Positions 1 to 64,000 of a stretch of 64,000 bases of DNA are shown in pieces (positions within the stretch are counted from its first letter, which is position 1; each line of letters starts with the position of its first letter). Under the pieces are notes generated by a model. It was not told where the DNA came from, made no database searches, and worked only from the letters and a program-made list of their open reading frames with translations. The DNA lies in the sequence record DRR378314_405, one strand, 5' to 3'. Both the position numbers and the translations under genes were made by a program.

Positions 1-324
1 CGCTTCCCTGAACATTCCCGTGAATATTATCGCCAACAGGGAGAGCAGTTTTTCCAAAAACTGGAAGATCGCTTGAGCCGAGCAGCCTTCCTGATGGGTG
101 AGCAGCCAACCCTGGCGGATGTTGGTATTTTTCCTTTCATCCGGCAGTTTGCCAACAGTGACCTGAACTGGTTTGACCAGGCACCCTATCCGCATCTAAG
201 GGCCTGGCTTGCAGGATGGACCTCCTCAGAAGCGTTCATTCACCTGATGAAAAAACGTCCCATCTGGACAGAGGGCAACGCCCCTGTTTACTTCCCCGAT
301 CTCACGACGACAGAGGCGGGTTGA
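1..324 (+). CDS. Glutathione S-transferase family protein, C-terminal part (5' truncated by window)
   Basis: Frame open from base 1 (RFPEHSREYY...LEDRL...FLMGEQPTLADVGIFPFIRQFA...YPHLRAWL), a typical GST C-terminal motif. Confidence 0.85.
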   Translation, partial: RFPEHSREYYRQQGEQFFQKLEDRLSRAAFLMGEQPTLADVGIFPFIRQFANSDLNWFDQAPYPHLRAWLAGWTSSEAFIHLMKKRPIWTEGNAPVYFPDLTTTEAG

Positions 325-821
325 TGGAGGCGGTATATTTTGGCGAGAGTGATGCCATCTTCAGTGACTGCGAAAAATATCGCTATCGTCTTTGGCGGCG
401 TTGGGATGATGGGCCGTCGATCGCTTTTTTAATGCTAAACCCATCAACTGCCGATGCTTTTCGCAATGATCCAACTGTTGAGCGATGCCACCGGCGGGCT
501 GTTGCAATGGGATTTGGTGCATTGGAGGTTGTCAATATCTTCGCCTTTCGCGCTACAGATCCAAAAGATTTGAAAAAGGCTAAAGAACCAATTGGCCCCC
601 TGAATGATCAAATCCTGCTGGAGACAAGCCAACATTGCGACATGACCGTTTGCGCCTGGGGCAGCCACGGCATTCATCGCGACCGGGATCAGGAAGTTCG
701 GCATCTGCTGAAACAGTCCGGGGTCACTCCGCACATTCTGGCGCTGACAAAGTTCAATCAACCGCGCCACCCTCTTTATGTATCCTATTCCGAACGCCCA
801 ATTCCCTGGACAGGTATTTGA
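324..821 (+). CDS. DUF1643 domain protein
   Basis: YRYRLWRRW, FLMLNPSTAD, DPTVERC, VVNIFAFRATDP, CAWG and PRHPLY motifs; ATG at 324 overlaps the GST stop (TGATG). Confidence 0.85.
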   Translation: MEAVYFGESDAIFSDCEKYRYRLWRRWDDGPSIAFLMLNPSTADAFRNDPTVERCHRRAVAMGFGALEVVNIFAFRATDPKDLKKAKEPIGPLNDQILLETSQHCDMTVCAWGSHGIHRDRDQEVRHLLKQSGVTPHILALTKFNQPRHPLYVSYSERPIPWTGI

Positions 822-827
822 ACCCAT

Positions 828-1409
828 ATGGCCAAGCTTTATTTCTATTATTCGACCATGAATGCCGGTAAATCGACCACGCTGCTGCAGTCGGCTTTTA
901 ACTACCAGGAACGGGGCATGCAGACCCTTTTGCTGACGGCCGCGCTGGATGATCGATATGGACTTGGCAAGATCGCTTCGCGCATCGGGCTTGAGGCGGA
1001 AGCCAGCCTGTTCAGCGAGGATACCGATCTGTTACAACTGACCGAAGACACTCTTGAAAGTCGGTCCGTGGACTGCGTGCTTGTGGACGAAAGCCAATTT
1101 CTATCCGGTGACCAGGTTTTTCAACTTTCAGAGGTTGCGGACAAATTGAAAATTCCGGTTCTCTGTTATGGCTTACGTACAGATTTTCAGGGCAACCTTT
1201 TTGAAGGCAGCCAGCATCTGCTGGCTTGGGCGGATGAGCTGAAAGAACTGAAAACCATCTGCCATTGTGGACGCAAAGCAACCATGGTGATCCGGGTCGG
1301 GTCAGATGGAAAACCGCTTGTTGAAGGCGCGCAAAAGGAAATTGGCGGCAACGATAAATATGTCGCCCTTTGCCGCCTGCATTTTAAGCAAGCAACCTAC
1401 GGATCCTAA
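828..1409 (+). CDS. tdk: Thymidine kinase
   Basis: [18 protein letters not shown]-loop, VDESQF, GLRTDF, KTICHCG...YVALCRLH zinc site. Confidence 0.97.
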
Positions 1410-1410
1410 G

Positions 1411-1797
1411 TCAGGTCCGATCCCGTTTGCGGATATCAACAAGGGCCGCCAATGCCAGGGAAGCCCACCCCAGAATTAAACAGATCCCGCCCGCCGGTGT
1501 AATATTAAACCCCAGATCAATATCGGACCAGGCCCGCAGATAAAGTGATCCGGAAAAAAGCACAATACCGAGGGTCGTCAGCAAAGCGGCAAGGGTCGCA
1601 AACCCATTGCCATATCGCCGCTTGATCAGAATATCAGCGACAACCAACGGCAGTAAGCTGAACATCTGATATTGCAAAGCCGTATTGTGAAAGCGGCTAG
1701 CTTGTTCATCACCGAGGACAATATGCGCGCCGACAGCTCCAAAAATAACGGCTGAGCCACCTAAAAGAGCCGCAAGCATCAACCAGGGAAATCGCAT
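1411..1797 (-). CDS. DUF423 (YgdD/TMEM256) membrane protein
   Basis: GAVGAH, TALQYQ, LFSGSLY and ITPAGG motifs; four hydrophobic segments. Confidence 0.85.
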   Translation of the reverse strand: MRFPWLMLAALLGGSAVIFGAVGAHIVLGDEQASRFHNTALQYQMFSLLPLVVADILIKRRYGNGFATLAALLTTLGIVLFSGSLYLRAWSDIDLGFNITPAGGICLILGWASLALAALVDIRKRDRT

Positions 1798-1811
1798 CTG
1801 ACACCTTCAAT

Positions 1812-1843
1812 AAAAAAGCCGAAGCAAAATGCTCCGGCTTTTT
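1812..1843 (-). terminator. Intrinsic terminator-like hairpin downstream of the pimCD-like pair
   Basis: AAAAAAGCCGAAGC-AAAAT-GCTCCGGCTTTTT stem-loop with A/T tails. Confidence 0.65.
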
Positions 1844-1862
1844 GAATAAGTCTCTTTAGCGC

Positions 1863-2996
1863 TTATGACAAGCTTGAAAACCGGCTCAAATGGAAATCCG
1901 TATTCCCAAACAGCATTTCCAGCGTTGTCAGCCGTTTGAAATAATGACCAATGGAATATTCATCAGTCATACCCATTCCACCATGCAGCTGCACCGATTG
2001 CTGACCAATGAATTTCGCGGCTTTTCCGATTTGCGCCTTGGCTGCAGATACGGCTTTGCGCGTTTCGTCACTATATTCAATATCCAGTTTCATCGCGACC
2101 ATGTCTGACATGGACTTGGATTGCTCTGCATCCATATACATATCCACCATTCGGTGCTGAAGAACCTGAAATTTGCCGATCGGAACACCGAACTGCTTGC
2201 GGGTTTTCAAATATTCGTTGGTGATCTCATTGGATGCAGCCATAGCGCCAACAGCTTCAGCACATAAAGCACCGATTGCCTGATCAACCACTTGTTCGAT
2301 AACCGGAGCTGCTTTGCCTTCTTCACCCAGCAAATTAGTGGCTGGAACAGAGACATTCTCAAAACGAATGTCAGCAGCCCGCTGACCGTCAACCGTTGCA
2401 TACCCCCGAATATCCAGGCCAGATGCGTCTTTATCGACGATGAACAGGGAGATCCCTTCCGCATCCAGTGCCTCGCCGGAAGTGCGGGCAGATACAATAA
2501 TCTTGTCCGCTGTTGCGCCGTGATAAACAACCGCTTTTGATCCATTGAGGATATAATTGGCCCCGGATTTACTGGCTGTTGTCTGAACGTCATTGAGATT
2601 GAAACGAGATTGCGCTTCTGCATACGCAAATGCCAGCATTGTTTCGCCTTCGATGACAGACGGAATAATCTGCTCAATCTGATCCTTGTTACCGGCTTGT
2701 GTCACCAGCTTACCGCCCAACAGAACAGTTGAAACAAACGGCTCCAGCACCAGACCGCGGCCCATGCTTTCCATCATGATCATGATTTCAACAGCACCGC
2801 CGCCAAAACCACCGACCTCTTCGGAAAAAGCCATGCCGAGCCAGCCGAGTTCCGCCATGGTTTTCCAATGGTCCCGGCTAAAGCCAAGTTCAGTTTGGGA
2901 AAGTTTCAGACGATCGTCAGGGCTATAATTATCCAGAACAAAGCGATCTACACTGTCTTTAAGCAGAACCTGTTCTTCTGAGAGTTCAAAATCCAT
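1863..2996 (-). CDS. Acyl-CoA dehydrogenase, PimD-like small subunit
   Basis: ACAD fold motifs (RKQFGVPIGKFQVLQHR, QLHGGMGMT); adjacent to a PimC-like gene. Confidence 0.85.
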   Translation of the reverse strand: MDFELSEEQVLLKDSVDRFVLDNYSPDDRLKLSQTELGFSRDHWKTMAELGWLGMAFSEEVGGFGGGAVEIMIMMESMGRGLVLEPFVSTVLLGGKLVTQAGNKDQIEQIIPSVIEGETMLAFAYAEAQSRFNLNDVQTTASKSGANYILNGSKAVVYHGATADKIIVSARTSGEALDAEGISLFIVDKDASGLDIRGYATVDGQRAADIRFENVSVPATNLLGEEGKAAPVIEQVVDQAIGALCAEAVGAMAASNEITNEYLKTRKQFGVPIGKFQVLQHRMVDMYMDAEQSKSMSDMVAMKLDIEYSDETRKAVSAAKAQIGKAAKFIGQQSVQLHGGMGMTDEYSIGHYFKRLTTLEMLFGNTDFHLSRFSSLS

Positions 2997-3008
2997 TCTT
3001 ATTCTTCC

Positions 3009-4205
3009 TTATAGACCCAAAACCATTTTGGAGATGATGTTACGTTGAATTTCATTGCTGCCACCATAAATGCTGGCTGCTTTCAAATAAAGATGCTCGG
3101 CCATCGGGCCATGTGCATAATCAGGCGCAAAGTTCAGATCATTGCGACCTTCGCGAACGGCAAGACTGTCATAAGCCGCCCCATACATACCGAGAGATTC
3201 AACCAGTAACTCTGTCAGACGTTGCTGGATTTCCGTTCCCTTGATTTTCAGCAGTGACGGCTCTGCCGTCAAGCTCTCCCCTTTTTCGATTTTAGAGAGC
3301 ATTCGAAGCTCGGTATATTCCAGCGCCATGAGATCGACCTCGATCTGGGTCAATTTCCGCATGAAATCCCGGTCTTCGTTCAACAGACCGCCGTTAACTT
3401 TTTCTGTGCTGGCAATTTCCCGAAGATGTTCACAGCGCAGTTTGGATTGGGCAACCCGGGCAATACTTGTCCGCTCATTGCCCAACAGAAATTTGGCATA
3501 GGTCCAGCCTTTATTCTCTTCCCCGATACGATTTGCAATCGGCACACGAACATCATCAAAGAACACTTCGTTCAATGTATGCTCTTTATCCAGCCCGATA
3601 ATCGGCCGAACTGTGATGCCGGGTGTTTTCATATCAATCAGAAGAAATGAGATGCCTTCTTGAGCCTTGACATCCTGAGCCGTCCGGACGAGGCAGAAAA
3701 TCAAGTCTGCGTGCTGGGCATGAGAGGTCCAGATTTTTTGTCCGTTCACAATATAATCATCGCCATCGCGATCTGCGCGTGTTTTCAGTGACGCCAGATC
3801 AGAGCCGGACCCCGGCTCGGAATACCCCTGACACCACCAATCTTCCGAATTCAGGATCCGGGGAAGATAATGATTTTTCTGCTCTTCCGTTCCGAAGGTA
3901 TAAATCACAGGGCCAACCATACTGACGCCGAAAGGCATCGGGTTTGGTGCAGATGCACGGCCCATTTCCTGTGCAAAAATATATTTCTGTGTCGCCGTCC
4001 AGCCGGTCCCGCCATACTCTTTGGGCCAGTTTGGCGCCATCCAGCCCTTGTCATTCAAAATCTTCTGCCAGCGCACCTGGCCTTCTTTTGAAAAATGCAC
4101 ACCACGGCGAAACCGCTCTTTCACGTCGGAAGGCAGGTTCTTATCCAAGAACTCCCTGACCTCTGACTGGAAAGACAATTCTTCGTCTGTAAAAGATAGA
4201 TCCAT
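3009..4205 (-). CDS. Acyl-CoA dehydrogenase, PimC-like large subunit
   Basis: WCQGYSEPGSGSDLASL, NGQKIWTS, LGNER, SIYGGSNEIQRNII. Confidence 0.9.
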   Translation of the reverse strand: MDLSFTDEELSFQSEVREFLDKNLPSDVKERFRRGVHFSKEGQVRWQKILNDKGWMAPNWPKEYGGTGWTATQKYIFAQEMGRASAPNPMPFGVSMVGPVIYTFGTEEQKNHYLPRILNSEDWWCQGYSEPGSGSDLASLKTRADRDGDDYIVNGQKIWTSHAQHADLIFCLVRTAQDVKAQEGISFLLIDMKTPGITVRPIIGLDKEHTLNEVFFDDVRVPIANRIGEENKGWTYAKFLLGNERTSIARVAQSKLRCEHLREIASTEKVNGGLLNEDRDFMRKLTQIEVDLMALEYTELRMLSKIEKGESLTAEPSLLKIKGTEIQQRLTELLVESLGMYGAAYDSLAVREGRNDLNFAPDYAHGPMAEHLYLKAASIYGGSNEIQRNIISKMVLGL

Positions 4206-4257
4206 TGGGGTTTACTCCATTATTCTACAGGACATCTGATGCGTCCATTTTGATGCT

Positions 4258-4286
4258 ATGCTAGGCGGTCTCCAAAAAGATTGCAA
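4258..4286 (-). promoter_or_regulatory. Putative sigma70 promoter of the pimCD-like genes
   Basis: Minus strand TTGCAA-17 bp-TAGCAT about 50 bp upstream of the start. Confidence 0.45.
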
Positions 4287-4362
4287 GCACCGGCTATCAA
4301 CAGCTTCAAAGTTTTGGCATGATATTCAGACCTAAAATGCAGGTCCTAAAACAAGACCCGTG

Positions 4363-5955
4363 TTAATTCCCCGAGAGAATATTGAATTTTGCCGTCGCGT
4401 CACGCTTTATTTGAGCGATCAAGCCAACTTCCCATTCGAGATACTCTTTCATCCGTTCGCGGATTTTATCCTTATTGTCATAAGGCTTATACCACGCATC
4501 CTCTACTGGGCTTAACTGCCCGCTCTCACCCTCTACAAGTTCAAGCCCAGCGCTTTCCCATGCTGCGGTTCCGCCCAAAAGAACGCGAACGATCACTTCG
4601 GGGCGGGCTGCCTGAATTTCCGGAGCGGCCAGATGGGCTATCCGTTCATCTTCAGCGGTCAGAATAACCAGCCCAACGGGCGGCAGCAGCATCATATCTC
4701 TCGGAATTCGGGAGCGAATCATCCAGTTCGCACCCGGGATGTGCCCCGCCCGGAATGTAAGAGAGGGCGAGAGATCCAAAAGAGCCACAGGCTCCCCCGA
4801 CTGCAGAACTGCCGAAAGCTCGTGCGGAGTTACTGTCTCGGTGCCCGCAACCTCGATCTTTTTTTGCGGGCCGGTTTGCATCTCAAAACCGGCAAATTCC
4901 GTCACAACGAAGACCCTGTCCCATCCCAACTGCGACAACCAGCTCGCTGTCATTAAAGCTCTGATCTGTTGATCATCAAATAACACCAGCGTTGCCCCGC
5001 GCACACCGACATACTCATCCGTCGCTTGTACCAATTGGCCGCCGGGCGCGTGTTGAGCGCCGGAAACATGGCTTTCCTCATACTCCTGCAGCGTCCGCAC
5101 ATCGAGCAGGAAAAGGCTGCGATCCTCTCCTTTCAAACGATCCACAGCCGCTTTATCGATCGTTTCAATTCCCAGTTTTTCTGAAAGCGCAGTCGCCCCT
5201 GCCAACGATTTGTCAAACTTTGCCCCACTTGGCATCTCAGCAACCCGGTCCGCGCCATGCTCCAGCGAAAGCCCTTCCAGGTACCAGCCCATGGTTCCGT
5301 CTTTCAGGGCCATGACCGGGTTGTTCACGCCCGCATTAATCAGCGATTGCGCGCCAATAATGCTTCGGGTCCGTCCGGCGCAATTGACCACCACAGGAAT
5401 TGTCTCATCAGGTATATTCTGATGAATGCGGTAGGCAAGCTCGGCCCCCGGCATATCGACCCCACCGGGGATACACATCCGCTGAAATTCTGGATAGGGG
5501 CGGCTGTCGAAAATGGCGATCTTTTCCCCTGACTGCAGTCGATCGTTCAGTTCAGTGGCAGAAATATGCGGGGTTTCGCATTCTTGTTCAACAAACTCGC
5601 CAAACGCTTTGCTTGGCACATTCACGCCGGAAAACAACTCGAACCCGGCCTCTTTCCAGGCGACAACGCCCCCCTCCAGCAGCGACACATCCTGATAGCC
5701 AAATTCGATGAGTTTTTGCCCGGCGCGTTCCGCGTAGTCATCCCCATCGCCCTGATCCAGAAGGACAATAGGAACCGTTCGTCTGGGAAGTAGTCGATCA
5801 ACCTCAAGCTCCAACCGGCTCAAGGGCAGCGGTACCGCATAAAGGGGATGTCCCTGACTATGAACGCCGTGCTCACGCACATCCAGAAAGGCAAGTTCCT
5901 GCCCGGCTTTCACCAGAGTATACACGTCGGCGGCGGATAAGGTCTTTGCTTGCAT
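4363..5955 (-). CDS. Multi-domain rhodanese-related sulfurtransferase (about 4 rhodanese repeats)
   Basis: Repeated LDVR/DSR/GHIPGA/L.GG..AW motifs; one active-site-type loop NCAGRTRS. Confidence 0.9.
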   Translation of the reverse strand: MQAKTLSAADVYTLVKAGQELAFLDVREHGVHSQGHPLYAVPLPLSRLELEVDRLLPRRTVPIVLLDQGDGDDYAERAGQKLIEFGYQDVSLLEGGVVAWKEAGFELFSGVNVPSKAFGEFVEQECETPHISATELNDRLQSGEKIAIFDSRPYPEFQRMCIPGGVDMPGAELAYRIHQNIPDETIPVVVNCAGRTRSIIGAQSLINAGVNNPVMALKDGTMGWYLEGLSLEHGADRVAEMPSGAKFDKSLAGATALSEKLGIETIDKAAVDRLKGEDRSLFLLDVRTLQEYEESHVSGAQHAPGGQLVQATDEYVGVRGATLVLFDDQQIRALMTASWLSQLGWDRVFVVTEFAGFEMQTGPQKKIEVAGTETVTPHELSAVLQSGEPVALLDLSPSLTFRAGHIPGANWMIRSRIPRDMMLLPPVGLVILTAEDERIAHLAAPEIQAARPEVIVRVLLGGTAAWESAGLELVEGESGQLSPVEDAWYKPYDNKDKIRERMKEYLEWEVGLIAQIKRDATAKFNILSGN

Positions 5956-6533
5956 TACCGGGCATCCCGAATATCAACATGTGCCGGGAAAACCCGCCAC
6001 TCCTGCTTGGGCTCACTCCAATATTGGCGTTGATCCAGTTGTTCCAGCGCCAGACCATACATATGAAAATTCAAAACGGGTGTGCCTTTTTGAATGTGAA
6101 TACTGTGGATGTCATCGGCGAGCAGGCAAACACCAGTTCCTTTTTCAACCATGGCAGATCCTTTTTGCGTCACACCCACCGCAGCCTTATCGTAAAAACG
6201 GTTTTCCTCCTGCCCTTTAAGGCCGACAATAACGGCCCAGGTGGTATGGTTATGGGCTGGCGCATCAACCTTACCATCTGCGACATTGGCATAAAGTGCC
6301 AAGCCATGATCGTCATCTTCGGACAAACGATAAAGACAGCTTGTCCGGGGATCATCAGCCCCAGGCGGGGGGAAATCATCAAGGGTAAACAGCTCTTCGC
6401 GGCCTGCCAGTTCAATCAACTCAGCTTCCACAATCGCCAGCGTTTCCGCGGTAATATCTTTGCCTTGTATTTTGTCACGGATCCGGCCAACAACCTGCCC
6501 AACCGCCTCTCTTCGCTCTTGTTTCTTTGACAT
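5955..6533 (-). CDS. Cysteine dioxygenase-family (cupin) thiol dioxygenase
   Basis: PAHNHTTWAVI, DIHSIH and FHMYG (3-His metal site plus His/Tyr); stop overlaps the rhodanese start. Confidence 0.85.
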   Translation of the reverse strand: MSKKQERREAVGQVVGRIRDKIQGKDITAETLAIVEAELIELAGREELFTLDDFPPPGADDPRTSCLYRLSEDDDHGLALYANVADGKVDAPAHNHTTWAVIVGLKGQEENRFYDKAAVGVTQKGSAMVEKGTGVCLLADDIHSIHIQKGTPVLNFHMYGLALEQLDQRQYWSEPKQEWRVFPAHVDIRDAR

Positions 6534-6688
6534 TTGGCCTCCTCTTTTTTACAGAGTATACACTGCAGCGGGGTGATAATTCCACAGCAATAAGCAGTTA
6601 AATTGCCTTTACAGGCGCGACTTGAATGGGGTATGGCCGAAGGCTAAAATCACAACGAGATCCTCAGACAACAAAAACAGGCACAAAC

Positions 6689-8116
6689 ATGTATATTAAT
6701 GGCCAATGGTGTGAAGCCACCGACAATAATCGGTTTTCCGTCTCAAATCCTGCAACCGGTGACATCCTGGGTGATGTGCCAAATGGGGGCCGGGAAGATG
6801 TCAAAAAAGCCATTGATGCCGCGGCAGACGCCTTCAAAAACTGGTCGAAAACAACAGCCTACCAGCGCTCCCAATTCCTCTACCGGGCCTATACCCTGAT
6901 GATCGAAAAGAAGGAGCATCTGGCCGTTACCATGACAAGCGAACAGGGCAAACCCCTGAAAGCTGCCCGAAATGAAGTTCAGTATGGGGCTGACTTCCTG
7001 CTTTGGTATGCCGAAGAAGCCAAACGGATCTACGGAGAAACCCTCCCTGCGCCCCGGGGCGATCAACGCTTTATCGTGCAACAGCATCCCGTCGGCGTTG
7101 TCGGTGCCGTAACCCCGTGGAACTATCCCATCTCCATGCTGACCCGGAAAATTGCACCTGCCTTAGCTGCCGGATGCACGATTGTTTTGAAACCCGCCGA
7201 AGCCACGCCCCTCTGCGCCATTGAGATGTTTAAAATCTTTGAAGAGGCGGCAATTCCGGCTGGGGTTGTCAATCTCGTCACGACGGAGGATCCCAAACCG
7301 ATCGGCGATGAATTCATTTCCAACCCGAAAATTGCCAAATTGACATTCACCGGCTCCACCAATGTGGGGAAAATGCTGGCGCAGGGGGCCGCAGCCAACA
7401 TGAAACGGGTTTCCATGGAGCTTGGCGGACACGCCCCCTTTATCGTCTTTGACGATGCGGATCCGGAACATGCCGCCAAAGGAGTTTCCCTGGTCAAGTT
7501 TCTCAACACCGGTCAGGCCTGCATTAGCCCGAACAGGATTTTTGTCCATAAATCGATTGCCGAGCCGTTTATCGAGACGCTGGAAAACCGGGTCCGCCGC
7601 ATGCGCGGTGGCAATGGCATGGAAGACGGCATTAGCATCGGCCCGCTTGTTGGGCCCGGTGCCGTCGATAAAGTTGAACGGCAGGTTCAGGATGCATTAG
7701 ACAAAGGCGCGCGGCTTGTCTGCGGCGGACATCGACTTCTGGACGATGGATTGGACCGGGGACATTTCTATGCACCGACCGTTCTTGCGGATGTTCGCGA
7801 AGATATGCTGATCTACCGCGAAGAAACCTTTGGCCCAGTGGCCCCCATCCTCACCTTCGAGACCGAAGAAGAGGTTCTTGAAAAAGCCAACGACACCAAT
7901 TACGGCCTGGCGGCATATGTCTACACCCCCAATATTGGCCGGGCTTTCAGAATGTTTGAAGGTCTGAAATTCGGGATCATTGGTATTAATGACATCAACC
8001 CAACAGCAGCAGCGGCGCCCTTTGGCGGCATGAAGGAAAGCGGCCTTGGTCGGGAAGGTGGCCATGAAGGGATTGCCGAATACCTGGAAACCAAGCTTGG
8101 CGGATTTTCAATTTAA
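6689..8116 (+). CDS. gabD: NAD(P)-dependent succinate-semialdehyde dehydrogenase-like aldehyde dehydrogenase
   Basis: TPWNYP, FTGST, MELGG, catalytic GQAC, EETFGP, PFGGMKESG; start taken at MYING. Confidence 0.8.
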   Translation: MYINGQWCEATDNNRFSVSNPATGDILGDVPNGGREDVKKAIDAAADAFKNWSKTTAYQRSQFLYRAYTLMIEKKEHLAVTMTSEQGKPLKAARNEVQYGADFLLWYAEEAKRIYGETLPAPRGDQRFIVQQHPVGVVGAVTPWNYPISMLTRKIAPALAAGCTIVLKPAEATPLCAIEMFKIFEEAAIPAGVVNLVTTEDPKPIGDEFISNPKIAKLTFTGSTNVGKMLAQGAAANMKRVSMELGGHAPFIVFDDADPEHAAKGVSLVKFLNTGQACISPNRIFVHKSIAEPFIETLENRVRRMRGGNGMEDGISIGPLVGPGAVDKVERQVQDALDKGARLVCGGHRLLDDGLDRGHFYAPTVLADVREDMLIYREETFGPVAPILTFETEEEVLEKANDTNYGLAAYVYTPNIGRAFRMFEGLKFGIIGINDINPTAAAAPFGGMKESGLGREGGHEGIAEYLETKLGGFSI

Positions 8117-8160
8117 GCTATAGTTCTCCCCGGTAGGCTTTTTATCGGGGAGAGAGTAAA

Positions 8161-9621
8161 TTGTTTAAAAAAATTGTGATCCTGATCGCGTTGGTCATTG
8201 TCGGACTTGCAGCCGTGGTCGGCTACAATACCGTGATCAACACAGCACCGGAAAAACAGGGAACGGCGATTGCCAAAGTCAAAATTGACGAATTGGCGGC
8301 GGCTAACCGCCTTGCTGCAGCGGTTCGCATCAAGACGATCTCCTATTCCCAAACAGCACCGGTAGAAGCGGAGGCCTTTGATGAGCTTCACGCCCTTATC
8401 GAAGCGGTCTACCCGACTGTCGCCGAAAAACTGGAAAAGACTGTCATTAGCAACCACAGCCTGCTTTATAAGTGGGAAGGTCGGGATCCAGAACTTCCCG
8501 CTGCTGTGCTGATGGGACATATGGACGTGGTTCCCGTTGAAGAGGGAACGGCGCAAAATTGGGAGCATCCTCCCTTCTCTGGCGCAATTGTCGACGGCGC
8601 CATTTGGGGGCGTGGAACCCTTGATGACAAGGTTTCCGTTTTTGGCCTGTTGGAAGCCGCAGAATTTCATTTGAAAGCAGGGCTAAAGCCCAAACAAACA
8701 CTTTATCTTGCCTTTGGTCATGACGAGGAAATTGGCGGTGACCACGGAGCTGGTGAAATTTCAAAACACCTCACCGAACAAGGCGCCAAGGTTGCCTATA
8801 CGCTGGATGAGGGGATGGTTGTCGTCAATGATCTCATGCCCGGTGTCTCCCAACCCATTGCGTTCATCGCCCTGGCAGAGAAAGGGTATCTGACCCTTGA
8901 ATTGACCGCCACTGCAGAGGGAGGGCATTCGTCCATCCCCCCAAAAAAAACAGCCGTTGGCAAGATTGCCCGCGCCATTTCACGGATAGAGGACAATCGC
9001 CTCCCTGCATCCTTGCGCCGTCCGGTGACAGACATGTTTGAAAGCCTATCACCCTATATGCCCCTGTCGCTGAAGGCGATCATCTCCAACCGCTGGTTAC
9101 TGGACCCAGTTTTGATTAATGAACTTGGAAAAGGCGGGGCGACGAATGCCATGGTTCGGACAACCACTGCCGCCACCATCATTGAAGGCGGCACCAAGGA
9201 CAATGTTTTGCCGTCCACCGCGAAGGCCGTTGTTAATTTCCGCATATTGCCCGGTAGCAACATTCAAGGCGTCATTGATCATGTCACTCAGGTCGTCGAT
9301 GACCCTGATGTCCGGATCGACGTCAAACAGGGGAATGAGCCGTCCAAAGTCTCTGATCATACCAGTAGCGGATACCGGCAAATTCAAAGAACCATTGAAG
9401 AAGTTCTGCCTGATGTTCTTGTCTCTCCCGGCTTGATGCTGGCTGGATCAGACAGCAAACATTATGAAGATCTGGCAGAGGATAATTACCGCTTCATTCC
9501 CATGCGCTTTGGACCGGACGATCTGGGCCGCATTCACGGCACGAACGAGCGGATCTTAATTGATAACTATGGTGAAATTATCCGATTTTATATCCGGCTA
9601 ATGGAAAACACCGGAAACTAA
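8161..9621 (+). CDS. M20 family peptidase (carboxypeptidase S/PM20D1-like), N-terminal anchor
   Basis: GHMDVVP, GRGTLDDK, HDEEIGG, LDEG, GGHSS, IHGTNE; hydrophobic N-terminus; TTG start. Confidence 0.9.
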   Translation: MFKKIVILIALVIVGLAAVVGYNTVINTAPEKQGTAIAKVKIDELAAANRLAAAVRIKTISYSQTAPVEAEAFDELHALIEAVYPTVAEKLEKTVISNHSLLYKWEGRDPELPAAVLMGHMDVVPVEEGTAQNWEHPPFSGAIVDGAIWGRGTLDDKVSVFGLLEAAEFHLKAGLKPKQTLYLAFGHDEEIGGDHGAGEISKHLTEQGAKVAYTLDEGMVVVNDLMPGVSQPIAFIALAEKGYLTLELTATAEGGHSSIPPKKTAVGKIARAISRIEDNRLPASLRRPVTDMFESLSPYMPLSLKAIISNRWLLDPVLINELGKGGATNAMVRTTTAATIIEGGTKDNVLPSTAKAVVNFRILPGSNIQGVIDHVTQVVDDPDVRIDVKQGNEPSKVSDHTSSGYRQIQRTIEEVLPDVLVSPGLMLAGSDSKHYEDLAEDNYRFIPMRFGPDDLGRIHGTNERILIDNYGEIIRFYIRLMENTGN

Positions 9622-9627
9622 AAGCGC

Positions 9628-10062
9628 TTAGGCACCCATGAAATTCAGGGCCAGTCTTCGTTGATGAGGGCTGGTCCTGTGCTCAAACACATATACGCCT
9701 TGCCAGGTTCCAAGGCGCATCCGCCCGTCAAGTACAGGTATGCTGAGAGAGACATCGGTAAGGCTGCTTCTGATATGAGCCGACATATCGTCCGGCCCTT
9801 CAGCCCGATGATAAAATGCCGGATCGGCATCTTGGACCTGTCGTTCAAAATATCCCAGTAAGTCCAATTGCACATCCGGATCGGCATTTTCCTGAACGGT
9901 CAGAGACGCGGAGGTATGTTGAATAAACACGGTCAGAACACCCTCCTTCACATTCTGTGACTGTAGCCAGTCGTTCAGAGGCCCGGTAATTTCCACCAGA
10001 TCCCGACCCGGCGTTGCAACCCTGATGTCATCGCTAACCTGCCGCATTTCTAAATTCCCCAT
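9628..10062 (-). CDS. yjbQ: YjbQ/UPF0047 family protein
   Basis: QHTSASLTVQENADPDV, EGPDDMSAHIR, LGTWQGVYVFEHR. Confidence 0.92.
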   Translation of the reverse strand: MGNLEMRQVSDDIRVATPGRDLVEITGPLNDWLQSQNVKEGVLTVFIQHTSASLTVQENADPDVQLDLLGYFERQVQDADPAFYHRAEGPDDMSAHIRSSLTDVSLSIPVLDGRMRLGTWQGVYVFEHRTSPHQRRLALNFMGA

Positions 10063-10147
10063 TGATCAAAACAGATCCTCACAAATGACTTATCTGAGCG
10101 TCTTGCCCTTGCTCGTCAAAACTATCCATATACCCGGGAGATAAGAC

Positions 10148-10330
10148 ATGTCCAACCTTGGAAACGAAGATAAATGGGAATTTTACAAAGACAATAACAA
10201 CCGCAAGCCTGAATGGCGATGGCGCCGAACAGCCCCGAACGGCCGAATTGTTGGCGCATCCACCGAAGGATACCACAACAAGTCAGATTGCCTGGATAAC
10301 GCCATCCGCAACGGGTTTAAGGAAGACTGA
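10148..10330 (+). CDS. YegP/DUF1508 family small protein (single repeat)
   Basis: WEFYKD...WRWRRTAPNGRIVGASTEGY.NKSDC..NA; GGAG RBS. Confidence 0.85.
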   Translation: MSNLGNEDKWEFYKDNNNRKPEWRWRRTAPNGRIVGASTEGYHNKSDCLDNAIRNGFKED

Positions 10331-10411
10331 TCTGCTTTCTTTAAGCGGCTGATCTGGTTGCCTAATCCATAAAAGTCGTCATACTGTGCAAAAACAAGAA
10401 AGTGAGCACAG

Positions 10412-10822
10412 ATGACGACATCCCAGATCCCTGAGGGCTACCGCCTTTATGAGGCCCCAGATCGATTTCCTGACAAAATCGGCCCGTTATATTTCAAGCG
10501 AGAGGGCGAAGAGTACCATTTCGGATTTCTGGTTGAGCGCGGCCATACCAATGCCAATAAAATCCTGCATGGCGGCATGATGATGAGTTTTGCAGACGAA
10601 ATGATGGGCCATAAAGTCTTTCGGGCCGTCGGCAAGAAACCCTGTGCCACCATTTCCCTCAATTTTGATTTTGTTTCTTCCGCTAAGGAGGGGGATTGGG
10701 TTGTTTTGAAATGCGCCATCACCCGGCAAGGGATGTCCGTCGTGTTTATTCGGGGGGAGTTGTATGTCGGCGATCAGATCATTCTAACCGCCGACGGGAT
10801 CTGGAAAATTCTAAAAAGATAA
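10412..10822 (+). CDS. PaaI family thioesterase
   Basis: HTN....LHGGMMMSFAD, TISLNFDFV hot-dog motif. Confidence 0.9.
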   Translation: MTTSQIPEGYRLYEAPDRFPDKIGPLYFKREGEEYHFGFLVERGHTNANKILHGGMMMSFADEMMGHKVFRAVGKKPCATISLNFDFVSSAKEGDWVVLKCAITRQGMSVVFIRGELYVGDQIILTADGIWKILKR

Positions 10823-10828
10823 TCCCGG

Positions 10829-11677
10829 CTATTTCCGCCGCACCAGTTTCTTGGGCGGGAGCATATCCTTAAATGTGGGCTCCCGCTTTTCCGCGTTCGC
10901 GGCAGCCGCTTCAAACAAATCATCAGAGAAGAACATACCGGCTTGCCAAACGGCCATGTAGCGCAATGCATCATCCACAGAATGATCCCGTGTATAGGTG
11001 AACATTTCTTTGGTCCCGTTTATGGCAAGCGGTGATTTTGCCGCAATGACAGAGGCGATTTTCATGACTTCCGCCAGCATTTCGTCCGCCGTTTCAAAAC
11101 TGGAATTCACCAAACCACTTTGCAATGCTTCCTCGGCCATCATCCGGCGCCCCGTATAGGCAAGTTCGCGCACCAGTCCTGACGGAATTAAATGGGGCAA
11201 ACGCTGCAACGTTCCCACATCTGCCGTCATCCCGATATTAATTTCCTGAATACAGAAAAAAGCGTCTTTGGTGCAATATCGCATATCTGTCGCGCTGACC
11301 AGATCAACCCCGCCTCCAATGCAGGCACCCTGCACGGCGACAAGCACCGGCAACCGGCATTTTTCGATCGCTGTGAAACTTTCCTGCATTTCCAGCACAT
11401 TGTTTTTCATCTGCTCCCGGAGGCGGCCACCATCCACATCGGATTTTATTTCAGCCGCAAGCCCGCCAAAAGCGCTGAGGTCCAGTCCCGCAGTGAAGTG
11501 CTTGCCGGTGGAGGAAATCACAACAACCCGCGCTTCTGGTGTTTCATCGATTTCCGCGAATACATCCACCATTTCCTGCCAAAATTCCATAACCATCGTA
11601 TTAAATTGCTTGGGCCGGTTTAACTGGATATGGACGATATTATTTTCAATCGAATATTTTAAAGTTTGATAGGTCAT
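10829..11677 (-). CDS. Crotonase family, delta3,5-delta2,4-dienoyl-CoA isomerase-like
   Basis: FTAGLDL, GACIGGGVD, QEINIGMTADVGTLQRLP. Confidence 0.85.
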   Translation of the reverse strand: MTYQTLKYSIENNIVHIQLNRPKQFNTMVMEFWQEMVDVFAEIDETPEARVVVISSTGKHFTAGLDLSAFGGLAAEIKSDVDGGRLREQMKNNVLEMQESFTAIEKCRLPVLVAVQGACIGGGVDLVSATDMRYCTKDAFFCIQEINIGMTADVGTLQRLPHLIPSGLVRELAYTGRRMMAEEALQSGLVNSSFETADEMLAEVMKIASVIAAKSPLAINGTKEMFTYTRDHSVDDALRYMAVWQAGMFFSDDLFEAAAANAEKREPTFKDMLPPKKLVRRK

Positions 11678-11780
11678 GAGAATTGATCCGTTGCCTGCTT
11701 TGCTGTTATTCTGTCATTCCACACTCTGAAGATCATAATAGATCGATCTCTTCCACTCACGTCAATTCGGGTTTTGTAGT

Positions 11781-12719
11781 ATGCGTCATAATTTCAGTTT
11801 ACCAATATTTGAAACAGCAGCAGAGAGACTGGCTCCCTACATCCATAGAACCCCCCTTATGGAACTGCCGCTGAAAACTGGATTGAAAGCCTTTTTAAAA
11901 CTGGAAAATCTACAAGCCTCTGGCTCGTTTAAAATTCGAGGCGCGTTAAATACCGTCCTTTCCTTGAGCGAGGAAGAGCTCAAACGTGGCCTTGTCACCG
12001 CATCGGGCGGTAACCATGGAATGGGGGTCGCCTATGCGGGTGCGCTGACAGAAACACCAACGACGATATATTTGCCAGAGAACACGCCCGCAACGAAAGT
12101 TGCGAAACTGAAAAAATTAACGCCGGATGTCATTGTCAAAGGCGCCGTCTGGGATGATGCAAACGCGCTTGCATTGGAGGCCAAAGAAAAAGAAGGCAAA
12201 ACCTATATTCATCCGTTTGCAGATGAAACTGTCATCGCCGGACAGGGAACCATTGCGCTTGAGATGCTGGACGCCTGTTCGGATTTGGATGTTCTGCTGG
12301 TTGCTATTGGCGGAGGCGGCCTAATTTCCGGTGTGGCAACGGCGGCAAAACTCATTAACCCGAATATCCGCGTCATCGGCGTTGAGGCCACCGGCGCCCC
12401 AACCCTTCATGACAGCAGGAAGGCTGGTGAACTGATCACGCTGGAGGAGATCACAACAAAAGCCTCTACCCTTGCACCGCGCCGATCATCAGAGCCAAAC
12501 TTCAGTTTGATCCAGAAAAATGTAGACGACATAATTTTGGTCACTGATCCACAAATGACGGCAGCAGCCAAATGGCTTTGGGATACGGCCGGTATCGCGG
12601 TGGAACTTTCCGCAGCTGCGGCCGTTGCAACAGTTCATGAAGGTTTATTCGTCCCTCAGCCCAACGAAAAGGTGGGAATTGTGATCTGCGGCGCAGGGCT
12701 TGATGGGCTTAACGCGTAA
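11781..12719 (+). CDS. PLP-dependent threonine/serine dehydratase (catabolic type, no ACT domain)
   Basis: LKLENLQASGSFKIRG (PLP Lys), ASGGNHG, AIGGGGLISG. Confidence 0.88.
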   Translation: MRHNFSLPIFETAAERLAPYIHRTPLMELPLKTGLKAFLKLENLQASGSFKIRGALNTVLSLSEEELKRGLVTASGGNHGMGVAYAGALTETPTTIYLPENTPATKVAKLKKLTPDVIVKGAVWDDANALALEAKEKEGKTYIHPFADETVIAGQGTIALEMLDACSDLDVLLVAIGGGGLISGVATAAKLINPNIRVIGVEATGAPTLHDSRKAGELITLEEITTKASTLAPRRSSEPNFSLIQKNVDDIILVTDPQMTAAAKWLWDTAGIAVELSAAAAVATVHEGLFVPQPNEKVGIVICGAGLDGLNA

Positions 12720-12725
12720 TTTGGC

Positions 12726-12944
12726 CTAAGGGCGCATAAAGGTATATTGCTCATCTTCATCAAGATGTTCAGCAATGAATTCCAGCTCACTGGCAATGTC
12801 AGAATTTTTGCGGGCCAGCCTGAAAATACCGATGGCTTCCGTGATAAGGGCCCTTGCCAGTGCATCATCGCTCAGCTTTAAATCTGTCGCTTGCTGCATG
12901 GCTTGTGTGACGGCCATCTTTGCCACTTCGCTTGCTGTGGTCAT
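12726..12944 (-). CDS. Small helical hypothetical protein (72 aa)
   Basis: Strong RBS (AAGGAGG); fills the intergenic gap; ends in YTFMRP. Confidence 0.75.
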   Translation of the reverse strand: MTTASEVAKMAVTQAMQQATDLKLSDDALARALITEAIGIFRLARKNSDIASELEFIAEHLDEDEQYTFMRP

Positions 12945-13151
12945 ATTCCCTCCTTTTTTACCGAAGCTTCACTGGAAATGACCGGGGGTCATTGATTTTG
13001 CGCAAAGCGACAGAAATTGGCTGGAAATTTTGCTTATACAATGCAGAAAAGCGCCAAAGACCCGCAATTATCCTTTGACCCACCAGACCTGTTCAACGTA
13101 CCCTAAATGCAAAAGCCGACAGGGCTTTATCGAATCATAAGGGGAGTGAAG

Positions 13152-14864
13152 ATGTCAGATTTTACATGGGAAAAATCTTATCCGGCAGGCGTTAAATGGG
13201 AAATTGAAATAGAACAAAAACCTGTTTATGCAATTCTGGACGAGGCCGTAAAAAAATGGCCTGGTAATTTTGCAATCGATTTTATGGATAAGAAAATTAC
13301 CTATGCTGAGCTTGATAGCTTGGTAAACAAAGCCGCTAAAGGATTTCAACAGCTTGGGGTTAAAAAGGGCGTCCATGTGGGCCTCTATCTACCCAACACG
13401 CCGCATTATATCGTTTGCTTTTTTGCAATTCTGAAAGCGGGCGGAACAGTCGTCAATTATTCTCCGCTGGATGCTGAAAGAGAGCTTGTCCACAAAATCG
13501 AGGATAGTGAAACCGACTTTATGGTGACATTGGATCTGGAGGTTCTTTATCCCAATATTGCCAAGCTTCTGGGCAAAACCCGACTTAAAAAAATCGTTGT
13601 GGGAAATCTGAAGGAAGTCCTGCCATTTCCAAAAAACTTCCTCTACCCCATCGTCAAGGCCAAGGAAATCGCTTCTGTCCCACGGGATAACCAACATATC
13701 ACGTTCAAGGAATTGACCGCTACTGATGGACAATATGAAGCGGTCCCTGTCCAACACCCAGATGAACGGATTGCCGTGCTTCAATATACGGGTGGTACTA
13801 CAGGCCTGCCCAAAGGGGCCATGCTTACCCATTCCAACCTGGTCGCCGCCTGTCAGCAACTGCGTGCTATGCAGCATGGAGATGACGCGGTTCTGATTGA
13901 CGGGACAGAACGGGTAATGTGCGTTCTGCCGCTTTTCCATATTTATGCCCTGACCGTAAATATGAATTTTGGAATTGCTGGCGGCGCCGAGTTGATCCTG
14001 CATCCGAAATTTGAGCTGAATGACGTGATGAAGGATCTGGATAAGAAAAAACCGACTGTGTTCCCCGGTGTTCCCACCATGTATATGGCCATCGCCAATC
14101 ATCCGGACGTGAGCAAATACGACTTAAGCTCCCTGAAATTCTGCGCCTCCGGCGGGGCACCGCTTCCTGTCGAAGTCCAGGACCATTTCCAACGGGTTAC
14201 AGGATGCCGTCTGCTGGAAGGTTGGGGCATGACTGAGACATCGCCGTCGGGAACATCAACCCCGATGACAGATAAACGCATCCCCGGTGCCGCAGGCGTG
14301 CCTGTTCCCGGTGTGGAAATCAGAATTTTCAACGTGGATGACAAAAGCCAGCTTATGCCAACGGGTGAAATCGGCGAAATCGGGATCAAAGGTCCGAATG
14401 TCATGAAAGGCTACTGGAACAAACCGGAAGTCACCGCCGAGTCCTTCATTGGCGATTTTTTCCTGACTGGCGACACCGGATATCTGGATGAAGACGGTTA
14501 CATGCATATTGTTGACCGGACAAAGGATATGATCACCTCGGGCGGCTTTAACGTCTACCCACGGATTATCGAAGAAGCAATTTTCGAACATCCTTCGGTC
14601 GAGGAAGTGACGGTCATTGGTATCCATGACGAATACCGGGGGGAAGCCGCGAAAGCCTTTATCAAGCTCAAACAGGGGGCGAACGAGTTTTCACTGGAAG
14701 AGCTTCGGGAATTCCTGAAGGACAAACTGGGTAAACATGAGTTGCCTGCAGCTGTGGAATTCCGTCCGGAACTGCCAAAAACCCTGGTCGGGAAACTCTC
14801 CAAGAAAGAGCTGGTTGAGGAAGAACGCCTCAAACATGAAGCGAAGAAAGCAGCCAGCGCGTAA
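13152..14864 (+). CDS. Long-chain/dicarboxylate fatty acid-CoA ligase (FadD/PimA-like)
   Basis: LQYTGGTTGLPKG, EGWGMTETSP, TGD.G..D, LPKTLVGK; GGGGAG RBS before ATG 13152. Confidence 0.92.
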   Translation: MSDFTWEKSYPAGVKWEIEIEQKPVYAILDEAVKKWPGNFAIDFMDKKITYAELDSLVNKAAKGFQQLGVKKGVHVGLYLPNTPHYIVCFFAILKAGGTVVNYSPLDAERELVHKIEDSETDFMVTLDLEVLYPNIAKLLGKTRLKKIVVGNLKEVLPFPKNFLYPIVKAKEIASVPRDNQHITFKELTATDGQYEAVPVQHPDERIAVLQYTGGTTGLPKGAMLTHSNLVAACQQLRAMQHGDDAVLIDGTERVMCVLPLFHIYALTVNMNFGIAGGAELILHPKFELNDVMKDLDKKKPTVFPGVPTMYMAIANHPDVSKYDLSSLKFCASGGAPLPVEVQDHFQRVTGCRLLEGWGMTETSPSGTSTPMTDKRIPGAAGVPVPGVEIRIFNVDDKSQLMPTGEIGEIGIKGPNVMKGYWNKPEVTAESFIGDFFLTGDTGYLDEDGYMHIVDRTKDMITSGGFNVYPRIIEEAIFEHPSVEEVTVIGIHDEYRGEAAKAFIKLKQGANEFSLEELREFLKDKLGKHELPAAVEFRPELPKTLVGKLSKKELVEEERLKHEAKKAASA

Positions 14865-14877
14865 AACACGAAACTTC

Positions 14878-14912
14878 AAAACTCCCGGATGACCTTCCGG
14901 GAGTTTTCTTTT
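14878..14912 (+). terminator. Intrinsic terminator
   Basis: AAAACTCCCGGA-TGACCT-TCCGGGAGTTTT followed by a T-rich tail. Confidence 0.75.
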
Positions 14913-14924
14913 AGACTTATCCCT

Positions 14925-15479
14925 ATGAGTAAATTTCTAGCCATTGATTTTGAAACCGCGAATTATGGAGCCGACAGCGCCTGTGCCATCGGCCTTGTCC
15001 GCGTTGAAAACGGAACCATCGTTGAAGAAGTTAGCCGGCTTATCCAACCGCCGAGCCGGGAGTTTTTCTTCACCCATATTCATGGTCTGACATTTGCCGA
15101 TGTGGCGCTTGAACCATTTTTCGATCGCATCTGGCCAGACATTGAATATCTGTTCGAGGATGTTGATTTTTTGACCGCTCATAATTCCGGCTTCGATAAA
15201 AAGGTTTTAAACGCCTGCTGCGCAACTTATCAAGTCACCCCGCCGACACCGGAGTTTGTCTGCACCGTAAAGCTGGCCCGATCCATGTGGAATGTCCGGC
15301 CAACCAAACTACCGAATGTCGCGCAATTTCTGGGTCTTGAACTGAACCACCATGATGCCCTGTCCGACAGCCGGGCCTGTGCAAATATTGTGATCGCTGC
15401 AGAGAAAGATGGATGGGGGTTTGAAACCGGCTTTCAAAATGTTGGAGAGCGCTACACCCAACTGGAGGAGGGCGCATAA
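14925..15479 (+). CDS. DEDDh 3'-5' exonuclease (Pol III epsilon-like, standalone)
   Basis: ExoI AIDFETAN, ExoII AHNSGFD, ExoIII HHDALSD. Confidence 0.9.
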   Translation: MSKFLAIDFETANYGADSACAIGLVRVENGTIVEEVSRLIQPPSREFFFTHIHGLTFADVALEPFFDRIWPDIEYLFEDVDFLTAHNSGFDKKVLNACCATYQVTPPTPEFVCTVKLARSMWNVRPTKLPNVAQFLGLELNHHDALSDSRACANIVIAAEKDGWGFETGFQNVGERYTQLEEGA

Positions 15480-15515
15480 AAAAAGCTGCATCCCATGCAG
15501 GAGGCAGCTTTTTTT
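15478..15515. terminator. Bidirectional intrinsic terminator
   Basis: AAAAAAGCTGC...GCAGCTTTTTTT between convergent genes. Confidence 0.75.
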
Positions 15516-15534
15516 GATCGAAATCGGAATTGAC

Positions 15535-15738
15535 TTAAGCAGCAGCTTTAGTCGCCTCGCGAATTTTCTTCAACTGACGACGGGCAGCGTGGCGTCCCGT
15601 TTTCAGTGTAATTTTACGAGCAGCGCGCTGTGCGTTTGAACGGCAGTTTTTAGTTCCGCCGTCACCGCGTCCGCCACCGCCTTTTTTGCGGCTTTTGCCG
15701 CCCTGATTGCGGCCGTTCCGTGCAGATCTTGCTGTCAT
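15535..15738 (-). CDS. Small, highly basic Gly/Arg/Lys-rich protein (67 aa), unknown function
   Basis: GGAG RBS upstream of ATG 15738; downstream bidirectional terminator; otherwise unoccupied interval. Confidence 0.7.
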   Translation of the reverse strand: MTARSARNGRNQGGKSRKKGGGGRGDGGTKNCRSNAQRAARKITLKTGRHAARRQLKKIREATKAAA

Positions 15739-15933
15739 TTGACTAGCTCCGTTCGGTTCAAGTTTAAATTCGAAGCGCTTTACATAATGGTTCAATTCTC
15801 AAAGGTACAGAAAAAAATGTAATTTCTTCCAATTTTCTCTAAACAGTTTGGAAATTTGGGTATTTACCCCGCACCAAAGCTTTCTGTTTATCGATCCCTG
15901 CTGCCCTCAGGCGCAAAAAGAGAATCTGAATAT

Positions 15934-15965
15934 AAAAAGCGATCAGACCTTTCTGACCGCTTTTT
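15934..15965 (-). terminator. Intrinsic terminator after the SCP2 gene
   Basis: AAAAAGCG-ATCAGA-CCTT-TCTGA-CCGCTTTTT. Confidence 0.65.
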
Positions 15966-15993
15966 AGAGACATAATTCTTGACCTTCACAAGA

Positions 15994-16296
15994 TCAAGAA
16001 AAGACACTTTGCAATTTCATGGCGATGCCCATATTGCCTTCGATCTTGAGTTTCCCCATCATAAAGGCAGTTGTTGGATCCAGATCACCGGCTGCAAGCT
16101 TTTCAAAATTTTCAATCGTAATTTTGATGGTACAATCGGCTTCTGCATCTTCATTGGTTACTTCGTTAGGAACCTTTTCTGCATCCACAAAAATAAACCC
16201 ATCCCCTTTAAAATCAAACTTCAGAGTGGCGCCCAGCCCGCAATCTTCACCGATGCGGTCTTTCATGACTTCTGTGATTTCTTCTAACGTTGCCAT
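15994..16296 (-). CDS. SCP2 sterol/lipid-binding domain protein
   Basis: ADCTIKI...LDPTTAFMMGKLKIEGNMGIAMKL signature. Confidence 0.92.
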   Translation of the reverse strand: MATLEEITEVMKDRIGEDCGLGATLKFDFKGDGFIFVDAEKVPNEVTNEDAEADCTIKITIENFEKLAAGDLDPTTAFMMGKLKIEGNMGIAMKLQSVFS

Positions 16297-16365
16297 TCCT
16301 TGGAATCCTTTCCTCGCCTAAGAGTATTAATGGCTTTGAGCCCGCTTTTCGGCAAAACTCCTTGC

Positions 16366-16394
16366 TTGACGTTAACGTAAACGTCACCTACCAT
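16366..16394 (+). promoter_or_regulatory. sigma70 promoter with LiuR-type operator (TGACGTTAACGTAAACGTCA)
   Basis: TTGACG-17 bp-TACCAT; palindrome 16367-16386 differs by one base from the operator upstream of the MerR gene at 37361. Confidence 0.8.
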
Positions 16395-16481
16395 GAAGTC
16401 AAATACTCTTGTCAGGCAAACAACTTAAAAACGAGAATGCAGGGCAAAATAAAAAACAATTAGCTGGGAGGCACAGTATTC

Positions 16482-17354
16482 ATGGAATACCGGTCAATTT
16501 TTCGCCCTGATCTGTTCGCAGGTCAGAAGATCATCGTCACAGGTGGTGGCAGCGGTATTGGACGATGCACAGCGCATGAATTGATCGCGTTAGGCGCCGA
16601 TGTGGCCCTTGTTGGCCGATCAATGGATAAACTGGAAACCGTTCAGGCCGAAATTCAACAAGCGGATGGCAATGCGTCTATTCACTCTTGCGATATTCGC
16701 GATGAAAAAGCAGTGATTGAGACGGTCGGCGCAATCCTTAAAGAGCATGGCGCGATCCATGGACTTGTGAATAATGCCGGCGGACAATTTCCCGCCCCCC
16801 TTGAAAGTATCAGCCAAAAAGGCTGGGAAGCGGTGGTCAATAATAACCTGACCGGCGGCTTCCTGTTTGCCAGAGAATGTTTCACCCAGTGGATGAAAGA
16901 AAACGGCGGCGGCGCCATCGTCAATATCGTAGCGGATATGTGGATGTCCATGCCCGGTATGGGGCATTCCGGTGCGGCCCGCAAAGGCATGCTGAGTTTC
17001 ACGGAAACAGCCGCAGTTGAATGGGCCTCCGCCGGGGTTCGGGTCAATGCGGTTGCCCCCGGCTGGATCATGTCCTCGGGGATGGATACTTATCCGGAAT
17101 GGTTTCAGGCTCAGTTGAAAAAGCTCGCGGAATATAATCCGGCAAAGCGGATGGGAACAGAATCAGAAACCTCAGCGGCTATCGTCTTTTTACTTTCCGA
17201 AGCAGCAGCCTTTATTTCCGGTGATTGCATCCGGGTTGATGGTGCAGCCCCCAATGCCCGTCTGCATTGGCCAATGGCCGATCATAATAATAACGCGGCG
17301 TTTGATGGTTTTCATTTAGCGACCACCCCCAAAATTTTCCAGGATAAGGACTAG
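16482..17354 (+). CDS. atuB: SDR oxidoreductase, AtuB-like (citronellol/citronellal dehydrogenase family)
   Basis: TGGGSGIGRCTAHEL, NNAGGQF, MGHSGAAR; first gene of an atu-like operon. Confidence 0.75.
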   Translation: MEYRSIFRPDLFAGQKIIVTGGGSGIGRCTAHELIALGADVALVGRSMDKLETVQAEIQQADGNASIHSCDIRDEKAVIETVGAILKEHGAIHGLVNNAGGQFPAPLESISQKGWEAVVNNNLTGGFLFARECFTQWMKENGGGAIVNIVADMWMSMPGMGHSGAARKGMLSFTETAAVEWASAGVRVNAVAPGWIMSSGMDTYPEWFQAQLKKLAEYNPAKRMGTESETSAAIVFLLSEAAAFISGDCIRVDGAAPNARLHWPMADHNNNAAFDGFHLATTPKIFQDKD

Positions 17355-17362
17355 CTTTTTCC

Positions 17363-18985
17363 ATGCCGGTACTCACCTCCTCCGTCGATACGACTAGTGA
17401 CGCCTTTTCTGCCAATCGCCAGGCGATGCTGGCGCTAATCGCTGATTTCAGAGGCTTGGAGCAAAAAATCCGCGATACGTCCAATGCCAAGAAAGACCGG
17501 TTTGAAAAACGCGGTCAACTTCTCCCGCGCGAACGACTGTCACTTCTTCTGGATAAGGGCGCACCCTTCCTGCAATTGGCAACTCTGGCTGGCCTTGGCA
17601 TGCATGATGATGATGGCAAGGAAGAAATTTATGGCGGCGGATTGATTATCGGTATTGGATATGTGTCCGGAATTCGATGCCTCATTTCCATATCCGACAG
17701 TGCCATCAAAGGCGGGACAATCGCGCCGATGGGGCTGGAGAAATCATTACGGGCGCAAGAGATTGTCCTTAAAAACAAGCTGCCGGTCCTTAATCTGGTG
17801 GAATCAGGCGGCGCAAACCTGCTTTATCAGGCGGAGATTTTTGTGAAAGGCGGCAAAGGGTTTGCAAATCAGGCCCGTATGTCCGCCGCCGGAATACCAC
17901 AAGTCACCGTCGTTCATGGCTCCAGCACAGCGGGCGGCGCATACTTGCCTGGTCTTTCCGACTATGTGGTCATGGTCAAAAAGAAAGCGAAGGTTTTTCT
18001 GGCTGGCCCGCCTCTTTTAAAAGCCGCAACCGGTGAAATTGCGACAGATGAAGAGCTTGGCGGCGCCGAGATGCATTCAGAAGTCTCTGGCGTTTCAGAA
18101 TATCTGGCCGAGGATGATCGGGACGGCATTCGGATTGCGCGGGAGATAATGGACTATCTGCCCTGGAACGAAAATCGTCCCGCACCCTCTGGCGATAGGG
18201 CCTTCAAGGACCCCCTATTTGACGCCGAGGATTTGTTGGGCATTGTCTCCCCCGATTATCGCAAACCCTTTGATGTGCGGGAAGTGATCGCCCGGATTGT
18301 CGATGGCTCTGAGTTTCTGGATTTCAAAGAGCTCTATGGAAACGCAACCATCTGTGGTCAGGCCAAAATCGAAGGTCAGGCAGTCGGAATTATTAGTAAC
18401 AATGGACCTATCGATGCGGATGGTGCCGCCAAAGCAGCCCAGTTCATTCAGCTGTGCTGCCAGTCGGGAACGCCGCTTCTGTTCTTGCAAAACACAACCG
18501 GCTACATGGTCGGAACCGAAGCAGAACAGGCCGGAATCGTCAAGCATGGCTCCAAAATGATTCAAGCCGTTACCAATGCGACAGTCCCCAAAATTACGAT
18601 CCATATTGGGGCCAGTTTCGGCGCCGGCAATTATGGAATGTGTGGGCGGGCGTTTGATCCACGCTTTATCTTTGCCTGGCCAAATTATCAGGTCGCCGTG
18701 ATGGGCGGGGAGCAGGCAGCGAAAGTTCTGTCTATTGTCACCGAAGAAAAATTTCGCCGAATGGGACAGGAGCCGGACCGCGAAGCCCTTGGCAAAATGG
18801 AACAAGGCATTATTGCCCGGACAAAAAAAGAATCGACCGCTCTTTATGCAACGGCACGGCTTTGGGACGATGGGCTGATTGATCCAAGAGATACCCGTAA
18901 AGTTGTCAGTTACTGCCTTTCCATCGCGACAGAAGGCGACAAACGGGAGACAAACACAAACACATTCGGTGTCGGGCGAATGTAA
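17363..18985 (+). CDS. atuC: Geranyl-CoA carboxylase beta subunit (carboxyltransferase)
   Basis: LLPRERL, VESGGANL, GSSTAGGAY, GASFGAGNYGMCGR, WDDGLIDPRDTR. Confidence 0.78.
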   Translation: MPVLTSSVDTTSDAFSANRQAMLALIADFRGLEQKIRDTSNAKKDRFEKRGQLLPRERLSLLLDKGAPFLQLATLAGLGMHDDDGKEEIYGGGLIIGIGYVSGIRCLISISDSAIKGGTIAPMGLEKSLRAQEIVLKNKLPVLNLVESGGANLLYQAEIFVKGGKGFANQARMSAAGIPQVTVVHGSSTAGGAYLPGLSDYVVMVKKKAKVFLAGPPLLKAATGEIATDEELGGAEMHSEVSGVSEYLAEDDRDGIRIAREIMDYLPWNENRPAPSGDRAFKDPLFDAEDLLGIVSPDYRKPFDVREVIARIVDGSEFLDFKELYGNATICGQAKIEGQAVGIISNNGPIDADGAAKAAQFIQLCCQSGTPLLFLQNTTGYMVGTEAEQAGIVKHGSKMIQAVTNATVPKITIHIGASFGAGNYGMCGRAFDPRFIFAWPNYQVAVMGGEQAAKVLSIVTEEKFRRMGQEPDREALGKMEQGIIARTKKESTALYATARLWDDGLIDPRDTRKVVSYCLSIATEGDKRETNTNTFGVGRM

Positions 18986-19003
18986 ATTCGGGAGGAAAAC
19001 AAA

Positions 19004-20164
19004 ATGCTATATAAACAAGAACATCGCGAATTCATGAATTCCTTGAGCAAATTCATCGCTGCAGAGATTACCCCTTATGTGGATGACTGGGAAGACGCAG
19101 GAATTTTCCCGGCCAAGGAACTGTTCAAGAAAATGGGCTCCCAAGGGTTTTTGGGGGTCTGCAAACCCGAAGAATATGGCGGTATGGGCCTTGATTATTC
19201 CTTCAGTCTGGCCATGGCAGAAACCCTGGGTGAAGTCCCTTGTGGTGGCGTTCCAATGGCAATCGGGGTGCAAACGGATATGGCAACCCCCGCGCTTGCC
19301 CGCTTCGGATCCGACTATGTGAAAGACAACTTCCTGCGCCATGCGATCTCAGGCGAATATGTCGCCTGTATCGGGGTATCCGAACCTGGCGCTGGCTCAG
19401 ATGTGGCCAACATCAAGTCCAATGCCCGTAAAGACGGTGACGATTATGTCATTAATGGCCAGAAAATGTGGATCACAAACGGCACACAAGCTGACTTTAT
19501 GTGCATGCTGGTCAACACAAGCGACGGTCCGATCCATAGCAGCAAATCCTTGGTTATTGTGCCGATGGATACGCCCGGCATCACCGTAGAGCGTAAACTG
19601 GATAAACTTGGGATGCGGTCCTCAGACACGGCGCAGCTTTATTTTGAGGACGTTCGCGTTCCCCAAAAAAATATCATCGGCGAAGAAGGCGCGGGCTTTA
19701 CCTACCAGATGCTGCAATTCCAGGAAGAGCGCTTATGGGCAGCCGGAAACGCTCTTCGCACATTGGATAAAACCATTACTGATACGATCGAATATACAGG
19801 CCAGCGGCAGATTTTCGGTCAGTCAGTCCTCGACAATCAGGTGGTCCATTTCCGTCTTGCTGAGCTGAAAACCGAAGTTGAACTTCTTCGCTCCCTTACC
19901 TATCGCGCAGTCGAAGATTACATTAGCGGTGAGAATGTCACCATGATGGCGTCAATGGCCAAATTGAAAGCAGGTCGCCTGATCCGTGAAGTGAATGACG
20001 CCTGTCTGCAATATTATGGTGGGATGGGCTTTATGAACGAAACACTGGTCAGCCGAAACTATCGCGACGGACGGCTTGCGTCCATCGGCGGCGGTGCGGA
20101 TGAAGTGATGCTGGGCATCATTTGCAAACTGATGGATACGCTTCCCAAAACAAAAAAGGGCTAA
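19004..20164 (+). CDS. atuD: Citronellyl-CoA dehydrogenase-like acyl-CoA dehydrogenase
   Basis: GVQTDMATPALARFGS, QFQEERL, SIGGGADEVML; position after atuC. Confidence 0.78.
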   Translation: MLYKQEHREFMNSLSKFIAAEITPYVDDWEDAGIFPAKELFKKMGSQGFLGVCKPEEYGGMGLDYSFSLAMAETLGEVPCGGVPMAIGVQTDMATPALARFGSDYVKDNFLRHAISGEYVACIGVSEPGAGSDVANIKSNARKDGDDYVINGQKMWITNGTQADFMCMLVNTSDGPIHSSKSLVIVPMDTPGITVERKLDKLGMRSSDTAQLYFEDVRVPQKNIIGEEGAGFTYQMLQFQEERLWAAGNALRTLDKTITDTIEYTGQRQIFGQSVLDNQVVHFRLAELKTEVELLRSLTYRAVEDYISGENVTMMASMAKLKAGRLIREVNDACLQYYGGMGFMNETLVSRNYRDGRLASIGGGADEVMLGIICKLMDTLPKTKKG

Positions 20165-20170
20165 GCAACT

Positions 20171-22150
20171 ATGTCAGCTTTTTCCAAAATTCTAATCGCC
20201 AATCGCGGGGAAATCGCCTGCCGGGTGATCACAACGGCTCATATTATGGGCTATGAAACGGTAGCGGTATTTTCAGATGCAGATGAAACCGCCCGGCACG
20301 TAAAGCTGGCCAGCGAAGCCATCCACGTGGGTCCACCAACCGCCAGCGAGAGTTACCTGAATATTGAAAACATACTGGCTGCAGCCAAGAAAACCGGCGC
20401 GGATGCAGTGCATCCAGGCTATGGTTTTTTATCCGAAAATTCAGAGTTTGCCAAACGCTGCACTGATGAAGGGCTGGTATTTATTGGACCTTCGGCAGAA
20501 GCCATTCAGTTGATGGGAAATAAGGCAGAAGCAAAGCGGCGAATGCTGCATGCCCATGTTCCCTGCGTTCCCGGATATGAAGACAAAGACCAATCCAACG
20601 ATCAATTCATGACCGCAGCCGATCAAATCGGCTATCCGGTCATGGTAAAGGCAGCGGCTGGCGGCGGCGGCCGTGGCATGCGCCTTGTTCAGGCCGACGA
20701 TCAACTGGAAAAAGCGCTGGAAACCGCCAGATCAGAAGCCAAAAACGCTTTTGGGTCCGACGAACTCATTCTTGAAAAAGCCGTTATTGAACCCCGGCAT
20801 ATTGAAATCCAGGTTTTCGCCGATCAACAGGGCAATTGTATTCATCTGGGGGAACGGGACTGCTCTATTCAACGGCGACACCAAAAAGTTATTGAAGAGG
20901 CTCCCTCTCCCGCGGTTTCGGAAACCCTTCGTGCTGAAATGGGCGCAGCGGCTGTTGCCGCCGCCAAAGCAATTCACTATTGCGGCGCCGGAACCGTTGA
21001 ATTTCTGCTCAGTCCTGATGGGGAATTTTATTTCCTGGAAATGAACACGCGCCTGCAAGTTGAACATCCAGTGACCGAGCTTGTCACTGGATTTGATCTG
21101 GTGGAGTGGCAGATCCGGATTGCCCGCGGCGAACCACTCCCTGTCCGTCAGGATCAGGTTAATATAAGCGGACATGCGATTGAAGCCCGCCTTTATGCCG
21201 AAGATCCGGCAAAAAATTTCCTGCCACGCGTGGGTCAAGTTCACCTCTGGAAACCGGCTGAAGGCGAAGGCGTTCGGTGTGACCATGGACTGCAGACCGG
21301 ATTTGAAATCACCCCGGACTATGATCCCATGGTGGCCAAAGTGATCGCTTATGGTGACAGCCGGGAAGACGCCCGCAGACGGCTCATCAAAGCGTTGAAT
21401 GATACTCAGGATTTAGGATTGACCACGAACCGACCGTTTCTGATCAATTGTCTGGCACATGAAAATTTTGCCGCTGGAAAAGCAACCACCGCCTTCATAG
21501 AAACCTATTTTCCCAAGAAAGCCTTAAAAACCACCCCGCCAAGCGCAAACCAGAAAGCGGCCAGCGTCGCCCTTCTCTATCAATTACAGGCGTTTCATTC
21601 GGGCCGATCAACAGATGGGTGGGATAGCAGTTCGGTGGGCCAACAGTTGCTCATTGTGGAATTTGATGGAAAAGCGCAAGAAATCCTGATCAAAAATCCA
21701 AGCCCTTCCCTCTATCATATCAGCCAGGGCGATGGGACAATTGCCGTTCAAATGCTGGACGTTGCCCAGAATAGTTTCCGCTTTCGCTGTGACGGTCATA
21801 TTCAATCCGGTGTCTTTGCGATCGCTCAACAGAAGGTCTATTTCGGGTTTGGGGCCCAGAAATTGACGCTGGAGGATATCACCCATCAGATATCCCGATC
21901 CGATACCGAAAATTCAGACAGTCTGATAACCTCACCGATGAATGGCCGCGTTTTGAAAGTCCTGGTGGCGGCAGGTGAGCCGGTGAAAAAAGGGCAGAGC
22001 CTGTTCATACTGGAAGCCATGAAAATGGAACATGACATTACCGCCAAGACTGATGGGATTATCGACCGACTAATGGTCAGTCCAGACCAGCAGGTTGCCA
22101 GCAAGGCCCTTCTCGCCGAGATTAAAACCACTGCAGGAGGTGACTCATGA
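20171..22150 (+). CDS. atuF: Geranyl-CoA carboxylase alpha subunit (biotin carboxylase + biotin carrier)
   Basis: ANRGEIA, HPGYGFLSEN, GGGGRGMR, ERDCSIQRRHQK, EMNTRLQVEH, biotin site EAMKM. Confidence 0.78.
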   Translation: MSAFSKILIANRGEIACRVITTAHIMGYETVAVFSDADETARHVKLASEAIHVGPPTASESYLNIENILAAAKKTGADAVHPGYGFLSENSEFAKRCTDEGLVFIGPSAEAIQLMGNKAEAKRRMLHAHVPCVPGYEDKDQSNDQFMTAADQIGYPVMVKAAAGGGGRGMRLVQADDQLEKALETARSEAKNAFGSDELILEKAVIEPRHIEIQVFADQQGNCIHLGERDCSIQRRHQKVIEEAPSPAVSETLRAEMGAAAVAAAKAIHYCGAGTVEFLLSPDGEFYFLEMNTRLQVEHPVTELVTGFDLVEWQIRIARGEPLPVRQDQVNISGHAIEARLYAEDPAKNFLPRVGQVHLWKPAEGEGVRCDHGLQTGFEITPDYDPMVAKVIAYGDSREDARRRLIKALNDTQDLGLTTNRPFLINCLAHENFAAGKATTAFIETYFPKKALKTTPPSANQKAASVALLYQLQAFHSGRSTDGWDSSSVGQQLLIVEFDGKAQEILIKNPSPSLYHISQGDGTIAVQMLDVAQNSFRFRCDGHIQSGVFAIAQQKVYFGFGAQKLTLEDITHQISRSDTENSDSLITSPMNGRVLKVLVAAGEPVKKGQSLFILEAMKMEHDITAKTDGIIDRLMVSPDQQVASKALLAEIKTTAGGDS

Positions 22151-23301
22151 GTGCGCTTGAGCGATACGCCGCCCCCTTCTTCAGCGACGAACATAACGCC
22201 TATCGGGATACGGTTCGGCGGTTTATCGAAAACGAGATCGAGCCGTTTGCCACCGATTGGGATGAAGCCGGGAGTTTTCCGCGGGAACTTTATAAAAAAG
22301 CAGCAAATATCGGCATGCTTGGAGTTGGGTTTCCAGAGCAGTATGGCGGGCTTGAAGTCGATCTGTTTTATGAATTGATCAACTCTGAGGAGTTGGCCCG
22401 GGTCGGGGCCGGGGGTATCTCCGCCAGCTTGATGAGCCACACGATTGGGGCACCGCCCATCAACAACGTGGGAACCGACGCTCAGAAAGCCAGATATCTT
22501 CCTAAAATCCTGGCGGGCGAAATGATCAGTGCGCTGGCCATCACGGAGCCGAGCGGCGGATCAGATGTCGCCAATTTGAAGACCACAGCCAAGCGGGACG
22601 GCGATCACTTCATCGTCAACGGATCCAAAACCTTTATCACGTCTGGCATGCGGGCAGATGTCTACACCGTTGCCGTTCGGACCGGCGCGCCCGGTATGGG
22701 CGGAATTTCCTTATTGCTGATTGACCGGGATACTCCCGGCTTTGATCGAACCCCGTTAAAGAAAATGGGATGGTGGGCATCCGATACGGCGACCCTTTAT
22801 TTCGATGACTGCAAAGTCCCTGCCGAAAATCTCTTAGGTGAAGAGAATCAGGGTTTCCAGGCCATCATGCTCAATTTCAATTCAGAGCGGCTACATATGG
22901 CTGCGGGTAGTATTTCCGCTGCGCGCACATGTTACAACGAAGTCCTGGCTTACGCCAAAGAGCGGATGGTATTTGGCAAGCCACTCACAGAAAAACAGGT
23001 AATCCGGCACAAGCTGGTTCAAATGGCCCAGCGGATAAATGTGTCCCAGGCCTATCTAGACCAACTGGCGATGCGGATTTTCAATGGGCAGCAACCCGTT
23101 GCCGATATTTGTATGTTAAAAAATCAAGCGACGGAAACTCTGGAGTTTTGCGCCCGAGAGGGCGTTCAGATCATGGGGGGTGCTGGCTTCATGCGCGGCC
23201 CAAAAGTTGAGCGGATTTACCGGGAGGTTCGTGTCAACGCCATTGGAGGGGGCGCAGAAGAGATCATGCGGGATCTGGCCTCCCGACAGTTGGGAATATA
23301 A
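22147..23301 (+). CDS. Acyl-CoA dehydrogenase
   Basis: LAITEPSGGSDVA, NGSKTFITSG, FNSERL, IGGGAEEIM; ATGA overlap with atuF. Confidence 0.92.
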   Translation: MSALERYAAPFFSDEHNAYRDTVRRFIENEIEPFATDWDEAGSFPRELYKKAANIGMLGVGFPEQYGGLEVDLFYELINSEELARVGAGGISASLMSHTIGAPPINNVGTDAQKARYLPKILAGEMISALAITEPSGGSDVANLKTTAKRDGDHFIVNGSKTFITSGMRADVYTVAVRTGAPGMGGISLLLIDRDTPGFDRTPLKKMGWWASDTATLYFDDCKVPAENLLGEENQGFQAIMLNFNSERLHMAAGSISAARTCYNEVLAYAKERMVFGKPLTEKQVIRHKLVQMAQRINVSQAYLDQLAMRIFNGQQPVADICMLKNQATETLEFCAREGVQIMGGAGFMRGPKVERIYREVRVNAIGGGAEEIMRDLASRQLGI

Positions 23302-23311
23302 TCTACAGTTA

Positions 23312-23346
23312 GCCGGGGCCGGGCCAGTTTCAAGCTCAGCCCCGGT
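23312..23346. terminator. GC-rich hairpin between convergent genes
   Basis: CCGGGGCCGGGC...GCTCAGCCCCGG. Confidence 0.5.
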
Positions 23347-23354
23347 ACAGAGAT

Positions 23355-23816
23355 TTACCCTTTGTCTTTATGACGCTTATGATGACCTTTTCCCATCATT
23401 GGCCTCATTTTTTCAACTTCTTCCTTGGACAGGTTGCCATCTCCATCAAGGTCAGCTTTCTTGAATTTCTCAGAGACGAAAGCCATGACTTCCTGCTCAC
23501 TCACCAATCCATTGCTGTCCGTATCAAAACGCATCATCATTCGGGTGATCCGTTTGTCCATACGGTCTTTATGCGCCTGCATCGCCTCGTCTTTTGATAA
23601 CAGCCCATCAGAGTTTTTGTCTGCTTTATCAAAGCCCCGTTGAAGAGGTTTTGGCATTTCATCTTTCGTCAGCAGGCCATCCTTGTTGGCGTCATGCTTT
23701 TCAAAGAGACGCTCAATCCTTTTTTCCGGTCCTTTATCATCATGCTTCGCAGCAAAAGTTACGGCAGGGATCGCAACGGCAGCGATAAGAGCAGAAGTAA
23801 TAACAATGCGTTTCAT
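23355..23816 (-). CDS. Secreted EF-hand domain protein
   Basis: Signal peptide MKRIVITSALIAAVAIPAVTFA; four D.N/D.DG.L/VS..E loops; GAAAGGA RBS. Confidence 0.88.
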   Translation of the reverse strand: MKRIVITSALIAAVAIPAVTFAAKHDDKGPEKRIERLFEKHDANKDGLLTKDEMPKPLQRGFDKADKNSDGLLSKDEAMQAHKDRMDKRITRMMMRFDTDSNGLVSEQEVMAFVSEKFKKADLDGDGNLSKEEVEKMRPMMGKGHHKRHKDKG

Positions 23817-23897
23817 AGAAAACGTCCTTTCAAGTTGAGTACGAAGCTTTAACGCCCGGCTCAAATCATTCCGTCGAAAAAAATTAGACAAATATAT

Positions 23898-23922
23898 TGA
23901 ACAGTGTTCATTTTTATGAACA
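23898..23922. promoter_or_regulatory. Candidate TetR operator (TGAACA-G-TGTTCA plus a third TGAACA half-site)
   Basis: Perfect 13-bp inverted repeat upstream of the crotonase-TetR operon. Confidence 0.55.
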
Positions 23923-23947
23923 ATACGATCAAACGGAGGAAACAATC

Positions 23948-24781
23948 ATGCAGGACGAAATTGTTCTTTATAAAAAAACGGATCGCATTGCGCGGATCAC
24001 ATTGAATAGACCGGATACCTATAATGCTATTCACATGGACACACCGCGGGCAATTCGGGAAGCCATTGAAAAAGCTAATGCGGATGATTCTGTGCATGTC
24101 ATTATTCTGGAAGGTGCGGGAAAAGCCTTCTGTTCCGGATATGACCTGAAAATCTATGCGGAAACCGAAGGAACTAATCCCGGTGTTCAGGAAATGCCAT
24201 GGGACCCCACGCTGGATTATAAAATGATGATGTCCAATACCCAGGATTTCATGAGCATTTTTCGATCCTACAAACCAGTTATCGCGAAAGTTCACGGATA
24301 TGCTGTTGCTGGCGGCAGTGATATTGCCCTCTGCGCTGATCTGGTGGTGATGGAAGAAACCGCAAAAATCGGCTACCCGCCAGCGCGGATGTGGGGATGC
24401 CCGACGACGGCCATGTGGGTGTACCGTCTGGGTCCGGAAAAAGCAAAACGCATGCTGCTGACCGGCGATCTTGTGACCGGCAGAGAGGCCAAAGAAATGG
24501 GGCTTGTGATTGATGCCGTTCCAGAAGATCAACTGGAAGATCGCGTCCTCCAACTGGCAAAGCGGATTGGCTCTGTTCCCAAAAACCAGTTGATGATGCA
24601 AAAAATGATGATTAATCAGGCACTTGATAATATGGGATTGGCCTCCACCCAAATGACGGCGACCTTGTTTGATGGCATCACTCGTCACAGCCCGGAAGGC
24701 ATGTGGTTCAAAGAAAGAGCCGAAGAAGTTGGCTTCCAGCAGGCAGTTAAAGAACGCGATAGCGGTCAGGACCTGGGATAA
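23948..24781 (+). CDS. Crotonase/enoyl-CoA hydratase family protein
   Basis: LNRP...NA, AFCSGYDL, HGYAVAGG; GGAGG RBS before ATG 23948. Confidence 0.9.
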   Translation: MQDEIVLYKKTDRIARITLNRPDTYNAIHMDTPRAIREAIEKANADDSVHVIILEGAGKAFCSGYDLKIYAETEGTNPGVQEMPWDPTLDYKMMMSNTQDFMSIFRSYKPVIAKVHGYAVAGGSDIALCADLVVMEETAKIGYPPARMWGCPTTAMWVYRLGPEKAKRMLLTGDLVTGREAKEMGLVIDAVPEDQLEDRVLQLAKRIGSVPKNQLMMQKMMINQALDNMGLASTQMTATLFDGITRHSPEGMWFKERAEEVGFQQAVKERDSGQDLG

Positions 24782-24786
24782 ACCCA

Positions 24787-25410
24787 ATGTCCGATACCCA
24801 GAAATCGAACCGGCGTGAAGAAGTTCAAAAATACAAACGGCAGAAAATCCTGCAGGCAGCCTCTCATCTCTTTCAGCAAAATGGGCTGGAGGGGTCAACC
24901 ATGCGGGCTATTGCCAACGAAGCAGGCTATTCCACTGGTGCTCCGTATGCCTATTTCCAATCCAAGGAAGAGATTTATGCGGAACTGCTATTTGCATCCC
25001 TTACACGCCTGACAAAAACCGTCAAGCAAGCCAGTGACATAGCCCACGGCCCAACAGACAAAGTTATCCACGCGTTCAAAGCGTATGCTGAGTTCTACCT
25101 GAACCATCCGGAAGATTTGCAACTGGGGCTTTATCTGTTTTCATCCGGCCAGGTCCGTAAACAAGGGTTCTCAGAGGAAACAAACCGGCTTTTGAACGGA
25201 AAACTGACCGCACTCCTCGGACATATGGCCAATACCCTGCACCAATCTGGCTCTCTGGCCGCTGAGACGGCACAGGACGAAACTTTAGACACGATCAGCT
25301 TTATCACCGGCACCCTGATTCTGGCTGAGACCGGGCGTCTCTCTCTTTTTGGCGCTTCCGCTGAAGAAATGATCGACCGACATATCTATCAGATGCTAAA
25401 AAGGATCTGA
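24787..25410 (+). CDS. TetR/AcrR family transcriptional regulator
   Basis: ILQAA..LF...G..STMRAIANEAGYSTGAPYAYFQSKEEI HTH. Confidence 0.92.
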   Translation: MSDTQKSNRREEVQKYKRQKILQAASHLFQQNGLEGSTMRAIANEAGYSTGAPYAYFQSKEEIYAELLFASLTRLTKTVKQASDIAHGPTDKVIHAFKAYAEFYLNHPEDLQLGLYLFSSGQVRKQGFSEETNRLLNGKLTALLGHMANTLHQSGSLAAETAQDETLDTISFITGTLILAETGRLSLFGASAEEMIDRHIYQMLKRI

Positions 25411-25428
25411 CCAAAAAGAACAAGAAAA

Positions 25429-25881
25429 ATGGGAGTGTCGCTTTCCATGAGTGGATATGTAGAGAGTTTTCGGGGCCATGTTCTGAATAGTGAGTGTGAC
25501 CTGATGGGTCATTTGAACATTCAGTTTTATGGGGCCTATATCAGCCAAGCCATGCAAAATATGTTTTTCCAAATCGGTTTCCCTGTCACTGAAATGCGGG
25601 ACACGATGACCGGCTTTGCAGCGGTTGATCAAAAGAGCAAATATCGTAAAGAATTAGTGGCCGGTGACGTTATTCACATGACATCAGCCGTCGCCCAGTA
25701 TTCTGAAAAATCAGTTACTTTCCATCATCAGCTTTTTAACAGTGCAACTGATGAGTTGTCTTTTGAATCGCTTCTGACGGCACTGCATTTCGACATGAAA
25801 GCCAGAAAAGCCAAAGCCTTTGAAGCCGGTACACTGGAGTTGCTGGGCACCCTCAAACTAACTGAGGAGGTGAGCCTATGA
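25429..25881 (+). CDS. 4HBT-like acyl-CoA thioesterase (start may be 25447)
   Basis: ECDLMGHLN..FY hot-dog motif, YRKEL.AGD. Confidence 0.82.
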   Translation: MGVSLSMSGYVESFRGHVLNSECDLMGHLNIQFYGAYISQAMQNMFFQIGFPVTEMRDTMTGFAAVDQKSKYRKELVAGDVIHMTSAVAQYSEKSVTFHHQLFNSATDELSFESLLTALHFDMKARKAKAFEAGTLELLGTLKLTEEVSL

Positions 25882-26792
25882 TCCCGTTAAATGACAAGCT
25901 TATTCCCGGATACCGGGGCGCTGTGGAAACTTGGGAATGTGATCAGATGAAGCACATGAATGTGCAATTCTATAGCTCCCGCGCATCAAGTTCATTGTCT
26001 CATCTGCTGCAGGCAATGGGCCTCACACCACAGCGGGTTCGCAGCGAGGTGAAGTCCCTGCGCTATCGGGATCTGAGGATCCAATATATGTCCGAAATGC
26101 GGGTCGGTGCCATTATGTATGGTGTCTCTGGCGTTCGAAAGGTGAAGGATGGTGAGATACAGGCCTTTACCCACCTGTTCGATGCCACCAATGACAAATT
26201 ATCCTCTATAAGCGAGTTTCATCTCGTCTATGAAGATCTGCAGACGGCAGAGCGACTGGATATTCCCGCTGATATTCTGGAAGCAGCCAAGCGCCTTGAA
26301 GATGAACATGAGGGCCTGTACGAGCCCGCGCCCATGAAAACGGTTTTGCTACCGGCTAAACCAATGGAGCATATGTTCGAAACCAACCGCAGTGCGGTGG
26401 ATGTCTGGGAATGCGATGCCCACAGCAATATTGAGGTTCGAAATATTATTGCCCGCTTCTCCGATGCGGCCAGTCATATCATGAGCTCGGTTGGCATTAC
26501 CCGCGCCATGCAGCGGGAGCGTAATCTTGGATCAGCGGCCCTGGATTATTACACCGAATTCAAACGCCCTGTCCGTATGGCTGACTCGCTGGTTCTGAAA
26601 AGCGGACTTTTGGATCGGTTGCCCAAGAATTTCGTGTTCGGCCATCACCTGATCAATTGCGATACAGATGAAGTGGTTAACTGTACAACAGTTCTGGGGT
26701 GTTATTTTGACATGTCTTTGAGAAAAGCGGTCCAGTTGCCGGCGGAATATCGCAATGTTCCTGAAGAGCGACTGTTAAAACACCAGATCTAA
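25878..26792 (+). CDS. Tandem (double hot-dog) thioesterase family protein
   Basis: Two repeats: V.TWECDQMKHMN and V.VWECDAHSNIE; ATGA overlap. Confidence 0.82.
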   Translation: MIPLNDKLIPGYRGAVETWECDQMKHMNVQFYSSRASSSLSHLLQAMGLTPQRVRSEVKSLRYRDLRIQYMSEMRVGAIMYGVSGVRKVKDGEIQAFTHLFDATNDKLSSISEFHLVYEDLQTAERLDIPADILEAAKRLEDEHEGLYEPAPMKTVLLPAKPMEHMFETNRSAVDVWECDAHSNIEVRNIIARFSDAASHIMSSVGITRAMQRERNLGSAALDYYTEFKRPVRMADSLVLKSGLLDRLPKNFVFGHHLINCDTDEVVNCTTVLGCYFDMSLRKAVQLPAEYRNVPEERLLKHQI

Positions 26793-26799
26793 TTCCATG

Positions 26800-26829
26800 A
26801 AAAAAAGCGCGGCATCCCTGCCGCGCTTT
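26800..26829 (-). terminator. Intrinsic terminator of the fad operon
   Basis: AAAAAAAGCGCGGCA-TCCC-TGCCGCGCTTT. Confidence 0.75.
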
Positions 26830-26852
26830 CCTTGCCTGTCCTTGCGAAGCCC

Positions 26853-28988
26853 TTAGGCCGCGTAGAACTGCTCCCCTTTTGAAGCCATATCCCGCAGCAG
26901 CGATGGCGGCGTAAAGCGCGCACCATAAGCTTGCGCCATGCGATTACATTCAGAAACAAATGTATCCACACCCACTGTGTGGATCTGACTGATCGCACCG
27001 CCCTGGAACGGCGCAAAACCCCATCCCAAAATTGAGCCGACATCCGCGTCTGTTGGATTGGTGACCACGTTTTCTTCCAGACAACGAGCCGTTTCCACAG
27101 ATTGAATAAACATCAGGCGCTTGATCACTTCGTCAACGGATGGCTGTTCAGCTTCCGGTTTCTGCGGAAAATGTTCACCAAGGCCTTCCCAAAGCTGTTT
27201 TTTGCCGCCTTCCGGATATTCATAGAAGCCTTTGCCCTCGCGTTTGCCAACCCGCTGCAAGTCTTCCACCATTTTGGACACAACAGGCTCGCTTGGGGCC
27301 GCGACATATTTATCACCAAGATCATTCTTGGTCTGCGCGGCAACCTTATAAATCAGATCAAGCGCCACTTCATCCGCCAGGGCCAGTGGCCCAACTGGCA
27401 TGCCCGCCATTTTACCCGCATTATCAATCAAGGCCGGATTGACGCCTTCTGCCAACATGGCAATGCCTTCGCTGACATAGGTACCAAACACCCGACTTGT
27501 GTAGAAACCCCGGCTGTCATTGACAACAATTGGGGTTTTCCGGATGGCTTTGACATAATCCATAGACCGGGCCAGTGCTTCCTGACTGGTTTCCTTCCCG
27601 CAAATGATTTCCACCAATGGCATTTTATCCACCGGGGAGAAGAAATGCAGGCCGATGAAGTTTTCCGGCCGTTTGCTGGCCTCTGCCAAACCAGTGATTG
27701 GCAGGGTTGAGGTGTTGGAAGCAAAAATCGCCGTTTCCGCCAGGACCGCTTCGGACTTCTGGGTAACATCTGCCTTGATTTCGCGATTTTCAAATACCGC
27801 TTCGATCACCATATCCGCCCCTTCCAGACGGGCATAATCAGTGGTCGGTGTAATCAGGGACAGAACGCCACTGGCTTTTTCTTCGCTCATCCGTCCACGA
27901 GAAATGGCTTTTTTCAAGAGATTTTCACTATATCCCTTACCCTTGTCCGCTGCGCTTTGGTCCTGATCAATCAAGACAACCTCAATACCGGCCATCGCTG
28001 TGACATACGCAATCCCGGCGCCCATCATACCCGCACCCAATACACCGACCTTTTTATAGGTCTGCGTTGGAATATCTTTGGGACGGCTTGCCAACTTATT
28101 GGCGGCACCAATTCCAAAGAACAGGCTGCGGATCATATTCTTGGCTTCCGGTGACATACATGTTTTGACAAAATACCGGGTCTCAATTTTCAGGCCGTTA
28201 TCGATATTGACACAGCAGCCTTCATAAACGCAGGACATGATATTCAAGGTCGCCGGATAATTCCCTTGGGTCTTATCGCGCAGCATGGCGTTCCCGGCTG
28301 TGAACGTCATCATACCAGCCGGGCTCATGGGGGCACCGCCAGGAATACGGAATTTCTTATGGTCCCAAGGCTGGATCGCATCTTCCGGCTTCGCATTTTT
28401 CAGCCAGTCTTTCGCGGCATTCAGTAATTTATCTGCTGGAACCACGTCATCAACAGCGCCCATTTTCAATGCTTTTTCCGGGCTCAGATGCTTTCCTTCC
28501 AATAGCAAGGGAAGGGCCGCCTGAATGCCAACCAGACGGGGCAGACGCTGGGTTCCGCCGCCACCTGGCAACAACCCAACTTTGACCTCAGGAAGGCCGA
28601 TTTTTGCTTTTGGGTTGTCAGCTGCGATCCGACGATGACACGCAAGGCAGATTTCAAATCCACCGCCCAGCGCGGTCCCGTTTATTGCGGCGACAAAAGG
28701 TTTGCCTGACGTTTCCATGGAGCGGAACAACATCTGCAGTTCCATGCCGTTTTGAAACATTTCTTCCGCACCGTTCCAGCCTTGCAGCATTTCAAGGTCA
28801 GCACCGGCAATCAAATCCGGTTTGGCGGATGTGATGATGACACCTTTGACCGCTTCATCGGAAATGGCTTTTTCAACCGCGTCTTTAAATGCCGGAATAC
28901 TGTCATTGTTCAGCACATTCATACTGCGACCGGGCATATCCCAGGTAATCGTGGCAATCCCGTCGCCATCTACTTCATAATTAATCAT
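26853..28988 (-). CDS. Fatty acid oxidation multifunctional protein (enoyl-CoA hydratase + 3-hydroxyacyl-CoA dehydrogenase), FadJ/FadB-type
   Basis: [49 protein letters not shown]. Confidence 0.93.
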
Positions 28989-29002
28989 TTTTTCGCAGCC
29001 CC

Positions 29003-30211
29003 TTAGACACGTTCAATAATGGTTGCAGTACCCATACCGGCACCCACACAAAGTGTAATCAATGCCGTATTTTGATCCCGGCGTTCCAACTCGTCCAGAA
29101 CCGTTCCCAGGATCATGGCACCCGTTGCACCCAATGGATGGCCCATGGCAATTGCGCCGCCATTGACGTTAATTTCACTGTGATCCACACCCATGACATC
29201 CATAAAGCGCAGAACAACACCGGCGAAAGCTTCGTTCAGCTCCCAAAGATCAATGTCATCTTTGGTCATTCCCGCCCGTTTCAGCGCCTTTTCAGCCGCG
29301 TAAGAAGGGCCGGTTAGCATAATTGAAGGTTCACTTCCGATAGAGGCAAAGGAGCGAAAACGCGCCCGCGGTTTGACATTAATTTTCTCACCGGTTTCTT
29401 TGTTGCCGATCAGCACTGCGGCGGCCCCATCCACAATACCGGAAGAATTACCCGCATGGTGAACATGGTTCAGTCTTTCGACTTCTGGATAGCGCTGACG
29501 GATAACGGAATCAAAACCGTACTGCTCTCCCTGCGTTACAAAGGACGCATCCAACGCGCCCAGCGACTGCATACTTGTTTCGGGTCGCATATGTTCATCA
29601 TGGTCCAGAATTGTCAGACCGTTCATATCTCTGACCGGAATAACAGAATTTTTGAAATACTGATTGTCCCATGAATGTTTGGCCCGTTTCTGGCTTTCAA
29701 CCGCATATGCATCCACATCATCACGGCTATATCCCCATTTGGTGCAGATCATATCTGCGCCAATCCCTTGTGGGGCGAAATAGGTTTTATAGGCGACTTG
29801 CGGATCTGCTGACCAGGCCCCACCGGAGGACCCCATGGGAACCCGGGACATGCTTTCAACACCACCGCCAACGGTTAAATCACTTTGTCCTGACATCACC
29901 TGGGCAGCAGCCATATTGACGGCCTCCAGACCCGATGCACAGAAGCGGTTAATCTGAACACCAGATGCCGTTTCCGCATAACCGGCATGCAAGGGGGCAA
30001 CCCGGCCGATGACGGCGCCTTGCTCCCCAACAGGTTCAACGCAGCCCAAAACCACATCATCAACAAGGGATGTGTCCAACTCGTTTCTTTCCTGCACCGC
30101 TTTCAAGGCAGTGACCGCCAGATTAATCGGCGTGACCTCATGCAAGCTTCCGCTTGCGCGGCCCTTACCGCGAGGGGTTCTCACAGCATCATAGATATAG
30201 GCTTCTGTCAT
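29003..30211 (-). CDS. Acetyl-CoA C-acyltransferase (thiolase)
   Basis: [27 protein letters not shown]. Confidence 0.95.
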
Positions 30212-30231
30212 AATTTCCTCCTTGAGCGCGC

Positions 30232-31368
30232 TTATAGGCTGCGGCTGATAATTTCTTTCATAATTTCGTTAGTGCCCCCATAGATCCGCTGGACACGGGC
30301 ATCTGCATAGGCCCGGGCGACCCGGTACTCCCACATAAATCCATAGCCACCATGCAACTGCAGGCACTCATCAATCAGTTTATTCTCCAAATCCGAACAC
30401 CAGTATTTGGCCATGGCTGCCGTCTCAACGGATAAGTCACCGTCCAACAGCTTGGTTAGACAATCATCGACAAAGGTGCGGGCGATCGTGGCTTCTGTCT
30501 TCATTTCAGCAAGCTTGAACTTGGTATTCTGGAACTGGGCAATACTACGTCCAAAAGCAGTTCGCTCCTTGGTGTATTCAATTGTCTCATCCAAAATGGC
30601 TTCCATGGTTGCTGTCGCACCGATCGCTATCTGCAACCGCTCCCACGCCAGTTCCTGCATCAGGCAGAAGAAACCTTTACCTTCGCCGCCCAGAATTGCA
30701 CTTTCGGGCACGCGAACATCTTCAAAAAAGAGCTCCGCCGTATCCTGCGCTTTTAAGCCAAGTTTGTCCAAGTTTCGGCCCTTAGCAAAGCCCGGTGTAT
30801 CAGCATCCACAAGGAACAGGGTGGTTCCCTTGGCTCCGGCTTCCGGGTCGGTTTTTGCCACCACGATGACAACGTCACTCATATATCCGTTGGTAATGAA
30901 AGTTTTTGACCCGTTGATGACATAATGATCGCCATCCTTGATAGCCCGGGTTTTCACCCCTTGAAGGTCAGAGCCGGCGGCAGGTTCTGTCATGGCAATG
31001 GCACCGATCATTTCGCCGCTGGCCAATTTCGGCAAATATCTCTTTTTCTGTTCTTCCGTGCCATAATTCAAAATATAAGGGCCGACAATTTCCGAATGCA
31101 GACCGAAGCCAGGACCACTGGCACCTGCGCGGGCTTGCTCTTCCATCATGATGACACTGAACAGCTTATCAACACCAAGGCCGCCATACTCTTCGGGAAT
31201 GGTCATGCACAGAAGCCCCTGACGACCAGCTTCAAGCCATGCTTCCCGGCTCACTTGTCCGTCTTTTTCCCATTGGGAATGATGGGGGGTGATATGTTCC
31301 TCATAAAACTTGCGAACTGATTCCCGGAAAATGTTGTGTTCTTCATTGAAAATTTTTCTGGCAGCCAT
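30232..31368 (-). CDS. Long-chain-type acyl-CoA dehydrogenase
   Basis: AMTEPAAGSDLQ, LAWERL, RIYGGTNEIMK. Confidence 0.93.
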   Translation of the reverse strand: MAARKIFNEEHNIFRESVRKFYEEHITPHHSQWEKDGQVSREAWLEAGRQGLLCMTIPEEYGGLGVDKLFSVIMMEEQARAGASGPGFGLHSEIVGPYILNYGTEEQKKRYLPKLASGEMIGAIAMTEPAAGSDLQGVKTRAIKDGDHYVINGSKTFITNGYMSDVVIVVAKTDPEAGAKGTTLFLVDADTPGFAKGRNLDKLGLKAQDTAELFFEDVRVPESAILGGEGKGFFCLMQELAWERLQIAIGATATMEAILDETIEYTKERTAFGRSIAQFQNTKFKLAEMKTEATIARTFVDDCLTKLLDGDLSVETAAMAKYWCSDLENKLIDECLQLHGGYGFMWEYRVARAYADARVQRIYGGTNEIMKEIISRSL

Positions 31369-31413
31369 CTATTTTATCCCAACCCTTTGTTTTAAATATT
31401 ATTTTTAATCATT

Positions 31414-31430
31414 AATGACAATTTGTCATT
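31414..31430. promoter_or_regulatory. Palindromic operator candidate AATGACAA-T-TTGTCATT
   Basis: Perfect inverted repeat 45 bp upstream of the ACAD-thiolase-FadJ operon. Confidence 0.55.
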
Positions 31431-31463
31431 TTTTGACCGCAGAAAAACCGCGATCAATGAATA

Positions 31464-31493
31464 AGGCCATAACAGTCTTCACTATTATGGCCT
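31464..31493 (-). terminator. Hairpin after the 596-aa ACAD
   Basis: AGGCCATAA...TTATGGCCT. Confidence 0.5.
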
Positions 31494-31511
31494 CATCATC
31501 AAGTCCCGGTT

Positions 31512-33302
31512 TTAGAAAGCTTCCGCTTCCAGTTCCATCATAGTTTTTGAGCCTGCGGACATCTTCACCAGAAGTGAAGACACATCCGGGATCATCCGCT
31601 CAAAGAAAAAGCGGGCGGTCACCAGTTTCGTTTCATAAAACTGTTTATCCTCGGTCCCTTCGGCCAGTTTTGCCTTGGCGACTTTTGCCATTCGGGCCCA
31701 CATGAAACCCAGAGCGACAAGACCAAACATCCGCAGATATTCTGTCGAAGCCGCACCCGCCTCATCAGGATTTTTCATACCTTTTTCACCCAGCAGGGCT
31801 GTTCCCTGTTGCAACTTGGCAAAAGATTTTGCCAGCGGCATGACAAATTCCTGCAGATCAGCATTCATCATGTTTTCCTGAATAAACTCATCTACCGGAT
31901 GGAAGAACTGACGTAAAGATCGACCCATGTTAGACGGCAATTTCCGCCCCACCAGATCCAGTGCCTGAATCCCATTGGCACCTTCATAAATCTGGGTGAT
32001 ACGGGCATCACGAACAAACTGTTCCATACCCCATTCCCGGATATAGCCGTGACCGCCATAACATTGCATGGCTGTCGCAGCCAGCTCGAAGCCCATATCG
32101 GTGAAATAGGCTTTGATCACGGGTGTCAGCAATCCCAACGCATCATCCGCGTCGCGGCGGACTTCCGGATCAGGGTGCTTGTCAACCATATCAACCTGCA
32201 GTCCGGCCCATAGGCCCAGCGCCCGCGCGCCTTCGATAAACGCCCGGCAGGTCAACAGGTTCCGGCGAATATCCGGATGCACAATAATTGGATCGGCTGG
32301 TTTTTCCGGCGCTTTCACACCAGAAATCGAACGGCCCTGCAACCGGTCTTTGGAATATTCAACAGCGTTCTGATAGGCAACAACCGCCTGGGACAGTCCC
32401 TGAATACCCACGCCCAGACGCGCCGCATTCATCATGGTGAACATGGCCCGCATACCTTTATGGGCATCGCCCAGCAAATAGCCGGTGGCATCCTCATAAT
32501 TCATGACGCAGGTAGAATTGCCGTGAATACCCATTTTATGCTCGATCGAGCCACAGGTAACGCCATTGCGCTCCGCCGGGTTCTCATTTTCATCCAATGA
32601 GAATTTTGGCACGATGAACAGCGAGACGCCTTTAATACCATCAGGACCGCCCGGGATTTTGGCCAAAACCAAATGCACGATATTGTCAGCCATATCATGC
32701 TCGCCAGCTGAGATAAAAATCTTCGTGCCGGTAATTTTATAGCTGCCGTCTTCTTGCGGGACCGCTTTGGTGCGCATCAGCCCCAGATCCGTTCCGCAAT
32801 GAGGTTCGGTCAGGTTCATGGTTCCCGTCCATTCGCCGGTCACCATTTTTGGAAGCCACGTCTGTTTCTGCTCATCCGTGCCATGCTTATGAATAGCGGC
32901 ATAGGCCCCATGGGTCAGTCCCGGATACATGCCAAACGCCATATTGGCAGAGGACATCATTTCAGCCAGCGCAATTCCAACAACATGGGGCAAACCCTGT
33001 CCGCCATATTCCGGATCGGCATCAATACCCATCCAACCCGCTTCGCGATAGGCATCGAAGGCTTCCTTGAAACCGGTTGGGGTTTTCACCTCACCATTAT
33101 CCCAGGTACATCCTTCCGTGTCGCCAACCTGATTGAGAGGCTGAACGACCTCTTCCATCATTTTGGCACCTTCACTGAGAATGGCATCCACCATATCTGG
33201 CGTTGCATCCTCAAATCCAGGAAGGTTGGTCATGCTGTCCAGTCCCAACAACTCGTTGAGGACAAACTGGATATCCCTGACAGGAGCATTATAAATCGGC
33301 AT
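31512..33302 (-). CDS. Long-form acyl-CoA dehydrogenase (AcdH/DmdC-like, with C-terminal extension)
   Basis: [44 protein letters not shown]. Confidence 0.92.
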
Positions 33303-33314
33303 TTCAAACCTCCC

Positions 33315-35648
33315 TTAATTTCGAAGCGGCTTACCGGTGGTGAGCATATGCTCAATCCGGTCAAGCGTTTTGGTGTTGTGCAGCAAATTCATGAAGCCTT
33401 CCTGCTCCAATTGCAGCATTTTCTTTTCTGTAATTGGCTGCGTTATATCCGTATCACCACCAGACAGAACCCGGCCGACCTCAGCGCCGACAACGGCATC
33501 ATAGGGCGTGGCCCGGCCCATCGTGACAAACCCCTGAACCGCCATATCAAACGCGGCAGCAGCGGTTGGTCCCGGCAGGTTAATTTCAACCTGCTCTGGC
33601 GGGGCATACCCTTCGACCATGGAAAGTGCTCTGGCTTTGGCGTCGGCCAAAACGCGCTTTCTATTCATAGTGACGGCATCGCCGTCCCGCAGGATATGCA
33701 TGTCCCTGGCTTCGGCAGCACTTGTTGCCACTTTGGCCGTGGAAATATTTTCAAATACGGCTGCCAATGCTGGCATCGCGCCGCCAGGACGCTTCTTGTT
33801 GGTCATCGCACGGAACACAAGTTCCTTACATCCGCCAAAACCGGGCAGGACGCCGACACCCACTTCAACAAGTCCCATATAACTTTCGGCATGGGCCTGA
33901 ACCGTATCGGCGGCAAGGACAATTTCACAGCCCCCACCAAGGGCCATGCCTGCTGGTGCAGCGACAACCGGGAACGGAGCGTATTTGAGCTTCATTAGTG
34001 CGTTTTGACCTTCACTAATGGAGTTTTCAATCACTGGCCACATGGCCGCATTCGCCGCGAACAAAACGACACCCACATTGGCACCAACGGAGAAATTATC
34101 CGCATCATTTCCAATGACCAGTGCCTTGAACCCTTTTTTGTCCAATTTCGCGCATTGCTGCAGCATGGTCACCACATCCTGATCGATGCTGTTCATCTTG
34201 GTATGGATCTCAAGACAGGCGACCCCGTCTCCCAGATCCCAGATGCTGGCACCTTTGTTGGACATGACCGGCTCATTCCCGCGTTTAATGTCAGCCAACA
34301 TCCATGCGCCTTCCGCGACAGGAACCTTGGCATATTCACCTTCAACGGTCATATAGAAAGCGTCCGATCCCTCTTCTTTATAAAGAGGGCGATCGCCCAC
34401 TTTTTTCAGAAATTCAGGAACTTCTTTGCCTTCGGCCGCCAAACGGTCGATGAAATACTGATTGCCAAGCTGGTCCAATTGCTGGAACGGTCCATATTTC
34501 CAGGCGTAGCCTGTCTTCATGGCGCTATCGATGGCCATAATATCGTCCGAAATCTCGCCAACCAGGCTTGCCGCATAGCTGATCACTTTGGATAAGATCG
34601 CCCATGCATATTGTCCGCCAACATCGTCAAATTCAACAAGGGCCTGCAGACCTTTTCGGGCCGCTTTGACAGAACCAAGTTGCGGCTTTTGCGCTGTTGC
34701 ATATTCACCGGTTTTCAGATTTCGGGCTTCTTTGACTTTTCGGCCACCCTCCTTGTTCATCCGGTAGAAGCCACCTTTGCCTTTTCGGCCGGTATATCCC
34801 TCGTCGATCATCTGCGAAATGGTGCTGACCATCGGATGGCTTTCATCATATTCCTGGCAGAACGGATCACTGGCTGGCAACTCGCTGAGCATGGACGCAT
34901 TGACTTTCGGTCCAAGGTCGATACCCGTCAGATCACCCAGTCCAAAAATACCGGTTGAAGGAATGCCCATGGGCTTGCCGCAAACGGCGTCTGCTTCTTC
35001 AACGGTCATATCCAGATCAAAGGCAGATTTAATCGCAACAAAAGACCAATAAATCCCGATCCGGTTGCCGATAAAACCAGGAGTATCGAAGCAATCGATT
35101 ACTTCCTTACCAAGTGCGACATCCGCAAACTGGCGAAGATCGGTAATGGCCTCGTTCCGCGTATGCGTTCCTTTAACCAATTCAAAAAGGCGCATATAGC
35201 GCGGCGGATTAAAGAAATGGGTGATGGCAAAGTCTTTTTGCAGACTTTCAGGCATTCCATCCATCAAGGTCTTTAGCGGAATTGTTGAGGTGTTCGATGT
35301 GACGATCGAGCCGGGCTTTCGCACGGCATCCAGTTTCTTGTATAGATCCTGCTTCAGATCGGTCCGCTCGATAATCGCTTCGCAAATCCAGTCACAATCT
35401 GCAACCATATCCAGGTTGTCTTCCAGATTGCCGGTTGCAACCAGCTTGGCATTCCGTTTGTGCATAAACGGGGCCGGCTTGGTTTTCAGCATCTTGGCCA
35501 CTGCCCCTTCAGCAAGGGCGTTGCGATTATCTGCACCTTCTGGAACAATATCCAGCAGGACGGCCTGATACCCTGCATTGGCGACATGGGCGGCGATCGC
35601 TGCGCCCATGACACCGGCACCGATGACGGCTACCTTTTCAATGGCCAT
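33315..35648 (-). CDS. FadN-type 3-hydroxyacyl-CoA dehydrogenase/enoyl-CoA hydratase
   Basis: N-terminal GAGVMG, SNTSTIP, HFFNPPRY; C-terminal crotonase FSVGAN, ALGGGCE. Confidence 0.92.
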   Translation of the reverse strand: MAIEKVAVIGAGVMGAAIAAHVANAGYQAVLLDIVPEGADNRNALAEGAVAKMLKTKPAPFMHKRNAKLVATGNLEDNLDMVADCDWICEAIIERTDLKQDLYKKLDAVRKPGSIVTSNTSTIPLKTLMDGMPESLQKDFAITHFFNPPRYMRLFELVKGTHTRNEAITDLRQFADVALGKEVIDCFDTPGFIGNRIGIYWSFVAIKSAFDLDMTVEEADAVCGKPMGIPSTGIFGLGDLTGIDLGPKVNASMLSELPASDPFCQEYDESHPMVSTISQMIDEGYTGRKGKGGFYRMNKEGGRKVKEARNLKTGEYATAQKPQLGSVKAARKGLQALVEFDDVGGQYAWAILSKVISYAASLVGEISDDIMAIDSAMKTGYAWKYGPFQQLDQLGNQYFIDRLAAEGKEVPEFLKKVGDRPLYKEEGSDAFYMTVEGEYAKVPVAEGAWMLADIKRGNEPVMSNKGASIWDLGDGVACLEIHTKMNSIDQDVVTMLQQCAKLDKKGFKALVIGNDADNFSVGANVGVVLFAANAAMWPVIENSISEGQNALMKLKYAPFPVVAAPAGMALGGGCEIVLAADTVQAHAESYMGLVEVGVGVLPGFGGCKELVFRAMTNKKRPGGAMPALAAVFENISTAKVATSAAEARDMHILRDGDAVTMNRKRVLADAKARALSMVEGYAPPEQVEINLPGPTAAAAFDMAVQGFVTMGRATPYDAVVGAEVGRVLSGGDTDITQPITEKKMLQLEQEGFMNLLHNTKTLDRIEHMLTTGKPLRN

Positions 35649-35650
35649 GA

Positions 35651-36787
35651 TTAGCAAGCCTCCAGAACAGTTGCGATCCCCTGACCACCACCAATACACT
35701 GTGTTGCCAGACCCAGGGATTTACCCTCGCGCTGCAACAAACTCGCAACCTTGCCGGTGATCCGGGCACCTGTTGCGCCCATTGGATGACCAAGCGCAAT
35801 GGCGCCGCCATCAAGGTTGGTATTGTCGTAAGACATGCCAGCCTCTTTCAGAACAGCAATTGACTGCGCAGCAAAGGCTTCATTCAACTCAATAATATCG
35901 ATATCTTTCAACGTAAGGCCCGCACGCTTCAACGCTTTTTCCGTTGCCGGAACTGGTCCAATACCCATAATTTCTGGTGCGCAGCCCGCAACAGCAATCG
36001 ATTTAATCCGCGCCATTTTCGTTAGGCCGTTCGCATCTGCATACTCTTCGGAGCAAATCAAGGTCACAGACGCCCCATCGGTAAGCGGCGATGACGTCGC
36101 TGCCGTTACGGATCCCGCCTCGTCAAACGCTGGCTTCAAACCGGCCAGGGTTTCCATGGTCGTCTCCGGACGAATACATCCATCCTGCTCGACCCGAATA
36201 TTGCCATCGACAATCGGAACAATTTCATCGGCGAATTTGCCAGCTTCGCGCGCTTTCGCTGCACGGGCATGGCTTTCAACCGCCATCTCTTCCTGCTCTT
36301 GACGGGAAATGTTATACTGTTTTGCCAGATTTTCTGCGGTAATCCCCATGGAGACATATGCCTCTGGATACTCTTTATACAGACGGGGATGCGGCGCAGG
36401 ATTGAAACCGCCCATCGGAACGCGAGTCATGCTTTCAATACCACCGCAAATAAACACATCACCGGCACCCATCTGAATGGCACCCGACGCCATATGAATA
36501 GCCTGCATGGATGATCCACAGAACCGGTTGACGGTCGTTGCTGCCGCTGATTTGGGAATGCCCGCCAAAAAGCTGATAATCCGGGCAACGTTCAACCCCT
36601 GCTCGGCTTCCGGGAAGGCGCTGCCGATAATCACATCTTCAATGTCCTCAACATTCACACCGCTGTCTTTTAAAAGACCTTTGACAACCTGCGCCGTCAA
36701 CTCATCGGGACGAACCTTGATCAGCTCACCTTTATTGGCAAGCGTGAAGGGAGAGCGTTTATACCCTGCAATGACCACGTTCTTCAT
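35651..36787 (-). CDS. Thiolase (acetyl-CoA acyltransferase)
   Basis: NRFCGSS, NEAFA, GHPMGATG, QCIGGGQG. Confidence 0.95.
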   Translation of the reverse strand: MKNVVIAGYKRSPFTLANKGELIKVRPDELTAQVVKGLLKDSGVNVEDIEDVIIGSAFPEAEQGLNVARIISFLAGIPKSAAATTVNRFCGSSMQAIHMASGAIQMGAGDVFICGGIESMTRVPMGGFNPAPHPRLYKEYPEAYVSMGITAENLAKQYNISRQEQEEMAVESHARAAKAREAGKFADEIVPIVDGNIRVEQDGCIRPETTMETLAGLKPAFDEAGSVTAATSSPLTDGASVTLICSEEYADANGLTKMARIKSIAVAGCAPEIMGIGPVPATEKALKRAGLTLKDIDIIELNEAFAAQSIAVLKEAGMSYDNTNLDGGAIALGHPMGATGARITGKVASLLQREGKSLGLATQCIGGGQGIATVLEAC

Positions 36788-36903
36788 GATCTAAATTCCT
36801 TTCCAATATCAGCCTGCTTCCTTGATGTCAGGCGGAGGGGTTTTATCGAATTATGCAAAATGGACACCTGACCACCAGGCTCCATGATGAACTACAAATT
36901 AAG

Positions 36904-37320
36904 TTATGCGAGTTTCTTCTTCGGAGCCTTAGTAAGGCATGTGTTCTGCGCCATGAAGTTTTCAAGCTCTGAAATTCCGTCTTCCAGCTCGAGGATGGCA
37001 TCGTTAATGTCTTTACGCTGGATAACAAGCTTGTCCAGCTGCTCCTTACATTTGTTCAATGTGTAGGTGAGTTGCTCCTGGGAAACGCCTTGGGCGGGAT
37101 CATACAGATCAATCATTTTCTTGATTTCCTGCAGGCTAAAGCCAAGTCGGCGCCCTCGTAAAATCAGTTTTAACCGCCCACGATCTCCCCGCGAATAAAC
37201 TCGGGTCAAACCTTCTCGAACAGGGGAAATCAAACCCTTGTCTTCATAAAACCGGATTGTTCGGGAAGTCACCTCAAACTCTTCAGCGAGGTCTGTAATT
37301 GAATACCGTTCTTTTTCCAT
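36904..37320 (-). CDS. liuR: MerR-family regulator, LiuR-like
   Basis: YSITDLAEEFEVTSRTIRFYEDKGL, RLKLILRGRRLGFSL; upstream LiuR-type palindromes. Confidence 0.82.
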   Translation of the reverse strand: MEKERYSITDLAEEFEVTSRTIRFYEDKGLISPVREGLTRVYSRGDRGRLKLILRGRRLGFSLQEIKKMIDLYDPAQGVSQEQLTYTLNKCKEQLDKLVIQRKDINDAILELEDGISELENFMAQNTCLTKAPKKKLA

Positions 37321-37355
37321 TCCATCTCCCAAAAGAATGTCACTGGGTAGACAAT

Positions 37356-37386
37356 GTTATAGTTGACGTTTACGTAAACGTCAACT
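37356..37386 (-). promoter_or_regulatory. liuR promoter with perfect 26-bp operator AGTTGACGTTTACGTAAACGTCAACT
   Basis: Minus strand TTGACG-17 bp-TATAAC with the palindrome across -35 and spacer. Confidence 0.85.
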
Positions 37387-37390
37387 CCCC

Positions 37391-37406
37391 TTTACGTTAA
37401 CGTAAA
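37391..37406. promoter_or_regulatory. Second LiuR-type operator TTTACGTTAACGTAAA
   Basis: Perfect 16-bp palindrome 4 bp from the first. Confidence 0.75.
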
Positions 37407-37503
37407 AAAATTTACATTAACTCATACTAACACGTGCAAAATTTGAAAAAATTAGGTATATATTCGCCGTTACCATTTTATCAAAGCAGTAAAAGGTGAG
37501 TAA

Positions 37504-37836
37504 TTGTCGGACAAAATTGCAACCTATAAAGAATTTTGGCCTTACTATTTGCAGGAGCATTCGAAACCGTTTTGCCGGTGGCTCCATTATGGAGGGACAA
37601 CTCTCTCCCTTATTCTACTCACCCTATTCGTCATCACGCAACATCCACTTTATTTGGCTTTAGGATTTGTTTGTGGTTACGGGCCAGCTTGGATTGGACA
37701 TCTTTTTGTCGAAAAGAACCGGCCCGCAACCTTCAAGTATCCCTTATGGTCACTCATAAGTGATTTCCGCATGTATTTTTTATGGCTAAACGGAAATCTG
37801 GATCGCCAATTAAAACTCAGTACCGTCAAGGAGTGA
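37504..37836 (+). CDS. DUF962/Mpo1-like membrane protein
   Basis: FWPYYLQEH...[30 protein letters not shown] start. Confidence 0.85.
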
Positions 37837-37875
37837 CAACTGACTTATTTGTAATGCCTTCGGGGGGAGGTAACT

Positions 37876-38190
37876 ATGATCAATACAGCAGTGAAAATTG
37901 AGAAAGATTTTACAAATCTTTCAGACTACCTATACAGAGCCAGCAAAATTCTGAAGTCCCTGAGTAACCAGCGACGGCTGGAAATTCTCACCTGTCTGTC
38001 TGAGCAGGAACTGTCAGTTGGTGAACTTGAAAAGAAAATCAAAATCAGCCAGTCGGCCCTTTCCCAGCATTTGGGCAGGCTTCGACGTGATGAAATTGTC
38101 ACAACTCGAAGGGAGGCTCAGACGATTTACTATTCCCTTTATGACGATAAGATCCTGAATTTGCTGAAATCAGTTCGGTTAGCCGCGTAA
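37876..38190 (+). CDS. ArsR/SmtB family regulator (HlyU/NolR-like)
   Basis: LKSLSN..RL.IL, SVGEL, SQSALSQHL..LR...V.TRREAQTIYYSL; GGAGG RBS. Confidence 0.9.
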   Translation: MINTAVKIEKDFTNLSDYLYRASKILKSLSNQRRLEILTCLSEQELSVGELEKKIKISQSALSQHLGRLRRDEIVTTRREAQTIYYSLYDDKILNLLKSVRLAA

Positions 38191-38312
38191 GGTATTGGTT
38201 TTTCGTTAAAAATCCAATTTTCCGTCAAGACTGAGTTACATTTATCGTCAAATTGGTATATTAAGTATAAGTTTCTTCAAACCACGCCAATTTGATTCAG
38301 GACTGAAGCTAA

Positions 38313-39236
38313 ATGCCAGTTTATCTACCCATTGCCGAGATTTCAGTGAATTTATTTCTGATCTTGGGCATGGGCGGAGCGGTTGGCCTGTTGTCGGGCA
38401 TGTTTGGGGTTGGCGGTGGGTTTTTGATGACACCGCTGCTGATCTTTACCGGCATCCCGCCCGCAGTGGCCGTGGCCACTGGCGCGAACCAGCTTGTCGC
38501 CGCCAGCGTATCTGGCGTTATTGCCCATTGGCGGCGTGGCAACGTTGACTTCAAAATGGGGACCGTTTTGCTGGTTGGCGGCTTGTTCGGCTCCGCCCTC
38601 GGCACCTGGATTTTTGCCATTCTGAAAACCGCAGGGCAGGTGGATCTGTTAATTTCACTGTCCTACGTGCTCTTTCTCGGTGTCATCGGCGGGCTGATGT
38701 TTGTGGAAAGTATCGGCGCGATTATCAAAAGCAAGCGCGGTACGACTAAACGCAAAAAACTGCATCAGCATTATTGGATCCACGGCCTTCCGTTCAAAAT
38801 GCGGTTTCGAAAGTCCAAGCTCTATATCAGCGCCCTGTTACCCCTGACGCTAGGCTTTTTTGTCGGTATTTTGTCCGCCATCATGGGGGTTGGGGGCGGC
38901 TTTATCATGGTGCCGGCCATGATCTATCTGATGGGCATGCCGACAACTGTGGTCATTGGCACGTCTTTGTTCCAGATTATTTTTGTGACTGCCAATGTCA
39001 CCTTTCTTCATTCAGCCACAACCCAAACCGTGGACGTTCTACTGGCGTTGCTGCTGATGAGCAGCGCGGTGGTCGGCGCCCAGATCGGAACACGCATCGG
39101 CTCCCGTATGAAGGGGGAACAGCTGAGATCCTTTCTGGCCATTATGGTGCTTCTGGTTTGCGGAAAACTGGCGCTTGATCTGGTGCTAACGCCCGATGAC
39201 CTCTTTAGCTTCATCATTTTGCAGGGAGAGAAATAG
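38313..39236 (+). CDS. Sulfite exporter TauE/SafE (TSUP) family transporter
   Basis: Duplicated G..G.GGGF...P motifs; many TM segments. Confidence 0.9.
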   Translation: MPVYLPIAEISVNLFLILGMGGAVGLLSGMFGVGGGFLMTPLLIFTGIPPAVAVATGANQLVAASVSGVIAHWRRGNVDFKMGTVLLVGGLFGSALGTWIFAILKTAGQVDLLISLSYVLFLGVIGGLMFVESIGAIIKSKRGTTKRKKLHQHYWIHGLPFKMRFRKSKLYISALLPLTLGFFVGILSAIMGVGGGFIMVPAMIYLMGMPTTVVIGTSLFQIIFVTANVTFLHSATTQTVDVLLALLLMSSAVVGAQIGTRIGSRMKGEQLRSFLAIMVLLVCGKLALDLVLTPDDLFSFIILQGEK

Positions 39237-39238
39237 AC

Positions 39239-40006
39239 ATGCGCCGTCCTCTTTTTCTCATCCTGATCCTGCTGGCCAATTCTGTTTTTTTGAGCACAAG
39301 CGCCAAAGCCAATAATACGCTGGTTACAGATATTTCCTCCCATTTGATTTCGGTCACCTCCGACTTCACCGGAACAGATCTGCTGCTTTTCGGCTCCATT
39401 CAGTCATCGGCCGATTATGACCTGTCCAAACCCGGTGATATCATTGTCGTGGTTCGCGGCCCACACCGAGATGTCATGGTCCGCAAGAAAGAGCGCATTC
39501 TGGGCGTATGGGCAAATACGCAATCTGTATCGCTGGCGCATGTTCCCGGGTTTTACGCAATCGCCAGCAATAAACCGCTGGAGGAAATCACAGATCCGGC
39601 AACATTGGGTCGCTTGCGAATTGGAAAAGACAACCTTGGCATCGTGGAAAAAACATCCAACCAACCTTTGAGGGACTATATCGCGTCTGTGATCCGGCAG
39701 AATACGCAAAGCGCCCTTTATTCCTATAATGATGCGGCAGTCCTCTTTTTGGGGAGTTCGCTTTTTCGAACCTCCGTTCACTTTCCGGCGAACGTACCTG
39801 TGGGAAATTACATAGCCGAAGTCTATTTATTCCTCAACGGCGAGCTGATCAGCGCACAGACATCCCCTCTGTTCATCAAAAAATTTGGTATTGGCCGGCG
39901 GATTTTTGAATTTGCCAACACATACCCCTATATACATGGAATAGCCGCTATTCTGATCTCTCTCGCGGCGGGCTGGATCGCTTCAGCACTGTTTCGAAAA
40001 GACTAG
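39239..40006 (+). CDS. TIGR02186-like conserved alphaproteobacterial membrane protein
   Basis: FTGTDLLLFG, VRKKER..G.W.N, LFRT...PAN.P.G.Y; C-terminal TM; follows TauE. Confidence 0.82.
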   Translation: MRRPLFLILILLANSVFLSTSAKANNTLVTDISSHLISVTSDFTGTDLLLFGSIQSSADYDLSKPGDIIVVVRGPHRDVMVRKKERILGVWANTQSVSLAHVPGFYAIASNKPLEEITDPATLGRLRIGKDNLGIVEKTSNQPLRDYIASVIRQNTQSALYSYNDAAVLFLGSSLFRTSVHFPANVPVGNYIAEVYLFLNGELISAQTSPLFIKKFGIGRRIFEFANTYPYIHGIAAILISLAAGWIASALFRKD

Positions 40007-40108
40007 GATTTATATTTTCCTTTTTGTTTGCTTTCAAATAAACTGGTCAAACACGCTCAGAAATAAAACCAGTTGGTTCAAACCAACAAAAACAATAAGG
40101 GATCCTTC

Positions 40109-40924
40109 ATGAGTGCATCTTTCAACGCCCTTGTGGCGCATATTACCGACGGAATGAAACTTGCTGTACCTGCTGACTATGCAGGGATTGCGATGGAAAC
40201 CACCCGTGAAATTATCCGCCAGCGCCGACGTGACCTCCATATCATTGGTGTTCCAACCTCTGGCTTTCAGTCTGAACTTCTCATTGGTGCAGGCTGTGTT
40301 GCGACCTATGAAAGCTCTGCGCTGACAATGGGTGAACACAATCCCCCGCCCCGTTTCAGTCAAGCTGTAAAATCTGGCAGCGTTAAGCTGGTTGATGCCA
40401 CCTGCCCGGCTGTTCACGCCGGCTTGCAAGCCTCACAAAAAGGGATTCCCTTCATGCCCCTTCGCGGTATTCTGGGCAGTGATATTGTCAAGCATCACCC
40501 GGACTGGAGAGTTATTCAAAACCCGCTCACCAACGAAGAAGACCCGATCGTGATCATCCCGGCGATCCAACCGGATTTTTCCATATTTCATGCCCCAATG
40601 GCGGATCGAAACGGAAACATCTGGGTCGGCCGGCGCCGTGAACTTATCAATATGGCACAAGCTTCCAAAGGGGCGCTGGTTACGGTGGAAAAACTGTATG
40701 ATGGGGATTTGTTGGAAGATGAAACCTATGCCGCCGGAACCCTGCCAGCGCTTTATGTGACAGATTACAGCCTTGCTCCCGATGGTAGTTGGCCCCTTGG
40801 CTTTTGGCAGGGCAAAGGCGAAGACAGAGACCATTTGAAACGCTATTGCCAAATGGCAAGAAGCGAGGATGGATTTGCCGAATACCTGACTGAATTTGTC
40901 ATGAAGGAGAGCGCTCATGTCTGA
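40109..40924 (+). CDS. Class I CoA-transferase-like alpha subunit (GctA-like)
   Basis: ITDG..., GLQA...G.PFMP.RG..GSD, PAI.PD...H...AD..GN. Confidence 0.85.
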   Translation: MSASFNALVAHITDGMKLAVPADYAGIAMETTREIIRQRRRDLHIIGVPTSGFQSELLIGAGCVATYESSALTMGEHNPPPRFSQAVKSGSVKLVDATCPAVHAGLQASQKGIPFMPLRGILGSDIVKHHPDWRVIQNPLTNEEDPIVIIPAIQPDFSIFHAPMADRNGNIWVGRRRELINMAQASKGALVTVEKLYDGDLLEDETYAAGTLPALYVTDYSLAPDGSWPLGFWQGKGEDRDHLKRYCQMARSEDGFAEYLTEFVMKESAHV

Positions 40925-41660
40925 TGCGGATCTCAAAAAAGAACTGATCTGTTTTATCGCGAACCTTCTGCGCGACTGCAATCATGTTGCGGTTGGGGCA
41001 TCCTCTCCGATCCCTGGCGCTGCGGCGCTGCTGGCAAAGGAAGCATGGCAAAATCCGCGCTTTATCAACATTCTGGGATCGGTCAAAAACAACTTTTTCA
41101 CCAACGGTGCCCAGGAGTTATTTGATTGCGCCGCGCAAGGCCGGATCGACGCGTTTTTCCTGAGCGGTGGTCAAATTGATGGCCAGGCAAATATAAACCT
41201 GATGGGTATCGGCGATTACCCCCAAAACAGTCCTCGCTGGTCTGGCACGTTTGGATCTGCGTATCTGTATTTCCTGATCCCCAAGGTCATTTTGTTTCGC
41301 GAAGAACATACGCGCCGTGTCCTGGTCGACAAAGTGAATTTCATTAGTGCCCCTGGCACCAGCGAAGACCAGATTTATCGGCATGGCGGACCTTACGGTT
41401 TACTGACCAATAAATGCTTCTTCCGGTTTGACAAAACCAAGCGGCGCTTCAAACTTCAGAGTATTCATCCGCAAAGCTCTCTCGAAGATGTTTTGGACAA
41501 TACCGGGTTTGAGTTTGATTATGAGGTGGACACGCCGGTGACCCTAACGGCAGACCCGGAACTCAGGCAGCTTTTGGAAACAAAAATCAGCCCTAAAGTC
41601 CGCGAGGTTTACCCACAATTTGCAGATAGCGTTTTTGCGCAGCCTGCTGAAATATCCTAA
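40917..41660 (+). CDS. Class I CoA-transferase-like beta subunit (GctB-like)
   Basis: FLSGGQIDG.ANIN, V.KV.FISAPG, L.SIHP......V..NTGF. Confidence 0.85.
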   Translation: MSDADLKKELICFIANLLRDCNHVAVGASSPIPGAAALLAKEAWQNPRFINILGSVKNNFFTNGAQELFDCAAQGRIDAFFLSGGQIDGQANINLMGIGDYPQNSPRWSGTFGSAYLYFLIPKVILFREEHTRRVLVDKVNFISAPGTSEDQIYRHGGPYGLLTNKCFFRFDKTKRRFKLQSIHPQSSLEDVLDNTGFEFDYEVDTPVTLTADPELRQLLETKISPKVREVYPQFADSVFAQPAEIS

Positions 41661-41693
41661 AGATACCTAATGCTAAAGTGAGTTAAGGACGTA

Positions 41694-42896
41694 GTGATGA
41701 CAAGTACCGGTGCATTGAGTGGCCTTAAGGTCATTGACCTTTCGCGAGTTCTGGGCGGACCATTTTGTACCCAGATTCTGGCCGATCATGGCGCAGAAGT
41801 CATAAAGGTTGAGCCCCCTCAGGGTGATGAAACCCGTACATGGGGACCTCCCTTCAACGAAGCGGGGCTCTCGGCTTATTTTTCCGGCGCCAATCGCAAC
41901 AAGCGGTCCATGGCCGTAGACATCCGAAAAGACGAAGGCAAGGAAATCCTTCTGAAACTGTTGGAAACGGCGGACGTTCTTGTTGAAAACTTCAAAACCG
42001 GCTCTCTGGAAAAATGGGGACTGGGCTATGAAGAGGTGTTATCGAAAAAATTTCCAACGCTTATTCACTGCCGTGTCACCGGATTTGGTGCCGATGGTCC
42101 GTTTGGGGGTTTCCCGGGATATGACGCGGTTTTGCAGGCCTGGGCCGGACTGATCAGTGTCAACGGATCCCCGGAATCCGGTCCGGTTCGTGTGGGTATT
42201 CCGCTGATTGATCTGGGAACTGGCATGAATGCGGTGATCGGCATTCTGATGGCGGTCAACGAACGGCATAAATCCGGAAAAGGCCAATCGGTTGAAGCGT
42301 CCCTTTATGACACAGGCATCCAGCTTCAGCATCCACATGCGGCAAATAACCTGATGAGCGGGAAAGAGCCGGTCCTCACAGGCAACTCACATCCCAATAT
42401 CGCGCCCTATGATCTTTATACAACGGCCAACACTCCGATCTTTCTCGGGATCGGAAATAACGGTCAGTTTCGCAAGCTCTGCACGGCTCTGGGATGTCCG
42501 GAGCTGCCAGATGATCCGAGGTTTGTCGATAATTCGAGCCGCCTGGCACATCGGGCTGAGCTTAATGAGATTTTGGAAGATTTTCTGAAAGACAAGGACG
42601 GGGTCGCATTTGCCACCGAACTGTTGGAAGCTGGCGTGCCCGCTGGCGCGGCTATGAGCCTTTCTGAAGCGTTGCAACATCCGCATACGAAACATCGGGA
42701 CATGGTCGTTGAAAAAGACGGGTATGCCGGAACAGGTGTTGCCGTTAAAATGAGCCGAACGCCCGGCGGACTTCACAGTGCGCCCCCTGCATTTGGGGCA
42801 AACGGATCTGAAATCCTGTCGGAGATCGGATATAGCGAAGCAGAGATTGCCCGTCTTCTGGAGGATGAAATCCTCTGGGAGAAACCGAAGGTGTAA
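41694..42896 (+). CDS. Class III (CaiB/BaiF) CoA transferase
   Basis: L.GL.VIDLSRVLGGP, GAEVIKVE, GDETR, NRNKRS, ADV.VENF, GYD, P.ID. Confidence 0.93.
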   Translation: MMTSTGALSGLKVIDLSRVLGGPFCTQILADHGAEVIKVEPPQGDETRTWGPPFNEAGLSAYFSGANRNKRSMAVDIRKDEGKEILLKLLETADVLVENFKTGSLEKWGLGYEEVLSKKFPTLIHCRVTGFGADGPFGGFPGYDAVLQAWAGLISVNGSPESGPVRVGIPLIDLGTGMNAVIGILMAVNERHKSGKGQSVEASLYDTGIQLQHPHAANNLMSGKEPVLTGNSHPNIAPYDLYTTANTPIFLGIGNNGQFRKLCTALGCPELPDDPRFVDNSSRLAHRAELNEILEDFLKDKDGVAFATELLEAGVPAGAAMSLSEALQHPHTKHRDMVVEKDGYAGTGVAVKMSRTPGGLHSAPPAFGANGSEILSEIGYSEAEIARLLEDEILWEKPKV

Positions 42897-42999
42897 TATC
42901 TATCACCTTGACGATCCATCATCGGCACATAAGAATAGTTATGACGAAACAAAGTTGAGCTAGACCCGTGCATACGGGGAAAAAACTGGGAATTCAATC

Positions 43000-45330
43000 A
43001 TGGTGAAATTTGGCGTTAATCAATCCGTTGATCGGATCGAAGATGATCGACTGGTAAGGGGAGCAGGGGAATATACAGATGATATCAACCTGGACGGCCA
43101 GCTATACGGATATATGCTGCGCTCCCCGGTTGCTCACGGGAAAATCCTGTCGATAGACCTGGAGGATGCACAAAGTTCACCCGGCGTTGTCGCGATTTAT
43201 ACAGGCAAAGATCTGGAGGCTGAGAACGCCAATCAACGCCCCTGTATGATTCCGCTTAAAAATTCAGATGGATCAAATCGCGCTGACCCTGGCCATCCCG
43301 TCATGGCTATTGATGAAGTTTGCTATGTTGGCGACAATATCGCTTTTGTTGTTGCTGAAACACTGGAGCAGGCCAAAGATGCTGCAGAGTTGATATCTGT
43401 GGATTTTGACGAGCTTGATGCCGTCTGCGATACCGCCACCGCCGATCAAGAAGGCAAAGCACTGGTTCATCAATCAGTTGCAAACAACAGGGCGTTCGAC
43501 TGGTCCCATGGATCATCTGACGACCTTGCGGGGATCTTTGCGAAGGCCGCTCACGTAACAGAGCTAGAGCTGATTAACAATCGGATCGTTGTCAATTCCA
43601 TGGAACCCCGGGGGGTTATTGCCGATTGGGATCAAGGCAGCGAAAAAATGACCGTGCGCATGGGAACGCAGGGGGGATGGGTCACCAGATCTCTGTTGGC
43701 AAATCACGTGCTGCATATCCCGGAAGAAAATGTCCGCGTGATCACCCCTGATGTCGGCGGCGCTTTTGGCATGAAACTCTTTTTCTATTCCGAATGTGTT
43801 GCAACTGTTTGGGCCAGCCGCAAATTGGGTAAACCCATTAAATGGATTGGCGAACGAAGCGACGCCTTCCTGTCCGACACCCAGGGACGGGATCATGTCA
43901 CAACGGCGTCACTTGCCTTCGATGCAAATCATAAAATCCTGGGTATGAAGGTTGAGACACGGGCAAATCTTGGGGCTTACCTGTCAACATTTGGCCCCAT
44001 GATCCCCACCATGGCCGCCGTCAAAGTTCTTCCCGGTGTTTATGATATTCCGGCGCTTTATTACCGATCCATCGGGCTTTTTACCAACACGGTTCCGGTC
44101 GATGCCTATCGCGGCGCCGGCCGGCCCGAGGCCATCTATGTGATCGAACGGTTAATGGATAAAGCTGCGGGGGAACTTGCACTCGGCCCGGAGGACATCC
44201 GCCGGATCAATTTCATTCCTGTCTCTGCGATCCCTTATAAAACCGCCACCGGCTGCGTTTATGACAGTGGTGAGTTTGAACATTTAATGGATCGCGCGCT
44301 GGAAACATCCAAATGGACTGAGTTTGAAAGCCGCCAAAAGGACTCAGCCGGTAAGGGAAAAATTCGCGGGCGGGGGATGTGCTATTACATCGAAGCCACA
44401 GCAGGAAACCCAACCGAAAGCGCAACCATCCGTTTTGAAGATGATGGCATTGTGACACTTGCCGTTGGCACTCAGTCCAGCGGCCAGGGGCATTCAACCG
44501 CCTATGCCCAGGTTGTCAGAGAGAGACTGGGTGTGCCATTTGAAAACATTCGCATTATCCAGGGCGATACGGACAAAATCAAAACCGGTGGGGGCACTGG
44601 CGGCTCCCGCTCCTTGACAACACAAGGCCCTGCCATTCACGCCGCAAGTGATAAAGTCATTGAAAAAGCAACCCAGCTTGCGGGTAACTTTCTGGAAGCT
44701 GCCCCCGAAGATATTGAATTTTCAGCCGAAGAAGGCGCGTTCAGAATTGCCGGCACTGACCGACAGATCGGACTTCTGGAAATTGCCGATCGGGCGCGCG
44801 GACTTGGGCAACTTCCGGATGGCTTGGAAGAAGGCCTGGATAGCGAGGCCAGCTTTACAGTTGAAGCCTTCACCTATCCAAATGGATGTCATATTGCAGA
44901 AGTGGAAATTGATCCGGAAACCGGAAATACGGAGGTTGTCAAATATGACATCGTGGATGATTTTGGCACCATCGTGAACCCACCTTTGGTTCGACATCAA
45001 GTCATTGGCGGTGTTGGTCAGGGCATTGGTCAGGCGCTGACCGAAAACACTGTTTATTCCGAAGATGGCCAGCTTCTAACCGGATCTTTTATGGATTATG
45101 CGATGCCCCGCGCGGATAACATCCCGCTGGATATGAGCTATGAGACCATCGAAATCCCCTGCACGATGAACCCAATGGGCGTTAAAGGATGCGGCGAGGC
45201 AGGCTGTATTGCCGCACCGCCCGCGATTATTAATGCTATTATTGATGGTCTTAAAGACAAGGGAATCGAACATCTTGATATGCCCGCAACTCCCCGTAAA
45301 GTCTGGGAGGCCGTTAACCAAACCGGTTAA
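43000..45330 (+). CDS. Xanthine dehydrogenase-family molybdopterin-binding large subunit (CoxL-like, form II type)
   Basis: DVGGAFGMK, AYRGAGRPE, GQGH.T, GGSRS, QV.GGV.QG.G, GVKGCGE. Confidence 0.9.
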   Translation: MVKFGVNQSVDRIEDDRLVRGAGEYTDDINLDGQLYGYMLRSPVAHGKILSIDLEDAQSSPGVVAIYTGKDLEAENANQRPCMIPLKNSDGSNRADPGHPVMAIDEVCYVGDNIAFVVAETLEQAKDAAELISVDFDELDAVCDTATADQEGKALVHQSVANNRAFDWSHGSSDDLAGIFAKAAHVTELELINNRIVVNSMEPRGVIADWDQGSEKMTVRMGTQGGWVTRSLLANHVLHIPEENVRVITPDVGGAFGMKLFFYSECVATVWASRKLGKPIKWIGERSDAFLSDTQGRDHVTTASLAFDANHKILGMKVETRANLGAYLSTFGPMIPTMAAVKVLPGVYDIPALYYRSIGLFTNTVPVDAYRGAGRPEAIYVIERLMDKAAGELALGPEDIRRINFIPVSAIPYKTATGCVYDSGEFEHLMDRALETSKWTEFESRQKDSAGKGKIRGRGMCYYIEATAGNPTESATIRFEDDGIVTLAVGTQSSGQGHSTAYAQVVRERLGVPFENIRIIQGDTDKIKTGGGTGGSRSLTTQGPAIHAASDKVIEKATQLAGNFLEAAPEDIEFSAEEGAFRIAGTDRQIGLLEIADRARGLGQLPDGLEEGLDSEASFTVEAFTYPNGCHIAEVEIDPETGNTEVVKYDIVDDFGTIVNPPLVRHQVIGGVGQGIGQALTENTVYSEDGQLLTGSFMDYAMPRADNIPLDMSYETIEIPCTMNPMGVKGCGEAGCIAAPPAIINAIIDGLKDKGIEHLDMPATPRKVWEAVNQTG

Positions 45331-45487
45331 CCAAACAATTCTTCCGCATTATTTCGCCATTTTGGAGGTTTAATACATTTTTTTTAAAATTGTATTTGCC
45401 TCCGGCGATTTTAAAAATATCTTATATTATTAAACTAATAAAGTACGATGTGCCTGTTTACTTTGAATTCAAAGGAGGCAACTCGAA

Positions 45488-45946
45488 ATGCGGATTAACG
45501 AAGACATCGTTTATGAGTTTCTCAATAACCTCGGAAACCACGAACCCGAAAGATTTATAAGTCAGCTGGCAAATGATGCTGAAATTCACGTGTGCCTTGG
45601 TAATCAACTTTATTCCGACAGCTATGCGGCAACCTTCATCGGTAAAAAGGGAGCGCACAATCTTTTTAATATCTGTCATCAGTTTTTGAAGATCAAAGAC
45701 TTTAAACCGACTGACTTTCATCATGAAGATCAGAAGATGATCGTGCGCGGTGACCTTGAATGTGAGCTGTTACTCAAGGGGGAGCCTTGGAATTCCAGCT
45801 GGATGCAAATCTGGACCTTTAATAATAACCAGATTTCAAAGCTCCGGATTTTTGCTGACTTTCATACCGGCAGCAACCGAGTATTACCCGATCCGAAAGC
45901 AGTGATACTGGAACGAGATCAGGAAATTTACGGCAATAGATGTTAG
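45488..45946 (+). CDS. NTF2/SnoaL-like fold protein
   Basis: Size and pattern (G.......W...WTF....I..LR.F.D); AAAGGAGG RBS. Confidence 0.65.
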   Translation: MRINEDIVYEFLNNLGNHEPERFISQLANDAEIHVCLGNQLYSDSYAATFIGKKGAHNLFNICHQFLKIKDFKPTDFHHEDQKMIVRGDLECELLLKGEPWNSSWMQIWTFNNNQISKLRIFADFHTGSNRVLPDPKAVILERDQEIYGNRC

Positions 45947-46006
45947 CCCCCGGTGACCGGAACCGGTTCTATTTGATCTGTTCGATGTTTACTCCTAAGA
46001 AGGAGT

Positions 46007-46894
46007 ATGAAAGACACGCAACCAGCAGACAGCTCTCCTAAGAACCTTGCCCCGATTTATTTTATTCTGGGGATGCTTCTGGTGCCACTAATGGATGGGA
46101 CCGCCAAATTTCTGGTTGCTGATTATCCTGTGGCGCAAGTCGTGTGGGGCCGATATTTCTTTCACCTGCTGACCTTATTGCCCTTATTTGTCATCTTTCG
46201 GGTCAAAATTCGCCTCATCCCCAAGAAGGTCGGTTGGCAAACGGCCCGGGCCCTGTTCTTGCTGGGAGATACAGCCTTATTCTTCGGGGCATTGGCATTT
46301 ATTCCTCTCACCAATGGCAAAGCCGTCTTTTTTGTCTCTCCCTTGATAATGACTGCGCTTGCCCCCTTCCTTTTAAGGGAAAAAGTCGGATGGCACAGGT
46401 GGAGTGCAGTCCTTGTCGGGTTTTCAGGAACACTGTTTATTTTACGGCCAGAGGCACAAGGCGAAGTCCTGGGATATCTTCTTGCATTTGGATCTGCGGC
46501 TTTTTATGCCGTTTACCTGATCCTCACCCGCAAGCTCACCTCTACCGGCAGTCCGCTAAACACGCTTCTTTTCACGGCCCTTATGGGCACCGCCATCATG
46601 TCGCTGTTTATACCCTTTCACTGGATAACACCCGATCTGTATGGCCTCTGCCTAATGATCGTAACGGGACTTCTGGGCACTCTCAGTCACTTTTTTATCA
46701 TCAAGGCCTTTGAGACTGGCAACGCCTCCAGCCTGGCGCCATTCTCCTACGCGGAGATCATCAGCGCCACCCTGTTCGGATTGATTGTCTTTGGCCATAT
46801 TCCGGGGCCCTTCACCTGGATTGGTATTTCAATTGTGATCGCCAGCGGCCTTTATGTTTTCAGACGCGAAAGAATTCAGCATCCAAACCCTTAA
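46007..46894 (+). CDS. DMT/EamA family transporter
   Basis: About 10 TM segments; L.EKVG..RW.AV..GF.G...I.RP, LAPF.Y motifs. Confidence 0.92.
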   Translation: MKDTQPADSSPKNLAPIYFILGMLLVPLMDGTAKFLVADYPVAQVVWGRYFFHLLTLLPLFVIFRVKIRLIPKKVGWQTARALFLLGDTALFFGALAFIPLTNGKAVFFVSPLIMTALAPFLLREKVGWHRWSAVLVGFSGTLFILRPEAQGEVLGYLLAFGSAAFYAVYLILTRKLTSTGSPLNTLLFTALMGTAIMSLFIPFHWITPDLYGLCLMIVTGLLGTLSHFFIIKAFETGNASSLAPFSYAEIISATLFGLIVFGHIPGPFTWIGISIVIASGLYVFRRERIQHPNP

Positions 46895-47122
46895 CGCTGA
46901 ACCTAGGTAACCAGCATGGCCTTCAAGCCTTCAGGGCGCTCCAAGCAAGACGAAAAATGTTTGAAAATTTCCGATAAATAGCCCTTAGTGATCTTGAATT
47001 CATCAGGTATTATCTGCCGCTGATATTGATCGCTAGAGCTGGACCTAAGTCCTGCTAATCGCACTCATTGAATTCTTTGGCTGTGACGATAAAGTCGTCA
47101 GTTCCTAAGACAAGGGCCCCAC

Positions 47123-48700
47123 ATGACCGAAAAGAAATCCGCCAAAGGACAGCGCATAAAACTGACTGTGCGTCCTGCAACCCCATCTGACATCGCAGGG
47201 ATTGCCGCGCTCAGCACCAAGGTTTATGGCGTGGATCTGAGCCTCACGGATAAAACCATTGCCGGACAGATCTCCAACTTTCCAGAAGGGCAGTTTGTTG
47301 CCGAATATAACGGGCAGATTGTTGGTCACTGCGCAACCTTCATCATCTCCGGTGCGATTGCCCTTAAACAGCATAACTGGGATCAGATTACCGGCTACGG
47401 GTTCGCCTCCCGCCACGATCTGGACGGGGATTTCCTGTATGGCATGGAAGTCTGTGTGGATCCGGAATATCGCCGGCTGCGAATTGGCAAACGCCTGTAT
47501 AATGCGCGCAAGAAACTCTGTACGGATTATCACTTAAAGGGGATTGTCTTTGGCGGTCGCATGCCGGGCTATGGCCGCCGGGTCAAATCTTTTCCAGATC
47601 CCGCAGACTATCTTGATCAGATCGTCGAAGGTCAGGTGAAGGACACTGTGGTCAATTTTCATCTTCGCAACGGCTTTGAAGCGATCGGTGTTCTGAAAAA
47701 CTACCTGCCCTCGGACAAGGCCTCTCGCGGTCATGCAACCCATATGATCTGGCACAATCCCGCCATCGAGGAGGGAGACAACCGCACACCGGAACAACGG
47801 GGGCGCACCCAGAATTCTGTCCGGATCGCGTCTGTGCAATATCAGGTTCGCAAAGTGAATTCTTTTGAAGATTTTGCAAAGCAGGTTGAATATTTTGTCG
47901 ATGTCGCGGCCGATTACACGGCCGATTTCGTGCTGTTTCCGGAACTGCTGACCATTCCGCTGGTCTCTATGGAGCCGGACAGGCTCTCCCCGCAGCAGTC
48001 CATCGAGCTGATCACCACCTATACGGATCAGTATATAAAATTCATGCAGAACCTGGCCGTGTCCTACAACATCAATATCATTGGTGGCTCTCACCCCACC
48101 CGGATTGATGAGGAAACCATTGAAAACCATGCCTATATCTTTTTACGGGACGGGCAGTTTCATACGCAGCCCAAACTCCATCCGACGCCCAACGAAAGCT
48201 ATTGGTGGAATATCAAAGGGGGCGACAGCCTGAAAACCATCCAGACCGATTGCGGGCCGATCGGGGTTCTGATTTGCTATGATGCGGAATTTCCAGAACC
48301 AGTTCGCCATCTGACGGACCAAGGCGCGAAAATTCTGTTTGTGCCTTTTTGTACGGATGAACGGCAGGGATACCTGCGTGTTCGCTATTGTTGCCAGGCC
48401 CGGGCGATTGAAAACCAGATCTATGTGGCGACCGCTGGCATTGTCGGCAACCTGCCGGATGTCGAGAATATGGATGTGCATTACGCCGAAAGTGGCATTT
48501 ATACCCCATGCGATTTCCCCTTCGCCCGGGACGGAATTGCCGCCATGGCAGACACCAACACGGAAAGCATTGTCTTTGCTGATCTGCGCCTGGATCAACT
48601 GACCATCAGCCGAAATTCCGGCACAGTCCGAAACCTCAAAGACAGGCGATTTGATCTCTACCGAGTTGACTGGAAAACCCCGGAAACTGGGAAAAATTAG
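47123..48700 (+). CDS. GNAT acetyltransferase + carbon-nitrogen hydrolase fusion
   Basis: N-terminal VDPEYRRLRIG acetyl-CoA motif; C-terminal nitrilase triad FPE/QPKLH/ICYD. Confidence 0.9.
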   Translation: MTEKKSAKGQRIKLTVRPATPSDIAGIAALSTKVYGVDLSLTDKTIAGQISNFPEGQFVAEYNGQIVGHCATFIISGAIALKQHNWDQITGYGFASRHDLDGDFLYGMEVCVDPEYRRLRIGKRLYNARKKLCTDYHLKGIVFGGRMPGYGRRVKSFPDPADYLDQIVEGQVKDTVVNFHLRNGFEAIGVLKNYLPSDKASRGHATHMIWHNPAIEEGDNRTPEQRGRTQNSVRIASVQYQVRKVNSFEDFAKQVEYFVDVAADYTADFVLFPELLTIPLVSMEPDRLSPQQSIELITTYTDQYIKFMQNLAVSYNINIIGGSHPTRIDEETIENHAYIFLRDGQFHTQPKLHPTPNESYWWNIKGGDSLKTIQTDCGPIGVLICYDAEFPEPVRHLTDQGAKILFVPFCTDERQGYLRVRYCCQARAIENQIYVATAGIVGNLPDVENMDVHYAESGIYTPCDFPFARDGIAAMADTNTESIVFADLRLDQLTISRNSGTVRNLKDRRFDLYRVDWKTPETGKN

Positions 48701-48704
48701 AAAA

Positions 48705-48781
48705 TGGCGCACCGGGGAAGATTCGAACTCCCGACCCCTAGATTCGTAGTCTAGTGCTCTATCCAGCTGAGCTACCGGTGC
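48705..48781 (-). tRNA. tRNA-Arg (anticodon ACG), CCA encoded
   Basis: GCACCGGTAGCTCAGCTGGATAGAGCACTAGACT-ACG-AATCTAGGGGTCGGGAGTTCGAATCTTCCCCGGTGCGCCA folds as a cloverleaf. Confidence 0.97.
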
Positions 48782-48851
48782 ATCCTGGGGCCCTAACAAA
48801 TTTAGGGCCGTTTGCAGGTCGGGCGGAGTTGACTGCCCGCTGCGGATCGGG

Positions 48852-48880
48852 AAACTAATCAAATCAGATCAACAATGCAA
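48852..48880 (-). promoter_or_regulatory. Putative sigma70 promoter of tRNA-Arg
   Basis: Minus strand TTGCAT-17 bp-TAGTTT. Confidence 0.5.
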
Positions 48881-49055
48881 GCGCTGAATTCAAATAAACG
48901 CAAAAAACACACATTAATTCCTTTCTTGTCCAATGGAACTTGAATGGGTAGTATTTCCCTTTGTTTTACGGTATTTATGTCGAACTTGTTCGAATAGGGG
49001 GTCTCGTAAACTCAATAAAACCGTTTACGATTACAAAAATAGAGTGTTTCACGAT

Positions 49056-50261
49056 ATGGTTTTTCGCATTTCCCGACCGATTGCGCTGACTGCAGCTTTA
49101 TTTGTTGCAGGTTGTTCTTTCATTGACGAATCCCTGATGCCAGCTTTGACTGGTGATGACGCAGAAGCAACGGGAGCGCCAGTTCCAATTGCAGCTTCCG
49201 ACGCAGAAGGAAATCCTAACCCGACTTTGAGCCCTGCCGGCTCAGGTGCGGCGGCAACGATCCCGGCGAATTCACCGCCCGTTCTTGGATCCACCAATTT
49301 TGTCACCCCTGGCGTGACCGCGGCTCCGAACACCGGAACATTTGTCGGCCAGAAAGTTGCTGTGCTTCGAACTGAACTGGGTGCCCTGCAGGAACGCCTG
49401 AAATTGCGGAACCAGCAGCTGCAACAGATCCGCAACACTACAACTGGAAATTCGCAGGCCTATCATGGCACGATCGCAGCTGTGAATGCCCGCCTGCAAG
49501 TGGGGACCACACCTGGCAACCCGATCCTGATCAATCAATGGAATCAGGCGCAGCTTCAGTTGGAGCGAATCGGCGCGGATATTTCTTCAATGAACAGTCT
49601 GGCCAACGCGGTTGCCAGCGACTCCAGCATGTCGGCTTATCTGCTGGAATCCACCCGGGCGGCATATGGCCTTTCTGGTGCGATCGAAGAAGACCATCGC
49701 CAGCTGGCTATTTTGGAAGATGAAACAAACCGCACGGTTGTTCTTGTTGACCGGCTGCTGAATGAGTTGTCCGAAGACATCAGTCGTCAGACCGCTTATG
49801 TCGGCAATGAGCGGGCCAATCTGACAACCCTGTCACACTCCATCAAAAATGGTGAGCTGTTGGGCGCTAGCCTGGCCAACCGGGCCTATCTGTCAACCGG
49901 ACCCGTTGCCAGTTCGTCCCCTGTTGCCTCGACAAGCACTCAGAATTTCAATTCCGGCAATCGCCAGCCACTGGTTGTGATCCGCTTTGATCGGGAAACC
50001 GTTCCCTATGAGCAGGCACTTTACACAGCGGTCAACCGCACCCTGCAGAACCGGCCACAATCCGTTTTTGATGTTGTTGCCGTGGCCCCCATGACAGGCG
50101 GTGCCGCTGATGTCGCGCTGAACCAGACAAAGGCGACCCGCAATGCCAGAAAAGTCCTCAGGTCATTGACTGATATGGGCTTACCTGCCTCCCGGGTTAA
50201 TCTGACAACCTCTTCAAGTGGTCAGGCCGTGACAAGCGAAGTTCATATCTACGTTCGCTAA
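49056..50261 (+). CDS. Hypothetical lipoprotein with long coiled-coil region
   Basis: Lipobox FVAGC after hydrophobic stretch; Pro/Ala/Thr linker, heptad-rich helices, small C-terminal alpha/beta domain. Confidence 0.75.
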   Translation: MVFRISRPIALTAALFVAGCSFIDESLMPALTGDDAEATGAPVPIAASDAEGNPNPTLSPAGSGAAATIPANSPPVLGSTNFVTPGVTAAPNTGTFVGQKVAVLRTELGALQERLKLRNQQLQQIRNTTTGNSQAYHGTIAAVNARLQVGTTPGNPILINQWNQAQLQLERIGADISSMNSLANAVASDSSMSAYLLESTRAAYGLSGAIEEDHRQLAILEDETNRTVVLVDRLLNELSEDISRQTAYVGNERANLTTLSHSIKNGELLGASLANRAYLSTGPVASSSPVASTSTQNFNSGNRQPLVVIRFDRETVPYEQALYTAVNRTLQNRPQSVFDVVAVAPMTGGAADVALNQTKATRNARKVLRSLTDMGLPASRVNLTTSSSGQAVTSEVHIYVR

Positions 50262-50279
50262 TCACAATTTCAAAGTCCG

Positions 50280-50307
50280 AAAAAGCGGCCTCTCGGCCGC
50301 TTTTTTT
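50280..50307 (+). terminator. Intrinsic terminator
   Basis: AAAAGCGGCC-TCTC-GGCCGC-TTTTTTT. Confidence 0.85.
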
Positions 50308-50431
50308 GTGCCTGATACCAAGCCACCCAGGCCCAACCCTGTATCCGTCACGACAGTTCATTTACAGCACACCCACAGCGCACGGATCCTCGCTGCCCTG
50401 AACGGCTCCAGAGCGATGGAGAGACAGCCAT

Positions 50432-50461
50432 AAAAAAAGCCCGCTGTTTCCAGCGGGCTTT
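50432..50461 (-). terminator. Intrinsic terminator
   Basis: AAAAAAAGCCCGCTG-TTTC-CAGCGGGCTTT. Confidence 0.8.
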
Positions 50462-50484
50462 CCGTAAAGCTTGTTTGGGCGTGG

Positions 50485-51963
50485 TTAGTCTTCCCAACCC
50501 ATCCGGGCAACATCTGTTGCAAACAGATGAGCGTCTTTCCAAACACCTGTCAGGCCTTTGCGCAAAACCTGAACATTTGCCAGTTGGAACATGAAGCCAT
50601 TGACGGCATCTTCGGCCAACATGACCTGAGCCTCTTTCAACTTGGCACTCCGGTCCGCATCGTTCAAAGCAACTTCGGCCTCATTGATGACTTTGTTGAA
50701 CGCAGGGTTCTTATAGTTGAAGTAATAATTGTCGCGGGCATAAATGTTGATGTCCATTGGCTCAACATGGCTGACGATGGAAAGGTCGTAGTTTTTCTTC
50801 TTGTAAACTTCGTCCAACCATTTCGGCCAGTCCACATTCTCGATGGTAATCTTAAAGCCCGCTTTTTCAAGCTGAGAGGCAACAATCTGGCCCCCTTTAC
50901 GGGCGTAGTCGTCAACAGGTGGCAATTTCAAGGACAGTGACAGACCATCCGGATATCCCGCCTCAGCCAACAGGGCTTTGGATTTTTCCGGATCATAGGG
51001 GTAAGTCCCTGTCAGATCCACATAGTCAGGATGATGCGGCGCGAAATGAGAGCCGATTGGTGTCCCATATCCAAACATGGCCCCATCAATGATTTCCTGC
51101 CGGTTAATTGCATGGGCAATGGCCTGGCGAACCTTCAGTTTTGACAATGCTTCATTGGCATTATTGGTGCTGAGAATGGTTTCCCCATTGGTGGTGCCTT
51201 CCATGACCACAAACTCACCGCCCAGTTTAAACTGCTGAAGGGTTTCATTTGGTACCGCCGTAAAATCAACATCACCGGTCAGCAGGCTTGCCATCCGCGC
51301 CGCAGAATCGTTAATAAAACGGAAGGTTGCTTTTTCAAGCTGCAAGCTATCTTTATCCCGATACGTATCTGCCATCACAAGACGGACCTGATCCCCTTTA
51401 ATCCAGCGATCCAGCTTATAGGGGCCGGTTCCAACAGGCGCGGTTGCATTGTCTGCATCCGTTGCCGGATCGACGATCACAGCGGTTGCCTCACCCAACT
51501 GCGCCAGGAAATCAGCCCGGGGTTCTTTTAAGGTCAGAACGACAGTATTGGCATCCGGTGTTTCGATAGAGGCGATATTTGTAAACCGGCCTTTTCGCTT
51601 ATTCTGACTGTTTTCAGCCGCGTTCTCTTCGAAGGTATATTTGACATCGCTGGCGTCAAAATCCGCACCATCATGGAACTTCACGCCTTCTTCAAGCTTG
51701 AAGGTATAAGTCAAACCATCTGGGCTGATCGTCCAGCTTTTCGCCAGTTGCGGCTGGACTTTACCCTCAGAATCAATCCGGGTCAGACCTTCAAAGATAT
51801 TATAAAGGGCAATCCGAGAAATAGCGGCTGCGGCCCCTGTTCTTGGATCAAGCCCTGGTGGCTCCAGACGCATTGCATAAGTTACCGATGTATTTGCAGC
51901 CTGTGCCGCGATCGGCGCCAAAACGGCCGATGCCAGAGCGGCTGCTACCAGTAATTTCTTCAT
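50485..51963 (-). CDS. ABC transporter substrate-binding protein, family 5 (peptide/nickel)
   Basis: Signal MKKLLVAAALASAVLAPIAAQA, LA.SW..S.DG..YTF.L..GV.FHDG, GTGPY, VRQAI..AI.R; GGAG RBS at ATG 51963. Confidence 0.92.
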   Translation of the reverse strand: MKKLLVAAALASAVLAPIAAQAANTSVTYAMRLEPPGLDPRTGAAAAISRIALYNIFEGLTRIDSEGKVQPQLAKSWTISPDGLTYTFKLEEGVKFHDGADFDASDVKYTFEENAAENSQNKRKGRFTNIASIETPDANTVVLTLKEPRADFLAQLGEATAVIVDPATDADNATAPVGTGPYKLDRWIKGDQVRLVMADTYRDKDSLQLEKATFRFINDSAARMASLLTGDVDFTAVPNETLQQFKLGGEFVVMEGTTNGETILSTNNANEALSKLKVRQAIAHAINRQEIIDGAMFGYGTPIGSHFAPHHPDYVDLTGTYPYDPEKSKALLAEAGYPDGLSLSLKLPPVDDYARKGGQIVASQLEKAGFKITIENVDWPKWLDEVYKKKNYDLSIVSHVEPMDINIYARDNYYFNYKNPAFNKVINEAEVALNDADRSAKLKEAQVMLAEDAVNGFMFQLANVQVLRKGLTGVWKDAHLFATDVARMGWED

Positions 51964-51976
51964 CCCAGTCTCCTGT

Positions 51977-52978
51977 CTAAGGTTTCTTAAATTTTGTGCG
52001 ATAGCCGGGCAAATTCCCCAAACTTTCGGCATTATACACGGCGCGGGCAACCGCCCTTGCGACGCAATCCGCTGCGATGGCTCCGATACGAGCCAGCGCA
52101 AGGGGTTCGGGTATATCCAGAGATTTGCATTCTGTGGATAATGTAAAGATAGTATCCCCATCCATCGGGGTATGTACAGGCCGTATTGCACGGGCAAATC
52201 CATCCTGAGCCATGATGGAAACGCGTTGTGCCTGCGCCTTGGTGAGAGTAATATTTGTGGCAACAACCCCAATGGTTGTATTTTCCATCAAACGCCCACT
52301 GCTGATTGCCTCAAGGGAGATATCCTCTGTCAGCTCTGGACCTCCAAAGCCGCCAAATTCTCTGCCCTGCTCTAACGGCCAGGCCCAGAAATTCGGAGTG
52401 CCAGGAATAAGCACGCTGCCGACGGGATTGACCGCAATAACAGCGCCAACCTGAACACCATCATCAGAAACAGCCGAGGCACTTCCAAGGCCACCTTTCA
52501 GAGTTCCTGCAGCAGCGCCATATCCCGCACCCACATTGCCAAGATCAAACTGATCGCCAATATCTTCAACGGCCTGCCGCCCCATATCCCGATAAGGCGG
52601 CATCTCACCCCAGCCTTTATTTCCGCCGTTTGCCAGATCAAAAAGAACCGCCGACGGGACAATCGGAATGGTCAGGGTCCGCAACTGATATCCCCGTTGC
52701 ATCTGGTGCAACGCCGATGTTGCGCCGGCTGCGGCCTCAAGACCAAAGACTGAACCACCGCTGAGGACAATGCCATCCACACGATCAACCAGACAATCAG
52801 GGCGCAGCACTTCGGTTTCGCGGGTTCCGGGGCCACCGCCCCGAACATCAACGCCGCCAACAGCCGATTTTTTTGGAATAACGGCCGTCACACCGGAGAA
52901 AACTTCCGGGTCATGGGAATTCCCGACCTGAATGCCTTCAACGTCCGTAATCAGGTTCTTTTTGCCCGGCTTGATCAT
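51977..52978 (-). CDS. DmpA-like (P1/S58) L-aminopeptidase/D-esterase
   Basis: ITDV.GI.VG, DVRGGGPGTRET, LSGGS.FGL, GNVGAG.G, NTTIGVVATN, H...DGD. Confidence 0.9.
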   Translation of the reverse strand: MIKPGKKNLITDVEGIQVGNSHDPEVFSGVTAVIPKKSAVGGVDVRGGGPGTRETEVLRPDCLVDRVDGIVLSGGSVFGLEAAAGATSALHQMQRGYQLRTLTIPIVPSAVLFDLANGGNKGWGEMPPYRDMGRQAVEDIGDQFDLGNVGAGYGAAAGTLKGGLGSASAVSDDGVQVGAVIAVNPVGSVLIPGTPNFWAWPLEQGREFGGFGGPELTEDISLEAISSGRLMENTTIGVVATNITLTKAQAQRVSIMAQDGFARAIRPVHTPMDGDTIFTLSTECKSLDIPEPLALARIGAIAADCVARAVARAVYNAESLGNLPGYRTKFKKP

Positions 52979-53116
52979 TTCAACTCTTTACGCCCCTCAA
53001 CTTTATCTTCGGAAGGTAGACTTATTCCATAAATTAGGTCAACCTGCTGGAGATGAGTGTACCAGTATGTTTGTTTGAACGAAAACAAAAATTCCGACCA
53101 CACAAGGGTATGAAAC

Positions 53117-54832
53117 ATGAATAACCACCGCTTGGCCTTGTCTTGCCTTCATTCCGTCTATTGCACCATTTTACTGGGGTTAGCGCTCTTACTGGTACCC
53201 TCCGGCGCAATGGCAAAGTCACAATTCATGGTTTCTGCGGCGAATCCTCTAGCCGCTAAAGCCGGACAGGACATTCTTGCAAAGGGCGGCAATGCGGTGG
53301 ACGCCGCCATCGCCATTCAGATGGTCTTAACATTGGTGGAGCCGCAATCCTCTGGTATTGGCGGCGGTGCCTTTATGCTGTATTTTGATCAATCGGCAAA
53401 ATCTGTCACCACCTTTGACGGGCGGGAGACAGCACCGGCGGCCGTTACGCCCGATTATTTCCTGAAAGCCGATGGCCAGAAACTGAAATTCTATGAAGCC
53501 GTGGTCGGCGGAAAAGCCGTTGGCGTTCCGGGTGTCCTTGCCATGCTGGAGCAGGCGCATCAAAAACACGGCAACCTGCACTGGAAAGACCTCTTCAAAG
53601 CTGCCATTGACCTGTCCCGAGATGGGTTTGAAATTTCCCCTCGCCTGCACTACCTGCTGGACCGGGATAAATTTCTGAAGACGAAAACAGCCGCTGCCAC
53701 TTACTTCTATTTGCCAGATGGATCCGCCAAACCTGTTGGGACCGTGTTAAAAAATCCGGTCCTGGCGGCGACCCTCAGCCAGATTGCTGAAACAGGAAGT
53801 CAGGCATTTTACAAAGGTCCCATCGCAGAGGATATTATTAAAACGGTTCAAAATGATGCCGAAAATCCTGGCCTTTTAACGATGCAGGATTTGGCCGATT
53901 ATAACGCCAAGGAGCGCGATCCGGTCTGCGTTCGCTATCGCCTTCACAAAGTTTGTGGCATGGGTCCGCCAACATCTGGCGGATTAACAAGCCTACAGAT
54001 CCTGAAATTACTGGAACGCTTCAAGCTGGGCGACATGAAACCTCTATCGGTTGATGCGGTGCATTTGATTGCTGAAGCCAGTGCGCTGGCCTTTGCCGAT
54101 CGCGGCCTCTATATGGCGGATGAAGATTTCACATCTTTCCCAAAAGACGGGCTGCTGTCTCGCGGGTACATCTCCCGCCGATCTGACCTCATTGAAAAAA
54201 CGCAGACATCCATTCCGCACCGCGCTGGCGATCCGGACAAATCAGGGTTCAATCTGGCGCCGGATGAAGCCATCGAACTGCCCTCAACCAGTCATTTCAG
54301 TATCGTCGATCAGGACGGAAATGCCGTTTCAATGACCACGTCGGTGGAAAATGTGTTTGGCTCCCGCCTGATGGTGCGGGGATTTATTCTGAATAATCAG
54401 CTCACAGATTTCTCATTCCTCCCTGAAAAAGACGGAAAAGCAATCAACAATCGAATTGAGCCGGGCAAACGGCCCAGAAGTTCAATGTCTCCGACGATCG
54501 TCCTGGACGATAGTGATCATCTTCGGTTGGTTGTCGGCTCCCCCGGGGGCAGTCGCATCATTGGATACGTAACCAAAACAGTAATTGCCAACCTGGATTG
54601 GGGCCTTTCCATTCAGGATGCCATCAACCTTCCCCATTTCATAAACCGCAATGGCACCCTGGACCTGGAAGAAGACACCGCCCTGACTGACCTGAAAATC
54701 TCACTGGAAGAACGGGGGCATAAGGTGAAACTTCGCTCCCTCAATAGTGGTTTGCATGGCATTGAGGTTATGAACGGTCAACTGCGGGGCGGCGCCGACC
54801 CGCGGCGCGAAGGTGTGGTCCTCGGAAATTAA
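53117..54832 (+). CDS. ggt: Gamma-glutamyltransferase
   Basis: GGNAVDAA, SSGIGGG, DGRE.AP, nucleophile TSHFSIVD, LNNQLTDF, PGKRPRSSM, GSPGG. Confidence 0.95.
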   Translation: MNNHRLALSCLHSVYCTILLGLALLLVPSGAMAKSQFMVSAANPLAAKAGQDILAKGGNAVDAAIAIQMVLTLVEPQSSGIGGGAFMLYFDQSAKSVTTFDGRETAPAAVTPDYFLKADGQKLKFYEAVVGGKAVGVPGVLAMLEQAHQKHGNLHWKDLFKAAIDLSRDGFEISPRLHYLLDRDKFLKTKTAAATYFYLPDGSAKPVGTVLKNPVLAATLSQIAETGSQAFYKGPIAEDIIKTVQNDAENPGLLTMQDLADYNAKERDPVCVRYRLHKVCGMGPPTSGGLTSLQILKLLERFKLGDMKPLSVDAVHLIAEASALAFADRGLYMADEDFTSFPKDGLLSRGYISRRSDLIEKTQTSIPHRAGDPDKSGFNLAPDEAIELPSTSHFSIVDQDGNAVSMTTSVENVFGSRLMVRGFILNNQLTDFSFLPEKDGKAINNRIEPGKRPRSSMSPTIVLDDSDHLRLVVGSPGGSRIIGYVTKTVIANLDWGLSIQDAINLPHFINRNGTLDLEEDTALTDLKISLEERGHKVKLRSLNSGLHGIEVMNGQLRGGADPRREGVVLGN

Positions 54833-55566
54833 AGCTCACCAAACTGGACGGGGCTTCCAACCGACAGGTTCAGAAGCGCCGCCGCTGAGCCTTGATTAAC
54901 TGAAATCTCCAGCAGGCCGTTTGAATTCAGATAACAAAGCGGCTCCCCAACACCCACATCTGAAAAAGTCTCGCAAAAGGGAATTGAACGACCGCCAACA
55001 CTTAAGTTTCGGGACTTCGGCGCCGCCTCAATTCCGGTCATACAGTTGCCGTAGACATCGACGTAAATCACTTCGGCCATTTGATCCGGCCAGAAATATC
55101 GGCGCACCTGATCCAGCGCCAATGGTTGTGTTTTCCCCGGACCGAGCCCTTGGGTTGCAATCTCTGCGGCTATGGGCGCAAACAGATCCCGGCCATGAAA
55201 ACTGCTGGAAAGCCGATCTGGTCGCCACGTAACTTCAAAGACGCGACACGCGGCATCCTGGCGATAGAGATATTCAAAAACACCATTATCGGGTCCGACA
55301 AACCATTTATCCTGACAATTGACGATCAGCGGTTTGCGGGCACTGCCCACCCCGGGATCTATAACGGTGAGGAAAACACTTTCGGCCGGGAACTCCTGCT
55401 GATAGCGGGCCAGTAACCGGCCACTATATTTTGGCGAAAAGGTAGGTGCATCCGCAAACAGGGAAATGACTTCGCCTGTAAAACCGCCGTGCCGAAGACT
55501 GGCAATCATTTGCCCGGTGTAGGGACCATCGACGCCAAAATCCGTAAAGAGAAGGATCATGCCCAA
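54829..55566 (-). CDS. SAM hydroxide adenosyltransferase (DUF62; SAM hydrolase/halogenase superfamily)
   Basis: TDFG, VIDPGVG..R, GPDNG, SFHGRD.FAP, D.YGN. Confidence 0.9.
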   Translation of the reverse strand: MGMILLFTDFGVDGPYTGQMIASLRHGGFTGEVISLFADAPTFSPKYSGRLLARYQQEFPAESVFLTVIDPGVGSARKPLIVNCQDKWFVGPDNGVFEYLYRQDAACRVFEVTWRPDRLSSSFHGRDLFAPIAAEIATQGLGPGKTQPLALDQVRRYFWPDQMAEVIYVDVYGNCMTGIEAAPKSRNLSVGGRSIPFCETFSDVGVGEPLCYLNSNGLLEISVNQGSAAALLNLSVGSPVQFGEL

Positions 55567-55575
55567 ATTTCTGAA

Positions 55576-56346
55576 TTATTCTGCAGCCTGAGCGACAATA
55601 AACAGTCGGGAAAACGGATATAATGTGGACCCATCTTCCCGGCGGGGATAGGCTTCCAATAGCATGGTCGCATATTCATCCTCAAACGCCGCGACATCTG
55701 CGGGATCCAGAGCTTTCAGAAACGGCATCAACGCCGTGCTTCGCGTCCATTCCAAAACGGCATTCTTTCCATCAAGGATCTGATAATAAGTGGTTTCCCA
55801 AATATTCAAATGGTCCGTAAGCGGCGACAGGAGATCATAGTAAAACTCGCAGTTATGAACCGGCGCCGGGCGCACAAGATGCCCGACTTTATCGATCCAC
55901 CGGTCCGACTGGGCCAGATCATAGAGACTTTGATGGGACGGCGCGGTGAAATTATTTGGCATCTGGACCGCCAGAATTCCGCCCTCTCTTAATTGTGTCA
56001 TCAGGTTTTGAAACAGCGTTTCATGATCATCCAACCAATGAAGTGCTGCATTGCTGAAAATCAGGCTGGCTTTACTGGCGGGATTAAAACCCTCGATAGA
56101 GCCGTTGACCCATTCCAGGGCAGGATGATCCCGCTTGGCAACCTCAAGCATTTCTTCGGAACTATCCAGCCCCACAACGATGGCTGAATTCCAGCGCTGA
56201 GACAAAAGGGCCGTTACATTCCCGGTCCCGCAACCCAGGTCATAGATTGCCATCGGTAATGTCAAATCCACCTGCGCCAGAAGGTCAAGAGCGGGCCGCA
56301 AGCGGTGGTCAGAATAAAGGTGATAATGGTCGGGGTTCCAGGTCAT
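55576..56346 (-). CDS. tam: Trans-aconitate 2-methyltransferase
   Basis: W.P..Y......R.RP..DL, DLGCG.GN, SNAALHW, LAVQMP.N. Confidence 0.9.
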   Translation of the reverse strand: MTWNPDHYHLYSDHRLRPALDLLAQVDLTLPMAIYDLGCGTGNVTALLSQRWNSAIVVGLDSSEEMLEVAKRDHPALEWVNGSIEGFNPASKASLIFSNAALHWLDDHETLFQNLMTQLREGGILAVQMPNNFTAPSHQSLYDLAQSDRWIDKVGHLVRPAPVHNCEFYYDLLSPLTDHLNIWETTYYQILDGKNAVLEWTRSTALMPFLKALDPADVAAFEDEYATMLLEAYPRREDGSTLYPFSRLFIVAQAAE

Positions 56347-56450
56347 CGTTTCTTACCTCTTTGGAGAAGAAGGCAAGATCAATCTATCGGAATTAAGACG
56401 GTATTCCTACCCTCTATTATAAAGACTGCAAATGAGGGTTACCGATGAGC

Positions 56451-56846
56451 TTAGTCAAGTTCCGCCGTATCCAGCTTCTTGGGGGAGGATTTCATCCAGG
56501 AAAAAAACGGGCTGTCTTCCTCTTTCTGGCTGACATATTCAACTTTAGCACCGGTTGATCCCAGCTCACTAACATCCCGAACGCGCGGAGACGCCGTCGC
56601 ATAGGGTGCTTTTTTCGAATAGCAGTCAACCCCGCCCAAAGTACGGTAACAATAAACGGCTTCCTGCTTGATTTCGTTATGTTTTGGCTTGCAGTAATCT
56701 TCGCCCAACATGATGTTAACGCTGGTGCATTCCTTGTCTGTCATCTGGGACATTTTTTCATCAAGAACCGCAACGGCTGCTGTTGTGCATCCGGTTGTCG
56801 ACAACAGGACTGAAAAAAGGAAACCACAAATCATTACGCGAAGCAT
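56451..56846 (-). CDS. Hypothetical Cys-rich lipoprotein
   Basis: Lipobox-like TTGC; C..C and YCYRTLG..DCY; GGAGG RBS. Confidence 0.7.
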   Translation of the reverse strand: MLRVMICGFLFSVLLSTTGCTTAAVAVLDEKMSQMTDKECTSVNIMLGEDYCKPKHNEIKQEAVYCYRTLGGVDCYSKKAPYATASPRVRDVSELGSTGAKVEYVSQKEEDSPFFSWMKSSPKKLDTAELD

Positions 56847-56916
56847 TCTGCCACCTCCAGGTCATTGACCCAAAACTACTATGGCGGCAGATTAGCCAAA
56901 ACTGGTTGCCAAATTC

Positions 56917-58308
56917 TTAAGCAATAAGGTTAATAACGAAAACTGTTCCGGTTGACCCTGTTTTTTCAACCTTGATCGACCCGCCATGGGCTTGAACAAG
57001 CTCTTTGGCAATGGAAAGTCCAAGCCCGGTCCCCCCACTTTTGACGGATCCGGTAAACGGCTCAAATAAATGCTGATGCGCGCGTTCAGGAATTCCGGGG
57101 CCGGTGTCGGCAACCCGTATCACATTCTGATCGCCTTCCTTTTCAACGGAAAGGGTCAGTTTTCCCGTCGCTCCCATCGCTTCAACGGCGTTGCGGCATA
57201 AATTCAAGAGCACCCGGAAAATCTGCTCTCGATCGGCAAACAACAACTCATTTTCAGGGATATTATTTTGCCATTCAATGCCCGACTGCTCGTCAGCCAG
57301 AACCGTCGCTCTAACTTCCTCCACCAGCTGATGAAAATCAAAACTCTCCCGTTGAGGGGCGCGTTCTGCGGCTTTGCCAAATTTTAAGGTTTGGGTACAA
57401 AGCTCAATCGCCCGATCGATACTGCCAACCAGACGCGGTACTGTTTTCTGAACCATCGGATCATCAACAGCAGACAGGCTATCGGTCACAATATGGGATG
57501 TCGACAGAATGTTGCGTAAATCGTGACTGATTTTGGTCACGGCAGTTCCGAGCGCCGCTAAATGTTCTTTTTGTTTCAAGGAATTGCGAACATGGGACTG
57601 CATGATTTCCAGCTCCCGCTCTGCCACACCAATTTCATCAACACGGCCAGAGTGAACAATTCCAACCGTTGTATCTTCCGGGGAGCGCCGAAACGCGATC
57701 ATACTGGCAACCAGACGTCCCATGGGCCGAACCATCAACCGGTGCAGGGTAATAAATACCAGAACGGCTGTCAGAATTGAAATCACCAGCGAGAGCTGAA
57801 AAATATTCCATGAATAGGCCCGCATTGCTTCAATTAACGGGGCTTCATCCAGAACCATCTCCAAAGAGGAGGTCGGTGCATCCTTTATCGGGGCAATCAC
57901 CCGGATGATGCGATCTTTTCCCATCACCAACGCCTCCATTGCATCGCGCATCAGGATCATTGGCGAATTATTTGCCAGATTATACGTATTGCTCACGTCT
58001 GGTGGCATTTCCTCGGACAACATCAGCATTGAGGAATTGGCCCCCCTGAAAACGACCGAGCGGGCACCAACACGAAACAACAGTTCCTCTTTCAGCTCCT
58101 TTGACACCATCAGATCTGGCGAGGCCAATAGGGCCAAAGACGCCAAATGCGCAAATTCTGCCTTTTTTTCCAGATAGTTTTCCCGATAAAAGGCGACAGA
58201 CGGCACAAAAATAAGAACCTCCGCCAGCATAACAAAAAGGATTGTCAACAGTAGCAGGCGAGCAGAGAGACTTCGAAAGCTTCTGGTCAAGGCATGAATG
58301 AGTGTCAT
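56917..58308 (-). CDS. HAMP-domain sensor histidine kinase
   Basis: Two TM, HAMP (DEIG), H-box SHDLRN, N-box NL..NA, DTGPG, GGTGLGL. Confidence 0.93.
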   Translation of the reverse strand: MTLIHALTRSFRSLSARLLLLTILFVMLAEVLIFVPSVAFYRENYLEKKAEFAHLASLALLASPDLMVSKELKEELLFRVGARSVVFRGANSSMLMLSEEMPPDVSNTYNLANNSPMILMRDAMEALVMGKDRIIRVIAPIKDAPTSSLEMVLDEAPLIEAMRAYSWNIFQLSLVISILTAVLVFITLHRLMVRPMGRLVASMIAFRRSPEDTTVGIVHSGRVDEIGVAERELEIMQSHVRNSLKQKEHLAALGTAVTKISHDLRNILSTSHIVTDSLSAVDDPMVQKTVPRLVGSIDRAIELCTQTLKFGKAAERAPQRESFDFHQLVEEVRATVLADEQSGIEWQNNIPENELLFADREQIFRVLLNLCRNAVEAMGATGKLTLSVEKEGDQNVIRVADTGPGIPERAHQHLFEPFTGSVKSGGTGLGLSIAKELVQAHGGSIKVEKTGSTGTVFVINLIA

Positions 58309-58379
58309 GGAAACCTAAAGTAAACAATTTCGGCTCCGAAACCAATAGATGTCTTTGTAGGTGGCGTCGAAATTCCAAG

Positions 58380-59807
58380 CTAACCAAAAAGGCTTAGGAA
58401 GCGGACTATTTTACGGGTTTTATCGCTGAAGAGTTTTGGCGTGTAATAACTGCCTGCGGCCCTCTTGTTGATTTCAGATAATGTCGGATAGGGTGAAATA
58501 TAGCTCGCCATTGCCGAAATCTTTAATTTCCCCGTTATTGCCAGACCCCAGGATTGGATCAATTCGCCGGCTTGTGCGCCGACGATGGCCGCCCCGAGAA
58601 TTTTTCCTTTATGATCGGTGATGGCTTTGACCTTACCGGTCGTTAGCCGCTCCGCCCGGGCGCGATCATTTTCCGCATAAGAAAATTCCAGCACCCGGAT
58701 CTGATTGCCAAATTTTTCCCGCGCCTGATCTTCGGACAACCCGACATTGGCCAGCTCTGGATCGGTATAGGTCACCCATGGGACCGCGTCATAATTGACT
58801 TTGGCAGGCAACCGGAACAGGGCATTTCGAATGACAATTCCCGCATGATACCCGGCCATATGGGTAAATTGATAGCCGCCGATCACATCACCAATGGCAA
58901 AGACGCGCCGGTTACTGGTTTTTAATTGCTGATTAACCTCTATCCCCTTCGAAGAATACTGAATACCCGCAGCATCCAGTCCTAACCGATCCACATTGGG
59001 TTTGCGGCCCGTCGCCACCAGTAGATGGGAGAATTTTAAGGTCTCCATCTGTCCATCAAGCCCGACGTCAATTTCATAGCCGCCTCCTTGAACTTGACGA
59101 ACGGAACTGATTTTGGCCTTTTCCCGAATATCAACACCACTGGCGATGACAGCCTCCTTGACCACGGCAGTCAACTCCGGATCGTCTTTTGCCAAGACAG
59201 TAAAAGCTTCCAGAACGGTCACCTGACAGCCAAACCGGGCGTGGGCCTGCGCCAATTCCATACCGATCGGCCCGCCGCCGATTACGGCTAAATGTTCCGG
59301 TTGTTCGCGATTGTCAAACAGGGTTTCATTTGTCAGGTAATGCACCTGATCCAAACCCGGGATCGGAGGGGCGGCAGGCGCAGAGCCGGTCGCAATCACA
59401 AATCGCCGCGCCTGCACCTCCTGGTCTCCAACGCGCAGGCGCTCAGGACTGATAAATTCGCCGTAGCCTTGCAGAACTTTAACCCCAAGCTCTTCAAATC
59501 GCTCGACAGAATCATGGGGCTCAATCCCCGCAATCACCTCCCGGACATGATCCATAACGGCGGGATAATCAACGACAGGATCAGGCCCGGTGACCCCGAA
59601 TGCCGATGCGGTTTTTAAAGACACGGCCTTTTTGGCGGCCGCGATCAGCGCCTTAGAGGGAACACAGCCATAATTCAGGCAATCTCCACCCATTTTTCCG
59701 CCTTCAACCAGCACCGTATCTGCGCCCATCTGAACGGCGCCCGCCGCAACGCTTAACCCCCCAGAGCCGCCGCCAATAACACATATATCCGTTTTAACAA
59801 CATCCAT
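58380..59807 (-). CDS. Pyridine nucleotide-disulfide oxidoreductase (LpdA/MerA-like)
   Basis: GGGSGG, GGDCLNYGCVPSK, GGGPIG.E, PYPTLSE; start at MDVV (could be 59837). Confidence 0.88.
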   Translation of the reverse strand: MDVVKTDICVIGGGSGGLSVAAGAVQMGADTVLVEGGKMGGDCLNYGCVPSKALIAAAKKAVSLKTASAFGVTGPDPVVDYPAVMDHVREVIAGIEPHDSVERFEELGVKVLQGYGEFISPERLRVGDQEVQARRFVIATGSAPAAPPIPGLDQVHYLTNETLFDNREQPEHLAVIGGGPIGMELAQAHARFGCQVTVLEAFTVLAKDDPELTAVVKEAVIASGVDIREKAKISSVRQVQGGGYEIDVGLDGQMETLKFSHLLVATGRKPNVDRLGLDAAGIQYSSKGIEVNQQLKTSNRRVFAIGDVIGGYQFTHMAGYHAGIVIRNALFRLPAKVNYDAVPWVTYTDPELANVGLSEDQAREKFGNQIRVLEFSYAENDRARAERLTTGKVKAITDHKGKILGAAIVGAQAGELIQSWGLAITGKLKISAMASYISPYPTLSEINKRAAGSYYTPKLFSDKTRKIVRFLSLFG

Positions 59808-59836
59808 CCCGCGTTCCTTAACTACTTGTGAAATCA

Positions 59837-60613
59837 CTATTTTTTCGTCAGACGCTTGATCACAATCGGCATTAGCGAAATAACGCCTAATGCAACGAAA
59901 GATAAAATAATCTCGGTGGTCACCAAAGACCCAACCTCAAACGCATCGGCACAACCTGCTTGCCCGGACTGCACACATGCCTGATAGCTTTCCTGTTGCT
60001 CTAAGATAATGCTGTCCAGGCCAGTGCCAAGGAAGGCGAACACAAAAGTTCCCGGAATGATACCGATAAAAGTCCCTAAAATATACGTCTGCAACGAAAC
60101 GCCCAGAAATGCAGGTGCAATATTAATCAGCCAAAACGGAAAGGCCGGAACAAGCCGCAAAAACAGCAGATAATTGAACGCATTTTCCTGAAATCCTGCT
60201 TCCAGCTTCCCAAGCCACGGTCCGGCTTTGGATCTAAATGTGCTGCCCAGGGACGTTCTGGCAACCATGAACAGGATCGTTGCCCCCAGGGTTGCAGATA
60301 TAACCGTTATCAGTCCCCCGATCACCCAGCCAAACAGAAAACCGCCGCTAATCGTCAGCAACAGTCCCCCCGGAAGTGAGGCTGCAACAGCGACCAGATA
60401 GAAACAAAAATACAGAACCAGGGCCAGCGCATAATGATCTGCCACCATCTGCAGCAGCATGTCGCGGTTTTCAGTAATAAAGGCAACGGAAAGGTATCGG
60501 TTCAGATCAAACAGGAAAAAAGAGGCAAAAAGCCCAACGATTGTGACGAGGGGGAGGTATTTCTTGATCAGCTTTCCCATCCCTGCCGAACGACGTTCTG
60601 ACATTTCTTCCAT
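59837..60613 (-). CDS. TVP38/TMEM64 (DedA superfamily) membrane protein
   Basis: SLPGG...T..GG.LFG, ATLGA, LRLVP.FPF..IN, GIIPG. Confidence 0.9.
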   Translation of the reverse strand: MEEMSERRSAGMGKLIKKYLPLVTIVGLFASFFLFDLNRYLSVAFITENRDMLLQMVADHYALALVLYFCFYLVAVAASLPGGLLLTISGGFLFGWVIGGLITVISATLGATILFMVARTSLGSTFRSKAGPWLGKLEAGFQENAFNYLLFLRLVPAFPFWLINIAPAFLGVSLQTYILGTFIGIIPGTFVFAFLGTGLDSIILEQQESYQACVQSGQAGCADAFEVGSLVTTEIILSFVALGVISLMPIVIKRLTKK

Positions 60614-60866
60614 ACCGAATCACTTTCAAAAGACCACTAAACCTAGCTGAAATCCCACCGTAAGGGCAGTCTATTCAACAGTTTTCACTCAATTATTCGC
60701 CATCCAGTGGGGAATGCGGATGATAGCATCCCTAAGGCCAGCTTAAACTGAACATATCTATCCTTCAGGAAAGCGAAAGCGCTGCTCAACTAAACGTGAG
60801 AGAAGTTGAAAGCGGCAAATCGACTAAGTCCTGCTGGAAAAAGGTTAGAATCTGTCCCCTCGCGCA

Positions 60867-60895
60867 TTGACTTCCCTTTCAACACCCCTTATACA
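60867..60895 (+). promoter_or_regulatory. sigma70 promoter of the rpmH operon
   Basis: TTGACT-17 bp-TATACA followed by a GC-rich segment. Confidence 0.65.
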
Positions 60896-60952
60896 GCGGG
60901 GCTTAATTTTCTCTTCGCGCATTGGTGCGTTGAAGACATATGGAGAAGTCCT

Positions 60953-61087
60953 GTGAAACGTACATTTCAACCAAGTAAACTCGTGCGCGCTCGCCGTCAT
61001 GGTTTCCGTGCACGCCGCGCAACAGTTGGCGGTCGCCGTGTTCTGTCAAACCGTCGGACTAAAGGCCGTAAGAGCCTTTCAGCCTAA
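60953..61087 (+). CDS. rpmH: 50S ribosomal protein L34
   Basis: (GTG)[20 protein letters not shown]...RR.KGR..LSA; GGAG RBS. Confidence 0.97.
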
Positions 61088-61090
61088 ATT

Positions 61091-61462
61091 ATGCCGCGAG
61101 GCGTGGAACGACTGAAAAAACGCGCTGACTTTTTACGCATCGCTTCAGTTCGTTGCAAATGGGCGACACCGGGAATAGTCCTGCAAGCTGCCCCTCAGAC
61201 TGAGGGGACAGATGCGGGACTTTTACGTGTGGGGTTTACCGCGACCAAAAAAACCGGCAATGCCGTCACGCGCAATCGAATCAAAAGGCGTTTGCGGGCA
61301 CTTGCAGATGAACTCCTGCCGGAATATGGACATCCCGGAACAGACTATGTCCTGATCGGTCGCCAATCGACAGCCACCAGAAACTTTCAGGACTTGAAAT
61401 CGGATCTTATTTTTGCGCTCAAAAAGGTCAATAGATCCAAAAACAGGGGCGGAAATGCGTAA
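61091..61462 (+). CDS. rnpA: Ribonuclease P protein component
   Basis: [28 protein letters not shown]. Confidence 0.96.
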
Positions 61463-61736
61463 ATTTTTGACATTTCTGTTTAAGGTACCGATTAAGGTTT
61501 ACCAATACGCCATATCCCCTTATCTTCCTGCGAATTGTCGTTATCAGCCGACCTGTTCTTCATATGCAATTGAGGCATTGAACAGGCACGGACCTTTTCT
61601 GGGAAGCTGGTATGCAATCCGGCGTCTATCGAGATGCCATCCTTGGGGCGGTTCGGGATATGATCCGGTTCCAGAAACAGATAAAACTGAGCACCGGTGT
61701 TGTGGGCATCCACCGCAAACTGGTCATATTGAGTAG
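61455..61736 (+). CDS. yidD: Membrane protein insertion efficiency factor
   Basis: YQ..ISP....CRY.PTCS.Y..EA...HG, RCHPWG..G.DPVP. Confidence 0.95.
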
Positions 61737-61751
61737 CATTAGGGCTTAGGA

Positions 61752-63488
61752 ATGTCAGAACAAAAAAATATGATTCTCGCGATCGTATTGTGCCTTGTTA
61801 TTATCGTAGGGTTCCAATATTTCGTCGAAACACCGGTCAATGAGGATCAGACGGGCGAGCAAACGTCCGGTTCCAGCGAAACAGGTTCAACCCCAACGCC
61901 CGGCGCAGCAACAGGAACTGCGAACACCAATGCGCCCACGGCTGGTGCGGCATCGACAACCCAAGCCATGACCAGAGCGGAAGCCTTGAAACAAGCCGCA
62001 AGGGTCAAAATCAACACTCCCTCTTTGCATGGCTCGATTTCGTTAAAAGGCGCACGGCTTGACGACCTGACCCTCATTAATTATCGCGAAGAAGTTGACC
62101 CCAGCAGCCCGGAGATCAAATTGCTCTCTCCTGTTGGCGCGCCAAACCCTTACTACGCTGAATTTGGCTGGACCGGCGCTGCCGATAGCGACGTCAAGCT
62201 GCCAAACTCTCAGACGATCTGGTCAACCGAGGCGACGACATTCACCCCGGAAAAACCACTAACCCTGACCTGGGACAATGGCGAGGGGCTGATCTTCAAG
62301 CGCGTTTACACCCTTGATGACCATTATCTGTTCACCATTGAACAAACGGTCCAGAACACCACGGATCAGCCAATTACCCTGTTTCCCTATGGCCTGATTT
62401 CCCGAACCGGCATTCCTGACACCCAAGGGTTCTACATCCTGCATGAAGGCCCGATCGGGGTGTTCAATGAAACGCTGGAAGAAGTCGATTACGACGACCT
62501 GGTTGAAGAAGGCCCCCTGACGAACAGCTCCAAAGGTGGATGGATCGGCATTACCGATAAATTCTGGCTGACGGCGTTGGTCCCGGATCAAGATGCCGAC
62601 CTGAAAAACCGGTTCACCTATATCAAACAGGGTGACCGTTTCCAGACTGATTATATCAATCAGAAGGGTGTGACCGTTGCCACCAACAGCTCGGCCTCCA
62701 TTACAAACCACATGTTTGCCGGTGCAAAAGAAGCACATCTTCTGGACAAATATCAGGAAGAAAAAGGCATTGATCGCCTGGAATTGGCCATTGACTGGGG
62801 TTGGTTCTATTTTCTGACACGCCCGATGTATGTCGCGCTTGAATGGCTGGATGGATTGATCGGCAATCTGGGTCTGGCCATTCTGGCACTCACCGTTGGC
62901 ATCAAATTGATCCTGCTGCCCCTGGCGCATAAGTCTTATGTCTCCATGAGCAAGATGAAGAAACTACAGCCAGAAATGGTCAAACTTCGCGAGAAGTATG
63001 GTGAAGACCGGCAAAAGTTAAATCAGGAAATGATGGCGCTTTACAAGCGAGAGAAAGCCAACCCGGCGGCCGGTTGTCTGCCAATTCTGGTCCAGATTCC
63101 GATTTTCTTCTCGCTCTATAAAGTGCTATTTGTGACGCTTCTGATGCGCCATCAGCCTTTCTATGGCTGGATCCAGGATCTCTCCGCGCCGGACCCAACC
63201 TCCATTTTCAACCTGTTTGGCTTGATCCCATGGACCCCGCCTGAATTCCTGATGATCGGTGTCTTGCCGCTGCTGATGGGCCTGAGCATGTTCCTGCAAC
63301 AGAAGTTCAATCCGCAACCCGCGGATCCAATGCAGGCGAAAATCTTTATGTTCATGCCGATTTTCTTCACATTCCTGCTCGCAAGTTTCCCGGCAGGGCT
63401 GGTCATTTACTGGACCTGGAACAACATCTTAAGTATCGCCCAGCAATGGTATATCATGCGGCGCATGGGTGTTTCGGTAAACGGGTGA
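61752..63488 (+). CDS. yidC: Membrane protein insertase YidC
   Basis: IDWGWF, NP..GCLP.L.Q.P.F, WI.DLS.PD, PAGL..YW..NN. Confidence 0.97.
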   Translation: MSEQKNMILAIVLCLVIIVGFQYFVETPVNEDQTGEQTSGSSETGSTPTPGAATGTANTNAPTAGAASTTQAMTRAEALKQAARVKINTPSLHGSISLKGARLDDLTLINYREEVDPSSPEIKLLSPVGAPNPYYAEFGWTGAADSDVKLPNSQTIWSTEATTFTPEKPLTLTWDNGEGLIFKRVYTLDDHYLFTIEQTVQNTTDQPITLFPYGLISRTGIPDTQGFYILHEGPIGVFNETLEEVDYDDLVEEGPLTNSSKGGWIGITDKFWLTALVPDQDADLKNRFTYIKQGDRFQTDYINQKGVTVATNSSASITNHMFAGAKEAHLLDKYQEEKGIDRLELAIDWGWFYFLTRPMYVALEWLDGLIGNLGLAILALTVGIKLILLPLAHKSYVSMSKMKKLQPEMVKLREKYGEDRQKLNQEMMALYKREKANPAAGCLPILVQIPIFFSLYKVLFVTLLMRHQPFYGWIQDLSAPDPTSIFNLFGLIPWTPPEFLMIGVLPLLMGLSMFLQQKFNPQPADPMQAKIFMFMPIFFTFLLASFPAGLVIYWTWNNILSIAQQWYIMRRMGVSVNG

Positions 63489-63504
63489 CGAAAGCTAAAT
63501 ACAC

Positions 63505-64000
63505 ATGAATGATCAAAGATCAGAAAATGAGGAGGCGGCGTTCATCGAAGAGGGCCGCCTTCTTTTTGCGAAGGAATGCAAGTTCGTTGCCGGTGCAGCG
63601 ACCCTTGACATGCTCCCTGACAGTGACCTGAACGAGGTTGCCTTTGCAGGCCGCTCAAATGTCGGGAAATCGAGCCTGATCAACGGCTTGACGGGCCGCA
63701 ACACACTGGCGCGAACCTCCAATACACCGGGCCGCACCCAACAGATCAATTTTTTCGAGCTGGACGGTCGGCTTTCCTTGGTGGATTTGCCAGGACATGG
63801 TTACGCAAAGGCGTCAAAAACCAAGATCGCAGCCTGGACCGATCTTGTGAACATCTATTTGAAAGGCCGCTTCAATCTGCGCCGGGTGTGCCTGCTGATC
63901 GACAGCCGGCACGGGATCAAGGATGTGGACCGGGACATCATGAACATGCTCGACACGGCGGCAGTGAACTACCAGATCGTGCTGACAAAGGTCGATAAAA
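63505..64000 (+). CDS. engB: Ribosome biogenesis GTPase YihA/EngB (3' truncated by window; absent from ORF track)
   Basis: Manual translation from ATG 63505: [38 protein letters not shown]. Confidence 0.93.

Follow-up and report, generated by a model that had tools for sequence, protein, structure and literature searches.

A Cys-type two-subunit member of the class I CoA-transferase fold and its conserved link to a CaiB-type CoA-transferase

The locus described here lies within a window of 64,000 nucleotides (sequence record DRR378314_405), the whole stretch of DNA that was analysed, and comprises genes for the alpha and beta subunits of a CoA-transferase-like enzyme, a gene of the CaiB/BaiF family and a CoxL-like gene (Table 1). 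The alpha ATG at 40109 has the ribosome-binding site AAGGGA on its 5' side, and the alternative start TTG 40073, which would give a longer ORF, is unlikely. The beta start and the alpha stop overlap by 8 nt (ATGTCTGA), and the CaiB-type gene, for which ATG 41697 is an alternative start, follows beta on the same strand after a 33-nt gap. Spacing and synteny suggest that alpha, beta and the CaiB-type gene are co-transcribed. The CoxL-like gene lies 103 nt further downstream; the gap contains a promoter-like site at 42908-42936, found in a promoter and terminator scan that performed at chance level (13 found vs 10.8 expected, and 17 vs 12.5). Among eight Sneathiella-like loci that hold the CaiB-type gene, the CoxL-like gene comes directly after it in seven and the eighth locus ends there, so that the gene group may, in Sneathiella specifically, extend to the CoxL-like gene; a search of the window revealed neither a small nor a medium subunit to accompany it. 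At the Pfam level, the neighbours of the pair in the window are TauE, Alph_Pro_TM, CaiB, CoxL-like, SnoaL-like and EamA genes.

Table 1. Coordinates of the genes and of the residues discussed in the text (positions in the window).
Feature	Position	Strand	Evidence
Alpha subunit, 271 aa, class I CoA-transferase fold (GctA/AibA/IpdA-like)	40109..40924	+	Pfam, profile, Foldseek
Alpha Glu76 ('MGEH' Glu), family-specific conserved acid, predicted subunit interface	40334..40336	+	conservation, model
Alpha Cys99 (TGC), motif D96-A-T-C-P100, proposed catalytic residue	40403..40405	+	alignment, conservation, model
Beta subunit, 247 aa	40917..41660	+	Pfam, profile, Foldseek
Beta F49-I-N-I-L-G-S55, site of the lost catalytic glutamate (Ile52 or Leu53)	41061..41081	+	
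Beta Glu67 (ELFD), conserved acid	41115..41117	+	conservation
Beta G110-T-F-G-S114, presumed degenerate GXGG(A/F) oxyanion-loop motif	41244..41258	+	
Class III (CaiB/BaiF family) CoA-transferase, likely acyl-CoA-supplying partner	41694..42896	+	PF02515, PDB profile
CoxL-like molybdenum hydroxylase large subunit	43000..45330	+	Pfam, NCBIfam; PDB CoxL 2e-151

Both subunits match Pfam PF01144 (alpha 31.9 bits, beta 42.3 bits; cut-off 23), and neither has any match in NCBIfam. The fold relatives named by an earlier, sequence-only reading of this DNA (GctAB, AibAB and IpdAB) are borne out by searches of the PDB with family profiles, in which alpha matched AibA (1e-34), GctA (4.5e-31) and IpdA (6e-28) and beta matched AibB (1.3e-36), GctB (1.5e-36) and IpdB (4.5e-27), and by Foldseek, in which TM-scores to the GctAB/AibAB/IpdAB fold were 0.84-0.89 for alpha and 0.70-0.80 for beta. 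Database names for family members are 'CoA-transferase', 'CoA synthetase' and 'glutaconate CoA-transferase subunit B', and the pair's matches in the ESM Atlas are confined to 'putative CoA-transferase/synthetase' clusters.

The translated beta ORF contains VAVGASSPIPGAAALLAKEAWQNPRFINILGS and reads FINILGS where GctB carries Glu54, the catalytic glutamate of a class I transferase according to PMC5380842. The sequence-only reading had recognised this loss and assigned Leu53 (codon 41073-41075, CTG) to the glutamate position. That assignment agrees with a profile of 30 homologues, in which 'HIIVE' of GctB falls on 'rvsil' at the end of a weak local alignment. The full-length AibB alignment instead sets AibB C-V-G-S against beta I-L-G-S and, with AibB Cys56 taken as the equivalent of the Gct glutamate as in PMC7756340, points to Ile52; the position of the lost residue is therefore ambiguous by one and may be Ile52 rather than Leu53. 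Glu occurs at neither position in any of 160 homologues: all 80 of the closest genomic ones have V, I, L or M at 52 and L at 53, and the 80 distant metagenomic ones likewise lack Glu at both. The loop that follows was rightly read as shortened, with 27 residues in the family profile vs about 50 in GctB; AibB has an insertion of 17-18 residues relative to the family in this loop. We take GXGG(A/F) to be the oxyanion-loop motif of true class I transferases and beta 110-114 to be its degenerate form. The residues there are G-T-F-G-S (GSFGS in 66 and GTFGS in 9 of the 80 genomic homologues), aligned with G-S-G-G-A in GctB, G-V-A-G-A in AibB and G-V-R-G-A in IpdB, and the third Gly is gone from the pair's beta as it is from AibB and IpdB. 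Across these alignments, the beta glutamate needed for ping-pong CoA transfer is lost family-wide, and we consider it quite likely that the pair is not a classical Glu-dependent transferase.

The most informative feature of the pair, absent from the sequence-only reading, is an invariant cysteine of the alpha subunit, Cys99, set in a D-x-T-C-P motif. It is kept in 78 of 79 genomic alpha matches (the remaining one is truncated), in all 29 full-length metagenomic alphas and in 100% of 103 near-full alpha sequences, and a predicted helix (99-111) starts at this residue. In the profile alignment Cys99 falls exactly on Glu105 of IpdA. At that position 6co6_A is wild type and 6coj_A carries the exchange E105A named in its PDB title, and with PDB entry titles as the guide we take Glu105 to be the catalytic base of the steroid-ring hydrolase. 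On balance, we think it likely that Cys99 is catalytic. The pair carries the defining residues of none of GctAB, AibAB and IpdAB in these alignments, and the loss of the beta glutamate together with the invariant Cys99 therefore places it in a separate, large and uncharacterised "Cys-type" clade of the GctAB/AibAB/IpdAB fold. A full-text search found no literature on a Cys-type member of the CoA-transferase fold.

Modelling places Cys99 at the subunit interface. The heterodimer was predicted with an ipSAE of 0.91 (median of three runs) vs 0.00 for the best control. Of 78 solved complexes, 51 pass the calibration mark of this score, as do 2 of 108 mismatched pairs; because similar complexes have already been solved, this score may reflect memory or likeness. 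Contacts agreed to at least 97% among the three runs and partner pLDDT was at least 90. In the resulting model, which predicts an alpha/beta heteromer, the interface includes alpha 75-76 and 96-101 and beta 53-54, 62-66 and 109-116, and the contact pairs a99-b112 and a99-b113 bring Cys99 against the beta 110-114 loop.

The adjacent CaiB-type enzyme has a full-length CoA_transf_3 domain (PF02515, 404.9 bits, residues 8-369). None of the NCBIfam equivalog cut-offs was reached; the best match was succinate-glutarate CoA-transferase (333 bits, cut-off 750), and the NCBIfam relatives include enzymes that act on mesaconate and glutarate. With 4ed9, YfdE and SUGCT as the nearest PDB entries, its closest relatives by sequence comparison are dicarboxylate transferases. 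The association of the pair with a class III CoA-transferase, which the sequence-only reading had seen in this genome, is conserved well beyond it. Of 301 sampled Alphaproteobacteria, 52 carry beta and 54 carry the CaiB orthologue, with 36 having both; the orthologue was thus present in 36 of 52 beta-positive vs 18 of 249 beta-negative genomes (odds ratio 28.9, Fisher p 6e-21, uncorrected for phylogeny or genome size, with 6 to 9 candidates scored per genome). It was adjacent to beta in 21 of the 52 and within 3.5 kb in 27, four of five genomes that lack an adjacent copy have a 54-61% orthologue elsewhere, and none was found with this query in 16 of the 52. We read the linkage in these genomes as a family-wide signature rather than chance, and consider it likely that the pair works functionally with the CaiB-type enzyme. 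The conserved link fits a scheme in which the CaiB-type enzyme makes a CoA ester and the pair transforms the product.

Close relatives of the pair occur in at least 582 species genomes, and in the 52 carriers among the 301 Alphaproteobacteria (about one sixth) the pair is nearly always single-copy; it is also present in Burkholderiales. Cultured bacteria that carry it include Sneathiella litorea, Tardiphaga robiniae and Bosea minatitlanensis. Alpha and beta were counted by tblastn and HMM searches of six-frame ORFs because GC3-weighted greedy ORF calling had missed or split one or the other in some high-GC loci. In 8 of 9 Sneathiella-like loci the gene immediately upstream of alpha is an MFS gene, giving the order MFS, alpha, beta, CaiB in the sister loci; the representative of its cluster shows a resemblance, below cut-offs, to transporters of lactate and of oxalate/formate. 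Gene neighbourhoods differ greatly among the 80 closest genomic loci, and no single conserved pathway beyond CaiB emerged from 80 genomic and 60 metagenomic neighbourhoods. GST and small cupin genes recur in some of them, and some distant loci have a 4HBT thioesterase downstream of CaiB. TauE-family permeases, a sulfopyruvate-decarboxylase-like TPP pair, a 3-HIBDH-like gene and TauD-like genes are found near the pair in some loci; since these matches fall below curated cut-offs and come from few related loci, an organosulfonate link is kept as a lead only. A search for fused forms returned 15 longer proteins, namely alpha-beta fusions and single-member chimeras with Ldh_2, GFO/IDH/MocA, CaiB or a permease, which are probably gene-calling artefacts reflecting adjacency and are unusable as Rosetta-stone evidence.

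Taken together with the adjacent CaiB-type enzyme, the pair probably performs a reaction other than CoA transfer on a CoA-bound acid. A non-transferase role had been proposed from the sequence, and the lost glutamate and the CaiB link both fit it; decarboxylation and C-C hydrolysis, the two reactions offered there, are candidate activities. As a tentative but plausible model, we propose that the CaiB-type enzyme makes a dicarboxylyl-CoA and that the pair decarboxylates it, using neither CoA transfer nor a cofactor, with Cys99 protonating; that the reaction is a decarboxylation we regard as possible, with some doubt, and as the likeliest of the readings considered here. The class III transferase would load a small dicarboxylic acid onto CoA, and the alpha/beta enzyme would hold the thioester in the cleft between its subunits, next to the beta 110-114 loop, and remove the free carboxylate as CO2, in a malonyl-type or glutaconyl-type (vinylogous) decarboxylation. 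Cys99, backed by alpha Glu76 or beta Glu67, would then protonate the enolate, in a Cys/Glu relay that would parallel the Cys56/Glu72 relay proposed for AibAB at different sequence positions. The CaiB-type enzyme could then draw its CoA from the product acyl-CoA, as happens in the oxalate Frc/Oxc cycle.

Cys99 sits at the position of the IpdA base and not at that of the AibB Cys; judged by position, an IpdAB-like reaction is therefore favoured no less than decarboxylation. The pair could hydrate a beta-keto or enoyl dicarboxylyl-CoA or hydrolyse a C-C bond in it (retro-Claisen or retro-aldol), with Cys99 either as the base replacing Glu105 or as a nucleophile of the thiolase kind, by way of a short-lived thio-adduct or acyl-enzyme. 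In support of this, IpdAB and the Cys type both lack the beta glutamate, Glu-type and Cys-type pairs coexist as paralogues, and a Cys at a helix N-terminus is, by established chemistry, suited to act as a thiolate nucleophile. However, AibAB and GctAB score somewhat better than IpdAB in the profile searches, no genes of steroid or ring catabolism surround the pair in the window at the Pfam level (among them the steroid ring C/D genes echA20, ipdC, ipdF, fadA6 and kstR2), and a C-C hydrolase has no obvious need of a tightly linked dicarboxylate-type CoA-transferase. We consider this reading rather unlikely.

The sequence-only reading had asked whether another acid might reach the active site, and the two that it named, the Glu of MGEH and that of ELFD, are indeed conserved; in the model, alpha 75-76 and beta 62-66 belong to the interface. 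Alpha Glu76 is kept in 98% of 103 sequences, in a column where AibA has R, IpdA S and GctA V, and beta Glu67 in 97% of 159 (80/80 genomic, 76/80 metagenomic), where AibB has D and IpdB K. The two could support CoA transfer, and the pair might then be a CoA-transferase with a relocated catalytic glutamate, as the database names would have it. Yet the two motifs that mark true class I transferases are degenerate, the most conserved neighbour is a dedicated second CoA-transferase that would make such an activity redundant, and Cys99 is more strictly kept than either acid (among 29 distant metagenomic alphas, three lack Glu76 and none lacks Cys99), so that we judge a relocated glutamate improbable. 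Slightly less credit still is given to an acyl-CoA isomerase or epimerase (cis-trans isomerisation, allylic shift or alpha-epimerisation) in which Cys99 would be an acid/base or Michael nucleophile, the role Cys plays in maleate isomerase, methylitaconate isomerase and IPP isomerase. An invariant Cys and Glu pair in a predicted thioester-binding site, the mesaconate and glutarate relatives of the CaiB-type enzyme and the recurrent GST and cupin genes would suit such an enzyme, but nothing points to it specifically, and a conserved hydratase or lyase downstream of the pair was not found. Finally, Cys99 could accept an acyl group from CoA, and the fold can hydrolyse, given that the title of PDB entry 9cq2 labels a CtfAB active-site mutant a 'hydrolase', but a thioesterase or acyltransferase working through an acyl-S-Cys99 intermediate is very improbable, as hydrolysis beside a CoA-transferase would be a futile cycle and some distant loci have the separate 4HBT thioesterase after CaiB.

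To our knowledge, the class I CoA-transferase fold has been turned to other chemistry on two occasions, giving the IpdAB hydrolase and the AibAB decarboxylase. If Cys99 is catalytic, the pair would represent a third catalytic solution of the fold, with a cysteine donated by the alpha subunit. It is a more speculative idea, and on present evidence a doubtful one, that the pair and the CaiB-type enzyme form an unrecognised thiamine- and biotin-free decarboxylation module, with a Cys/Glu proton relay evolved anew in the fold, whose product CoA ester primes the next round and which in sister species would be served by the upstream oxalate/formate-type MFS carrier; if true, it would be a common and overlooked route for a small dicarboxylic acid. 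Identifying the reaction would allow thousands of annotations to be corrected, would give a function to one clade of the CaiB family, which is among the most paralogue-rich and least understood, and might reveal a new route of dicarboxylate use in marine and soil bacteria.

Among known systems, AibA/AibB, the 3-methylglutaconyl-CoA decarboxylase of Myxococcus xanthus (PDB 5mzw-5n03; 5mzz is the form with methylglutaconate), shares the class I CoA-transferase fold built from two subunits, ranks first for both of them in the profile and Foldseek searches and, like the pair, has lost the beta glutamate and the third Gly of GXGG, yet identity is only 19-27%. The AibB Cys sits in beta at the former glutamate site, where the pair has Ile/Leu (Ile52 aligns with Cys56); the 17-18 residue loop bearing Glu72 is absent from the pair, and AibA has Gly in the Cys99 column. 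In PMC7756340, the Cys/Glu pair in the AibAB active site is proposed as a proton relay that can protonate the decarboxylation enolate, and the AibB variants C56A/S/N/V remain active; a Cys in this fold therefore need not be essential. IpdAB (ScdL1L2), the COCHEA-CoA ring-cleaving hydrolase of steroid catabolism (PDB 6co6, 6co9, 6coj with COCHEA-CoA, 6con), has the same fold at 18-23% identity and, according to PMC5380842, has lost the beta glutamate. As proposed for the pair, its catalytic residue comes from the alpha subunit and in the same alignment column, but where IpdA has Glu105 the pair has Cys99. In genomes related to that of the pair, IpdAB-like Glu-type paralogues occur as genes of their own, and two genomes hold both types, which are therefore two distinct lineages. 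GctAB, the glutaconate CoA-transferase of Acidaminococcus fermentans (PDB 1poi), has the same fold and subunit organisation and gives the highest TM-scores (0.89 alpha, 0.80 beta), but neither Glu54 nor the G-S-G-G-A loop of GctB is kept in the pair, and GctA has Gln in the Cys99 column. The oxalate cycle combines a class III CoA-transferase (Frc, with Asp169 as the catalytic aspartate), an acyl-CoA decarboxylase (Oxc) and an MFS carrier of the oxalate/formate family (OxlT). Oxc is a thiamine-diphosphate enzyme with a fold unrelated to the pair, and oxalyl-CoA was ruled out as the pair's substrate on chemical grounds, because its decarboxylation needs thiamine-type umpolung. As an analogy of pathway logic, the Frc/Oxc/OxlT system resembles the order MFS, alpha, beta, CaiB of the sister Sneathiella loci.

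Pfam and NCBIfam scans of the window ORFs delineated four + strand genes in the 40.1-45.3 kb interval, encoding an alpha/beta pair, a class III CaiB/BaiF-type CoA-transferase (CaiB) and a CoxL-like molybdenum hydroxylase large subunit (see table). Both alpha (31.9 bits) and beta (42.3 bits) modestly exceed the Pfam cut-off of 23 for the class I CoA-transferase domain, and neither matches an NCBIfam model. The top beta match, an S. limimaris protein with 91% identity, identifies the host as Sneathiella (Alphaproteobacteria). Elsewhere in the window we observed an Atu/Liu-like cluster and, upstream of the pair, a TauE/SafE-family permease and an Alph_Pro_TM protein, which are paired in Sneathiella.

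Features of the window and of two comparison loci (L084, L085) carrying distant alpha paralogues
Feature	Position	Strand	Details
Atu/Liu-like cluster	16482-26789	+	SDR, acyl-CoA carboxyltransferase, acyl-CoA dehydrogenase, biotin carboxylase with biotinyl domain
Atu/Liu-like cluster, further contents	16482-26789	+	second acyl-CoA dehydrogenase, enoyl-CoA hydratase, TetR regulator, two 4HBT thioesterases
Beta-oxidation block	26856-37332	-	FadB-like gene, thiolase, two acyl-CoA dehydrogenases, second 3-hydroxyacyl-CoA dehydrogenase/hydratase, thiolase
MerR-family (LiuR-like) regulator	36907-37332		end of beta-oxidation block
TauE/SafE-family permease and Alph_Pro_TM protein	38313-40006
Alpha subunit	40109-40924	+	271 aa; AAGGGA ribosome-binding site before ATG 40109
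Beta subunit	40917-41660	+	247 aa; start overlaps alpha stop by 8 nt
Class III CaiB/BaiF-type CoA-transferase	41694-42896	+	33-nt gap after beta
CoxL-like molybdenum hydroxylase large subunit	43000-45330	+	103-nt gap after CaiB
Fused GNAT acetyltransferase and carbon-nitrogen hydrolase (nitrilase superfamily)	47123-48700		525 aa
tRNA-Arg(ACG)	48705-48781	-	next to GNAT/carbon-nitrogen hydrolase fusion gene
Glu-type alpha paralogue, S. litorea	L084 1501-2307		22-28% identity (range for both paralogues)
Glu-type alpha paralogue, P. salicylatoxidans	L085 1501-2295		22-28% identity (range for both paralogues)

The sequence-only reading held that beta lacks the catalytic Glu of GctB, the beta subunit of glutaconate CoA-transferase, and has Leu53 in its place. 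Translation confirms Leu53 (codon 41073-41075, within RFINILGS), and all 80 genomic homologues lack the Glu, with V, I, L or M at position 52 and L at 53; the 80 metagenomic homologues, which are more distant, likewise have no Glu at either position. When a beta profile of 30 homologues was searched against all PDB sequences, GctB 'HIIVE' aligned to the family consensus 'rvsil', which puts the catalytic Glu on Leu53, although that local alignment is weak and its end, where the residue falls, is ragged; AibB, of the 3-methylglutaconyl-CoA decarboxylase AibAB, aligned over its full length with 'C-V-G-S' over 'I-L-G-S'. According to PMC7756340, the Gct glutamate is replaced by Cys56 in AibB, which would make Ile52 the equivalent residue. 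As judged from these alignments, the one-residue ambiguity leaves the loss of Glu unaffected, since none of these homologues has Glu at either position. The loop after the motif is indeed shortened, as had been suspected, to 27 profile positions versus about 50 residues in GctB, and lacks the 17-18 residue insertion of AibB. True class I transferases carry a second signature, GXGG(A/F). Here beta reads G-T-F-G-S (GSFGS in 66/80 homologues), whereas GctB has G-S-G-G-A; the third glycine is also gone in the known non-transferases AibB (G-V-A-G-A) and IpdB (G-V-R-G-A), the latter from the steroid ring-cleaving hydrolase IpdAB. The role of GCT Glu54, and its absence from IpdAB, are described in PMC5380842.

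The alpha subunit contains a motif that the earlier reading overlooked, D96-A-T-C99-P100. In a profile of 29 alpha homologues aligned to PDB chains, Cys99 matches the sole residue that differs between 6co6_A ('REMDEGMV') and 6coj_A ('REMDAGMV'); since the PDB title of 6coj is IpdAB E105A, Cys99 stands where IpdA has its catalytic glutamate, a column that holds Gly in AibA and Gln in GctA. Of 79 genomic alpha matches, 78 have Cys99 and the other is interrupted by a contig end; the residue is likewise found in 100% of 103 pooled near-full sequences. It also occurs, as (D/E)-x-(T/S/V)-C-(P/S/G), in all 29 full-length metagenomic alpha ORFs adjoining distant betas (the other 51 of 80 loci, mainly on short contigs, had no full-length alpha ORF). 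Distant alpha paralogues with Glu at this column, as in IpdA, occur in Sneathiella litorea and Pseudaminobacter salicylatoxidans, both of which also carry the pair with Cys99; because the Cys-type and Glu-type coexist in one genome, they represent separate lineages.

AlphaFold2 models of beta and alpha (pLDDT 93.8 and 92.4) have AibAB, GctAB and IpdAB as their closest PDB structures, at 18-27% identity (TM 0.70-0.80 for beta, 0.84-0.89 for alpha), and no nearer solved structure was found among the PDB matches of the models. Cys99 opens a predicted helix (99-111), a first position that generally lowers the pKa of a thiol. Complex prediction of alpha and beta with CoA gave a median ipSAE of 0.91 in three runs (0.91-0.92; best control 0.00), a score that may reflect likeness to the solved GctAB, AibAB and IpdAB rather than independent evidence; its calibration mark is attained by 51/78 solved complexes and 2/108 mismatched pairs. 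Contact agreement between runs was at least 97%, with partner pLDDT of at least 90. The predicted interface (alpha 70-73, 75-76 and 96-101; beta 53-54, 62-66 and 109-116) and the contacts of alpha 99 with beta 112 and 113 place Cys99 in one modelled cleft with the degenerate oxyanion loop and the site where the Glu was lost.

The Cys-type family is large. Beta matches (E <= 1e-3) comprise 7717 of 8000 scored candidates in a 90%-clustered protein collection and 996 of the 50%-identity representatives, 100 of them at E <= 1e-30, and at least 582 of 600 candidate stretches from species-representative genomes were confirmed. Of 301 genomes sampled evenly across the Alphaproteobacteria, 52 have a strong match to beta (E <= 1e-50, in nearly all cases below 1e-98), and 51 of the 52 have just one copy. 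Alpha adjoins beta in 80/80 fetched loci; besides alpha, the sole recurrent neighbour is a CaiB-type gene, whose orthologue (53-85% identity) is found at most 2.6 kb downstream, in the same orientation, in 20 of these loci and immediately follows beta in 16. Among the 301 genomes, 54 encode a CaiB orthologue (E <= 1e-120, 51-90% identity; 6-9 candidates scored per genome): the two genes occur together in 36, beta without CaiB in 16 and CaiB without beta in 18, and 231 have neither (odds ratio 28.9, Fisher p 6e-21, kinship and genome size ignored). In the 52 beta-positive genomes, the distance between the two genes is at most 150 nt in 21 and at most 3.5 kb in 27. Where pairs lacked an adjacent CaiB, 4 of 5 genomes had the orthologue elsewhere (54-61% identity, runner-up at most 43%). 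The pair is thus linked to a specific CaiB clade. In the distant metagenomic clade, beta is followed by a CaiB gene in five loci and by ADP-forming acyl-CoA synthetase-like genes in four. The nearest NCBIfam models to CaiB, all below cut-off, are succinate-glutarate, oxalate and mesaconate transferases, and YfdE and SUGCT are nearest in the PDB; by sequence, its nearest characterised relatives act on dicarboxylates.

Beyond alpha, neighbourhoods are strikingly diverse, with transporters (MFS, ABC, TRAP, TctC, TauE), GFO/IDH/MocA oxidoreductases, small cupins, sugar-kinase plus aldolase sets, housekeeping genes and, by lineage, three molybdenum-enzyme classes (CoxL-type, IorB-type, BisC/TorA-type). 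In 7 of the 8 Sneathiella-like loci with CaiB, and in no other loci, CaiB is followed by a CoxL-like gene (the remaining locus stops at that point); two other loci have such a gene nearby. For the CoxL-like gene of the window, neither a small (2Fe-2S) nor a medium (FAD) subunit was found among 49 Pfam-scanned window ORFs. An MFS gene lies directly 5' of alpha in 8/9 Sneathiella-like loci (L002-L009), and its cluster representative shows a resemblance, below curated cut-offs, to lactate and oxalate/formate carriers. The gene is missing from the window (40006-40109) and from L001, where the gene next to alpha is Alph_Pro_TM. Unrelated TauE-family genes stand directly after or beside beta in L013, L015, L017, L039, L071, L011, L018 and L059, some with a sulfopyruvate-decarboxylase-like TPP pair or a 3-hydroxyisobutyrate-dehydrogenase-like gene, all below curated cut-offs; such neighbours may suggest a connection with organosulfonate or small-anion metabolism. 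In L026, L040, L032 and L036, a small cupin gene of 123-130 aa stands between beta and CaiB or just 5' of alpha; L026 and L040 also contain a GST, two CoxL-like genes and an acyl-CoA dehydrogenase that is closest to non-decarboxylating glutaryl-CoA dehydrogenase.

The proposal that CaiB supplies a CoA ester for a non-transferase reaction of the pair stands in part: the Glu loss and the CaiB partnership hold, and the type of reaction is inferred. CaiB would form a dicarboxylyl-CoA, which the alpha/beta enzyme would then convert without CoA transfer. Our tentative choice is a malonyl- or glutaconyl-type decarboxylation that would need no cofactor. AibAB is the nearest relative, and the Cys/Glu proton relay proposed for it in PMC7756340 could have been rebuilt from other positions. 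The dicarboxylate-type CaiB partner points the same way, as do the MFS-alpha-beta-CaiB order in 8/9 Sneathiella-like loci, which recalls the logic of the oxalate cycle (OxlT/Frc/Oxc), and an acyl-CoA dehydrogenase gene divergently upstream of the pair in two loci, closest to non-decarboxylating glutaryl-CoA dehydrogenase (330 bits, cut-off 470). Against decarboxylation via Cys, the same paper reports AibB Cys variants that are still active. The positional homology of Cys99 argues at least as strongly for IpdAB-type hydration or C-C cleavage, and a hydrolase or lyase of this kind is an unlikely but serious alternative. A transferase with a relocated glutamate, for which the family-specific acids alpha Glu76 (98% of 103 sequences) and beta Glu67 (97% of 159) might serve, is doubtful. 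An isomerase seems improbable, and a thioesterase or acyltransferase more improbable still.

We found no publication on a Cys-type member in the full-text literature, subscription journals lying outside that coverage, and consider the pair a genuine, fairly broad enzymology lead, with decarboxylation as the tentatively preferred reading. It is related to GctAB but lacks the defining beta Glu, to AibAB but lacks beta Cys56 and the Glu72 loop, and to IpdAB but lacks alpha Glu105 and the steroid context. Since it departs from each at the defining residue, we file it as a putative third non-transferase solution in the class I CoA-transferase fold.
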